Shown here in pieces: positions 1-64,000 of a DNA stretch of 64,000 bases (the first letter of the stretch is position 1; each line of letters begins with the position of its first letter). The translations under genes and the position numbers were made by a program. The DNA is from an uncultured bacterium (GTDB lineage: Bacteria; Oederibacteriota; JAAXVQ01), in the NCBI GenBank assembly GCA_964604705.1, contig CAZSAP010000005.1, positions 85,218 to 149,217 of the forward strand, written 5' to 3'. The notes under the pieces are model-generated. The model saw only the letters and a list, made by a program, of their open reading frames with translations, was not told where the DNA came from and searched no databases.

Positions 1-1758
1 TTAGCCCAGTTTAATCTCGGGTTGGCCCTTTATAAAATGGAACGATTTGATGAAGCCAAAGATGTATTGATACATGCATTGGATATCAATAAAAAAGATG
101 AACACGCCCATGCTCAGGTGGACGGACCTGCGAATCAAATCTTAGGGATTGTTTACTTTAACCATTTGAAAGATAACCGAAAAGCCATTGCTTGTTTTGA
201 ACGTAGTTTGAAATTGCAAGGGAAGGATGCAGATACCAGTTATGCGTTGGGGGTTGCGTATTTTCGTTTGAAAGAATATGAACATGCCTTACGGAATTTA
301 GAACAGGCGGTAGAAAGCGGTCGAGTTCCGGACGCGGATTGGCATTATCAGAAAGCATTGGCACTGACAGAATTGGGGCGTGAAGCCGAGGCGCTAATAA
401 GCTACCAAGAGGCATTGAAGCGTAAACCGGATTTTTCCGCCGTACTTGAAAACCTAGCTTTGATTTATCATCGCCAAAATAAGGATGATGAGACCATCGC
501 GGTCTTGAGTCGGTTGATTAAAATCGAACCCATGAATTTTAATGCTAATTACATGCTTGGGATACATTATTACCGAAAAAAAATGTACACGGAGATGGTG
601 GCGGCTTACAATCGGGCCGTGGCTGTGAAACCAGATCTGGCGGATGCGCATTATAATTTGGGTATGGCCTATTATTATCAAACTCGGTATGAGTTGGCGG
701 TTGAAGAACTGAAAAAGACAGTTGAACTCAATCCCAAGGATGTGGATGCTTACAACTTGTTGGGACAAGCGCAAACTGCAGCCGTTGAAAGCTATTTGCA
801 TCAAGGCGGAACGTATTTGGCGCAAGAGAATTACAGCGATGCTTCTGCCGTGTTGCAGAAAGTCTTTGCGGTGGACCCTGGCAACATCAAGGCCAAAGAA
901 CTGTTGGAAGAAGCAGAACGGCGAGTACGTGAGGAGTACGCCGCACATATGCGGCTGGGGGATAAGTTTGCCAATGAGAACAAACTAGAAGATGCATATA
1001 ACGAATACGAACTTGCCACTCGTTTGAAACCCACATCTCCTGAGGCATTGGAAGGGAGAAGAAAAGCCAGTCAGCAAATGGGACAGTTGCTCAACCAGCG
1101 AATGCAAAAAGCCAAATTGGCGGAACAACAACGAGACTTTCGCGAAGCGTATGCTCAATATGAATCCGCCTTGGAATTACGGCCGGATTATGCACTGGCT
1201 AAGAAGGCTTTGGTTGACTTGAAAACATTCTTGAAATCGGAAAGTCAGCGCCAATTTAAATTGGCCGAACAATACGTCGGAAACGAACAATTAAACGAAG
1301 CTGCGCTAGAATACAAAAGAATCTTGAAAAATGTCGAAGTTACGAAGGATGAGGTTGAACAGGAACGCGCTTTGGCCGGGTTGACTCGAGTTAACGCGAC
1401 TCGGGCGGAATTAATCGCTCAATATCTAGCTCAGGGAAAGAAGCTTATTGGTGGGAACGAGGCCAAAGCCAAAGAACTGTTTAACCGTGTATTAAAATTG
1501 GATCCGCAACACAAACTCGCCAATGAGTATATTGTCAAATTAACCGGCGCACAGTCACAAGCCAAAGTTACGGATGAACAGATTAAAACAACCTATTACC
1601 GTGGTGTGGATTTTTATGTCAATGGCAAGATTGAGGAGGCCATCCAAGAATGGGAAAAGGTAGTGGCCTTGGATCCGGAAAACCAAGATGCCAAAATCAA
1701 CATCACACGCGCCAAAGCGAAGTTGGCTGCAATCCGAAAATTGACTCAAGGGAATTAA
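1..1758 (+). CDS. Multi-TPR repeat protein (5' truncated by window edge)
   Basis: Frame is open from base 1 (LAQFNLGLALYKM...). Many TPR units, e.g. DAHYNLGMAYYYQTRYELAVEELKKTVELNPKD and YYRGVDFYVNGKIEEAIQEWEKVVALDPEN. Confidence 0.9.
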   Translation, partial: LAQFNLGLALYKMERFDEAKDVLIHALDINKKDEHAHAQVDGPANQILGIVYFNHLKDNRKAIACFERSLKLQGKDADTSYALGVAYFRLKEYEHALRNLEQAVESGRVPDADWHYQKALALTELGREAEALISYQEALKRKPDFSAVLENLALIYHRQNKDDETIAVLSRLIKIEPMNFNANYMLGIHYYRKKMYTEMVAAYNRAVAVKPDLADAHYNLGMAYYYQTRYELAVEELKKTVELNPKDVDAYNLLGQAQTAAVESYLHQGGTYLAQENYSDASAVLQKVFAVDPGNIKAKELLEEAERRVREEYAAHMRLGDKFANENKLEDAYNEYELATRLKPTSPEALEGRRKASQQMGQLLNQRMQKAKLAEQQRDFREAYAQYESALELRPDYALAKKALVDLKTFLKSESQRQFKLAEQYVGNEQLNEAALEYKRILKNVEVTKDEVEQERALAGLTRVNATRAELIAQYLAQGKKLIGGNEAKAKELFNRVLKLDPQHKLANEYIVKLTGAQSQAKVTDEQIKTTYYRGVDFYVNGKIEEAIQEWEKVVALDPENQDAKINITRAKAKLAAIRKLTQGN

Positions 1759-1874
1759 ATTGCACAATAGGCTGCAGAAACTAACCTTGGAATATGGTTC
1801 GGCTTGCTCTGTTGGTTTTGCGAAATTTAAGACGGCCCCATAGGTTTGTCTGCAAGAATGCCATTGAGGCAAGT

Positions 1875-2531
1875 ATGTGGCTAGGCAAAAGGAAAACGTT
1901 GATTGTGAATCAGGTGCTTGCAGTGGTAAATTTAGGAATAGCGGGATTCTATGGTGTTACTATTCTCTGGCATATGTTTCATCCTGGGGAGAATATTGAG
2001 TACACCCGCATGCTTATGTTTGTATGCTTGGGAACCATTCCGATGGTGTTTATGCTCGCACTGTTCGGCGGCTATGATCGCTGGATGCTATGGTCTGATC
2101 AGTTGCGTGAATGGGCCAGACATGGTTTTTGGACTTTGATTGCGGTCTTGGGATTACTGCTTGTTTTATGTTTACTCCCCGTTGGATTGCTGTTGGGCGT
2201 ATGGTTTGGCATGGGATTGAAATTTGGGCTCTTGTTTCTATTGTATTTTCTCCCCTTGGGAGTGCGCATGGTTACAACTTCTTCCAAGGCTTCAACAGAA
2301 GCTGCAATTATGCAAACCATACTGTATTTTACCTCTTTTTTTTTGGGGATCGGCATTACGGCTGTGGTTTCTCGTCTGCCAGGTGGTGTCACGGTATATG
2401 AACAGCATGTGCAGAAAATTTGGCCCAATTACTCCGATGCCGCCAAGGTTTTTTTTAGTGTGTCTATGTTTGCGTTGGTCAATCAAATGTTGGAAGCCAG
2501 GCATGCGCTCATCTTTTTACTTAGGAAATGA
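1875..2531 (+). CDS. Hypothetical integral membrane protein
   Basis: Several hydrophobic helices; GAGG at 1866-1869 precedes ATG 1875 (track start 1794 probably too far upstream). No family recognised. Confidence 0.65.
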   Translation: MWLGKRKTLIVNQVLAVVNLGIAGFYGVTILWHMFHPGENIEYTRMLMFVCLGTIPMVFMLALFGGYDRWMLWSDQLREWARHGFWTLIAVLGLLLVLCLLPVGLLLGVWFGMGLKFGLLFLLYFLPLGVRMVTTSSKASTEAAIMQTILYFTSFFLGIGITAVVSRLPGGVTVYEQHVQKIWPNYSDAAKVFFSVSMFALVNQMLEARHALIFLLRK

Positions 2532-2894
2532 GACTGCGAAAAAAATGCGAACCTGTGAGCGGGATTGATGGGGGAACACGAATGACGTTGATCTTGTTCG
2601 TAGCAACAGGCTGGAGTGTTAGTAGGAGCTCGAGCGAAGATATCGATGTCCGAAACTACCCGAAGTATGCATCTGGAACTGTTGGTTGTCCCTAAGGTAA
2701 CCACCACAAACGCTTGTACAGAAAACCGAGGCGAAATTAGCACTTAAGAGTTAAAAAACTAAAACGCTTTTTTCAATTGTTTTTCTCTGGGCGTATCCCG
2801 GTTGACAATGCTAAAATATCCAGCTATTCAGTCTGCGGGGATATTGGTTTTCCCGAGTTTGAAAAGGTTTATTTAATTATTGTACGAAGGAGCC

Positions 2895-5567
2895 ATGTTT
2901 GTGAATTCTGAGTCTACTTCCAAAATCGCGGCGGAACCCGCAGGTCAATTTTCTTCCACCAAATACGATCCTACCCAGTTTGAAGATAAGTGGTACAAAA
3001 CCTGGGAGGAAGCAGGCCTTTTTAAGGGCGAGCCTGGTTCCCAAAAGCCTTCATTTTCCATTGTGATTCCACCCCCGAATGTTACCGGGAGCTTGCATAT
3101 TGGTCATGCGCTTAATAACACTCTTCAGGATATTTTGGCGCGACGAAAACGTATGCAGGGATTTGATGTGCTTTGGGTACCTGGGTGTGACCATGCTGGG
3201 ATTGCCACGCAGAATGTTGTGGAAAGGCAATTGGCAAAAGAAAAATTGACCCGGCATGATTTGGGACGTGAGAAATTTATCGAACGTGTGTGGACTTGGA
3301 AAAAAGAATACGGGGATACCATTATGCGCCAATTACGGCGGTTGGGGTCCTCATTGGATTGGTCACGCGAGCGTTTCACCATGGACGAAGGGCTGTCCGA
3401 AGCTGTAAAGGACGTTTTTATTCGCCTGCATCAGGAAGGCCTTATTTATCAAGGCGACTACATCATCAACTGGTGCCCCCGGTGCCGTACGGCGCTTTCG
3501 GACATTGAAACCGAGCATGAGGATCTATCCGGCCACTTCTGGCATTTACGTTATCCACTGGTAGAGGGCGGCGGTGAGTTGGTCGTGGCAACCACTCGAC
3601 CTGAGACCATGTTGGGTGACACAGCAGTTGCGGTTCATCCAGAGGATGAACGTTATCAGCATTTGATTGGCAAGATGGTTCGGCTGCCTTTAATGAATCG
3701 TGACATTCCAGTGATTGCAGATACCTATGTAGACCGTGAATTTGGAACCGGGGTAGTGAAGATTACTCCGGCGCATGATCCAAATGATTTCTTGGTGGGT
3801 GATCGGCATAATCTGCCACGCGTCAACGTGATGAATCCCGATGGGACCATGAGTGCGGAGGCGGGCAAGTACCAGGGGTTGGATCGTTTTGCCTGTCGCA
3901 AGCAGGTGGTGTCCGATTTGGAAGCCGGCGGGTATTTGGTGAAGGTTGAGGATCATGCGCATGCGGTAGGACATTGCTATCGCTGCCATACGGTAGTGGA
4001 ACCGTATCTCTCCCGGCAATGGTTTGTGAAGATGAAACCTTTGGCTGCCACAGCCATCGAGGCGTACGATCAAGGAAAGATAGGATTCACACCCGATCAT
4101 TGGGGCAACGTTTTCCGTGATTGGTTGGAAAATACTCGTGATTGGTGTATTTCTCGCCAACTGTGGTGGGGGCATCGCATTCCCGTGTGGTATTGTGACA
4201 CATGCGGAGAAGTGATTGCGGCCAAAGAGGCACCGGATGTTTGTCCCAAGTGCAAGAGCACGAATTTGCGCCAGGATCCAGATGTACTGGATACGTGGTT
4301 TTCCAGCGGACTCTGGCCCTTCTCAACCTTGGGCTGGCCCGAGGCTACGCCTGAGCTGAAACGGTATTACCCCACCAGCGTACTTGTGACATCGTGGGAT
4401 ATTATTTTTTTCTGGGTCGCGCGTATGGCCATGATGGGTTTGAAGTTCATGGGCGATGTCCCGTTTCACCATGTGTGCATTAATTCCTTAGTCGGGGATG
4501 CCGAAGGCAAAAAGATGAGCAAGTCCAAAGGCAACACCGTGGATCCACTTGATATCATGGTGCACACGGGAGCGGATGGACTGCGGTTTACAATGGCGGC
4601 CATTGAAAATCACAGTCGCTATGTGGCCTTTACACCGGACCGCATTGAATCCTCGCGCAATTTTATGAATAAGATTTGGAATGCCGCGCGCTTTGCGGCA
4701 ATGAATTTGGAAGGCTATACAGAACCCGCGCAGATACCCGAACCTGAATTTGCCGATCGTTGGATTTTGTCGCGTCTGGAAGTGACCGTGGCGAGCGTCA
4801 ACCAATCCTTGGAAGGATATCGCTTCGGGGAAGCGGCCTTGACACTCTATGAGTTTGTCTGGAAAGATTTTTGCGATTGGTACGTGGAGCTTATCAAGTT
4901 GCGCTTGTACGGCAACGATGCTGGGAAGCAACAGGCCCAGTATTTTCTTTTGCGTGTGTTGGATGAAGTGTTGCGTTTGTTACATCCGTTTATACCGTTT
5001 ATCACTGAGGAAATTTGGTCGCACCTTCCGGGGGCACGTACGTTCTTGATGAAGTCGGCTTGGCCGGTGTCAGAACCCTCGCGTCGCGACACTCAGGTGG
5101 AGCATGATATGGATGTTCTCCAGCAAATTATGTACGCGGTTCGCAATATTCGCGGAGAAATGAACGTGCCTCCGGTGCAACAGGTGAAGCTGATCATTCG
5201 CCCGCTGGAAAACGGGGATGCCGGTCCGGTGGAACGCCAGGGGCGTGTGCTCCGGGATTTGCTCAAGTTGTTGGATTTAACCGTCGATGCGGCAGCGGAG
5301 AAACCGGCCTTGTCCGCCGCGGCGGTTGTCGGCGGGTTGGAATTGTTGGTTCCCTTGGAGGGCCTCATTGACCTGGGGAAGGAACGTGAGCGCCTAAACA
5401 AAGAGATCGCCAACCTTGAGAAGGTCGTGGAACGCCTGGAGATCAAGTTGAATAGTGATTTTGCCACCAAGGCTCCTGCGGCGGTGGTTGAGACCGAGCG
5501 TGGGAAACTATCGGAGTATCAGCAAAAATTGTTTCAATTAAAGGCCAATTTGGCCAAACTAAAATAA
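2895..5567 (+). CDS. valS: Valine--tRNA ligase
   Basis: PPPNVTGSLHIGHA (HIGH) and KMSKSKGN motifs, DWCISRQLWWGH, C-terminal coiled coil; GAAGGAG RBS before ATG 2895. Confidence 0.98.
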   Translation: MFVNSESTSKIAAEPAGQFSSTKYDPTQFEDKWYKTWEEAGLFKGEPGSQKPSFSIVIPPPNVTGSLHIGHALNNTLQDILARRKRMQGFDVLWVPGCDHAGIATQNVVERQLAKEKLTRHDLGREKFIERVWTWKKEYGDTIMRQLRRLGSSLDWSRERFTMDEGLSEAVKDVFIRLHQEGLIYQGDYIINWCPRCRTALSDIETEHEDLSGHFWHLRYPLVEGGGELVVATTRPETMLGDTAVAVHPEDERYQHLIGKMVRLPLMNRDIPVIADTYVDREFGTGVVKITPAHDPNDFLVGDRHNLPRVNVMNPDGTMSAEAGKYQGLDRFACRKQVVSDLEAGGYLVKVEDHAHAVGHCYRCHTVVEPYLSRQWFVKMKPLAATAIEAYDQGKIGFTPDHWGNVFRDWLENTRDWCISRQLWWGHRIPVWYCDTCGEVIAAKEAPDVCPKCKSTNLRQDPDVLDTWFSSGLWPFSTLGWPEATPELKRYYPTSVLVTSWDIIFFWVARMAMMGLKFMGDVPFHHVCINSLVGDAEGKKMSKSKGNTVDPLDIMVHTGADGLRFTMAAIENHSRYVAFTPDRIESSRNFMNKIWNAARFAAMNLEGYTEPAQIPEPEFADRWILSRLEVTVASVNQSLEGYRFGEAALTLYEFVWKDFCDWYVELIKLRLYGNDAGKQQAQYFLLRVLDEVLRLLHPFIPFITEEIWSHLPGARTFLMKSAWPVSEPSRRDTQVEHDMDVLQQIMYAVRNIRGEMNVPPVQQVKLIIRPLENGDAGPVERQGRVLRDLLKLLDLTVDAAAEKPALSAAAVVGGLELLVPLEGLIDLGKERERLNKEIANLEKVVERLEIKLNSDFATKAPAAVVETERGKLSEYQQKLFQLKANLAKLK

Positions 5568-5623
5568 TTCTGACTATTTCAGCGTCAAACGAAGGTTGGC
5601 GTTGGAATTAAAAGGGGTTTGCA

Positions 5624-6475
5624 ATGAAGCTATCTTTGCCGAAGAAAATTGTGACCGAGATCGTGAAACGTGCCTTGGCTGAAGATGTTGGGACGGGCGA
5701 CATTACGACCAAATGGATCGCTCGACCTGGGGATGCCATGAAAGGGACCATTTCCGCTCAGGCCGTGGGTGTGGTCGCGGGTTTGCCTTTAGTAGTTGAG
5801 GTGTTTAGACAGATTGATCCTAAGGTTAAAGTGAAACTTGTTTGCCACGATGGGCATAAAGTAAAGTCCGGGGATGATTTGGTTCACATGAGCGGACCGG
5901 CCGCAGCCATTCTTACCGGCGAGCGTACGGCTCTGAATTTTTTAGGCATGCTCTCGGGGATGGCTTCGGCCACGCATCGTTACGTAGAAGCGGTCGCGGG
6001 TACGTCTACTAAAATTTACGACACACGCAAAACACCTCCAGGTATGCGGATTCTTTCCAAATATGCTGTAGCTGCCGGTGGTGGAACCAACCACCGTATT
6101 GGTTTGTACGATGCGGTCTTGATCAAGGACAATCACATCGGGTTGGCCGGATCGGTACGTGATGCCATTTTGCGTGTCCGTGCGAAAAGTCGTAAGTCTC
6201 TCCCCATCGAGGTTGAGGCTGAAACCCTTGAGCAAGTGAAGGAAGCGCTGGAAGCCAAAGCAGAAGTCATTTTGCTCGACAATATGTCCTTTGCCCAATT
6301 GCGTGAAGCCGTACGCCTAATCAATCATAAAGCTGAGATTGAAGTTTCGGGCAGTGTGCCTCTGGCCGAAGCGCGCACCATTGCCCACTTGGGGGTTCAC
6401 CGAATTAGCGTAGGAGGCATTACCCATTCGGCGCCTTGGTTGGCCATGCATTTGGAGTGGGAGCAGACGCGTTGA
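5624..6475 (+). CDS. nadC: Quinolinate phosphoribosyltransferase
   Basis: ALAEDVGTGDIT, GERTALNFL, DTRKTPPG, HRIGLYDAVLIKDNH, IEVEAET, ILLDNM. Confidence 0.96.
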   Translation: MKLSLPKKIVTEIVKRALAEDVGTGDITTKWIARPGDAMKGTISAQAVGVVAGLPLVVEVFRQIDPKVKVKLVCHDGHKVKSGDDLVHMSGPAAAILTGERTALNFLGMLSGMASATHRYVEAVAGTSTKIYDTRKTPPGMRILSKYAVAAGGGTNHRIGLYDAVLIKDNHIGLAGSVRDAILRVRAKSRKSLPIEVEAETLEQVKEALEAKAEVILLDNMSFAQLREAVRLINHKAEIEVSGSVPLAEARTIAHLGVHRISVGGITHSAPWLAMHLEWEQTR

Positions 6476-7452
6476 ACACAGGGCAATTATTGGAATTGCT
6501 GCGCGAGCAAAGAGACGTCTATCTCTCGGGTGAGGAACTTTCCAGCCGCTTGGGTGTATCCCGTACCGCGGTTTGGAAGCATATTCATCAGCTTGAAGAA
6601 TCTGGCTATAAGATTGCAGCCGTTCCGCATTTAGGTTATCGTTTGTTGGAATCACCGGACTTGCTTTTGCCCGATGAAATTCGCGTCGGATTGAAAACCC
6701 GCTACATGGGGCAGCAGGTTGTGTGTTTCAAGGAAACAACATCGACCAACGATCGCGCTCAGGAATTGGCCGCAGCCGGTGCTCCGGAAGGCGTGTTGGT
6801 GGCAACAGAATGTCAAACCCAGGGCAGGGGACGGTACCAACGGCATTGGCTCTCCAAGTCTCATTCGAATTTATTGTTTTCGCTAGTCTTGCGTCCCACC
6901 TGGACATTTGAGCAGATTCCGATGATCACGTTGCTTTTGGCCGTGGCGATAGCGCGCGGGATTCATGCGCATACCGGGTTGCCTGCGAGAGTCAAGTGGC
7001 CGAACGATATACTTATTCAAAATGGAAAAGTATGTGGGATTCTCACTGAAATGCGCACCCAAGCCGATCAGATTACTTCGCTGATTTGCGGTGTAGGACT
7101 TAATGTCAACACTGCGCCCTCAGGGGCCATGAAGACCAAGGCGGTGTCCTTGGCAGGAATTTTAGGGAAACCCGTGCTGCGCGTGCCTCTGTTGCAAGGC
7201 ATTTTGTTAGAGATTGAACACAGTTATGACATTGCGCGTACAAAGGGATTGACGTGGATTTTAGAGCAATGGCCGTTGCTTTCCTGCACACCACCCGGAA
7301 CCGCAGTGGCTTTGGAAATTATGGGTGGAGAACGAATCGAAGGTATGGCCATGGGCATTGATGATTCCGGTGCTTTTTTGGTACGTGTTGAATCAGGAAT
7401 TACCCGTCGTTTTGCCAGTGGTGAAGTGCAGTTGCAGTCCACGGGAGATTAA
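6472..7452 (+). CDS. birA: Bifunctional biotin ligase / repressor (N-terminal HTH)
   Basis: SGEELSSRLGVSRTAVWKHI HTH; QTQGRGRYQRHW, KWPNDI, KVCGILTE. TTG start overlaps the nadC stop. Confidence 0.95.
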   Translation: MNTGQLLELLREQRDVYLSGEELSSRLGVSRTAVWKHIHQLEESGYKIAAVPHLGYRLLESPDLLLPDEIRVGLKTRYMGQQVVCFKETTSTNDRAQELAAAGAPEGVLVATECQTQGRGRYQRHWLSKSHSNLLFSLVLRPTWTFEQIPMITLLLAVAIARGIHAHTGLPARVKWPNDILIQNGKVCGILTEMRTQADQITSLICGVGLNVNTAPSGAMKTKAVSLAGILGKPVLRVPLLQGILLEIEHSYDIARTKGLTWILEQWPLLSCTPPGTAVALEIMGGERIEGMAMGIDDSGAFLVRVESGITRRFASGEVQLQSTGD

Positions 7453-7490
7453 CTCGAGCTAATTTAAAGCAGGTGAGCCCCTGCGGAGAA

Positions 7491-8270
7491 ATGACCATGG
7501 TACTATTGGTAAATGTCGGCAATACCCATACCGCGCTTGGCATCATTCAAGGCGAACACGTGAAGCCTCTGGCTTCTTTGTCTACCCAGCGAAAAGGTAC
7601 AGGTGTGTCTTGGAAACGCCTGTTGCGGCCCGTACTGGTGCCCTTCTTAAACAAACCTTGGACCGCTGTGGTGGCCGCAGGGGTGGTACCCGAAGTAACG
7701 GCTGCCTTAACCATGGCTTTGGAAAGCTTAACGCAAACATCGGTGCATTGGATAACGGCCCAGTCCCCCTTACCTATTAAAAACCTATATCGTCCAGGCT
7801 CGACCTTGGGAATGGATAGGTTGTTAAATGCTGTGGCTGCGGTTCACAGAGTAGGGGCACCGGTGGTTGTCGTAGATGCGGGAACGGCAATCAATTTGGA
7901 TGTGGTGGATGCGAAAAAGCGTTTTATCGGAGGCGCCATCTTGCCGGGGGTGCATACCGCATTGCAGGGCTTGACGGCGCAAACATCCCAGCTTTCGCAG
8001 GCTCGTCTAATTCATCCCAAGCGTATTGTCGGTCGGAGTACTGAGGAAGGCTTGGCCTCGGGTATTGTCATTGGGACCGGTGCAGCCGTGGCTGTTTTGG
8101 TGGCGGAAATTCGTCGCGAATATGGACCTTGTACCCGAGTGTTGGGTACTGGTGGCGGGATTCACTGGATATTGCCATACTGTCCAGACATAGAAACTGT
8201 TTGTCCACATTTAGCACTTGAGGGTTTACAGGCGATTTGGATGCATTCCAGAGCAAAGAGGTCACGGTGA
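7491..8270 (+). CDS. coaX: Type III pantothenate kinase
   Basis: NVGNT (usually DxGNT), LGMDRLLN, VVDAGTAINLD, GGAILPG; typical position after birA. Confidence 0.9.
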   Translation: MTMVLLVNVGNTHTALGIIQGEHVKPLASLSTQRKGTGVSWKRLLRPVLVPFLNKPWTAVVAAGVVPEVTAALTMALESLTQTSVHWITAQSPLPIKNLYRPGSTLGMDRLLNAVAAVHRVGAPVVVVDAGTAINLDVVDAKKRFIGGAILPGVHTALQGLTAQTSQLSQARLIHPKRIVGRSTEEGLASGIVIGTGAAVAVLVAEIRREYGPCTRVLGTGGGIHWILPYCPDIETVCPHLALEGLQAIWMHSRAKRSR

Positions 8271-8818
8271 ATCGAATACTGCTTGGAATTGGAGTTGTTC
8301 TCACAGCTTTTCTAAGTGTAACGCTCAAAGCGCAAGAATTACCTGAACTTCCGACGCCAGCGCATACCAGCGACGCCAGCGCCTCGTTGACCTGGGAACA
8401 TAATCAATTTCAGTTTTCCTTACCCTCACTTCAGATGGGGAGGGTATCCTCCGATGCATTTTTAGGTGAGATTACATTATGCTATTTTTGGTCTGAATGG
8501 AATCGAACCAGCGTGCAGCAATTGCAAAAGCTCAATGATTTTTGGCTAAAATATCACCTTTTGGGTGTTCAACTGGTGGGCTTTTGTGTGGATTCCACTC
8601 CGGATTCAGCTCAGTCCCTTTTTCAACGTTCCAACTGGCGTTTTGCTTGTGCCCGAGTTTTTTCCCAGCAGCTTCTGTATTCACGCAGTCCGGTAAAAAC
8701 ACTGCCTACCTTGATTGTGCTTTCACCCGGAGGGGTCATCTTTCGGAAATACGAGGGATTTTTATCCACCGATGTTTTAGAAACCGATGTCATTCTCCTC
8801 TTGCGCCAGAAACCCTAA
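8267..8818 (+). CDS. Exported thioredoxin-fold (TlpA/redoxin-like) protein lacking CxxC
   Basis: Signal peptide; LCYFWSEW where xNFWASWCxxC is expected; cis-Pro motif TLPTLIVLSPGGVIFRKYEG. GTG start overlaps the coaX stop. Confidence 0.65.
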   Translation: MNRILLGIGVVLTAFLSVTLKAQELPELPTPAHTSDASASLTWEHNQFQFSLPSLQMGRVSSDAFLGEITLCYFWSEWNRTSVQQLQKLNDFWLKYHLLGVQLVGFCVDSTPDSAQSLFQRSNWRFACARVFSQQLLYSRSPVKTLPTLIVLSPGGVIFRKYEGFLSTDVLETDVILLLRQKP

Positions 8819-8925
8819 GATGTTTCTTGCTCCCATCGTTGTAACTTCCTAAGGTTTCCATTTTTCATTCGCAGTGAGTGTGGTATGATGACCGCATCAA
8901 TCAACACTCGGGTGGGTGAATACGC

Positions 8926-10086
8926 ATGGCGTTGCATTGCACCGTGGGGAAAAGCAAAGCGCCGGATGGGATAACCGCCGGGCGTCAGGCCGCACAAGCC
9001 TGTGCCGGTGCATTACTTCAAAAACCCGATGTTCTTTTATTATTCTGCAGTCCACAGTATCATCCACAACATGCACTTCAAGGTATTCGTGATATTTTTC
9101 CCGAAACGGCCATTTTGGGCTGTAGTTCAGCCGCGGAAATACATTCGACCGGATCCGATGAGCATTCGGTTGTTTTGGGTGCGATCGCTGGAGTGCAGCT
9201 GCGTATGGGAGTGGGTGGGGATATTCAAAAAGATCCCTTTCGCGCTGGAAAAGTATTAGGTGAAAAATTGGCTGGCCCTGCCGGGCGAATTGCGCTGATT
9301 TTTAGCGATGGATTGGCTGGTGACGGAGGCGCCGTGGTACGTGGTATTCAAGCAGGTTTGGCACATCCCATGCCTTTGGTAGGTGGTGCCGCAGGAGATG
9401 AATTTGTATTTCAAAAAACGTTTCAGTACTTCAATGAACAGGTGCTGGAGCAGACGGTATTGGGTGCGGTACTGGAAGGTGATTTTGAATTTGGAGTAGG
9501 CGTGCGTCATGGATGGGAACCGGTAGGGTTGCCGGTTAAAGTTACCCGTTCCTCAGGCCCGCGACTCATGGAGGTCAACGGGAGTCCGGCTGTAAAATTC
9601 TATGAAGAATATTTTGGCGAGTATTTTGATCCCCAAGGGCAACAACCGTTTGGGCGGCTGGGGATACTTTATCCTTTGGGTATGGCGATTCCCGAATCCC
9701 CTGAGTATTTATTGCGCGCTCCATTTTCCGTAGATTCCGATGGTTCGGTCAACTATGCGGCGGATCTTCCGGAAGGAGCAGACGTACGCCTCATGATCGG
9801 AAGCGCGGAAGGGGGGATTCGCGCTGCCCGTATTGCCGCGATGGAAGCGCTTTCACAAATGCGCGGCAAATTGCCTCAGTTGGCCTTGGTGTTTAATTGT
9901 ATAGCCCGAAGGAAAATGTTTGGGCGCAGAGCGGAAGAAGAGTTGGCAACCATTCGTGACATTATTGGGGAGCGTGTTCCCATGTTGGGGTTTTATACCT
10001 TTGGAGAAATTGCACCTGTGGAAGGGATTGTTACCAATCCTGTGTTTTTTCATAACGAGACTGTTGTGATCATGTTATTGGGGTAG
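8926..10086 (+). CDS. FIST N/C domain sensory protein (NosP-like)
   Basis: ILGCSSAAEI, IFSDGL, LVGGAAGD, GVRHGWEPVG, FNCIARR, GFYTFGEI. Confidence 0.9.
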   Translation: MALHCTVGKSKAPDGITAGRQAAQACAGALLQKPDVLLLFCSPQYHPQHALQGIRDIFPETAILGCSSAAEIHSTGSDEHSVVLGAIAGVQLRMGVGGDIQKDPFRAGKVLGEKLAGPAGRIALIFSDGLAGDGGAVVRGIQAGLAHPMPLVGGAAGDEFVFQKTFQYFNEQVLEQTVLGAVLEGDFEFGVGVRHGWEPVGLPVKVTRSSGPRLMEVNGSPAVKFYEEYFGEYFDPQGQQPFGRLGILYPLGMAIPESPEYLLRAPFSVDSDGSVNYAADLPEGADVRLMIGSAEGGIRAARIAAMEALSQMRGKLPQLALVFNCIARRKMFGRRAEEELATIRDIIGERVPMLGFYTFGEIAPVEGIVTNPVFFHNETVVIMLLG

Positions 10087-10094
10087 GTGAACGC

Positions 10095-11924
10095 ATGGCG
10101 ACGCAACCTTTTTCGATACAACCTGATCATCCAGAACAAGCGTTCCAGGAACTGGATCGGATCACCAAATTGCTCATTCGTCGCGACCTTATGCTCAATC
10201 AAGCCAATGCTGAGTTGGACGAAAAAGTAATGAAGTTGGAGACGGCACAAAAAGAACTGGTTCAAGCGACGGAATACCTCAACAGCTTGCTCGCCAACTC
10301 ACCGGATGCGATTTGGGTGTTGGATGCACAAGGGCATGTCACTCGCTTCAATAAAAGCGCGGAAGATTTGACTGGATATCAATCTCAAGAAGTCTTGGGC
10401 CGGACCCTGGAGTTTTTATTTTTTGATCCGGAACATTACTGCGACATTTTAACCAATCTAGCGGCGAATAAAAGCTACCGCAATTTACATCTGCCCATTC
10501 GGCGTCGCGACGGTGAACGCGCAGATTTGCTCATGTCCATCTCGCTTTTGGGGGATACTGAAAATCCGCAACAATCCGCTGCCAGCATTACCATTTCAAA
10601 AGATTTGACCCGTGAAATTCGTTTGGAAAAAGCCTTGAAGGAATCCAAAGAGCAACTTGAAGAGAAAGTCATGCAGCGCACGCGTGATTTGGAATGTCTT
10701 TCTCAACGGTTAGCGGTGCTAAATCATGTGGCCACTACCGCCAGTCAATCGTTGGAGTTGGAACCGCTTCTAAATAATATTTTGCAAGTGGTACTCGAGC
10801 TGACCGGTTTTCCCATGGGCATCATTCATACCTTTGATGAAAAAGATTTTGTCTTGCTTCGAGCGCAGCGCAATGTTCCTGCCAATATACAGGAACGGCT
10901 GCGTGCGTTGCAGAAAAGCCAGACAGTGGGTGGGAGTGCTGTCGCGAGCGGAACGCTGCAGATTGGTCCTCCCCTGGATCCGGAATTGCGCACCCAAGGG
11001 GTTCGCTTGGTGGTGGCTGTCCCGTTGCGGGCCAAGGGGACCAGTCAAGGGGTCATGAGTTTGCTCTCCAATGTGGACCGTGAGGTAACCGACGAAGAGC
11101 GGCATCTCCTTTTGGCCATTGGCGTACAAGCGGGGTGGGCCTTAGAAAATGCCGAACTGTATGAACAAGTCTTGCGCGACGTTCTGCAGCTGAAAGAAGT
11201 GGATCGCATTAAAAGTGAATTTATCGCGACCATTTCACACGAATTACGTACGCCCTTGACCTCCATTATCGGATTCATCAGTTATGGTCAAATGGCGGTC
11301 AAGGGACTCAACCAACCCAACCTATCGAGGTATCTGCAGGTCGCATTGGAAAATGGTCAAAAATTGGCACGTATGATTGAAGACTTGTTGGCCATGCAAA
11401 AACTTGAATCTGGGACATTACGGTTTTACATCGAACCGCTGGACTTTAAACTATTGTTGATTCGCTTACAGGAAGAACTGGGTCCCCAGATGCACGCAAA
11501 GGAACAAAAGCTTATTATACAAGTACCGGATAAATTTCCATTACTGATGGTGGATCATGAACAGTTTGAACGTGTTATCACCAACTTGATTTTGAATGCG
11601 GTCAAATTTTCGGATGGCGTCGGAACCATTACGGTTACGGGAGCGCATGCCCCTGGTTTGTTTACGCTAACGGTTAAAGACACTGGGATTGGCATGTCAC
11701 CGGAGGTTAAGCAGAAAGTGTTCGACTCTTTTTATCAAGCTGAAAGCAGTTTCACTCGGAAAGCTGGGGGCGTGGGGCTGGGATTGACCATAGCCAAGCG
11801 CATTATTGAAAAACACGGTGGGGTTCTCAAAGTTGAAAGTGAACCACACAAGGGGAGTTGTTTTACCATAACTCTGCCAGAACTGCCGGTGATCCAGGCC
11901 TTTTCGAACAGGGAGCTACGTTAA
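10095..11924 (+). CDS. PAS + GAF sensor histidine kinase
   Basis: PAS (NSPDAIWVLDAQGHVTRFNKSAE), GAF (LLLAIGVQAGWALENAELY), H-box ISHELRTPLT, N/G boxes NAVKFS, DTGIG, GVGLGL. Confidence 0.93.
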   Translation: MATQPFSIQPDHPEQAFQELDRITKLLIRRDLMLNQANAELDEKVMKLETAQKELVQATEYLNSLLANSPDAIWVLDAQGHVTRFNKSAEDLTGYQSQEVLGRTLEFLFFDPEHYCDILTNLAANKSYRNLHLPIRRRDGERADLLMSISLLGDTENPQQSAASITISKDLTREIRLEKALKESKEQLEEKVMQRTRDLECLSQRLAVLNHVATTASQSLELEPLLNNILQVVLELTGFPMGIIHTFDEKDFVLLRAQRNVPANIQERLRALQKSQTVGGSAVASGTLQIGPPLDPELRTQGVRLVVAVPLRAKGTSQGVMSLLSNVDREVTDEERHLLLAIGVQAGWALENAELYEQVLRDVLQLKEVDRIKSEFIATISHELRTPLTSIIGFISYGQMAVKGLNQPNLSRYLQVALENGQKLARMIEDLLAMQKLESGTLRFYIEPLDFKLLLIRLQEELGPQMHAKEQKLIIQVPDKFPLLMVDHEQFERVITNLILNAVKFSDGVGTITVTGAHAPGLFTLTVKDTGIGMSPEVKQKVFDSFYQAESSFTRKAGGVGLGLTIAKRIIEKHGGVLKVESEPHKGSCFTITLPELPVIQAFSNRELR

Positions 11925-12076
11925 AGGGGTAGGTGACTTTGAAAACGGTGATCTGTTGAACCGAGGGGTGAGGATCGTTCCTTCGCCTAGACTCGCTTAA
12001 ATATTTAACGCTTTCAAGATGAATATGTTATAAAAAGAGTGGAACCGCGCATTCGTTAAGTAGCAGAGGCCCATGC

Positions 12077-13747
12077 ATGTTAAAAGAAATAAGTGGACGT
12101 ACCAGTAACACCATCGTGCGGTATGTGCAGGTTCATCGTCCCGAAGCCTTGGATGTGCTTTTGGAAGGGTTTGATCCCGCAGTATTAACCGATGAACGTT
12201 CCTGGATAAGTTATCAAAATGCGAATATTCTTTATCGTCGCGCGGAGCGTATTTTCGGTCGTGACGATATCATGGCTGAGATTGGTCGGGCTGCTTCAAC
12301 CCTCAATACCCTTGGGGTAGCCGAGCGGTTGTTTCAATTGGTGATCGATGCCAGTATGGCCTTGGCGCTTACCAGCCGATATGCACACTTGTTTTCCTCC
12401 GTATCCCAAATTAACCTAATTCAGCAGTCACCTCGACATTCTGTAATTGAGGATTGTTGTTACCCAGGGTTTATTCGCACACGTGGGTCATGTAATTATG
12501 TGCGAGGGTTGTTTTATGCCTTGCTGACAAGAAATCATGTGCATTCGTCCACGGTTCACGAAACTCACTGTGCTGTTCCAATTTGGGAAAAGGGTTTGCT
12601 GGACGGTTGTTCGTTTGAACTGGTGCAGGGGCATATTTTCAGAAAAAATATCATGGATGGTCAGCATGAGGATTTGGGTCCCTTGGCTGCAGATGGGACC
12701 TTCCTGTACGGCGGGACGGTGTATGGCGCCAAAAGCTGCGTGTACGACATTCGCTGGCATGAACATCGCACACTCTGGAATTGGTTTTTAAACATTGTGT
12801 TTTTTAGGCCACAGTTGTTGGAAAACATTCGGAAAGAACTAATTGATGAGTACAATATCATCGAACAGCAAAACGATCAGCTCCGCCAAACCAATCAGGC
12901 TTTGGCCAACTTATTAAAAGAACGCACGGATTTAAACACCAACCTGGAAGCCAAAGTCAACGAGCGTACCCAGGAGTTGGCTTTTACCATAGAGCGGCTC
13001 AAGGAATTGGATGAGATGAAATCCAATTTTTTATCCGTGACTTCGCACGAATTGCGCACCCCGCTGACTGTGATTAAGGGGGCGTTGAGTCTTTTGTTGG
13101 CGGAAGGTAATCAGATTGCTCCTGAAAAACTTCAAAAATATGTCAATATGGCAACCAACAATTGTGACCGCTTGATCAAGCTCATAGATGAATTGTTGGA
13201 TTTTTCACGTTTGGAAGCGGGAGCTGTACATCTGGATGTTCGGGAAATGGATTTGCTCCAACTTGCCAAGGAAATTCTGGAAGAGTTCAGACCCATTGCG
13301 GCTACCCGTCGACTGGATTTAACCAGTGTCTTGCCGGCTTCCATGCCTGAAATTTATGCGCATCCTGGACGGATTAAACAGGTCATAAGTAATTTGCTTT
13401 CCAATGCCATGAAGTTTACCCCCGCCGGAGGAGAAGTGAAATTATTACTGCGCCGCAATGAGAACTACGCGGAGGTGGTCGTTGCCGATACGGGTATTGG
13501 CATGACGGAGTCGCAGCAAAAACGCGTTTTTTCCAGGTTTTTCCAAGTTGATGATTCACTGACTCGCGAAGTTTCGGGTGTAGGACTGGGGTTGGCCATT
13601 GTGAAAGAGTTGGTCGAAATGCATGACGGGTACATCTGGGTAGAGAGTGAGCCGGATAAAGGTTCACGTTTTTTTGTGCGGCTGCCTTTGACGGGTCCGC
13701 CCAAGCGACGTCCGGTTCCAAGTTACCTCCAAAAAGAAGACAGTTAA
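12077..13747 (+). CDS. Histidine kinase with V4R/H-NOX-like N-terminal sensor domain
   Basis: H-box TSHELRTPLT, NLLSNAMKFT, DTGIG, GVGLGL; Cys-containing N-terminal region (SCNYVRG, ETHC, KSCVYDIRW). Confidence 0.88.
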   Translation: MLKEISGRTSNTIVRYVQVHRPEALDVLLEGFDPAVLTDERSWISYQNANILYRRAERIFGRDDIMAEIGRAASTLNTLGVAERLFQLVIDASMALALTSRYAHLFSSVSQINLIQQSPRHSVIEDCCYPGFIRTRGSCNYVRGLFYALLTRNHVHSSTVHETHCAVPIWEKGLLDGCSFELVQGHIFRKNIMDGQHEDLGPLAADGTFLYGGTVYGAKSCVYDIRWHEHRTLWNWFLNIVFFRPQLLENIRKELIDEYNIIEQQNDQLRQTNQALANLLKERTDLNTNLEAKVNERTQELAFTIERLKELDEMKSNFLSVTSHELRTPLTVIKGALSLLLAEGNQIAPEKLQKYVNMATNNCDRLIKLIDELLDFSRLEAGAVHLDVREMDLLQLAKEILEEFRPIAATRRLDLTSVLPASMPEIYAHPGRIKQVISNLLSNAMKFTPAGGEVKLLLRRNENYAEVVVADTGIGMTESQQKRVFSRFFQVDDSLTREVSGVGLGLAIVKELVEMHDGYIWVESEPDKGSRFFVRLPLTGPPKRRPVPSYLQKEDS

Positions 13748-14580
13748 TGTTGCAAGCTCGTTTGGTCAAGCAAAGCGGTTTAGCTTTTTGGACGCTTCCA
13801 AGCTGGGAACGTTTAGGCTATCGTGTTGCATTTTTTCAAAGGATGGGAGGTGTCAGTCAGCCTCCGTTTCGTGGATTGAACCTTGGGTTAACCACGGAAG
13901 ATGACAAGGGGCATGTGTGCATGAATCGTACGCGTGCTTTGGCTGCTGCGGAGTTTGGACCCCTGACACCTGTACTGGGGCAACAAGTCCATGGCAACCG
14001 CATACAAGTTGTCGAGGCACCAGCGAGCGGACGCGGATGGCTTGATTCCACAACCTCATTTCCAGAAACCGATGCACTCATCACAGCAACCAAGGGCTTG
14101 CCCATTGGGGTAGCGACTGCCGACTGTCTACCCGTCCTACTAATCACAGAAGGTCCTGTGCGGATTGCCGCGGCCATTCATGCCGGTTGGAGAGGTATTG
14201 CTTTGGCGATTCTTTCCCAAGCTGTTGAACAGATATGTCAACAATGGAGCATCTTGCCAGAACATTTTCAGGCTGCGGTTGGACCGGGCATAGGACCGGA
14301 CCGATTTTGCATTCAAGGGGAAACGTTGACCATGCTGCAAAGTCAGTATCCTGAGGCCGTGGTGCCGGAACAGCGGTTTCTTCCCATCGCCGGATTTGAC
14401 CTTTGGAAGGCGGCTGCAATCCAATTGACGCGGGCCGGGGTCCATCCATCAAAGGTTTCGGTTATTCGTGAATGTACCGCCGGCAATCCTGAACAATATT
14501 TTTCGTATAGGCGGGACGGGAAACAGACAGGTCGTATGCTAAATATGATTCAAATAAAGGAATATCAGGAGACCGCATGA
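13747..14580 (+). CDS. pgeF: PgeF/YfiH family protein (purine nucleoside phosphorylase LACC1-like)
   Basis: LNLGL, QQVHG, TADCLPVLL, IHAGWRG, FFSYRR. Confidence 0.92.
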   Translation: MLQARLVKQSGLAFWTLPSWERLGYRVAFFQRMGGVSQPPFRGLNLGLTTEDDKGHVCMNRTRALAAAEFGPLTPVLGQQVHGNRIQVVEAPASGRGWLDSTTSFPETDALITATKGLPIGVATADCLPVLLITEGPVRIAAAIHAGWRGIALAILSQAVEQICQQWSILPEHFQAAVGPGIGPDRFCIQGETLTMLQSQYPEAVVPEQRFLPIAGFDLWKAAAIQLTRAGVHPSKVSVIRECTAGNPEQYFSYRRDGKQTGRMLNMIQIKEYQETA

Positions 14581-14897
14581 CGGATCTAAAAGCGCAGGCT
14601 ATTGGCTTAAAATCATTTATTGAGTATGCTTCGGAATCCGTAGTGAGCAAGACATTAATTGATAAAAAAGTTGGGACCTTGACCTTGTTTGCTTTCGATG
14701 CGGGCCAAGGCTTAAGTGAACATACGGCACCGTATGATGCCGTAGTGCATATCCTCGATGGTGAGGCAGAATTGACCATTGATGGGAAGAAAGTCGTGGC
14801 CAAGGAAGGGGAATTGGTGATCATGCCCGCCCAAATCCCACATTCTTTGCACGCTGATCAGAAATTTAAAATGATGTTGATAATGATACGAGCTTAG
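14577..14897 (+). CDS. Cupin domain protein
   Basis: LFAFDAGQGLSEHTAPYDAVVHILDGEA, IMPAQIPHSL. Confidence 0.9.
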   Translation: MTDLKAQAIGLKSFIEYASESVVSKTLIDKKVGTLTLFAFDAGQGLSEHTAPYDAVVHILDGEAELTIDGKKVVAKEGELVIMPAQIPHSLHADQKFKMMLIMIRA

Positions 14898-15045
14898 GCA
14901 GAATTACCTAACGAGGTGTAATTTTATAAAATCGTTATAAAATAAGGTTATTTAAGTTGTAGTTTTTTTGTTAGAAATCAAATAAGCCTTAATTCTCAAG
15001 GTTTTTTCTTGTAATATTTCCATGTCAACGTATAATACCTTCAAA

Positions 15046-15765
15046 ATGAGCACGCGAAATGAACAAATCCGGGAAAATGTTGCCATTGTAAAGGAACGTA
15101 TTGCGACTGCTGCGAAACGAAGCGGTCGTACGGCTTCGGACGTCACCTTACTGGCGGTTACCAAACGCGTCTCCCTAGAGGATATCCGAAGCGCTGCCGA
15201 GGCTGGGGTTAAGGTTATCGGTGAGAATAAAATTCAAGAAGCCAAAACTAAGTTTTTGCATTTAGGTCCAAGCCTTTCCTGGCATATGCTAGGACATTTG
15301 CAAACCAATAAAGTACGTCCGGCTGTGGCTATGTTTAATATGGTCGAATCGTTGGATTCTGTGCGATTAGCAGACAGTTTGGATCGAGAAGCAGCCCTTT
15401 TTGAGCGGACTTTGGATGTTTTGATTGAAGTTAATATAGGCGGGGAGGCGCAGAAGTTCGGGGTGGTTCCTGAAAATGCGCTTACATTTTTGCGTTATGT
15501 AGAAAGCAAAGAGAATTTGCGATTAAACGGGTTTATGGCCATGGCACCTTACGTGGACGACGTGGAATTGGTGCGCCCACTTTTTCGAAAATTGAAACAA
15601 TTATTTGATGAGGCACGTCAATCAGTAAAGAATCCTGAACACTGGTCAGTGTTATCCATGGGCATGACGCAAGATTTTGAGGTCGCCGTGGAGGAAGGGG
15701 CAACGTTGGTGCGGATTGGAACCGGTCTGTTTGCCACCCCTTCGCCTTTGAGGAGGGTGGAGTGA
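15046..15765 (+). CDS. yggS: PLP homeostasis protein (YggS family)
   Basis: LLAVTK, GENKIQEA, WHMLGHLQTNK, LSMGMTQDFEVAVEEGATLVRIGT. Confidence 0.96.
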   Translation: MSTRNEQIRENVAIVKERIATAAKRSGRTASDVTLLAVTKRVSLEDIRSAAEAGVKVIGENKIQEAKTKFLHLGPSLSWHMLGHLQTNKVRPAVAMFNMVESLDSVRLADSLDREAALFERTLDVLIEVNIGGEAQKFGVVPENALTFLRYVESKENLRLNGFMAMAPYVDDVELVRPLFRKLKQLFDEARQSVKNPEHWSVLSMGMTQDFEVAVEEGATLVRIGTGLFATPSPLRRVE

Positions 15766-16589
15766 TTCAAGCAACGTTAGGCTTTATTGGCGCGGGCAAT
15801 ATGGCGGAAGCGCTTATTCGTGGGTTTATTGAAACCAAGACCTGCCGTGCGGACCAAATCGTGGCCTCGGATATTAGTGCGGAACGTCTATCGTGGTTGG
15901 CACAAACCTTTGGGGTTAAAACCACGGCGGATAATGTACAGTTGGTGCAGACCTGTTCGGTGATCGTGCTGGCCGTAAAGCCGCAACAAATTTCTGAATT
16001 ATTAACCGGCTTGCAACCGCATATTCAACCACAGCGGCATGTGATTTTATCCATCGCCGCAGGAATTCCCACCGGATATATTGAAAAAAGAGCAGGACAA
16101 TCCGTAAAAGTGGTGCGGATCATGCCGAACACCCCGGCCAAGCTTCGAGCGGGTGCTTCCGCTTTCTGCTTGGGCCAGCATGCCGGACGCGAAGAACAAC
16201 AATTGACAGAAACGCTCCTGGCGGCGGTTGGCACCGTGGTATGTGTGGATGAATCTGACATGAATGCTGTGACTGCGCTCTCGGGCTCGGGACCGGCTTA
16301 CCTTTTCCGGATGGCGGAGATTATGACGCAAGCTGGGCAGGAGATGGGGCTTTCCGAGTCGGTGGCGAAGGCCTTGACGCGGCAAACCATTTTGGGTGCT
16401 GGACGTATGCTCGCCGAAACAGGACAAGAAGCTGGGGAACTACGTCGCGCAGTGACGTCGAAAGGCGGGACCACGGAAGCGGCGTTAACGTATTGGGAAG
16501 AAAATGGTTTTTCGGAGCTGGTGCGTTCAGCGTTGGCGCGTGCGCGTGATCGTGCCCAGGAACTTACTCCCCGAGATACAGAAGGTTAG
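15762..16589 (+). CDS. proC: Pyrroline-5-carboxylate reductase
   Basis: GFIGAGNMAEA, LAVKPQ, RIMPNTP, TALSGSGPAY, VTSKGGTT. Confidence 0.96.
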   Translation: MIQATLGFIGAGNMAEALIRGFIETKTCRADQIVASDISAERLSWLAQTFGVKTTADNVQLVQTCSVIVLAVKPQQISELLTGLQPHIQPQRHVILSIAAGIPTGYIEKRAGQSVKVVRIMPNTPAKLRAGASAFCLGQHAGREEQQLTETLLAAVGTVVCVDESDMNAVTALSGSGPAYLFRMAEIMTQAGQEMGLSESVAKALTRQTILGAGRMLAETGQEAGELRRAVTSKGGTTEAALTYWEENGFSELVRSALARARDRAQELTPRDTEG

Positions 16590-16595
16590 GGCACG

Positions 16596-16892
16596 ATGGC
16601 GGATGTGATGCGGATCTTAGGCAATGGATTGACCGTTCTCGCATTTATCTGGATCGGTCTGATTGTGGTCAAAATGTTGGCCGAGTGGGTGATTCCTGCG
16701 CGCAAGAACCCGGGATTGGTTTGGGTGTGGGCCGCAGAAATTATTGAACTGCCGGTCAATGGTGTGCGTTTGACCGTGCCGACCTTGTATCGGAACGTGG
16801 ATTTTGCACCTTGGCTGACCATTGTCTTGTTGGTGTTGTTAAAAACGTTTGTGTTCCGGGCTATGATCTATTGGGGCATGTTGCATCAGTGA
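16596..16892 (+). CDS. yggT: YggT family membrane protein
   Basis: Two hydrophobic segments, NP...E.P...VR and VDFAPWL motif; position after yggS-proC. Confidence 0.75.
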   Translation: MADVMRILGNGLTVLAFIWIGLIVVKMLAEWVIPARKNPGLVWVWAAEIIELPVNGVRLTVPTLYRNVDFAPWLTIVLLVLLKTFVFRAMIYWGMLHQ

Positions 16893-16897
16893 ATCCA

Positions 16898-17230
16898 ATG
16901 TCGGATGAACCTGTCTTGGAATTTGATCTACGAGAAGATGGCTCGGCGGTGGTGTTTGGGTTGAAGGTTCAACCTGGGGCCAAGCGAACGGAATTGGTGG
17001 GCACATGGCAGACCTCTTTGAAAGTAAAGATTGGGCGCAAGCCTGAGGATGGGGCTGCCAATCGTGAATGCCTTGAATTTTTATCTGAAATATTGGATGT
17101 GCCAAGACAACGGATTTCCATCATCAAAGGTGAGTTTTCATCTTCGAAAGTGGTGCGGGTGGTTGGTGTGACAACTCAAGCGACGCGGTTAAAAATAGCG
17201 CAGGCATGGAATCTTAGGCGTGGTCACTAA
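16898..17230 (+). CDS. DUF167 (YggU) family protein
   Basis: LKVQPGAKR, PEDGAANRECLEFLSEIL, IIKGEFSSSKVV. Confidence 0.88.
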   Translation: MSDEPVLEFDLREDGSAVVFGLKVQPGAKRTELVGTWQTSLKVKIGRKPEDGAANRECLEFLSEILDVPRQRISIIKGEFSSSKVVRVVGVTTQATRLKIAQAWNLRRGH

Positions 17231-17254
17231 AGGCAGACTTTTACGGAGGGCACG

Positions 17255-18076
17255 ATGAGTGGATTGTTCGAGCAGGTTCAAGAAGCGGTCAAAGTCATTC
17301 GCAAGCATACGGCGCTGAAACCCGAGATTGCGATTACCTTAGGCACCGGATTGGGTCGGCTGGCCAAAGACATCAAGTCGGTGGTGAAGATCCCGTATGC
17401 GGATATTCCACATTTCCCGTTGTCTACGGTTGAAACGCATGCCGGCCAATTGTTGGTTGGCAAGCTTATGGGCAAGACCGTGGTGGCCATGCAGGGGCGT
17501 TTCCATCGGTACGAAGGCTACGATCTCAAACAAGTGACGTTTCCTGTGCGTGTGATGCGCGCCTTGGGAGCGAAAACCTACATGGTCTTCTCCGCTTGCG
17601 GTGGGATCAATCGGGGCTACTTTCCAGGAGATTTGATGATGATGAACGATCACATCAATCTCATGGGGGACAATCCGCTTATCGGTCCCAACGACGAGCG
17701 CTTGGGCCCGCGGTTTCCGGATTTATTTGATACGTATGACGCCAAGCTGCGTACACTTGCGGTTCAAGTCGCGCGCGAGCAGAAAATCAATCTGCATCAG
17801 GGTGTGTATGTGGCCTTGACGGGGCCTACGTTGGAAACCGTAGCGGAATACAGATTCCTCCAGACCATTGGTGCGGATTGCGTGGGCATGTCCACGGTCC
17901 CTGAAGTCATTGTCGCACGTCATGCGGGCATGCGGGTATTTGGGGTGGGTGTGATTACAGATCGCTGTGTTCCGGATCAGGTGGGCCCGGCGAACATTCA
18001 AGAAATTATCCACGCCGCCATGCGTGCGGAACCGACCTTAACCCAATTGGTGAAGGGTGTGCTCAGTCGTATCTAG
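17255..18076 (+). CDS. Purine nucleoside phosphorylase (trimeric PNP/MTAP family)
   Basis: LGTGLG, IPYADIPHFPLSTVETHAG, MQGRFHRYEG, GPTLETVAE, VGMSTVPE. Confidence 0.93.
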   Translation: MSGLFEQVQEAVKVIRKHTALKPEIAITLGTGLGRLAKDIKSVVKIPYADIPHFPLSTVETHAGQLLVGKLMGKTVVAMQGRFHRYEGYDLKQVTFPVRVMRALGAKTYMVFSACGGINRGYFPGDLMMMNDHINLMGDNPLIGPNDERLGPRFPDLFDTYDAKLRTLAVQVAREQKINLHQGVYVALTGPTLETVAEYRFLQTIGADCVGMSTVPEVIVARHAGMRVFGVGVITDRCVPDQVGPANIQEIIHAAMRAEPTLTQLVKGVLSRI

Positions 18077-18135
18077 TGGAACCCCCCGTTGCTCCAGCGT
18101 CTGCTGGATGCGGCGAATATTCGAGGAGGTCATGG

Positions 18136-19182
18136 ATGATCAAAGCTATTGAATGGAAACAGAATCGCCTGTTTATCGTTGATCAAACCAAACTGCCGGG
18201 GAAGCTTGTCAAGTTTGAATGCAAAACCCCTCAGCAGGTCGCGGAAGCGATTGTAAGCATGAAAGTGCGTGGGGCACCGGCCATTGGTGTAGTGGCGGCC
18301 TTTGGCGTATATCTGGGAATCAAGAAACCGCCTTTGGCCAAGACCTTTGAACAGTTGCTTTCTCAAGTGGAAAAATTATGTGTGATGTTGGGGAAGACTC
18401 GGCCCACCGCCATTAATTTATTCTGGGCCCTGGATCGAATGAAGCGTTGCGCTCAGAACAACCGTGATCACAAGCTTTCGACTTTGCGCGACATTTTGTT
18501 GCGTGAGGCTATGAACATCATGAAGGAAGATGAGCGTGTTACCAAGAACATTGCCTCCCTGGGTGCGGAATTGATTCGCGACGAGGACACCATCATGACC
18601 CACTGCAATGCGGGGGCTTTGGCTACGGCCGGTGTGGGGACTGCGTTGGGTGTGGTGGTTGAAGCCGCACGTAAGCATTCGGACATCAAAGCGTTGGTGG
18701 GTGAAACCCGTCCCCGTTTGCAAGGGGCGCGTTTGACAGCTTGGGAATTGAAGCAAGCCAAAGTTCCGTTTCACTTGATCACCGACAACATGGCTGCCTA
18801 TTTTATGAAAAAGGGCATGATCAGTGTGGTGATTGTTGGGGCCGACCGTGTGGCCATGAACGGAGATGTGGCCAATAAAATCGGAACATATGGGTTGGCC
18901 ATGCTGGCGTATCATCACAACATTCCTTTTTATGTTGCGGCACCGGTCTCGACCTTTGACCGGACCTTGTTAACCGGTGAATTGATTCCCATTGAAGAAC
19001 GCAATCCGGAAGAAGTCACCATGATTAACGATAAGCCGATTTCTGTACCGGGGGTCAAGGCACTCAATCCAGCCTTTGATGTAACTCCGCATCGCTACAT
19101 CAGTGCGATTATTACGGAACTTGGGATTGTGCGAGCTCCGTTTGACCAGAATTTGAAGAATTTATTCGCGAATTTGGTGTAG
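18136..19182 (+). CDS. mtnA: S-methyl-5-thioribose-1-phosphate isomerase
   Basis: DQTKLP, VRGAPAIG, TRPTAINL, THCNAGALATAGVGTALG, ETRPRLQGARLTAWEL, NKIGTY; GGAGG RBS before ATG 18136. Confidence 0.96.
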   Translation: MIKAIEWKQNRLFIVDQTKLPGKLVKFECKTPQQVAEAIVSMKVRGAPAIGVVAAFGVYLGIKKPPLAKTFEQLLSQVEKLCVMLGKTRPTAINLFWALDRMKRCAQNNRDHKLSTLRDILLREAMNIMKEDERVTKNIASLGAELIRDEDTIMTHCNAGALATAGVGTALGVVVEAARKHSDIKALVGETRPRLQGARLTAWELKQAKVPFHLITDNMAAYFMKKGMISVVIVGADRVAMNGDVANKIGTYGLAMLAYHHNIPFYVAAPVSTFDRTLLTGELIPIEERNPEEVTMINDKPISVPGVKALNPAFDVTPHRYISAIITELGIVRAPFDQNLKNLFANLV

Positions 19183-19195
19183 TGGAGCCGAGACT

Positions 19196-19621
19196 ATGAG
19201 CGAGGTTGTGTGGGAAGATAATCATAGGTGCTTTGCGTGTGGTCCGAAAAACCCTTTGGGACTGCATTTGACCTTTGCTCCGTGGGGAGAGGGTGGATTG
19301 CAGAGTGAGTGCACTCCGCGGCCGGAGTTTCAAGGGTATCAGGATATTGTGCACGGTGGGTTCATTGGCTTGTTGCTGGATGAAGTGATGGTCAATGTTC
19401 CCTGGCAACGTGAAAAGCGCCCCGTGGTTTCGGCGGAAGTTACGTTCCGTCTGCACCAACCGGCGCGCATTGGGGAACCTTTAATCATTACTGCCGAACC
19501 GGATGGGGAGCCCAGGAAGCATTTAATTCCGATCAAAGGCGAGGTTCGGTTGAAGAAAGACGGAACCTTGATTGCTTCCGGTTGGGCCAAGTGTGTGCAA
19601 GTAAAGATGGGCGGCGGGTAA
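19196..19621 (+). CDS. PaaI-family hotdog thioesterase
   Basis: CFACGPKNPLGLHL, FQGYQDIVHGGFIGLLLDEVM. Confidence 0.9.
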   Translation: MSEVVWEDNHRCFACGPKNPLGLHLTFAPWGEGGLQSECTPRPEFQGYQDIVHGGFIGLLLDEVMVNVPWQREKRPVVSAEVTFRLHQPARIGEPLIITAEPDGEPRKHLIPIKGEVRLKKDGTLIASGWAKCVQVKMGGG

Positions 19622-19708
19622 GTGAGGAAAGATAAGTGATATTTTTCTTTGTATTTTCGATGGTTTTTGATAGAATTCCTGAATCATAATTTTAAGGAGG
19701 AAGAGTTT

Positions 19709-19795
19709 GTGGGCAGCGGTAAAAAACGTCACTTAAAAAAAATTAAAACGCATAAGCGTAAAAAACACCGTCGTTTGAATCGTAAACGCAAATAG
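19709..19795 (+). CDS. Small basic protein, AURKAIP1/COX24 (bS22/mS38-like) family
   Basis: Not in ORF track. GTG start after AAGGAGG RBS; MGSGKKRHLKKIKTHKRKKHRRLNRKRK* (28 aa) resembles the MPCGKKRK..KIxTHKRKKR pattern of this family. Confidence 0.75.
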   Translation: MGSGKKRHLKKIKTHKRKKHRRLNRKRK

Positions 19796-19800
19796 TTGTT

Positions 19801-22473
19801 GTGTTTTGGGAACGTATGTTCCTACTTCGCCCAACCCAAACGGGGTGTTTTTGGAGGAAGCGATTGCGTGGATTAAGCGTATTCTGGGTGGGAATTCTCA
19901 TCCTTTGCCTTGTCCCATCGATTCATGCTTCGCGTGAGCCGGTTTTACCGGCTGGACACGCTGGATCAAAATCGGCTGCGCTCGGAGGTGCCGGAACGGC
20001 TCTTCCGGGTTCAGCCGAATCGCTTTTTTCCAATCCGGCAGCGCTTTCCCAAATTCGATGGTTAGAAGTATCCTCTTCTTTCGGCAACCAAGATCTCGGC
20101 GATGGGCGTGAAGCCGTATTGGCCGGAGTCTTTCCTTTGGCTGGTCGTTTGGTGGCCGGTGCAAGTTTTATGCACCGTGCTTTTCCTCGTGGTCCCCAAA
20201 ACGAAACCGATGTATTTAGCGCTTCGTTGGCTTTTCCTTTAACGCATAACGGAAAATTTCTCACAGGTGTTACGGCCAAATATTTTATTCGTCAAGAAAC
20301 TATATCCACTCGCGGGTGGGAAACCTCGCGAGGGGCAGGTGTTGATCTGGGGTTGTTGTATGAAGCCTATGCTGATTCCGATGACCGAGCCTTTCAAATG
20401 GCCGTAGCTATTCTTGATCCTCAAACCAATCTGAAAAATGAACATTCTGAAATTCAACTTCCGGTGGTCGTACGGGCCGGGATGTATGGGAGTCTAGGCC
20501 AAGGAACACGCTTGGTTCTGGGGTACGATGTTCAATCGCCGGCCGTAAGTACATATGAGCGGTTTCAAGTTCTGCGTGCAGGTGTGGAACAAACTATGGT
20601 AGTTTCGTTCTTGGATGCATGCTGGATACGTGCCGGCTACGAACGGCGTTTGGATCAAACCGGGATTGCCACCGCGGGCGTAGGCGCGGAATATGCAGAT
20701 TGGCGAGTGGATTACGCTTTGCAGATTCCTGCCGCATTCTCGGATGTTTGGCACCAACTAACCCTTTCTTGGGGTTGGCAGCGTTCCGTGAAATCCAAAG
20801 AAGTGTATGTTCCTGAACCTGTGGCCACGCCTGAGACCAAGTCACAGCGTGCTCCCAAACAGGAGGATCGACTTTTTTCAGCCCTCAGTATTGCCGCAGA
20901 GGTGGAAGAAGGGAACCGCAAAAGTGCGTTTGAGGAAGGCACTCCTACTCCGACGGCCACACCCACGTCCAAGATAAGGAAACCCATGGAGTCAAGGTCG
21001 GAGGACGAGGGGGTTTCGTATCACCTCAATGTTCCGCAAAGCCCTGCCGATGAAGAAAAGACTACGATTGCTCCTGAACTTGAGGTTCCGGGGACCTTTT
21101 CCAATTATATGGCCGGGATTCGTCCTTCACGGGATAATTTTAAAATTATCAACCAGGATTTGCGATTGCATGTGGTGGTCAATCCCTTTTCCCCCAACCG
21201 TGACGGTCGGCAGGATCGCACCATCTTTGTGGGACGTGTTGAATCCGAACGCTTGCGTGTGGCGCGCTGGGTCATCAACGTGCTGCAGGGCGATCAAGTC
21301 TTTCGCTCGTTCCGGGGCGGAAGTCGCATGCCGCATAATTTGGAATGGGATGGTTCGGATGCACGCGGAAAAATTCTCCCCGATGGAACCTACGACATTC
21401 TGTTACGTGTGTTCGATGAGACAGGTTTGGAAATATCGGCCGCCACGCAGCCCGTGGTTTTGCGTACCAAAATTGACCCGATTAAAATGACGGTGCCGGA
21501 ACTGGTGACGCTTACCGGGGATCGTGAGCAAGACAAGCCCGTGCTGATTACCGTACCCAAGCTGGCCCGCAGCAGCGATTGGCGCTTGGTGATTACCGAC
21601 CCGCGCAACCGAAAGGTGTTCGACAAAAGTGCCGGGGGGGAAGTTCCAGAGAAGTTTGCTTGGGCACCCCGCATGGGCAGCCGTGTCCTCTCGTCGGGCA
21701 AGTATCGTTTACAACTTACGTATCGCGATGAGGTTGGACTAAAAGGAACGTCGGATGCAAGCTTGAAGATTGGTTATGCGGAATTTAGTGTGGAACTAAA
21801 AGCTGCACCTTTGTTGTTTAAACCGGGGGCCAATCCGGAAGAAGGGGTAACCTTCACTCCGGAGATCCAGGGTGAGATCAAGATTTCTCGCTGGACCCTT
21901 ACCATGTACGAAGTGAATCAAGAGCGGGCATTACGCATTTTGGAAGGCGAGGGCGTACCACCGGCAACAATTGTCTGGGATGGCAAAGATCAGGATGGGA
22001 AAGATCTTCCTGGCGGAAAGCTAATCCGCGCGGTCTTGACGGTCCAATCGGCCGTAGGTACCGAAGAAACCGCCGAGGCTCCGCAACTGCAGTCCGATCT
22101 CGGGGCGTATACAGGGAAGCAAGCACTCACGATCAACCTGGTTCGCGTTACGTTTGCTTCGGAGGCTGCGGATATTTCCGAGATCGCCATGAAATCACTC
22201 TTGGATGCAGCTAAAGTGATCAATCAATATAAAACCGATTATTCCATCCGTGTATTGGGGTATTGCGATCAAAAAGAAGCCAAGGGAAGAGAAACAGAGC
22301 TCTCACGCCTCCGAGCTCAGAAGGTCTTGGATTATTTGGTTCGCGAGGGCAAGATTGCAGCTGAAAAAATCCAATCGGTTGGGTATGGAAATGAAAAACC
22401 TTTGTCTACAGATCCCTCGGATACTGAGCAAATGAAGAATCGCCGGGTCGAGGTCGTTTTATTTGCAAAATAG
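19801..22473 (+). CDS. PorV/PorQ-like barrel + FlgD-Ig repeats + OmpA domain protein
   Basis: Signal peptide; GSKSAALGGAGTA...LFSNPAAL; NPFSPNRDGRQD, WDGSDARGKILPDGTY, WDGKDQDG; OmpA end (GYCD...LSRLRAQKV...VGYGNEKP...NRRVEV). Start uncertain. Confidence 0.8.
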   Translation: MFWERMFLLRPTQTGCFWRKRLRGLSVFWVGILILCLVPSIHASREPVLPAGHAGSKSAALGGAGTALPGSAESLFSNPAALSQIRWLEVSSSFGNQDLGDGREAVLAGVFPLAGRLVAGASFMHRAFPRGPQNETDVFSASLAFPLTHNGKFLTGVTAKYFIRQETISTRGWETSRGAGVDLGLLYEAYADSDDRAFQMAVAILDPQTNLKNEHSEIQLPVVVRAGMYGSLGQGTRLVLGYDVQSPAVSTYERFQVLRAGVEQTMVVSFLDACWIRAGYERRLDQTGIATAGVGAEYADWRVDYALQIPAAFSDVWHQLTLSWGWQRSVKSKEVYVPEPVATPETKSQRAPKQEDRLFSALSIAAEVEEGNRKSAFEEGTPTPTATPTSKIRKPMESRSEDEGVSYHLNVPQSPADEEKTTIAPELEVPGTFSNYMAGIRPSRDNFKIINQDLRLHVVVNPFSPNRDGRQDRTIFVGRVESERLRVARWVINVLQGDQVFRSFRGGSRMPHNLEWDGSDARGKILPDGTYDILLRVFDETGLEISAATQPVVLRTKIDPIKMTVPELVTLTGDREQDKPVLITVPKLARSSDWRLVITDPRNRKVFDKSAGGEVPEKFAWAPRMGSRVLSSGKYRLQLTYRDEVGLKGTSDASLKIGYAEFSVELKAAPLLFKPGANPEEGVTFTPEIQGEIKISRWTLTMYEVNQERALRILEGEGVPPATIVWDGKDQDGKDLPGGKLIRAVLTVQSAVGTEETAEAPQLQSDLGAYTGKQALTINLVRVTFASEAADISEIAMKSLLDAAKVINQYKTDYSIRVLGYCDQKEAKGRETELSRLRAQKVLDYLVREGKIAAEKIQSVGYGNEKPLSTDPSDTEQMKNRRVEVVLFAK

Positions 22474-22619
22474 TTTCTTTTTTACTAACCACCTATCTCC
22501 AATTAATCCTTTTTATTTTTAGACAAATACAGTAAAACGCTTGTTTTTAAAGAATATTAATTGATTATTTGCGTTTGCATTTATCTGCGAAAAAATATAC
22601 ATAAAAATGCTTGGAAAAC

Positions 22620-22647
22620 TTTACACTGATATATTTTGTGCTATACT
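22620..22647 (+). promoter_or_regulatory. Putative sigma70 promoter with extended -10
   Basis: TTTACA-N16-TATACT, with TG one base upstream of the -10 box. Confidence 0.45.
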
Positions 22648-22721
22648 TGTTACAGAACAGTCAAGACGCCAATGCGTTTTCAACGACATCAAAGTCTTGG
22701 ACATAGGGGGTGGAGGTTATG

Positions 22722-23735
22722 ATGAACAAAATGAAGAAACTTACACTGGGATTGGTTCTGATGTTAAGCGCTCTACTGGTCATGACAGCAGGGTGCGGAA
22801 AAAATGCGGTGGGACCCACGACGCCGAGCATGTCGTTGGAGTCTGAGGAGCTGTCCGACACGGCGGCCATGCAGGAATACTCAATTGCCTGTCATAGAGG
22901 CGAGGGGGGGCTTGGTCCGCGGGCTTGGATGTATCGCTTTATGATGCGGCTTACGCCAGTGAAAATTCTCCAAACATCAGACGAGATCAGCGAAGGTTAC
23001 TTCACCGATCCTGAAGTAAAAAGAACCGTCAAACGCGTCTTGACTTCACGGCTTTTCTACCTCATTGCGTTCAATCACGGCGCAGCATACTTGATGGTGG
23101 ATACGTTTATTCGCATTATCTCCAACGCTTGGTCGCCTGAGGGCGATGAAAATCCTGGAGCATTTCCGGCCAAGGTTACGCTGTTTCCGCGGGATTGGAA
23201 CCGGCATCAACTCTTCCATGGTCAGTTGCAGGCAGGGTGGTTGAATCCCGGACCTGGACGCTATGTGATGGATCAGTACAATGCCACCAATCAACGTGTG
23301 ACCCTGAATACCTCAACCATTGACATGGACACAGACGGGGATTTTTACCAAAATCAGAATAACTTCCGCGTGTACCGTTGGTATTTTGGGACGTCCATCA
23401 ATTTGGCCCGGGCCAAGGTTTCGTTTCAATACAATCCGGAACCCGACATGCGCTTGTTGTCGTTTGATGGTCAGTCCACATTTACCGACGAAGACGGGAG
23501 CATGATTATTTTTGATGAAGTCTGGGCCTCGGTAAAAGACAAGAGTGCGCGTTGCCACATTCGTTCTTCGTCGGGTGTTTTGGATATTAATTTGACCTTT
23601 GCTGCCGATGGATCGGGCAGTGGCAGCATGGATATTCGCAACGTGTTTGGCGCCACCACCCATTACGACTATGTGCAGTATGCAAATGGTCATGGCTATT
23701 GGAAGAAAAATGGCGGGAAGAAACGCGGATTTTAA
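22722..23735 (+). CDS. Hypothetical lipoprotein
   Basis: Lipobox LLVMTAGC after basic N-terminus; GGAGG RBS; beta-rich C-terminal half. Confidence 0.8.
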   Translation: MNKMKKLTLGLVLMLSALLVMTAGCGKNAVGPTTPSMSLESEELSDTAAMQEYSIACHRGEGGLGPRAWMYRFMMRLTPVKILQTSDEISEGYFTDPEVKRTVKRVLTSRLFYLIAFNHGAAYLMVDTFIRIISNAWSPEGDENPGAFPAKVTLFPRDWNRHQLFHGQLQAGWLNPGPGRYVMDQYNATNQRVTLNTSTIDMDTDGDFYQNQNNFRVYRWYFGTSINLARAKVSFQYNPEPDMRLLSFDGQSTFTDEDGSMIIFDEVWASVKDKSARCHIRSSSGVLDINLTFAADGSGSGSMDIRNVFGATTHYDYVQYANGHGYWKKNGGKKRGF

Positions 23736-23754
23736 AGTATAATTAACCTAATTC

Positions 23755-23796
23755 AAGCCCTGGGCGAACCTGAATGTCCAGGGCTTGCTTTTTTTT
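23755..23796 (+). terminator. Rho-independent terminator
   Basis: AAGCCCTGGGC...GTCCAGGGCTT hairpin followed by GC and a T-run. Confidence 0.75.
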
Positions 23797-23806
23797 AGGC
23801 GGGGTT

Positions 23807-26299
23807 ATGCTGAGTGCTCCAATGAAAACGAAAATTCGGTACATAATGGCCAGGCTGATGGGGGTTGGTATCTGCCTTGGCGTTTGGATGCAAAGCGGGG
23901 TGGCGCACGCGGATCCCAATGCCGGGGTTAGCTACGATTCCACTGGTTCGGTTAATTGCGTGTCCGTAGACGGTACGCGCAATCGCCTTTATTTAGGAAC
24001 CGCTGACGGAACCAATACCTTTCTGGTCTACTCGTTACAATCCAATGGCAATGTCTCGTCTTTAATCAGCAGTGGATACATTGGTTCCAATATTGTCAGC
24101 TTGGCCGTAGACTCGGAGCGAAATCGACTCTACGCGGCCAATGCCAGCACCACCGAGTTGTATGTATTTACCTTGGATGCCCTCGGGAATACCACGGCGG
24201 TTGCCTCCACCAATGTGTTTTCGGGAAACGCCACTTCACTGGCGTTAAACGGGCGTTGGCAGCGTTTGTACGTGGGGACGCAAAACGCCAATGGTCTTGG
24301 GGTATGTCGGCTCAATGCCAGCGGGGATGTGACCAGCAATACAGTTGCCTGCTCAAGCGGCGCCAATGTGTATTCACTGGCCTTGGACGAAGCGCGGCAT
24401 AAGCTCTACTTGGGAGGCGCCAGCGGCAATCTACGCGTGTATACCTTGAATCCGGCCAACGGTGAGCCTGTGACCCTTACGGGCCCCTACGCCTCGGGAG
24501 CTGGAAATATCGTGAGCATGGCTTTGGACAGTGTCCTAAACCGATTGTACGTAGCTTCGGGCAATTATATCTATGCGTACACACTCAACGACAATAGCTC
24601 GGGCGATCCAGGGGAACCGTTATCGGGCCCGGCATCCTACAACGCCGGTTTTGCGGTGAATGCCTTGGCGCTCGATGCGGCTCACCGGCGTTTGTACGTA
24701 GGGGTGGCTACCTCCGGCACCAGTGATATGCGATGGATGGATTTGATGAGCAATGGGGATCTGGGTGTGGTTATCACCCCGGTCAACGGTGGCGACGACG
24801 TACGGGCCATGGCCCTGGATCTAAAGCGGCAGCGGCTTTATACCGGGGCCAATACCGGCGGGTCGTTCTATCATACCATGACCGACGCTGTCATGACGCC
24901 GCTTTGGATTAACAACGGAGAAGCCAACACCACCGATCCGAACATAACCTTGAAATGGTGTGTGCCCAATGCCCAGTTTGTGCGGGTCGAGAACTCGGGT
25001 TTGCAGGATTATTATTTCCCGGTCTCGTACACACCCAACACCACCTTCGACCAATGGCTCTCGGCCGGGAGCGCCACCTGGAGTGCCGATGGGACCACGC
25101 GACCGGTGACCTTGACGGTGAAGGCCACGCTGAGCGCAGGTTCGGGTACCAAAGATATTTTTGTGTGGTTCTGGGAAAGCTCGGGTGCCACCAACACCAA
25201 CGGAATCATTCGCAGAGAACAAGCCTCGATCAGTTTCAACGGGAGTTCACCGACCTGGACCCCCACGGCCACGGCCACGCCGACATATACCGCCACACCG
25301 ACGGCCACACCGTCGTACACATGGACGCCGACCAACACCGCCACTTCGACGATGACCCCGAGTGCGACCCCGACCTATACACCCAGCAACACAAGAACAC
25401 CCACACATACGCCTACTTGGACGCCGACTTACACTGGGACACCTACGCAGACACCTACGTCAACGTTCACTCCGAGCGCGACGCCCTCGCATACCCCGAC
25501 CGTCACCCCAACATCAACCTGGACGCCAACGTACACCGCAACCTCAACTGCGACACCCAGTGCCACACCGTCCCATACACCGACGTTTACCCGGACCCCC
25601 ACGCACACACCGACGTTCACTTTGACCTCAACCGCCACACCAAGCATGACACCGTCCTATACACCGACGTTTACTCGGACACCTACGCACACACCTACAT
25701 ATACAGCGACCTCAACGCTGACACCGAGCCATTCGCCGACGGGTACCCCTTCGAGCACCTCCTCGCCAACGTTTACGTCCACCCACACGACCAGTCCGAC
25801 ACGAACCGTCACTTCGACTCCGACGTACACATCAACTGTAACCGCCACGCCTACCGTGACCCCGACCTCAACGGTCACACCCTACTGGTCGGCCACGACC
25901 ACGCGCACCATCACGGTTACATCCACCATTTCACCGACCGGAACCATGACGCCGACCATAACCGTGACTGTCACCGAGACCCCAACACTGCCGCCAACCG
26001 CAACCCCAACCCCTGCGGCGAAGATGTTTCTCGATCGCAACCATTTCAATCCTGAACGGGAAACGCTGAGCATTCAGCTTGGCTTTGTTGAACCTACGGA
26101 GGTGAATCTGGAGATTTATTCACTCTCCGGTCGGAAAGTATGGAGCCGCACCCTAAGCGGCGTGCAACCCGGGTACCAAACCGTGGTATGGGATGGGCGC
26201 AACACCTCCGGTGACTATGTGGGTTCGGGTGCGTATTTTGTGGTGCTCCAACGCGAGGGTCAGAAACAATACCTGCGTAAGGTTCTGGTGATTAAATAA
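23807..26299 (+). CDS. Secreted surface protein: 7-blade beta-propeller + Thr/Pro stalk + C-terminal FlgD-Ig (T9SS-sorting-like) domain
   Basis: Seven SLALD...RLYVG-type repeats; about 255 aa T-P-T repeat; C-terminus [11 protein letters not shown]...[19 protein letters not shown]...RKVLVIK. Start uncertain. Confidence 0.85.
25250..26014 (+). repeat. Low-complexity Thr/Pro(Ser) tandem repeat (coding)
   Basis: ACN-CCN codon runs with recurring units such as [17 protein letters not shown]. Confidence 0.95.
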
Positions 26300-28521
26300 T
26301 GCGCCTGGGAAAATGCCTGACGTACATCCTGGTGGGGTCTCTGAGTGCACTGCCGTTGGTGAGCATGGCCAGCGAGGGCAGTACGGGCTCGGATTTTCTC
26401 AAGCTCAACCCCGGTGCGCGTGGCACCGCCTTGTCCGAAGCCTATATGGCCACGGGCAGTGACAGTGAAACCCTTTACCACAACCCTGCCGGCATGCTGG
26501 ATTTGGTCAACCCGCAAATCTATGTGGGGCACTTGGCCTGGTGGGAAGGTATCACCTACGATTCGTTCTGGGGCGTTCAACCCTTGGAAAAAGAACGTGC
26601 CTTGGGAGCCGCGGTTTCGATCTTGAACATCCCCCCGTTTAACAGCACCGAAGACCCAGACATAGCCTCGGACTCAGCCTGGAGTCTCCTGGCCAAAGTG
26701 GGTTATGCACATAAGTGGAACCGGACCTTGGCTGTGGGAGCGGTTTTAAATGTCATGGCCTCGCAACTGGCCGAGAATCGCGCCTGGGGCCTTTCCTTGG
26801 ACGCGGGTGCCAAATACTACATGTGGAACGATCGACTCGTCGTGGCCGCAGTGCTGCGCAACCTGGGCCTTATGTCCGCCTTTGAATCCCGCTCCGATGC
26901 GCTTCCGCTTATGGGCGGCCTGGGTGCCGGGTATACGCTGCTGCAGGAAGAATGGCTGCGCTCGACCGTGGATTTGGATGTGAAACTTCCCTTAGGCGAT
27001 CGACCGGTTTTCGCTTTAGGCCACGAGACCTGGCTCTGGAACTCGGTGGCAATGCGCTGGGGCGTAAACACCACCAGCGATACCGGGGATTGGGTGACGT
27101 GCGGCGCTGGGTTTCGTTGGCAACAGATACATGTGGATTATGCGCTCAAGCCTTTGGGGTTGATGGGCCCGGTCCATCAAGTTTCAGCCGGGTATGATTT
27201 TGGGCGGCAAGTGAAGTTGGACCCGCCGAAACTCAGTGTACGCTTGATCAATCGGCAAGTGGTATACCCCGATGGGGAAACCGGGAACGAAGTGGAGTTT
27301 ATTCCACTGTGTAAGATACCCGCAGGTTTGGAACGCTGGACACTCGACATCACCGATCGAAACGGCAAAACTGTGAAACACAGTCAAGGCGGAGCACCGT
27401 TGCCCCTGCGTATTGTCTGGGACGGAAAAAACGACCAAAGCCAGACCGTGGACCGCGAGGCGTATTACATTTACCGCCTGGAAGTGGTGGATAAGCGGGG
27501 ATACTCGGACGAGAGCCAAGGTGAGATCCTGCCGATCTCAATAACCCGGTTACCACAGCTCAAAGCCGGACCGCGTGACATATACGCCGGCAAGGTGACC
27601 TTTGCCCCCAAGGGCAGCGAGACCGCGGCCGAGTGGTCCATAAGCATCATGAATGCGCAAGGCCTCGTACTTAAGAAGTACCAAGGCGTGGGCCCAATCC
27701 CGAAGGATTTTGGCTGGGACGGCAAAGACGAGTTTAACCACCAAGTCTCGGTCCAAGAAGGCTTCCACTATGTCATGCAGGTCAAGGATAAGGCTGGCAA
27801 TGAGATAAAGTCCGTGGCGCCCCTGGCCCAGGTGGATGCCGGTACCAAGGCGTATGCGGAGAGCAACACACCTGTGGCCGAGCAACTGGTCTTCCGTTTC
27901 CGCCTCCAGCCGGAGATCAAGTTCAAGGGTTGGGCGCTGGACATCGTGGACGCAGACACCGGCAAAGTGGTGCGTACCTTCTCGGCCGACGGACGTCCGC
28001 CTGAGGCTGTTACTTGGGACTCGCGCGATGACCAAGGGCGTGTGGTGGCCTTGAACCAGAAGTTTAACTACGTCCTGCGCTTGCAGGATCACGTGGGGAA
28101 TGTCTGGCAACAGGCTTCTGAGCTAAGGCGCACACCTTTGAACATTGTCTCCCAAGAACCGGGTATGACGAAAATTAAGATTGATCAAATCCTTTTCGAG
28201 TTCAATCGAGCCGAACTCAAGCCCTGGGTCTATGAAAAACTGCGGAAAGTCGCGGACCTCATAAAAGGCTATCCGGCAGGCAAGGTGCATGCCGTGATCG
28301 AGGGGCATACCGATGAGATCGGCACCGAACAGTTCAATCGGGAACTCTCCACCAGCCGGGCCAACATGGTCATGCGGTATTTGGTAGAAGAGGAAGGCAT
28401 CTCGTCTGCCGTACTCGAGATCAAGGGCCTGGGCAAGACCGTTCCTCTCAGCACCAGCTCCGACCCGGAGAGCATGGCCAAAAACCGCCGGGTCGAAGTC
28501 ACGCTGTATTTGTCGAAATAA
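26299..28521 (+). CDS. PorV/PorQ family barrel + three Ig-like repeats + OmpA domain protein
   Basis: FLKLNPGARGTALSEAY...LYHNPAGM PorV-type signature; WDGKNDQ, WDGKDEF, WDSRDDQG repeats; IEGHTDEIG...LSTSRA...NRRVEV. TAATG overlap with the upstream gene. Confidence 0.88.
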   Translation: MRLGKCLTYILVGSLSALPLVSMASEGSTGSDFLKLNPGARGTALSEAYMATGSDSETLYHNPAGMLDLVNPQIYVGHLAWWEGITYDSFWGVQPLEKERALGAAVSILNIPPFNSTEDPDIASDSAWSLLAKVGYAHKWNRTLAVGAVLNVMASQLAENRAWGLSLDAGAKYYMWNDRLVVAAVLRNLGLMSAFESRSDALPLMGGLGAGYTLLQEEWLRSTVDLDVKLPLGDRPVFALGHETWLWNSVAMRWGVNTTSDTGDWVTCGAGFRWQQIHVDYALKPLGLMGPVHQVSAGYDFGRQVKLDPPKLSVRLINRQVVYPDGETGNEVEFIPLCKIPAGLERWTLDITDRNGKTVKHSQGGAPLPLRIVWDGKNDQSQTVDREAYYIYRLEVVDKRGYSDESQGEILPISITRLPQLKAGPRDIYAGKVTFAPKGSETAAEWSISIMNAQGLVLKKYQGVGPIPKDFGWDGKDEFNHQVSVQEGFHYVMQVKDKAGNEIKSVAPLAQVDAGTKAYAESNTPVAEQLVFRFRLQPEIKFKGWALDIVDADTGKVVRTFSADGRPPEAVTWDSRDDQGRVVALNQKFNYVLRLQDHVGNVWQQASELRRTPLNIVSQEPGMTKIKIDQILFEFNRAELKPWVYEKLRKVADLIKGYPAGKVHAVIEGHTDEIGTEQFNRELSTSRANMVMRYLVEEEGISSAVLEIKGLGKTVPLSTSSDPESMAKNRRVEVTLYLSK

Positions 28522-28642
28522 ATAAGAAATAAAATGCAATTAATTTGACGATTGTTGGTCATAACACGAACGACAATTTATACGACTTGAGTTGTGTCCA
28601 TAACTTAAGTGTCGATTGTCGAAAAAAGGACTAGGAGTTTAA

Positions 28643-29725
28643 ATGAAAAAGACGATATGGATTTTAGGGTTGGTAGGGGTTTTAGGTGGCTGGAGCATGT
28701 TGGCATGGGGGCAGACGTCTCGCAGTGGGCAAGCGACCGCTCAACAGGATCAGACCAGTGAGAGTGCCGTAGCTCCGCAGACCACTGAGGCAGAAGAAGC
28801 AACTACTGAAGGCGAAAAACCAGAGGCCCAGAGTACATCGCGTACGATTCAACCCCTTACGGGCAATTTGCTTTTTGCGGACGGGATCTACTTGCGCAAT
28901 GTCACGGTGTTGTACCATAAAGACGGAGTCGTCCAGTTCACCTGCGAGGGTGATGATGCCTTGTACAGTGTGAAAAGCAAAAACGTGAAAAGCATTTCTC
29001 CGGAAGTTCCGGAGGGGTATGTGCTGGTAAAACCTATGGATTTGCAGAAAATTAAGCGCATTTCAGTGATTCCCACTGAGCACGTGGTTCGCATGCTTCC
29101 GTTTATTTACGTGGGTGCGGGCTATGCTCAATACCTTATGGCGGATATAAATCGTTGGATCGACGAGTCCAATACGGTTATGCGCATGTACGGCGTGCCG
29201 ACTGAAAATAGGATATCATCGTTTGCTTTTTTGGATGGGGGAGCCGGACTTTGGTTTAACGAATACATTGCAGCAGGCGTGGATTGCGGATATCATGCGC
29301 CCAATGCTACGGGCGGAACCACGGGTATGGGTGAACAGATGTTGCTTTCAGCTGTCGAAGGCAGTGGTTTTTTAAAAGTGGCAACCAATCGTCAGGAAAA
29401 GATGTTTTTTACAGGTACTCTGAGCCTTGGCGCTCTTAGTCTATCAGACGCGTATATGGATGAATATGTCTTTGGGCGGAAGTATCGTTGGTCGCTAAAC
29501 GGCAGTACAACCTGCGTGAAGATTGGCGGAGGCGTGGAGTGGCGTTTTGGGAAACATCTGGGCTTAGGGGTGGATGTTGGCTACCGCTCAGCTAAAATCA
29601 CCGAGGTTAAGGCCGATATCTCAAATGGCCGAAAAAACGTACGGGTTACTCATGCAGACGGCTCACCTTTGGAGATCGATTACAGCGGGGTGTATGGGAA
29701 AACTGGGTTGAGGGTTTATTTTTAA
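28643..29725 (+). CDS. Outer-membrane beta-barrel protein with N-terminal repeat-family domain
   Basis: Signal peptide; alternating strands (GGGVEWRFGKHLGLGVDVGYR); terminal GLRVYF BAM-type signal. Confidence 0.8.
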   Translation: MKKTIWILGLVGVLGGWSMLAWGQTSRSGQATAQQDQTSESAVAPQTTEAEEATTEGEKPEAQSTSRTIQPLTGNLLFADGIYLRNVTVLYHKDGVVQFTCEGDDALYSVKSKNVKSISPEVPEGYVLVKPMDLQKIKRISVIPTEHVVRMLPFIYVGAGYAQYLMADINRWIDESNTVMRMYGVPTENRISSFAFLDGGAGLWFNEYIAAGVDCGYHAPNATGGTTGMGEQMLLSAVEGSGFLKVATNRQEKMFFTGTLSLGALSLSDAYMDEYVFGRKYRWSLNGSTTCVKIGGGVEWRFGKHLGLGVDVGYRSAKITEVKADISNGRKNVRVTHADGSPLEIDYSGVYGKTGLRVYF

Positions 29726-31218
29726 TGAGAAAGGTAATTCGGTGTAAAAATATGCGGCTAGTTATGCAGCTGATATTAGTTCCTCTTTTTTGGATTATTG
29801 CGGGAACGCCTGGATTATGGGCCGAGGGGCAGAAATTAGATGCTTCAAAACTAGATATTAGCGGAAATACAAAATCATCATCTGTTGATACAGCTTACAT
29901 AACAGGGTCGTCTGAACCAAGTGTGCCAATGGATGTTGATCAAAGCAGCGAATATCTTACAAAGGCTGAGTACAAACAATATTGGACAGATGCAGAGGCT
30001 AAGATGGTTTATTTAGTCCTCTCTCCAGAAGCGTATCTTCCGGAAGTGACTATTTTAAAAAATACAGATGGGATTATTCATTTTAGATATAGAAATAGTA
30101 AAACGGTTTACAAAATTAAAGTTGATGAAGTAAAGACTGTTGTCCCGTTACCACCAAGTCCGCGTTGTTTTGCAATAAAACCTGGGGAGCTAGTACGACG
30201 CAATATTGTAAATGAGGTTGAAGATGCAAACTACCCTGATTATACAAAGTTGCCTAAAAAAATAGTTTCGAAGGTTTTGCTGGCATCTGACAATGAAGTG
30301 GAAGATGAGAACTCATATAGCGGAACAACGCAAACAGGAAATGTTGAGAACTTAGGAACGGATTTCAGAGAACCCTATGCCGCGCCAGCCAAACGAACAC
30401 CACAATCATGGGAAGATGTGGAAATGAACATGGTGTGTTTGGTATTTAAAAATAGGCGTTTTTTTATAAGAGATGTTCTTGTTCTCGCAGAACATGACGG
30501 AACAATTTTCTTCCGTGTTCAACGAGAAGAACCGGTATACCGAATCAGCAAGAATAAGGTTTTTAATATAGCAAGAACAATAAATGAAAATGATTATTTC
30601 TTTGGAAAACACTCGAGGTTTTTACAAGATAAGTTTATTTTACTGGAACAAAAGGTTTATTTTGCGGAATTACCAAAAATTCGTTCGAAGTTAAAGGGTG
30701 TTACACGGAAAATAAAAGATATTTTCTCATTAGAACCAGTCGGGTTTCTTGTAGGTGCTGGTACACTGGAATTTGAACATTTTATCAATAATAACACAGC
30801 GATCGCAGTCGGATTTTGTTGTTCATATCCGGGTGGAAAGACATTTAGTGGAGTCGGTGGTGCAAATGGGCCGGAGCATCAAGAGCTGGGCGGGCAAGTC
30901 TCTGCTCGTGTCTATCCTTTGGCCGATTACTATGCACCTGCGGGTTTGTGGATAGGCCCGTGTTTTAAATACTATGTTGAAACTTTTCCGCAGTATTCTA
31001 AAAGCTTGACTTACTTTAATAGTCTTCTTGAGGTGGGTTGGGGTTTTTCTTTTGAGGGTAAGCATTCCTTTGTGGTTTCACCCTTTATTGGAGTTGGTTT
31101 TTCTGCAGCAGGTGGGCCGGTGTACGCTGGCGAAGGTGGTCCTAAAATAGCCCCCAGAGCGGTCACCAATGAAGGCTTAACAGGTCTTATTGGCTGCAAC
31201 ATAGGCATTGGTCTGTAG
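29725..31218 (+). CDS. Exported protein: two repeat domains + C-terminal (DUF3575-like) beta-barrel, paralog 1
   Basis: Signal peptide; SLEPVGFLVGAGTLEFEH, YAPAGLWIGP, terminal GCNIGIGL; TAATG overlap with upstream gene. Confidence 0.78.
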   Translation: MRKVIRCKNMRLVMQLILVPLFWIIAGTPGLWAEGQKLDASKLDISGNTKSSSVDTAYITGSSEPSVPMDVDQSSEYLTKAEYKQYWTDAEAKMVYLVLSPEAYLPEVTILKNTDGIIHFRYRNSKTVYKIKVDEVKTVVPLPPSPRCFAIKPGELVRRNIVNEVEDANYPDYTKLPKKIVSKVLLASDNEVEDENSYSGTTQTGNVENLGTDFREPYAAPAKRTPQSWEDVEMNMVCLVFKNRRFFIRDVLVLAEHDGTIFFRVQREEPVYRISKNKVFNIARTINENDYFFGKHSRFLQDKFILLEQKVYFAELPKIRSKLKGVTRKIKDIFSLEPVGFLVGAGTLEFEHFINNNTAIAVGFCCSYPGGKTFSGVGGANGPEHQELGGQVSARVYPLADYYAPAGLWIGPCFKYYVETFPQYSKSLTYFNSLLEVGWGFSFEGKHSFVVSPFIGVGFSAAGGPVYAGEGGPKIAPRAVTNEGLTGLIGCNIGIGL

Positions 31219-31233
31219 GTGGGATAATGGTGC

Positions 31234-31338
31234 TCAAATGGTCAGAAAAATGTGCGGGTCACTCACGGAGACGGCTCGCCTTTGGAAATTGATTACAGTG
31301 GTGTGTATGGGAAGACGGGGTTGAGAGTTTATTTTTAA
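31234..31338 (+). pseudogene. 3' relic of a paralog of the 28643-29725 barrel gene
   Basis: Encodes SNGQKNVRVTHGDGSPLEIDYSGVYGKTGLRVYF*, against SNGRKNVRVTHADGSPLEIDYSGVYGKTGLRVYF* at 29621-29725; in-frame TAA at 31225 and no start codon after it. Confidence 0.9.
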
Positions 31339-31396
31339 AGTGGAAATATTAAGCGTAATCCGGAAATTTATTTGGTGATTTTCTTTTGAGGTGTTT

Positions 31397-32875
31397 ATGA
31401 AACCATTCATTCATATTACAACTTTATTGATTTGTACTGTTATCTATGGGGTGGGGTTTTCCTGGGCAGAGGCGACTCCCCAAGATAATTTAATTTCGAG
31501 TTCGGGAAATTCAACGATTGCTGGATTAAGCATGGAGGTTTTATTAGTACCACCCACTGCTGAAAGTGCTCAAACGCTTGCACCCAGTTCGTTTGTGGAA
31601 TCGCCAAATAATAATGATGAGGTTGTGGATCCCGCTGTTGAAATAGAAAAGAATCAAGTGAACCTGATTTTAGTAGCAACTCCCTATGTCCCAAAAGTTA
31701 CTGTCCTAAAGAATCAAAATGGGGTTATTCATTTCAAATATGAGTATAGTGATAAAGTATATGCGATCAATGTGGCGGATGTTAAAAATATCACTAAAAC
31801 GATACCGGAAAAAGGCTATTTGGCAACAAATCTCCGGATGTTAATTAAAAATGAAATTGTGACAAGACTAAAAGATGCAGGGTATCCGAAATTTCCGAAG
31901 CCTAGATCAATTCGTCAGAGTAAACGAAATGTCCAGCTGCCTTTGTCTGCGACAAATGAACCTGGGTTCATGTCGGGAGCAGATCCCGATGAAAAGAACG
32001 AACCAATATCCGAAGGAGAGTATCTCCAGAAAGCGGTAGAGGGTTCTTCAAATACAGCAGACATAAATCCAATTAAAAATTGGTCGGACATTGAACCTAA
32101 TATGGTCAACCTTGTTGTGCCAGGGCAGTTTTATGTACCCAACGTGACTGTTTTATATAATCAAAATGGAGTGATGCATTTTAAATATGGTCATGGTGAT
32201 CAGGTATACAGCATAAAGCAGGAGGCTGTCTCCGAGGTTTCCCAATCCACCCCTGAAAATGGAATCTCGATTAATCCGCGCGTTCTTTTGAATGAAAAAA
32301 AGGTTACGCTAGTGACTGATATAGGTTATCCAATGTTTCCAAAGCTTCCCTCGATGATCAAAGGGTCTACCAATGAAATTAAAAATACATTTACAATTGA
32401 GCCGGTAGGGTTCGGGTTTGGTGCAGCAACTTTGGAATATGAACGGATAATTGGTGGCAAGGTATCATTTTCTGTGGGGTTCAAATTTAATATACCGGAG
32501 AGTTCGGTCTATTTTGATGATTCTAAGGAAAGGCACACATACTGGGGATGGCAAGGTTCCATGAGGTTTTATCCGTTCAAGGATTTTTATGCTCCGCGTG
32601 GATTATGGTTCGGGCCAACGTGGGAGTCGATTAATACACAATACAATGATTACAACAATACGATATTCACAAATACTACCATGTTAACTGAAGTTGGTTG
32701 GGGTTTTATGTTAAAGGACCATTTTGGACTCATGGTTTCACCATTTGTAGGACTCGGTTTCACGTGGGGGAGTGGTAAACCTATTATTAAGAGTTTTAAT
32801 GGTATGGAAGAACGAATAAACCCTTACACAGGGGTCACATTCGTTCTGGGGTGTCATATTGGGGTTGGATTTTAA
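31397..32875 (+). CDS. Exported two-repeat + beta-barrel protein, paralog 2
   Basis: Signal peptide; TIEPVGFGFGAATLEYER, YAPRGLWFGP, terminal GCHIGVGF. Confidence 0.8.
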   Translation: MKPFIHITTLLICTVIYGVGFSWAEATPQDNLISSSGNSTIAGLSMEVLLVPPTAESAQTLAPSSFVESPNNNDEVVDPAVEIEKNQVNLILVATPYVPKVTVLKNQNGVIHFKYEYSDKVYAINVADVKNITKTIPEKGYLATNLRMLIKNEIVTRLKDAGYPKFPKPRSIRQSKRNVQLPLSATNEPGFMSGADPDEKNEPISEGEYLQKAVEGSSNTADINPIKNWSDIEPNMVNLVVPGQFYVPNVTVLYNQNGVMHFKYGHGDQVYSIKQEAVSEVSQSTPENGISINPRVLLNEKKVTLVTDIGYPMFPKLPSMIKGSTNEIKNTFTIEPVGFGFGAATLEYERIIGGKVSFSVGFKFNIPESSVYFDDSKERHTYWGWQGSMRFYPFKDFYAPRGLWFGPTWESINTQYNDYNNTIFTNTTMLTEVGWGFMLKDHFGLMVSPFVGLGFTWGSGKPIIKSFNGMEERINPYTGVTFVLGCHIGVGF

Positions 32876-33211
32876 ATATATTTTGTAGGAATGTTGCCGG
32901 TGGGAATAAAGTGTATTTATATTTGTGTTTTCTAATTTCTTTAATAAATCTACTCCATAGCTCAGGTAACTAAAGGTTTGTTTTTGGTTTTTAAGTGAGT
33001 TCGTTTTTCGTCTCGCCTCTCTGCAATTTAGTTTGTATAAAAACCTCAAGTATTGCAATTAATTTCAAAACTTCCTGTCAAAAGATCCAACTAAAACTGG
33101 GGCATCATGAAAGTGTGGCTGGGTAGTTCGAAGTATGAGGAGGATACTTCCAAGGGGAAAAATGCCATGCCTTATGACAAAACAACCAGTTTAATAAACA
33201 GGAGGCAAACG

Positions 33212-36200
33212 ATGTCTATTGGTAGAGATGCATTGGAATTGAGCAGATATGTATATCATGATATTCCGGCAAATGGTGGGTCTGTGCCACCGCAGTATAC
33301 CCAAATTGGTTGGTTTGATCGTAGCAGTGATACTTGTTCTGGTTACACTGGCGAGGCTTGGAGCGATGGAACAAATGTGATCATCGCAAATAGGGGTACA
33401 GAGAATAATTGTAATGATCGGTTGGAAAATTTGAGAATGGCAGTGGATAAGGTGGGGCCACAAATGAGAGATGCCCTCGATTTTGTTGAGGAATTAAGAT
33501 TGCAAGGGAAACTCGAAGGCAAAAACGTTTATGTTGTTGGGCACTCTATGGGTGGATCGATTTCTCAGTATCTAGCAGCGTGCTATGAAAATTTCAAAGC
33601 GATTACGTTCAATGCTTACGGAGCTCGAGATATTCTCTTGAGTGCTGGAATCCTTCAATCATCCACAAATGCAAATATTGATAGTCGAGTCACCAATTAT
33701 GTAGTGGAGACTGATTTTACTGGGAATAAAGCTCGTCAGATAGGAACTACATATTATTTAAGTGGACCGGGAACGAGTTATGATATTGTAAATCCTGGTA
33801 CAATTCTAAATTACGTTTTTCTTGCATCACACCATTTAAGTAATTTTGAAAGGTTATTCGATTCGGATTTTCAAGATCCAAGACATAGTGGTAACTTAAG
33901 AACTCTTAGAACAGATGCAAGTATTGCTCTTGTGGCTTTGGCGGAGACGCCACTCGATCCTTTTACAACAGCAATTAATTTGGCTCTAGCGCCGTTCACG
34001 GGACAAATACCGACACTTGTCCCCCTCCCGGCAGCAATCGCGACGTTGTTGCCTGACCCAATCTCACTTACAAATCCCTCGACATGGCTTAATCTAATTA
34101 CGGATCCGATTCTGAAGCCAATTCAAGCAACCATAGAAATTATAAATAATGTGCGGAATTTTTTAGGTATGGGAGGAAATAATCAGAATAGAAATGATTA
34201 TAATTATGAAGGGGATGATTATTTTGACCTTACAACTCCAAATAATGAAACTAATATTTTTAATGGCGATGATATTTTGGACGCTAAAGGTGGAAATGAT
34301 CGAATATATAGCCGCTTTGGCAATGATAAGCTTTATGGTGGGGCTGGTAATGATTATATTTCGGATAATTTTGGAAATAACATGTTGCATGGCGGGACGG
34401 GTGATGACACGTTGGTATGTTGCGAAGGGAATGATTCTTTATATGGCGATGATGGCATGGATGTCCTAATAAGTGGTGCCGGGAATGATATTTTAGTTGG
34501 CGGGAGTGGCGATGATAAATTGTATGGGGGGTATCAAGACGATTTGCTGTCAGGTGGATTGGGTATAGATGAACTGAACGGAGACAATGGGGATGATCAG
34601 CTATGGGGTGATGAAGGTAATGATTTGATGAGTGGTGGTGATGGAAATGATCTGTTGGACGGCGGATCAGACGATGACGTTATGCATGGGAATGAAGGAA
34701 CTGATGTCTTAATTGGCAATGTGGGAAGAGATACGTTATATGGAGAGGAAGGTAACGACAAGCTATTTGGTGGTGATGAGAACGATTATCTACTTGGTGG
34801 AGAAGGGGACGACCAGTTGGAAGGAGCTTTAGGTAATGATACTTTGGTTGGTGGAAATGGATCAGATGCCATGGATGGTGGTGAAGGTGATGATGTGATA
34901 TTTGGAGAAACACAATATTTGGCACCTGGCTTTGGTGGAGGAAACGACACCATGTGGGGGGGGGCTGGACTAGATCGGATGTACGGGTACGATGGAGATG
35001 ATACATTGCACGGTGGAAATGATGCTGATCATTTGGAAGGGAATGACGGTAATGATAACTTATACGGTGATGCAGGGGACGATACCTTGGTTGGATGGAA
35101 TGGAGTCGACTCCTTGTATGGTGGTGAAGGAAATGACACGTTGTATGCAGTCAGTGAGGACCGGGTTTATGGCGGTTCGGGCGATGATACCTTGTTGGGT
35201 TATGGCAACAATAATTTGCTTGATGGTGGTGAAGGGGTTGATCGGATAACGATGATGGATTCATCAACCAATAACCAACTTTTGGGTGGCTCGGGAAATG
35301 ATTTTCTTCAAGTAAATGCTGGAACAAATTATATGGACGGGAGCGATGGGGATGATCAACTAGTAGGTGGTTTGGGAAATGATACATTGGTAGGTGGTTT
35401 GGGTATAGATGAAATTACTGGAAATGAAGGCGATGATACGATTTGGGGAAATGAAGGCGATGATGAACTGGATGGTGGAAATGGTAATAATACTTTGATC
35501 GGTGGATCAGGCCATGATTGGATGATAGCCGGTGATGGTGTAGATACGTTGTGGGGTGGTGATGGTTGTGACTTCCAGTATGGTGGTGGAGGTAACGATC
35601 GCCTCGGTGGTGGATTGGATGGAGATCAGCTCTATGGGGGTGAAGGAAATGATACGTTATGGGGAAATGAAGACGGAGATTGGCTATACGGCGGGATTGG
35701 TGAAGGTGTTTATTGCTTAAGCGGCACTGATACCCTTTACGGTGACGAAGGGGATGATTACTTATTTGGGGAAGACGGTGATGATTTTCTGTATGGAGGA
35801 GTTGGAACTGATCGCCTGATGGGCGGGGATGGGGGCGACACCTTATATGGGGAAGATGGGGATGATTTTCTTTTTGGACAAGACGGTGTGGATACACTTT
35901 TAGGAGGTGTCGGTGCAGATAAATTGTATGGTGGTGCTGGCAACGATGAACTAGCGGGTCATGAAGGTGATGATCAACTTTATGGTGAGAGTGGCAATGA
36001 TCTTTTATACGGCTATGATGATAATGATTTACTTTATGGCAGTTCAGGTAGTGATGTCTTGTACGGCGGCGCTGGAAATGACAGTATTTATGGTGGCACA
36101 GGTGAATATAATTGGGATGGTAACAATATAGAAGGTTTGTTTGATGAAGAAAGCAATGTTGCGAATAGTTTATATGGTGAGGCAGGAGACGATTTTTTAA

Positions 36201-36829
36201 AGGGCGGAGCTGGCAATGATTTTATTTATGGCGGTGAAGGGGACGACGCAATCGGCGGAATGTTAGGGAATAACTATATTGAGGGTGGGGATGGAAACGA
36301 TTCGATTTTTGCTGGTTCGGTAGATACTGCCCAGATTAACGAAGCCCATGGTGGTAATGGTGTGGATCAAATTTGTGGTGGTTGGGGAAAAGATTTCCTG
36401 TATGGAGATGCTGGCAATGATAGTATTACCGGACAAAGCGGAGATGATTTTATTTATGGTGGAGAAGGGAATGATGATGTTTTTGGCGATGATGGAATTG
36501 ATTTTATAGATGGTGGAGAGGGTGATGATCGTATATGGGGTAACGCGGGTGCCGACACCTTATATGGAGGAGTAGGTATAAATAAATTTATCTATTCACA
36601 GGCGACGGACTCTACCTCTGAAGCTATGGATGTCATCATGGATTTCGAAGATGGCCAGGACCGTATCGATCTTTCGGCCATGAATATTCGAGAGACTGAT
36701 TTGGGTACGGCCATGATCTATCGCATCATCAACGGAAACACGGTTTTGGAGGACTTGGCAACAGGGTTTAGCCTGCAACTCCAAGGTGAACATCAGTTGA
36801 CGACCTCTGATTTTGTGTTTGCGGCCTAA
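33212..36829 (+). CDS. RTX (Ca-binding) protein with N-terminal alpha/beta-hydrolase lipase domain; T1SS substrate
   Basis: IIANRGTE, VVGHSMGG (33539-33556), candidate triad Asp (ETDF) and His (SHHL); dozens of GGxGxDxL nonapeptides; serralysin-like tail DVIMDFEDGQDRIDLS. GGAGG RBS before ATG 33212 (alternative start 33107). Confidence 0.93.
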   Translation: MSIGRDALELSRYVYHDIPANGGSVPPQYTQIGWFDRSSDTCSGYTGEAWSDGTNVIIANRGTENNCNDRLENLRMAVDKVGPQMRDALDFVEELRLQGKLEGKNVYVVGHSMGGSISQYLAACYENFKAITFNAYGARDILLSAGILQSSTNANIDSRVTNYVVETDFTGNKARQIGTTYYLSGPGTSYDIVNPGTILNYVFLASHHLSNFERLFDSDFQDPRHSGNLRTLRTDASIALVALAETPLDPFTTAINLALAPFTGQIPTLVPLPAAIATLLPDPISLTNPSTWLNLITDPILKPIQATIEIINNVRNFLGMGGNNQNRNDYNYEGDDYFDLTTPNNETNIFNGDDILDAKGGNDRIYSRFGNDKLYGGAGNDYISDNFGNNMLHGGTGDDTLVCCEGNDSLYGDDGMDVLISGAGNDILVGGSGDDKLYGGYQDDLLSGGLGIDELNGDNGDDQLWGDEGNDLMSGGDGNDLLDGGSDDDVMHGNEGTDVLIGNVGRDTLYGEEGNDKLFGGDENDYLLGGEGDDQLEGALGNDTLVGGNGSDAMDGGEGDDVIFGETQYLAPGFGGGNDTMWGGAGLDRMYGYDGDDTLHGGNDADHLEGNDGNDNLYGDAGDDTLVGWNGVDSLYGGEGNDTLYAVSEDRVYGGSGDDTLLGYGNNNLLDGGEGVDRITMMDSSTNNQLLGGSGNDFLQVNAGTNYMDGSDGDDQLVGGLGNDTLVGGLGIDEITGNEGDDTIWGNEGDDELDGGNGNNTLIGGSGHDWMIAGDGVDTLWGGDGCDFQYGGGGNDRLGGGLDGDQLYGGEGNDTLWGNEDGDWLYGGIGEGVYCLSGTDTLYGDEGDDYLFGEDGDDFLYGGVGTDRLMGGDGGDTLYGEDGDDFLFGQDGVDTLLGGVGADKLYGGAGNDELAGHEGDDQLYGESGNDLLYGYDDNDLLYGSSGSDVLYGGAGNDSIYGGTGEYNWDGNNIEGLFDEESNVANSLYGEAGDDFLKGGAGNDFIYGGEGDDAIGGMLGNNYIEGGDGNDSIFAGSVDTAQINEAHGGNGVDQICGGWGKDFLYGDAGNDSITGQSGDDFIYGGEGNDDVFGDDGIDFIDGGEGDDRIWGNAGADTLYGGVGINKFIYSQATDSTSEAMDVIMDFEDGQDRIDLSAMNIRETDLGTAMIYRIINGNTVLEDLATGFSLQLQGEHQLTTSDFVFAA

Positions 36830-36842
36830 CTTGAACTTGGAT

Positions 36843-36886
36843 CGGTTCCTCTCTCTCGTTACATGAGAGGGGAACCGGTTTTCTTA
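36843..36886 (+). terminator. Hairpin/terminator after the RTX gene
   Basis: CGGTTCCTCTCTC...GAGAGGGGAACCG followed by GTTTTCTT. Confidence 0.65.
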
Positions 36887-36906
36887 AAAAATGTAAAAGA
36901 GGGTCT

Positions 36907-37410
36907 ATGGATAATCAAGCGAAGCAAGAAAACATAGCAACAAGTCAAGGGCAAGCCGCAAAGAATGTGGGTATGGAAAGCATCTTAGGTGATGTTACTT
37001 TTTTGATGATGCGCTCTAAGGGTCACCAACAGCTTTTTGTTTCGGATCTGGCGTGGTTGGTGCTGCCGGCTTTGCGCTTTAAGCAGATGCGGGTCTTTCG
37101 GGGCAAGCGCGGGCCTTTGGCGTATTGCAGTTGGGCGTACCTGAGCGAAACTGCGGAAAACCGTCTGCTCTCCGGCCAGGGACGGTTGGCGCCGCGTGAT
37201 TGGAAGTCGGGTTCGCGACTATGGATCATTGACAGTATTTCAGCGCCTGGGGCGGGTTATTCTTTCTTTAAAATGCTTCAGGAACAGGTTTTCAAAGGTC
37301 AGTCGGTCAAGCTTCTGCGCCCCCGTAAGGATCGTAAAGGGTACGAAGGGGTTGAGTTGGATACCGTGGTTCAGAACTTGAAAGCCAAAGCTGTGAAGAA
37401 ATACAACTAA
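36907..37410 (+). CDS. RTX toxin-activating lysine acyltransferase (HlyC/RtxC family)
   Basis: LMMRSKGH (Ser/His of SxxH), LPAL..KQ, PLAYCSWAYLS, DWKSGSRLWIID. Confidence 0.9.
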   Translation: MDNQAKQENIATSQGQAAKNVGMESILGDVTFLMMRSKGHQQLFVSDLAWLVLPALRFKQMRVFRGKRGPLAYCSWAYLSETAENRLLSGQGRLAPRDWKSGSRLWIIDSISAPGAGYSFFKMLQEQVFKGQSVKLLRPRKDRKGYEGVELDTVVQNLKAKAVKKYN

Positions 37411-37435
37411 CAAGGTGCTGGAAACTTTTTTGGTA

Positions 37436-37525
37436 GTCCTTGCGAGGCGTCGTAGCGACGAAGCAATCTCGATTGTATAAGGACAAAGTCAGATTGCCAC
37501 GTGCCCGTGGGTCGCTCGCAATGAC
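37436..37525. repeat. Palindromic REP/RPE-like intergenic element
   Basis: Outer arms GTCCTTGCGAG / CTCGCAATGAC and inner arms GAAGCAATCT / AGATTGCCAC. Confidence 0.7.
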
Positions 37526-37572
37526 CTCTCAGGGTAGTTCTTAAACCTGCAATCAAGTATAGCTGATCGCTG

Positions 37573-37614
37573 CCTTTGGATTCAAAGTCTCCATGTGGGC
37601 TTTGAATCCAAAGG
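37573..37614. repeat. Perfect 15-bp inverted repeat (hairpin)
   Basis: CCTTTGGATTCAAAG (37573-37587) / CTTTGAATCCAAAGG (37600-37614). Confidence 0.85.
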
Positions 37615-37794
37615 TGCTATGGTTTTATCCACAGTAAGCCGAGAAACCGTTTGATCATAAAAACCTTTGTTTTAATTCCAACTCACTAATCCGATTTTTA
37701 TCTCATTCAAATATTTTTTGAAACTCATGCAATTAATTTTCGCAACTACTGTCGAAGATGTGTCGGTTATTTATTCACAAAGGATGTAGCCATC

Positions 37795-38247
37795 ATGCGA
37801 AAAGGTTTGCTCTTGGTTTTGCTCGGCATGTTTTTGCAGGGGTGTTCCACGCTTTCGGCAGGCAAGCATACACTGGGGTCTTTGTCTGAGGTGCAACTGG
37901 CCATGGACAAGCAGGCGGTTGAAAAAGTCCTGGGAAAGCCTGATGTGGTGCGGATGGGGAAAAAACTTGGCGACGGCACGGTCTACGAACTGCATGAGTA
38001 CAAGCTCTACAGTGATTTTTCTGTGACAGCACTCTCGTTTGCCCTGGTTATCCCCGCTCAGTTGGTCTTGGGTACGGAAACGTACTGGCTCCACTATGTG
38101 AACTCAAAGTTGGTGTTCTGGGGTGACGAGGGCAACTGGCGGGGGATGCCCAAGTGGTTTAGCTCGACGTATGCGGCCCCGAGCACCGAGGCGACCACGG
38201 GTGAGGTTAAACCACCCAGTCTTTCAAGTCCGATTGAATCAAACTAA
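37795..38247 (+). CDS. Lipoprotein, SmpA/BamE-like small domain
   Basis: Lipobox MFLQGC; LAMDKQAVEKVLGKP; YWLHYVNSKLVFWG. Confidence 0.75.
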   Translation: MRKGLLLVLLGMFLQGCSTLSAGKHTLGSLSEVQLAMDKQAVEKVLGKPDVVRMGKKLGDGTVYELHEYKLYSDFSVTALSFALVIPAQLVLGTETYWLHYVNSKLVFWGDEGNWRGMPKWFSSTYAAPSTEATTGEVKPPSLSSPIESN

Positions 38248-38291
38248 GCGTTTAATCAACTAAGTAAACAACTAAAGAAGCGGAGCTGACC

Positions 38292-48169: not shown

Positions 48170-48547
48170 TTGAAAGCTCTCGGTCGTCACATTCTGCTGG
48201 AGCTTTACGACTGCGACCACGATATTCTAAACGATTCTGAACGAGTCGAGCAAATCATGAAGGACGCAGCACGAGCAGCGAAAGCAACAATTGTAAAGTC
48301 TGTGTTTCATTTTTTTAATCCTCACGGGGTAAGCGGAGTGGTTGTCATTGCCGAATCCCACTTAGCCATCCATACCTGGCCCGAATACGGGTATGCGGCC
48401 GTGGATTTGTTCACATGCGGTGATGAGATTGATCCGTGGATTGCCCACCACTATGTTGCCGAGCATTTGAAAGCCAAGACCAAAACGTCATTGGAAATGC
48501 AGCGGGGAATTCTGAACGTGCCTGTGTTAAAGCACAAGCCATCATAG
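48170..48547 (+). CDS. speD: S-adenosylmethionine decarboxylase proenzyme
   Basis: [52 protein letters not shown] start. Confidence 0.95.
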
Positions 48548-48662
48548 TACGGGGATGTAGACATTTCGTTGCATCGAGTTAAATAGAATGCAGAACTTGC
48601 CTGGGAAAGCGGGCGGGTTCTGCATTCACTTTTTACGCAGTGAAAGTGGGAGGAACACGTGC

Positions 48663-50210
48663 ATGAACAATTCGCTTGATCAGTATGCCACACCGCTGTT
48701 TGAAGCGGTGATCAATTATGCCCGCGAACATAAGATATCGTTTCACACACCCGGGCATAAACACGGTGTTTCGATTCCCCAGGAGTTTCGTAACTTCGTT
48801 GGAGAACGTATTTTCGATTGCGATTTGACGCTCTTGGAAGAAGTGGATTCCCTGCATGATCCGAGGGGTGTCATCAAAGAGGCGCAGAAGCTGGCGGCTT
48901 CGGCCTATGGCTCGGATTATGCCTTTTTCTTGGTGAACGGAAGTTCGGGCGGGAATCACGCGATGATTCTTTCGGTTTGCGATCCGGGCGACAAGATCAT
49001 TGTTCCGCGCAACGCGCATCGTTCGGTACTGGCTGGGATCATTCTGTCCGGCGCCATTCCGATCTACGTCATGCCGGAACGCAACGATGAGTGGAATCTG
49101 ATGTTGAATGTTACGCCTGAAAGTGTGGCCAGGGCCTTGGAGGAACATCCCGATGCCAAGGCGGTTTTGGTGACCAATCCTACGTACCAGGGCATTGCCA
49201 CGAATTTAAAGGAGATCGCTCGGTTGGCACATAAAGCCGGCGCCTTGATGCTCGTGGATGAAGCCCATGGCCCACATATGAAATTCCATCCCGACCTTCC
49301 GCCCTCGGCCATGTCGTGCGGCGCGGATATCTGTGTTCAGAGCACACACAAAATCATCAGCAGCATGACCCAAGCCTCCATGCTGTTGGTTCGCCGTTCG
49401 GTTGATATACTAAAATTAAAACGTGTCTTGACACTTTTGATGACCACGAGTCCATCGTACATATTGATGGCGTCGTTGGATTTGGCGCGGATGCAGATGG
49501 CCACGCGGGGCAAAGAGTTGCTCTCGGTGGCCATCATGTTGGCCGAGGACGCCCGTCGCAGGATCAACCAGATTTCCGGTCTGTATTGCTTCGGGCGCGA
49601 GTGCATTGGTCAGCCGGGCGCTTTTGGTTTGGACATGACCAAGTTGAGTGTGGATGTGACCGGGTTGGGCTTAACGGGGTATCAAGTTTCTCAAATGCTG
49701 AATCGGAATCATAAGATTCAGGTGGAGTTCGCGGACATAGACACGTTTTTGCTGATTGTCTCCATTGGCAATACCTCGAAGGACATCAACCGCCTCATTG
49801 CGGCCCTGGAAAGCATTGCCGCCGAAGCACCGGGCAGCAGCCGGAATCGAATCCGTCTCCGCCTGCCCAGTGGAACTCCGGAAGTGGTTATGACCCCGCG
49901 CGAGGCCATGTTTGCCCCGACGGTTAAAATTCCCTTGAAAGACGCTGTGGGGGAGGTCAGTGCCGAGGTGTTTTCACCCTACCCTCCAGGCATTCCGTTG
50001 CTCAATCCGGGGGAACGGGTCTCGGCCGATTTGATTGATTACCTTAAAGAACTGCAAGCCCGCGGCGGACGCGTGCAAGGTCAGGCCGATACGAAATTGA
50101 AAACCATCAAGGTGGTGGCACGTCCTGGTTTGGACGTAAAAAAAGTAAATAAAGATGTTGCGCCCGGCTTAGAGAAAAGGGATAATGCCTCCGCTTCTGG
50201 GGGTGTGTGA
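48663..50210 (+). CDS. Orn/Lys/Arg decarboxylase (PLP fold I)
   Basis: SFHTPGHK, FLVNGSSGGN, VPRNAHRS, VDEAHG, QSTHK, TTSPSY, PYPPGIP. Confidence 0.93.
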   Translation: MNNSLDQYATPLFEAVINYAREHKISFHTPGHKHGVSIPQEFRNFVGERIFDCDLTLLEEVDSLHDPRGVIKEAQKLAASAYGSDYAFFLVNGSSGGNHAMILSVCDPGDKIIVPRNAHRSVLAGIILSGAIPIYVMPERNDEWNLMLNVTPESVARALEEHPDAKAVLVTNPTYQGIATNLKEIARLAHKAGALMLVDEAHGPHMKFHPDLPPSAMSCGADICVQSTHKIISSMTQASMLLVRRSVDILKLKRVLTLLMTTSPSYILMASLDLARMQMATRGKELLSVAIMLAEDARRRINQISGLYCFGRECIGQPGAFGLDMTKLSVDVTGLGLTGYQVSQMLNRNHKIQVEFADIDTFLLIVSIGNTSKDINRLIAALESIAAEAPGSSRNRIRLRLPSGTPEVVMTPREAMFAPTVKIPLKDAVGEVSAEVFSPYPPGIPLLNPGERVSADLIDYLKELQARGGRVQGQADTKLKTIKVVARPGLDVKKVNKDVAPGLEKRDNASASGGV

Positions 50211-50274
50211 TCGATGAACACTTTTTGGAAGCGGTAGGAAACACCTTGTGGAAAGGATGTTGGTGTCAAGAAGG

Positions 50275-50640
50275 ATGAAAAAAACCCAGTTGGAATCGCT
50301 TAGGAAGATGTTGCAGGAACAAAAGCAGTCGTTGCTGGAAAAAGTTAAGACCAATGTCACAACGTCGAAAGAAGATCAGCCCAACGAAGTGCGCGATTCC
50401 GCAGATGTGGCTTCGGATTATTACGAACGCGAGTTGGCTTGGGGGCTTTCGGAAACCGAACGCATGCGCTTGCAGGAAGTGGAAGACGCGCTGGATCGAA
50501 TTGAAGACGGCGCCTATGGAAAATGCGAAGGTTGCGGTGAACAGATCGCAGGTCCGCGTTTGGAGGCCCTGCCGTTTGCTAAATTGTGCGTAGGGTGTCA
50601 GTCCAAGGAAGAACAGAACAAGAAAAACAACGGCTTCTAA
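50275..50640 (+). CDS. dksA: DksA/TraR family zinc-finger protein
   Basis: DSADVA (DxxDxA tip), ALDRIEDGAYGKCEGC...RLEALP...CVGC. Confidence 0.88.
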   Translation: MKKTQLESLRKMLQEQKQSLLEKVKTNVTTSKEDQPNEVRDSADVASDYYERELAWGLSETERMRLQEVEDALDRIEDGAYGKCEGCGEQIAGPRLEALPFAKLCVGCQSKEEQNKKNNGF

Positions 50641-50710
50641 TAAGCATTGCCGCCTCGAGTCGGGTAACATGGGTTACACCGAGGTGGACAGTTCATACAC
50701 AGGTAGTTAC

Positions 50711-50757
50711 AAATCCAGCCCTCTAGGCACGATGGTGCACAGGGGGCTGGATTTTTC
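50711..50757 (+). terminator. Hairpin/terminator before gpmI
   Basis: AAATCCAGCCCTCT / AGGGGGCTGGATTT arms, then TTT. Confidence 0.55.
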
Positions 50758-50796
50758 ACAACGGTCCAACCGATTCTGTTTTTAGGAGTGAAGCGT

Positions 50797-52380
50797 ATGT
50801 CTCGTCCCAAACCTGTAATGTTATTGATCATGGATGGCTGGGGAAATAATTCCTGCCAATCGCATAACGCTATTTTTGCGGCTAAAACACCCGAATTCGA
50901 CCGCTTTATGGCAGAAGGCCCGGCAGGATATCTTTCGGCTTCAGGAGAAGCTGTAGGCTTGCCCGCCGGACAGATGGGGAATTCGGAAGTGGGTCACTTG
51001 AACTTGGGTGCCGGTCGAATTGTCTATCAGGAATTCACCCGGGTATCCAAAGCGGTAGCCGATGGCACGTTTTTCCAAAATGTCGAATTTCTAAACGCCA
51101 TCCGGGCGGCCAAGCAAAACGGCAAGGCCTTGCATTTATTGGGGCTGCTTTCCGATGGGGGTGTGCATTCGCACAACACCCATGTGTACGCGCTGTTGAA
51201 ATTGGCCAAGCAAGAAGGCTTGACCAACGTGTTCGTGCATGCGTTGCTTGACGGACGTGACACCCCCCCCGCCTCCGGAGCCGGGTACATGAAGGAACTG
51301 GTTCAAAAACAACAGGAGCTGGGTGTAGGACGCGTGGCTACAGTCGCCGGGCGTTATTACACCATGGATCGTGATCAGCGCTGGGAACGTGTGGAACAAG
51401 GCTATCAGGCCATGGTGGAAGGTGTGGGGGTTCAAGGTAAGGATCCGGTTCAGGTGATTGAAGCGTCTTACCATGCCGGAAAAACCGATGAATTCATGCT
51501 GCCGACAGTCATGGTGGATGCCCAAGGTCAGCCCTTGGCTAAGATCCAAGATGGCGACGCTGTGATCTTTTTTAATTTCAGGGCCGATCGTGCGCGTCAA
51601 ATTGCCCATGCGTTTACGGACAAAGAGTTTTCGGGATTTAAGCGCAAGCCCATGCCAAACTTGCATTTTGTGACCATGACGTTATATGAGGAAAGCATTC
51701 TCGCGGGTGTGGCCTTTAAGCCCACCAGCATGAACAACATCTTGGGCCAGGTGGTTTCTCAAGCCGGGATGCGTCAATTGCGCATTGCTGAAACCGAGAA
51801 ATATGCGCACGTTACCTATTTTTTCAATGGCGGTGAGGAACAGCCGTACGCCCTCGAAGATCGCGCGTTGATTCCTTCCCCTAAGGTGGCTACCTACGAC
51901 TTGAAGCCTTCCATGAGTGCCGAAGAGGTAACGGAGGAAGCTTTGCGCCGCATTGCCAGCGATCAGTACGACTTGATTGTTCTGAATTTTGCCAACGGCG
52001 ATATGGTTGGGCACACAGGTATTTTCTTGGCGGCCGTGGAAGCTGCGGAAATCGTAGACCGCTGTGTCGGCAAAATCGAAAAAGCCGTTATGGCCAAAGG
52101 CGGTGTTTTGCTTATTACGGCCGACCACGGCAATGCTGAAAAGATGAAAGATTACGCCACGGGCAAGCCGCATACGGCGCATACCACGAATCCGGTGCCT
52201 TTGATGATTCGCGGCCTGGGTCAAAAAGTAAACTTGCGTGGGGATGGGATTTTGGCGGATATTGCCCCCACGATTCTGGAATTGTTGGGGTTGCCCAAGC
52301 CGGAAGCCATGACCGGAACCTCCTTGTTGGAGCCCGGCACCACAAATTCGAACGGTTACGACGCAAAGTCAGCGAAATAA
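50797..52380 (+). CDS. gpmI: 2,3-bisphosphoglycerate-independent phosphoglycerate mutase
   Basis: LIMDGWG, GQMGNSEVGH, FNFRADRARQ, AETEKYAHVT, NFANGDMVGHTG, TADHGNAE. Confidence 0.98.
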   Translation: MSRPKPVMLLIMDGWGNNSCQSHNAIFAAKTPEFDRFMAEGPAGYLSASGEAVGLPAGQMGNSEVGHLNLGAGRIVYQEFTRVSKAVADGTFFQNVEFLNAIRAAKQNGKALHLLGLLSDGGVHSHNTHVYALLKLAKQEGLTNVFVHALLDGRDTPPASGAGYMKELVQKQQELGVGRVATVAGRYYTMDRDQRWERVEQGYQAMVEGVGVQGKDPVQVIEASYHAGKTDEFMLPTVMVDAQGQPLAKIQDGDAVIFFNFRADRARQIAHAFTDKEFSGFKRKPMPNLHFVTMTLYEESILAGVAFKPTSMNNILGQVVSQAGMRQLRIAETEKYAHVTYFFNGGEEQPYALEDRALIPSPKVATYDLKPSMSAEEVTEEALRRIASDQYDLIVLNFANGDMVGHTGIFLAAVEAAEIVDRCVGKIEKAVMAKGGVLLITADHGNAEKMKDYATGKPHTAHTTNPVPLMIRGLGQKVNLRGDGILADIAPTILELLGLPKPEAMTGTSLLEPGTTNSNGYDAKSAK

Positions 52381-52473
52381 TCGTCTGGATTGTGAAAAAT
52401 GATTGACGAGACTGCGGGGTTGTGTGAAAATACCCCCCGTTTTTGTAATTTAACCGTTTAGGAGGATTTTCAT

Positions 52474-53469
52474 ATGGCAGTCAAGGTTGGTATCAATGGA
52501 TTTGGCCGTATTGGCCGCAATGTTTTTCGCGCCGCTTTGTTGAACAAGGACATCGACGTGGTAGCCGTCAACGATTTAACGGACGCCAAGACTTTGGCGC
52601 ACCTGCTTAAATATGACTCGGTCTTCGGAACATTCCCGGGCACGGTTGTGGCCGGCGAAGGCGAGATCGTTGTCAACGGCAAGAGCTTAAAGGTTTTGGC
52701 TGAGAAGGATCCGGCAAACTTGCCCTGGAAAGCCTTGGGCGTGGAGATTGCCATTGAATCGACCGGTCGTTTCACGGATAAAGATAAGGCTGAGTTGCAT
52801 ATCAAAGCCGGCGCCAAGAAAGTCATCATCAGCGCCCCGGCCAAGAACGAAGATATCACCATTGTGTTGGGCGTTAACGAAGACAAGTACGACGCCGCAA
52901 AGCACCATGTCATTTCAAACGCCTCCTGCACCACCAATTGCTTGGCTCCGGTAGCCAAGGCCTTGCATGAGAGTTTCACCATTTTGGGTGGGTTCATGAC
53001 CACCATTCACTCGTACACCAATGATCAGGTCATCTTGGACTTCCCGCACAAGGATTTGCGTCGGGCCCGCGCTGGCGCGCTCTCGATGATCCCGACCTCG
53101 ACCGGCGCCGCCAAGGCCATTGGCTTGGTTATGCCTGAGTTGAAGGGCAAGTTGGACGGCTTCTCCATGCGTGTCCCGACCCCGAATGTCTCGGTTGTGG
53201 ACTTGGTTGTCAAGGTTGCCAAACCGGCCACCAAAGAAGAAGTTAACGCGGCCTTGAAGGCAGCGGCGGATAAGAGCTCATACTTGAACTACACCGAGGA
53301 AGAATTGGTCTCCAAGGATTTCAATGGCGACCCGGCTTCCTCCACAATCGATGCCAAGTGCACGTATGTCATTGGCGACCAGATCAAGGTTTTGGCCTGG
53401 TACGACAATGAGACCGGGTACTCGAACCGTGTGGTTGATTTGGTAAATTATATCGCTAAGAAGATGTAA
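52474..53469 (+). CDS. gap: Glyceraldehyde-3-phosphate dehydrogenase type I
   Basis: [32 protein letters not shown]. Confidence 0.99.
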
Positions 53470-53498
53470 TTGAACGTTTGTTACAAGTGGATAATCAA

Positions 53499-53530
53499 CG
53501 GCGGGAACCGGAAATTTCCGGTTCCCGCTG
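53499..53530. terminator. Hairpin between gap and pgk
   Basis: GCGGGAACCGGAAATTTCCGGTTCCCGC (53501-53528) is a perfect 28-bp palindrome. Confidence 0.6.
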
Positions 53531-53566
53531 TCTTGTTATGACAACGGCTCGGCGGGGAGGACGCTT

Positions 53567-54763
53567 ATGAAAAAAATGACCATCAAAGATCTTAACGTAA
53601 AGGGACAACGGGTTTTGGTACGGGTGGATTTTAATGTGCCTCAGGACGAAACCTTAAAGATCACCGACGATACGCGCATTCGCGCGGCGTTGCCAACCAT
53701 CAACTATTTGCGAGAACAAGGTGCCAAGGTGATCTTGTGCTCCCACCTGGGTCGTCCGAAGGGCGAACCGGGCGATAAAGCGAAATTTTCTTTGGCCCCC
53801 GTGGCCAAGTATTTAGGTGAGCTTCTAAAAACGCAAGTTGTCATGGCTCCGGATGTGGTCGGGCCCGAAGTTGAAAAATTGGCCGCCCAGTTGACCGATG
53901 GCGGCATTTTGATGCTGGAGAACGTGCGTTTTGTTAAAGGGGAAACAAAAAACGATCCTGGTTTTTCCAAGCAATTGGCAGCGCTGGCGGACCTGTATGT
54001 AAACGATGCGTTTGGCTCGGCTCACCGCGCGCATTGCTCAACCGAGGGCGTGGCTCACCTGGTCAAACAAGCGGCAGCCGGCTTTTTGTTGGAAAAAGAA
54101 ATTGAATATTTAGGTAATGCCTTGGCCAATCCAGCGCGCCCCTTTGTGGCGATTCTGGGGGGCGCTAAGGTGTCGGGTAAGTTGGAAGTGATCAAAAGCT
54201 TGCTCCCCAAAGTGGATGTGTTGATCCTGGGCGGAGGCATGGCGTATACCTTTTTAAAAGCCAAGGGCATTGGCATCGGGAAATCATTGTGCGAAGATGA
54301 ATTGATTCCCATGGCCAAAGAGATTCTAAAGCAAACGCTGGATTTGAACAAAGCCTTGTTGCTGCCCATTGATCACGTGGTTGCAGACGATTTCAAAGTG
54401 GACGCCAATATTCAAGTGGTTCCGCGTGGGACCATCGACGAAGGTTGGGAAGGCATGGACATTGGCCCTGAGACCATTAAGAAATTTTCGGCCGCTTTAA
54501 AAAGTGCCAAGACCGTGGTTTGGAACGGTCCCATGGGTGTGTTTGAAATGGAACCGTTTGCGCAAGGGACCAAAGCCATTGCGCAAGTGTTGGCGGAATT
54601 GGATGCCACAACCATTGTGGGCGGTGGTGATTCGGTCGCAGCGGTAACGCAAATGGGCTTGGCTGACAAGATGTCGCATGTGTCCACCGGTGGCGGGGCA
54701 TCTTTGGAATTTTTGGAAGGTAAGGAGCTGCCCGGTGTGGTGGCGCTGACAGATAAGAAGTAA
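53567..54763 (+). CDS. pgk: Phosphoglycerate kinase
   Basis: [47 protein letters not shown]. Confidence 0.99.
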
Positions 54764-54829
54764 ACTTCCCCCTAACCCCCTCTTTAATAAAAAGGAGGAG
54801 GCCGCTTCGTAAGGGCGGACGGGGGAGTT
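54763..54829. repeat. Composite palindromic intergenic element
   Basis: AACTTCCCCC ... GGGGGAGTT outer arms enclosing CCCCCTCTTT/AAAGGAGG and GCCGC/GGGCGG hairpins. Confidence 0.5.
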
Positions 54830-54870
54830 GATAGTATAGTAATCATTATTAAAAAAAGAGGAAATTACAC

Positions 54871-55620
54871 ATGCGAGTTCCGATCATTGCGGGCAACTGG
54901 AAATTGAATAAAAACCGCGCCGAAGCCGAAAGCTTGGCCAAAGGTGTGGTTGAAGCGGTTAAAGATGCTAAAAATATTGAAGTCTTGCTTTGCCCTGTGT
55001 TCACCTGCTTGGAAACCGTGGCACGCGTTGTCGCGGGAACCAACGTCAAGTTGGGCGCTCAAGATGTGTATTGGGAAGAATCCGGAGCGTTCACCGGTGA
55101 AGTTTCGGCCTCCTTGCTAAAAGATATCGGGTGCACCTACGTGATTGTGGCGCACTCGGAACGGCGTCAGTTTTTCGGCGAGACCAACGAGACTGCGAAC
55201 AAGAAAGTGAAGGCTGTTTTGAAAAACGGCTTGACCCCGATTTTATGCGTGGGTGAGACTTTGGCTGAACGTGAGTCTGGAAAAATGGAAGCCGTGGTTA
55301 CGTCGCACGTGCGCGAAGGTTTAGCTGGTCTTTCGGCCGCTGAACTTGAGACTGTGGTCATTGCTTACGAACCCGTCTGGGCCATTGGTACGGGTAAGAC
55401 CGCCACTCCGCAGCAGGCACAGGACGTGCATGCTTTGATTCGCAGCCTCTTGAAGGAAATCGGTGGCGAGTCTGTGGCCGCCAAAGTCCGCATTCAATAC
55501 GGCGGCAGCGTGAAACCGGACAATGTTAAGGAATTGATGGGACAACCGGATATTGACGGTGCTTTGGTGGGTGGAGCCAGTTTGAAGGCGGATTCGTTTG
55601 CCGCTTTGGTGAAGTTCTAA
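54871..55620 (+). CDS. tpiA: Triosephosphate isomerase
   Basis: IAGNWK, HSERR, AYEPVWAIGTG, YGGSV, ALVGGASL. Confidence 0.99.
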   Translation: MRVPIIAGNWKLNKNRAEAESLAKGVVEAVKDAKNIEVLLCPVFTCLETVARVVAGTNVKLGAQDVYWEESGAFTGEVSASLLKDIGCTYVIVAHSERRQFFGETNETANKKVKAVLKNGLTPILCVGETLAERESGKMEAVVTSHVREGLAGLSAAELETVVIAYEPVWAIGTGKTATPQQAQDVHALIRSLLKEIGGESVAAKVRIQYGGSVKPDNVKELMGQPDIDGALVGGASLKADSFAALVKF

Positions 55621-55649
55621 TTCGCACGAGCAGAAGGTAGGAGGCGCGT

Positions 55650-55985
55650 ATGCTTTCCAGTATTTTGTTGACGTTGCATATTTTGGTTTGTGTGGTTTTG
55701 ATCATTGTGGTATTGCTCCAAGCTGGGAAAGGCTCGAGTGTAGGGCTTTCTTTCGGTGGCGGTGCGTCCCAGACCGTCTTCGGGTCTTCGGGAGGCAAGA
55801 ATTTCTTTGCACGCCTAACGACCGGGTTGGCCATCGTGTTTATGATCACGTCGATTGTGCTCTCGATCGTGTCGTCGCGGTCATCCCAATCGTACCGCGG
55901 AGTTATGCGCCAGTTGCCGGATGTTCCACAGTCGTCGGCACCGGCTCCGGCCAAGGCCCCGTTGGAAGCTCCGGTTTCGAAGTAA
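55650..55985 (+). CDS. secG: Preprotein translocase subunit SecG
   Basis: VVLLQAGKG...FGGGASQTVFGSSG; two TM helices; follows tpiA. Confidence 0.96.
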   Translation: MLSSILLTLHILVCVVLIIVVLLQAGKGSSVGLSFGGGASQTVFGSSGGKNFFARLTTGLAIVFMITSIVLSIVSSRSSQSYRGVMRQLPDVPQSSAPAPAKAPLEAPVSK

Positions 55986-56000
55986 AGGCGGTTTTTAACA

Positions 56001-56029
56001 TTGACAGGTATGGTTGGGAAAGATACAAT
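56001..56029 (+). promoter_or_regulatory. Sigma70 promoter of the yceD-rpmF-plsX-fab operon
   Basis: TTGACA-N17-TACAAT. Confidence 0.75.
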
Positions 56030-56049
56030 TCTGGTTTCCTTTGGCCAAA

Positions 56050-56589
56050 ATGCTCTTAACGTTTAATATTTTGGCTTTAACCGACGACCCCACGGTTATG
56101 ACGGTGGCGGTTCCGGCTCGGGAATTGGATTTAGATTCGGATATGGCCTTGGACGGCCCGGCGCAGGTACGGGTTGAGCTTCAGCGTCTGGGAGAGAAGA
56201 TTCATATCCGGGGAACGTTGGAAGCCAAGGTCCAATTGGCGTGTGCACGCTGTTTAAATGATTTCGTGTACGCGGTAAAGACTGACCTGGACTTGGTGGC
56301 CTTGCCGGCGGACAAAGAAAAACGCCCGTCGAAGGTGATCGAGGATAATCCTGAAGAGGAAGACACCTCGGTCATGGCGTATGAACACGATCAAGTGGAA
56401 CTTTTGCCGGAAATTCGAAGTGCGTTGATTTTGGCTATTCCGATGAAGCCGCTGTGCGAGGAAACCTGTCCGGGATTGTGTCCGGAATGCGGACTGCGCA
56501 TGGACGACACGCATCAGGCGCACGAGGAAGACCGGTCAGACAGTCCGTTTGCGCGAATAAAAAAAATATGGGAAAACCGAGCGAGCTAG
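56050..56589 (+). CDS. yceD: DUF177 / YceD family protein
   Basis: CARCL, LILAIPMKPLCEETCPGLCPECG, SPFA; upstream of rpmF. Confidence 0.93.
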   Translation: MLLTFNILALTDDPTVMTVAVPARELDLDSDMALDGPAQVRVELQRLGEKIHIRGTLEAKVQLACARCLNDFVYAVKTDLDLVALPADKEKRPSKVIEDNPEEEDTSVMAYEHDQVELLPEIRSALILAIPMKPLCEETCPGLCPECGLRMDDTHQAHEEDRSDSPFARIKKIWENRAS

Positions 56590-56638
56590 GCTTTGGTGCC
56601 AATCACGCTAACGGTTGAACTTGTAGGAGGAAACTACC

Positions 56639-56821
56639 ATGGCAAATCCTAAACGCAGATTTTCGAAAGCACGCACGATGAAACGGCGCTCCCAGTGGAA
56701 AATTTCGGGAGTGAACGTCTCGGTGTGTCCGCAATGTCATCAGGTGAAGCAGCCGCACTGCCTTTGCCCGAATTGCGGTTTTTATCGCGGTAAAGAAGTC
56801 GTCAATCCGGAAAACGTTTAA
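56639..56821 (+). CDS. rpmF: 50S ribosomal protein L32
   Basis: MANPKRRFSKAR...CPQC...PHCLCPNCGFYRG. Confidence 0.96.
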   Translation: MANPKRRFSKARTMKRRSQWKISGVNVSVCPQCHQVKQPHCLCPNCGFYRGKEVVNPENV

Positions 56822-56852
56822 TTTAACTAGTCCAAAGGAACGGTGACTTAGC

Positions 56853-57869
56853 GTGCGCATTGCAGTCGATGGAATGGGCGGGGATAAAGGTCCCAGTACA
56901 GTTGTAACCGGAACTGTGGATGCAGTGAACCAAGATCCGGAATTGACGGTTCTGCTGGTGGGTCAGCAGGATGTGTTGAACGCCGAACTCGCCAAAATGA
57001 AATACAATCCGAAGCAGATAGAAGTTCATCACGCTGAGGAAGAAATCACCATGGAGGATCATCCGGCGGTGGTTGTGCGGCAAAAACGGAATTCGTCTTT
57101 GCACGTGGCCAACCGTTTGGTCAAAAATGGTGAGGCGGTGGCTGTATTTACCGCCGGAAATACGGGCGCGGCCATGGCGGTTTCGCTGTTGGTGCTCGGG
57201 CGTATTCCCGGTATCGTGCGGCCGGCGTTGTTGATTGATTTTCCTTCCAATGGGCCTGCGGGATACACCAGCATCATTGACGTGGGCGCCAATGCGGACT
57301 GCAAGCCGAAAATGTTGGCCCAGTTTGCGGTTATGGCGGATATGTATTCGCGTCATGTACGCGGCGTGGCCAATCCTCGGGTGGGGTTGCTTTCTCTAGG
57401 CGAAGAGGACAGCAAGGGCAATGAATTGGTTCATGAAACGCGCGAACTGATGAAAAGCCTTAAGTTAAACTACATTGGCAATGTCGAAGGTCAGGATGTG
57501 GTCAATGGTAAAACCGAAGTCGTTGTCTGCGATGGGTTCACCGGTAATGTTATTTTGAAATTCGGCACCGGTTTGGCCAAGTTGATCGTGGATGCCATCA
57601 AACAAGAAATGGTCAGCAATGGGTGGTTGGCTAAAATTGCCGCCGGCTTCATGCTGCCTGTGATTCGTAAATTTTTCCGTCGCCTTGACTATAAGGAAAC
57701 CGGTGGAGCCCCCTTACTGGGTGTCGCGGGTATTTCTACCATTGGGCATGGAAAATCAGACTCAAAAGCCATCAAAAATGCCATTTTCCAAGCCAAGAAA
57801 TTTGGCGCCAGCAATTTAAACCAACATATTGAAGAAGCATTAAAACAAAACGGGGTTGCCGAGCTGTGA
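56853..57869 (+). CDS. plsX: Phosphate acyltransferase
   Basis: IAVDGMGGD, AGNTGA, DVGAN, GNVEG, VVCDGFTGN, GGAPLLG, HGKS. Confidence 0.97.
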   Translation: MRIAVDGMGGDKGPSTVVTGTVDAVNQDPELTVLLVGQQDVLNAELAKMKYNPKQIEVHHAEEEITMEDHPAVVVRQKRNSSLHVANRLVKNGEAVAVFTAGNTGAAMAVSLLVLGRIPGIVRPALLIDFPSNGPAGYTSIIDVGANADCKPKMLAQFAVMADMYSRHVRGVANPRVGLLSLGEEDSKGNELVHETRELMKSLKLNYIGNVEGQDVVNGKTEVVVCDGFTGNVILKFGTGLAKLIVDAIKQEMVSNGWLAKIAAGFMLPVIRKFFRRLDYKETGGAPLLGVAGISTIGHGKSDSKAIKNAIFQAKKFGASNLNQHIEEALKQNGVAEL

Positions 57870-58855
57870 CCTTGAAACGTCGGGTCGGCATTTCCGGAGT
57901 GGGATTTTATGTTCCTGAACGCGTGGTTACCAACTTTGATTTGGAAAAAAGTTTGGACACCACCGACGAATGGATTCAAACCCGTACAGGTATTCGGGAA
58001 CGGCGCATTGCCGCTCCGGATCAAGCGGCTTCAGATTTGGGCGTTTTGGCAGCCAAGCAAGCCTTGGAGGATGCCAAGCTTTCACCTGAAAAAATAGACA
58101 TGGTGATTGTGGCGACAGCCTCACCGGATATGGTGTTTCCGGCCACAGCCTGCATTATTCAAGATAAAGTCGGTGCGACCAACGCGGGTGCGTTTGATTT
58201 AACGGCTGTTTGTTCGGGCTTTCCGTACGCCTTGACGACAGGGGCTCAGATGATTGCGGCGGGCCAAGCCGAACATGTTTTGGTGGTGGCTACGGAAAAG
58301 TTTTCCAGCCTTTTGGATTGGCAGGATCGCTCCACCTGTGTGTTGATGGGGGACGGAGCCGGCGCCGTTGTGCTTTCCGCGGATACCACGCAAGGTGAGA
58401 TTTTGACCAGCATTCTTGGGGCCGACGGCTCCGGGATTGACCAATTGTGCGTACCGGCCGGTGGTTCAGCCCAGCCTACCTCGCATGAGACGATTGATCA
58501 ACGGCAACATTTCATGAAGATGAACGGACCGGAGATTTACAAATTCGGTGCCAAAATTATCGGGGAATGTGTGGAGCAAGCTCTGGCGAAGGCCAATTTA
58601 ACCGAACATGATTTGGATTTACTGGTGCCACATCAAGCCAACATCCGGATTATTCAATCTGCGGCCAAGCGCTTCAATCTTTCCATGGAAAAAATTGTCG
58701 TTAACATTGATCGTTACAGCAATACCTCGGCCGCCTCAATTCCGATTGCTTTAGCCGAGGCCAAGCAGACCGGGAGGCTTAAACCCGGCATGGTGATTGC
58801 CTTGGTCGGATTTGGCGCGGGGTTGACCTGGGGCTCGGTCTTGATCCGCTGGTAA
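57866..58855 (+). CDS. fabH: 3-oxoacyl-ACP synthase III
   Basis: RTGIRERR, AVCSGF, GDGAGA, PHQAN, NTSAASIP, GFGAGLTWG. Confidence 0.97.
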   Translation: MTLKRRVGISGVGFYVPERVVTNFDLEKSLDTTDEWIQTRTGIRERRIAAPDQAASDLGVLAAKQALEDAKLSPEKIDMVIVATASPDMVFPATACIIQDKVGATNAGAFDLTAVCSGFPYALTTGAQMIAAGQAEHVLVVATEKFSSLLDWQDRSTCVLMGDGAGAVVLSADTTQGEILTSILGADGSGIDQLCVPAGGSAQPTSHETIDQRQHFMKMNGPEIYKFGAKIIGECVEQALAKANLTEHDLDLLVPHQANIRIIQSAAKRFNLSMEKIVVNIDRYSNTSAASIPIALAEAKQTGRLKPGMVIALVGFGAGLTWGSVLIRW

Positions 58856-58883
58856 TACAACGGCGAAAGTGTAAGGAGTATAT

Positions 58884-64000: not shown

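Follow-up and report, generated by a model that had tools for sequence, protein, structure and literature searches.

Pairing of a type-A-like sorting-domain gene with a PorV/PorQ-family barrel-OmpA fusion gene in a bacterium outside the Bacteroidota

Gene content of the locus

Four genes (g1 to g4), all on the plus strand, occupy positions 19801-28521 of the window (the whole stretch of 64 kb that was analysed), at the coordinates assigned to them in the initial annotation. Their features, in nucleotide positions of the window unless amino acids are given, are as follows.

19801..22473, plus strand: g1, 890 aa; signal peptide, divergent PorV-like barrel, linker, Ig domains and OmpA_C domain
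g1 aa ~45-330, plus strand: divergent PorV-like barrel
g1 aa ~331-455, plus strand: acidic/Pro-rich linker
g1 aa ~456-770, plus strand: three FlgD_ig-like Ig domains
g1 aa 784-881, plus strand: OmpA_C domain
22710..23735, plus strand: g2; signal peptide ending in LLVMTAGC followed by GKN (lipobox TAGC)
23754..23797, plus strand: terminator-like hairpin (23754-23787; 13 bp stem, 8 G-C pairs) with T8
23774-26299 (ORF; likely start 23808 or 23822), plus strand: g3, the putative cargo; signal peptide, propeller, middle domain, stalk and C-terminal sorting domain (CTD)
~23912-24898, plus strand: g3 7-bladed YVTN/YncE-like propeller
~24899-25240, plus strand: g3 beta-rich middle domain
25241-26017, plus strand: g3 Thr/Pro/Ser stalk, 259 aa
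26018..26299 (aa 749-841), plus strand: g3 CTD, type-A-like, FlgD_ig fold
26299..28521, plus strand: g4, 740 aa; signal peptide, barrel, three Ig-like domains and OmpA_C domain; start overlaps the g3 stop
g4 aa 1-24, plus strand: signal peptide
26371-27213 (aa 25-305), plus strand: g4 PorV/PorQ-family 14-strand barrel with N-terminal hatch
27214-28164 (aa 306-622), plus strand: g4 three FlgD_ig-like Ig domains
28165-28518 (aa 623-740), plus strand: g4 OmpA_C peptidoglycan-binding domain

No RNA families or tRNAs were found in 19801-28521, and the minus-strand ORFs of this region are short and nested inside the plus-strand genes. The ORF at 24955-26055 was rejected as a gene, since it arises from reading the Thr/Pro linker of g3 in another frame, and the ORFs at 28643-32875 were rejected as members of the module, as they are missing from all relatives and form part of an inserted island. 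The host bacterium lies outside the Bacteroidota, as had been supposed: it is most closely related to Firestonebacteria and FCPU426 MAGs, and cluster look-ups placed one relative with the barrel-OmpA fusion in Elusimicrobiota. The neighbours kept beside the module are wall enzymes, with Amidase_3 and GerM downstream and, in FCPU426, an M23 peptidase within the module.

Both g1 and g4 were originally described as PorV/PorQ-type barrels followed by Ig repeats and an OmpA domain. The description held for g4, which scored 110 bits as a full protein against the NCBIfam PorV/PorQ model NF033709 (cut-off 90), and not entirely for g1, which scored 47.3 bits (E 2e-12), under the same cut-off; judged by sequence, the g1 barrel is a divergent relative of the PorV family and not a scored member. 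Pfam matches in g1 were to OmpA (59.6 bits, cut-off 27.2) and FlgD_ig (31.5 bits), and its OmpA domain carries the motifs GYCD...LSRLRA and NRRVE. No cognate CTD gene lies upstream of g1, whose orthologues in the related loci L002 and L004 have 38% identity. The product of g2 is probably a lipoprotein, as proposed earlier, since its signal peptide ends with the lipobox TAGC; it had no family match in Pfam, NCBIfam or the PDB and is kept within the module, with orthologues in L001 (46% identity) and L002 (30%).

The terminator-like hairpin lies between g2 and g3 and separates g2 from the g3-g4 pair. It overlaps the program-called start of g3 (23774), which falls within the hairpin, and the real start is probably the ATG at 23808 or 23822. 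A hairpin with a T-tract was found at the same position in L001, L002 and L004, where the stem sequence differs.

The barrel and OmpA domain of g4 and the sorting domain of g3

With the barrel alone, the score of g4 against NF033709 was 114.6 bits. The full-length AF2 model had a poor barrel (pLDDT ~55-65); the barrel-only model, which was built on a diverse alignment, had a pLDDT of 89 and a pTM of 0.86 and showed 14 strands with an N-terminal helical hatch. The best PDB folds for this model were the PorV chains 8gl6_F (E 3e-14, TM 0.83) and 6h3i_F (TM 0.81), followed by FadL as the runner-up (TM <=0.71), and TodX and TbuX were also among the secondary structural matches. A PDB sequence search with the single g4 barrel sequence gave no match, and PorV was matched when the barrel profile was used, at E 3.6e-32 against 1e-6 for TodX and 2e-3 for FadL. 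When 24 diverse fusion barrels were compared with the family models, PorV_fam was matched by all of them, PorQ by 23, PorV by 22 and PorP/SprF by one (E 7.6e-4), and neither g4 nor g1 had an HMM match to the PorP/SprF family (TIGR03519). The g4 barrel is thus of the PorV/PorQ type and not of the FadL type, PorV being the best match by fold and by profile. The initial annotation had named barrels modelling as FadL or other unrelated transporters as the outcome that would speak against its reading, and the opposite was found.

Within the family, g4 is neither PorV proper nor PorQ, as it scored 27 bits against the PorV equivalog NF033710 (cut-off 250) and 73 bits against the PorQ equivalog NF033711 (cut-off 220). 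The barrel does not have the ~65-aa loop of PorV (PorV 256-322, strands 9-10), and its loops L1-L4 are also shorter. Since in PorV these loops enclose the CTD within SprA (PMC10994853), the mode of CTD binding may differ in g4. Between strands 3 and 4 the barrel has a conserved PPFNST loop. Several other assignments were rejected: FadL or TodX family membership on the profile values given above, PorP/SprF membership due to the lack of an HMM match, BamG of the Bacteroidota BAM complex on a TM of 0.52-0.56 compared with 0.83 for PorV and HMM matches in 1/24 barrels, and the Lsa66 adhesin equivalog on a score of 84 bits (cut-off 700), with only the Ig and OmpA part aligned. With the barrel profile as query, a word-indexed search for homologues returned 17 free-standing PorV-like/UPF0164 proteins. 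UPF0164 matches were also seen in some barrel relatives, one of which (P0164) joins UPF0164 with TPR matches. The hatch has a conserved NPAG motif that is similar to NPA in FadL, a motif known from PDB titles of FadL NPA mutants.

The proposed fusion of the barrel to a peptidoglycan anchor was confirmed to the extent that g4 carries a canonical OmpA domain (Pfam OmpA 68.5 bits, cut-off 27.2; FlgD_ig 47.9 bits). This domain has the peptidoglycan-contact motifs GHTD...LS..RA and NRRVE, and its fold resembles the peptidoglycan-binding domains of OprF and of A. baumannii OmpA (Omp38), with a TM of ~0.8, so that binding of the wall by g4 would be expected from its sequence. Orthology to PorE (NF052230) was rejected, as only the OmpA part was matched (51 bits in g4, 28 in g1) and g2 had no match.

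The g3 gene was recognized in the initial annotation as encoding a propeller-stalk protein with a type-A-like CTD, and each part of that description was recovered. The propeller has seven RLY[VL]G motifs at even spacing and YncE/lactonase-type propeller matches, and the 259-aa linker consists of 43% Thr, 17% Pro and 12% Ser. The CTD passed the type A model TIGR04183 (cut-off 23) with 24.4 bits for the full protein and 28.3 bits for the tail alone, the match spanning residues 759-839 of 841; Pfam FlgD_ig was matched with 30 bits, above its cut-off, and PF18962 with 15 bits, under its cut-off. The C-terminal residues are KVLVIK, followed directly by the stop codon. In seven partner tails, TIGR04183 was matched by five, and the tails have in common the pattern W..G..G..SG..K and the terminus K[VI][LA]V[IV][KR]. 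Homology of these tails to known type A domains was also seen at the profile level, where a profile made from the 7 partner CTDs matched the CTDs of PorU (6za2) and PorZ (5m11) in the PDB. The match of g3 to PorZ is confined to the CTD, and g3 was rejected as a PorZ orthologue. One Lys, invariant across 7/7 partner tails, lines up with the KKMIV terminus of the PorU CTD. In the solved complex a conserved Lys in the last CTD strand (RemZ Lys1110) touches PorV (PMC10994853), and the Lys of the partner tails may be its equivalent. The word-indexed search for homologues returned short fragments only when the CTD profile was the query. Orthologues of g3 were found in L001 (50% identity) and L002 (40%). 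The stop codon of g3 and the start codon of g4 overlap in the sequence TAATG, in agreement with the translational coupling claimed for the two genes.

Recurrence of the fusion and of the CTD-barrel gene pair

The order of the four genes is kept in Firestonebacteria/FCPU426 relatives at 47-65% identity. A set of 161 sequences, comprising the 150 best representatives and homologues from another search (the two partly overlapping), included 67 with a barrel, Ig domains and an OmpA domain and 10 with a barrel and an OmpA domain; fusions of the barrel to an OmpA domain occur widely across metagenomes. At the distant loci L007, L008, L009, L010, L011, L012 and L014/15, the barrel gene is directly preceded by one or more CTD genes, in many cases with an overlap, L014 and L015 being records of a single barrel locus. 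The N-terminal parts of these upstream partners are unrelated, being FG-GAP, NHL or PQQ propellers or unassigned, and all share the CTD.

At least one CTD gene was present directly upstream of the barrel gene in 8/9 independent lineages sampled, compared with none beside 78 generic OmpA loci (458 kb), which came from an OmpA-motif-driven metagenome scan with clade alignment (also the source of L014/15) and were not taxon-matched (Fisher p = 1.5e-10). The remaining lineage, L013, has a barrel-OmpA fusion without a CTD neighbour. The initial annotation had made its reading depend on the cargo-barrel adjacency recurring, and these counts show that it does.

A proposed cargo/anchor pair, competing readings and known systems

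SprA, PorK-N, PorU and other T9SS core families were not found among the ~45 ORFs scanned in the window, consistent with the earlier statement that no sprA or porKLMN is present there, nor were T9SS core genes found in the gene tables of related loci. Judging from the model, a 14-strand barrel plugged by its hatch cannot pass a folded propeller, and the route of g3 across the outer membrane is most likely a translocon whose genes lie at another place in the genome. The labels "T9SS-like module" and "different secretion mechanism" previously given to the locus are to be taken as interpretation.

The explanation that we favour, with confidence somewhat above even, is that g3 and g4 are a cognate cargo/anchor pair in which g3 is displayed on the wall-fixed barrel of g4. 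Both proteins would be exported by Sec, and g4 would form a 14-strand PorV/PorQ-type barrel in the outer membrane, with its C-terminus back in the periplasm. There the three Ig-like domains would serve as a spacer of ~10 nm and the OmpA-type domain would hold the peptidoglycan non-covalently, making the barrel an immobile anchor and not a free shuttle. The CTD of g3 would stay uncleaved and be held on the extracellular side of the g4 barrel, as PorU is on PorV, PorZ on PorQ and type B cargo on PorP/SprF, so that the propeller would be shown on its stalk at the cell surface; both the CTD-barrel contact and the surface location of g3 are presumed. In the same scheme g1, a barrel-Ig-OmpA paralogue that has no cargo, would be a further tether and g2 an accessory lipoprotein. 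By analogy, we propose that g4 is a single-polypeptide version of the barrel-plus-PorE tether of the Bacteroidota.

It could instead be that g4 and g1 are OmpA-like tethers between outer membrane and wall in a periplasmic scaffold, with g3 staying in the periplasm and its CTD bound either to the Ig repeats of g4 or to the opening of the barrel on the periplasmic side, which we consider rather unlikely. The CTD of g3 and the internal repeats of g4 are the same FlgD_ig-type domain, and due to this homology a periplasmic Ig-Ig contact is conceivable; the absence of translocon genes nearby, the short extracellular loops of g4 and the kept wall-enzyme neighbours (Amidase_3 and GerM; M23 peptidase in FCPU426) point the same way. 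However, the 259-aa Thr/Pro/Ser linker of g3 (~43% Thr) is typical of extracellular stalks and at full extension would be far wider than the periplasm. In addition, the partner tails pass the type A model and end in K-x-x-x-x-[KR], an end that the internal repeats do not have, and the partners are propeller- or adhesin-like, as is T9SS cargo. Hardly any weight is given to a wall-anchored FadL-type hydrophobic uptake channel beside which the presence of g3 would have no functional meaning. The fold of the FadL superfamily, the secondary structural matches to FadL, TodX and TbuX and the NPA-like hatch motif would suit such a channel, but PorV was far ahead of FadL (profile 3.6e-32 against 2e-3, TM 0.83 against <=0.71), the PorV/PorQ models were matched by 24/24 barrels, CTD genes adjoin the barrel gene in 8/9 lineages against 0/78 controls, and g3 and g4 are translationally coupled.

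A further alternative dispenses with SprA: the barrel-OmpA protein, possibly together with BAM or g2, would itself bring its CTD protein to the surface, the device being akin to T9SS attachment in a minimal or ancestral form and working in phyla without the T9SS core. This appears distinctly improbable, as the hatch-filled 14-strand barrel has no open channel through which a folded propeller, or even an unfolded chain, could pass and no energy source is evident, even though the pair recurs in deep lineages without a described T9SS (Firestonebacteria, FCPU426 and the Elusimicrobiota relative), the cargo genes almost always adjoin the barrel gene and are not scattered, and in Poribacteria TIGR04183 proteins have been reported in the absence of Por structural genes (PMC3909097). 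A wider proposition, that the pair of CTD protein and barrel-OmpA protein is a free-standing display module without SprA/PorK-N across several non-Bacteroidota phyla, being either the ancestral core of the T9SS attachment and shuttle barrels or an independent solution, is entertained by us as a doubtful one; if true, it would explain orphan type A sorting domains in phyla without Por structural genes.

On the favoured cargo/anchor reading, the design of the locus would be a known arrangement in fused form, and not a different principle. PorE-PorP-PG1035 is a wall-tethered cargo-barrel complex in the Bacteroidota and six porP-like genes of F. johnsoniae adjoin porE-like genes (PMC9143113), cognate pairs of type B CTD and shuttle are known (PMC12618676), and in PorU-PorV and PorZ-PorQ type-A-like CTDs are retained, bound to a dedicated PorV-family barrel (PMC10202324). 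As the locus would be a fused equivalent of cargo-PorP-PorE and PorZ-PorQ, the tethering of a cargo-barrel complex to the wall is in itself not novel. The earlier suggestion of a different display mechanism was therefore overstated; moreover, g1 has no cargo and its barrel is under the family cut-off.

The type B cargo-PorP/SprF-PorE systems (PMC9143113, PMC12618676) likewise have a cargo gene adjoining the gene of its own 14-strand FadL-superfamily barrel, and an uncleaved CTD on the barrel with an OmpA_C-like tie to peptidoglycan, as is proposed here. They differ in that the barrel here is of the PorV/PorQ family (PorP/SprF being weak in 1/24), the CTD is type-A-like and not type B, and three Ig domains join the barrel to the OmpA domain in one polypeptide, whereas in PorE the OmpA domain is on a separate TPR-WD40-CRD lipoprotein; moreover, the host is not a member of the Bacteroidota and none of the T9SS core was found in the 64-kb window. 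With PorU-PorV and PorZ-PorQ the locus shares a PorV/PorQ-family barrel and a type-A-like CTD, the partner tails matching the CTDs of PorU and PorZ, and PorZ is a propeller protein like g3. However, g3 is an orthologue of neither and matches in the CTD alone, and g4 is under both equivalog cut-offs, carries Ig and OmpA domains and does not have the long loops of PorV. The PorV shuttle (6h3i, 8gl6; PMC10994853) is the best match to g4 in structure (TM 0.81-0.83) and sequence (115 bits), and both have an N-terminal hatch motif and a 14-strand barrel; PorV is free-standing and mobile with long extracellular loops into SprA, whereas the loops of the g4 barrel are ~100 aa shorter and the barrel is fused to a wall-anchor domain.

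In a review of the T9SS, CTD proteins and T9SS genes were stated to be confined to the Bacteroidota (PMC10202324). In contrast, a type-A-like CTD and a PorV-family barrel were found here as a coupled, conserved pair in Firestonebacteria/FCPU426-related lineages and many metagenomic clades, which could account for the orphan TIGR04183 proteins of candidate phyla (PMC3909097). The natural barrel-OmpA fusion gives "Rosetta-stone" support to the proposed wall-anchoring by complexes of the PorP-PorE type. The linkage of cargo and barrel in one locus may also offer a simple two-gene system in which CTD recognition by a PorV-type barrel, and the possibility of display without SprA, could be studied, and possibly a compact surface-display scaffold.

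Two further systems show partial likeness. TraA-TraB of Myxococcus (PMC3325183) is also an overlapping bicistron in which a C-terminally tagged surface receptor is followed by a protein with an N-terminal envelope domain and a C-terminal OmpA domain; the tag there is MYXO-CTERM and the TraB model matches g4 in the OmpA part only. The OmpA/OprF tethers and the spirochaete FadL-like (UPF0164) barrels similarly combine a barrel with a periplasmic domain linking the outer membrane to the wall, whereas the barrel here has 14 strands (8 in OmpA), an Ig spacer and a dedicated CTD partner gene.

Genes and barrel family

Four genes, all on the plus strand, occupy window 19801-28521, a region set among housekeeping genes in which no RNA families or tRNAs were found.

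19801-22473, +, g1: 890 aa; layout like that of g4 plus an acidic/Pro-rich linker of ~125 aa
22710-23735, +, g2: putative lipoprotein; signal peptide with a Cys end (..MTAGC)
23754-23797, hairpin of 13 bp followed by T8, between g2 and g3
23774-26299 (ORF), +, g3: putative cargo; propeller, beta-rich middle domain, Thr/Pro/Ser linker, C-terminal sorting domain (CTD)
26299-28521, +, g4: 740 aa; signal peptide, PorV/PorQ-type N-terminal domain, FlgD_ig-type Ig-like repeats, C-terminal OmpA domain

The g4 N-terminal domain scored 110 bits with the NCBIfam model for the PorV/PorQ family, where the cut-off is 90, and the OmpA domain was recognised at 68.5 bits. The g1 barrel reached only 47 bits (E 2e-12) on the PorV/PorQ model and is therefore taken as a divergent relative. 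No family match was detected for g2. Seven RLY[VL]G motifs spaced by ~47 aa indicate that the N-terminal part of g3 is a 7-bladed YVTN/YncE-like propeller; it is followed by the middle domain rich in beta structure and by a 259-aa linker (Thr 43%, Pro 17%, Ser 12%) in which an 84-bp unit occurs in ~2.2 copies (25532-25716). The repetitive ACN/CCN codons of this linker account for the negative GC skew at 24-26 kb, and a 366-aa ORF at 24955-26055, which is another frame of the same linker, was rejected as their artefact.

The full-length structure model of g4 was poor in its barrel part. A confident model was obtained for the barrel only, from an alignment of 24 diverse sequences (pLDDT 89, pTM 0.86), and shows 14 strands with a helical hatch at the N-terminus. 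The initial annotation called the barrels PorV-type, with modelling as FadL set beforehand as its refutation. The best PDB match was the PorV chain of the SprA translocon (8gl6_F, E 3e-14, TM 0.83), another PorV chain was also matched (6h3i_F, TM 0.81), and FadL and TodX ranked behind with TM <=0.71. The profile of the 24 barrels likewise found F. johnsoniae PorV at E 3.6e-32 versus 1e-6 for TodX and 2e-3 for FadL, and the FadL reading was rejected. Among the 24 barrels, HMM matches were to PorV_fam in all 24, PorQ in 23, PorV in 22 and PorP/SprF in one. By score g4 is a member of the PorV/PorQ family, and it falls outside PorV proper, PorQ, PorP/SprF, PorE and FadL in the tests for each. Compared with PorV, g4-type barrels lack a segment of ~65 aa between strands 9 and 10 (residues 256-322) and smaller inserts in loops 1-4. 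These loops of PorV, which are extracellular, enter SprA and wrap the CTD in solved complexes (PMC10994853).

Searched exhaustively with HMMER, 1.84 billion representatives yielded 242 matches below 1e-30. Barrel, Ig and OmpA domains were combined in 67 of the 161 sequences examined (the best 150 representatives and the closest homologues of g4, with some overlap), and barrel and OmpA in a further 10. PorV-like barrels have a modular periplasmic extension, and the barrel-OmpA fusion is a large family of several subfamilies at 25-45% identity, one cluster of which has an Elusimicrobiota protein. No description of this family was found in the literature searched. Proteins of the distant loci L008, L011 and L012 include three with a g4-type barrel and a mid-protein OmpA domain, followed by TPR matches (P0090, P0151) or Beta_helix/NosD matches (P0133). 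Another relative, P0164 (470 aa), has UPF0164 and TPR matches.

Sorting tails and their recurrence beside barrel genes

The initial annotation described g3 as a CTD-bearing, type-A-like cargo translationally coupled to g4. The g3 stop and g4 start do share one base (TAATG), and the tail, which ends in KVLVIK, is by score a type A sorting domain (TIGR04183, 24.4 bits, cut-off 23) that also exceeds the FlgD_ig cut-off. The C-terminal domains of seven proteins encoded beside barrel-OmpA genes all share W..G..G..SG..K and end in K[VI][LA]V[IV][KR]; five pass TIGR04183, and matches to the C-terminal end of the PorZ and PorU models were found for six and four, respectively. Their profile finds the CTDs of PorU (6za2) and PorZ (5m11) in the PDB, and also 8glk_D, a chain that is a substrate CTD in a translocon complex. 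The Ig repeats within g1 and g4 are domains of the same kind without the terminal motif.

DNA around distant fusion members was examined for upstream CTD genes. At L007, L008 and L009 the barrel gene begins before the upstream gene ends. The proteins encoded upstream have unrelated bodies (unknown, FG-GAP propellers in 1537 aa, and an NHL propeller), each with a FlgD_ig-type domain as its extreme C-terminus. CTD genes likewise precede the barrel gene at L011 and L012, and at L012 two PQQ-propeller CTD proteins are encoded directly upstream, out of a total of four CTD ORFs. In a local HMM scan of 93 loci with the profile of the seven tails, the barrel-OmpA gene was directly preceded by an ORF with a terminal CTD in the window clade, L007-L012 and L014/15. 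At L010 this is a 61-aa ORF, possibly a remnant, which ends exactly at the barrel start and is accompanied by two further CTD ORFs. The cargo-barrel adjacency noted initially thus recurs in 8 of 9 independent lineages, versus 0 of 78 generic OmpA loci (458 kb) that were unmatched for taxon (Fisher p = 1.5e-10).

L013 is the sole sampled lineage without a CTD neighbour. Its barrel-OmpA gene is followed, a few genes later, by a free-standing PorV-like/UPF0164 barrel (13669-14613, called at 301 aa) and by large TPR proteins; SurA lies upstream on the opposite strand. The L008 pair (446-17754) stands within a polysaccharide cluster (OEP, GNVR/Wzz-like, glycosyltransferases, flippase, Wzy), and at L011 a Wzy_C protein and YfhO are just downstream; these neighbours hint at a link with surface glycan synthesis. 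A-LPS is the attachment of type A cargo in P. gingivalis.

Proposed wall-tethered display and the periplasmic alternative

The C-terminus of an even-stranded outer-membrane barrel is periplasmic, and the three Ig domains and OmpA domain of g4 are therefore predicted to be periplasmic. The usual motifs for contact with peptidoglycan are present in the OmpA domain, and g4 would thus be a PorV-type barrel fixed to the wall. In the Bacteroidota, PorU stays on PorV and PorZ on PorQ, both with their CTDs retained (PMC10202324), type B cargo remain on cognate PorP/SprF barrels, PorE bridges PorP to peptidoglycan, and six porP-like genes of F. johnsoniae adjoin porE-like genes (PMC9143113, PMC12618676). 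By analogy, the g3 CTD may stay on the g4 barrel, the propeller being displayed on its Thr/Pro stalk with the base stapled to the wall. This would combine in one polypeptide, g4, what PorE and its barrel do as two proteins. In Myxococcus, TraA-TraB pair a tagged surface receptor with a partner that has an OmpA domain, from genes that overlap (PMC3325183); the design is analogous but the parts are unrelated.

The hatch-filled 14-strand barrel cannot be the channel for the cargo. Either a translocon lies elsewhere in the genome or the cargo stays periplasmic. The latter is a less probable alternative, for which the short loops of g4-type barrels, the lack of a translocon nearby and the homology of the CTD to periplasmic Ig repeats speak. 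[quoted passage not shown] The long Thr-rich linker of g3 and the adhesin-like partners argue instead for surface display.

Of the different mechanism suggested initially, the principle of a wall-tethered barrel holding a CTD protein is not new. What is new is the fusion of a PorV-family barrel, Ig spacers and OmpA anchor, in cis with type-A-like CTD proteins, a combination that occurs in phyla where T9SS is not described. SprA-independent display, which might also account for orphan CTDs, for instance in Poribacteria (PMC3909097), is considered unlikely.

Surroundings in the window and close relatives

The closest g4 homologues (47-65% identity), named 'PorV/PorQ family protein' or 'OmpA family protein' at NCBI, belong to MAGs that carry the labels Candidatus Firestonebacteria, candidate division FCPU426 or 'bacterium'. 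They place the organism outside the Bacteroidota, in agreement with the initial annotation. Close relatives keep the order PNP, mtnA, thioesterase-like gene, g1, g2, g3, g4, accA, Amidase_3, GerM, with an M23 peptidase gene inserted between g1 and g2 in FCPU426 (L004 5376-6269). The Amidase_3 and GerM-domain protein genes lie just downstream in all relatives (window 46071-47414). These wall-related genes and the M23 peptidase gene fit a cell-envelope neighbourhood.

The hairpin and T8 separate g3-g4 from g2, and the probable start of g3 is 23808 or 23822. A hairpin and T-tract with a differing stem sequence stand at the equivalent position in three relatives (L001 ~1280-1350, L002 ~7650-7700, L004 ~7630-7680), and 5' of it in the window (within 23736-23797) and L001 is a conserved AAAGTATAAT(T/C)AACCTAATTCA stretch with a perfect -10 hexamer. 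The hairpin could be a plain g2 terminator or a leader hairpin controlling g3-g4.

Between g4 and accA, ~120-180 nt apart in L002 and L004-L006, the window has a segment of ~16.5 kb (28522-45078) that is missing from all relatives. It contains three unknown ORFs where the GC content is low (~0.40), an RTX-repeat protein of 1240 aa whose N-terminal domain is an alpha/beta-hydrolase, an HlyC-type acyltransferase, a C39-ABC exporter, HlyD, a TolC-like OEP and an unknown ORF of 483 aa. The segment has the appearance of an RTX/type I secretion island acquired by insertion; no integrase was detected in it. Its first ORF (28643-29725) has a weak OMP_b-brl match below the cut-off (E 1.5e-3) and is possibly a small outer-membrane barrel. 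At L006 (1-9808), mtnA, g1, the cargo gene and a decarboxylase gene were fragmented by the gene caller. The cargo ORF was unbroken in a six-frame scan, and errors of assembly or frameshift are more probable here than pseudogenes.
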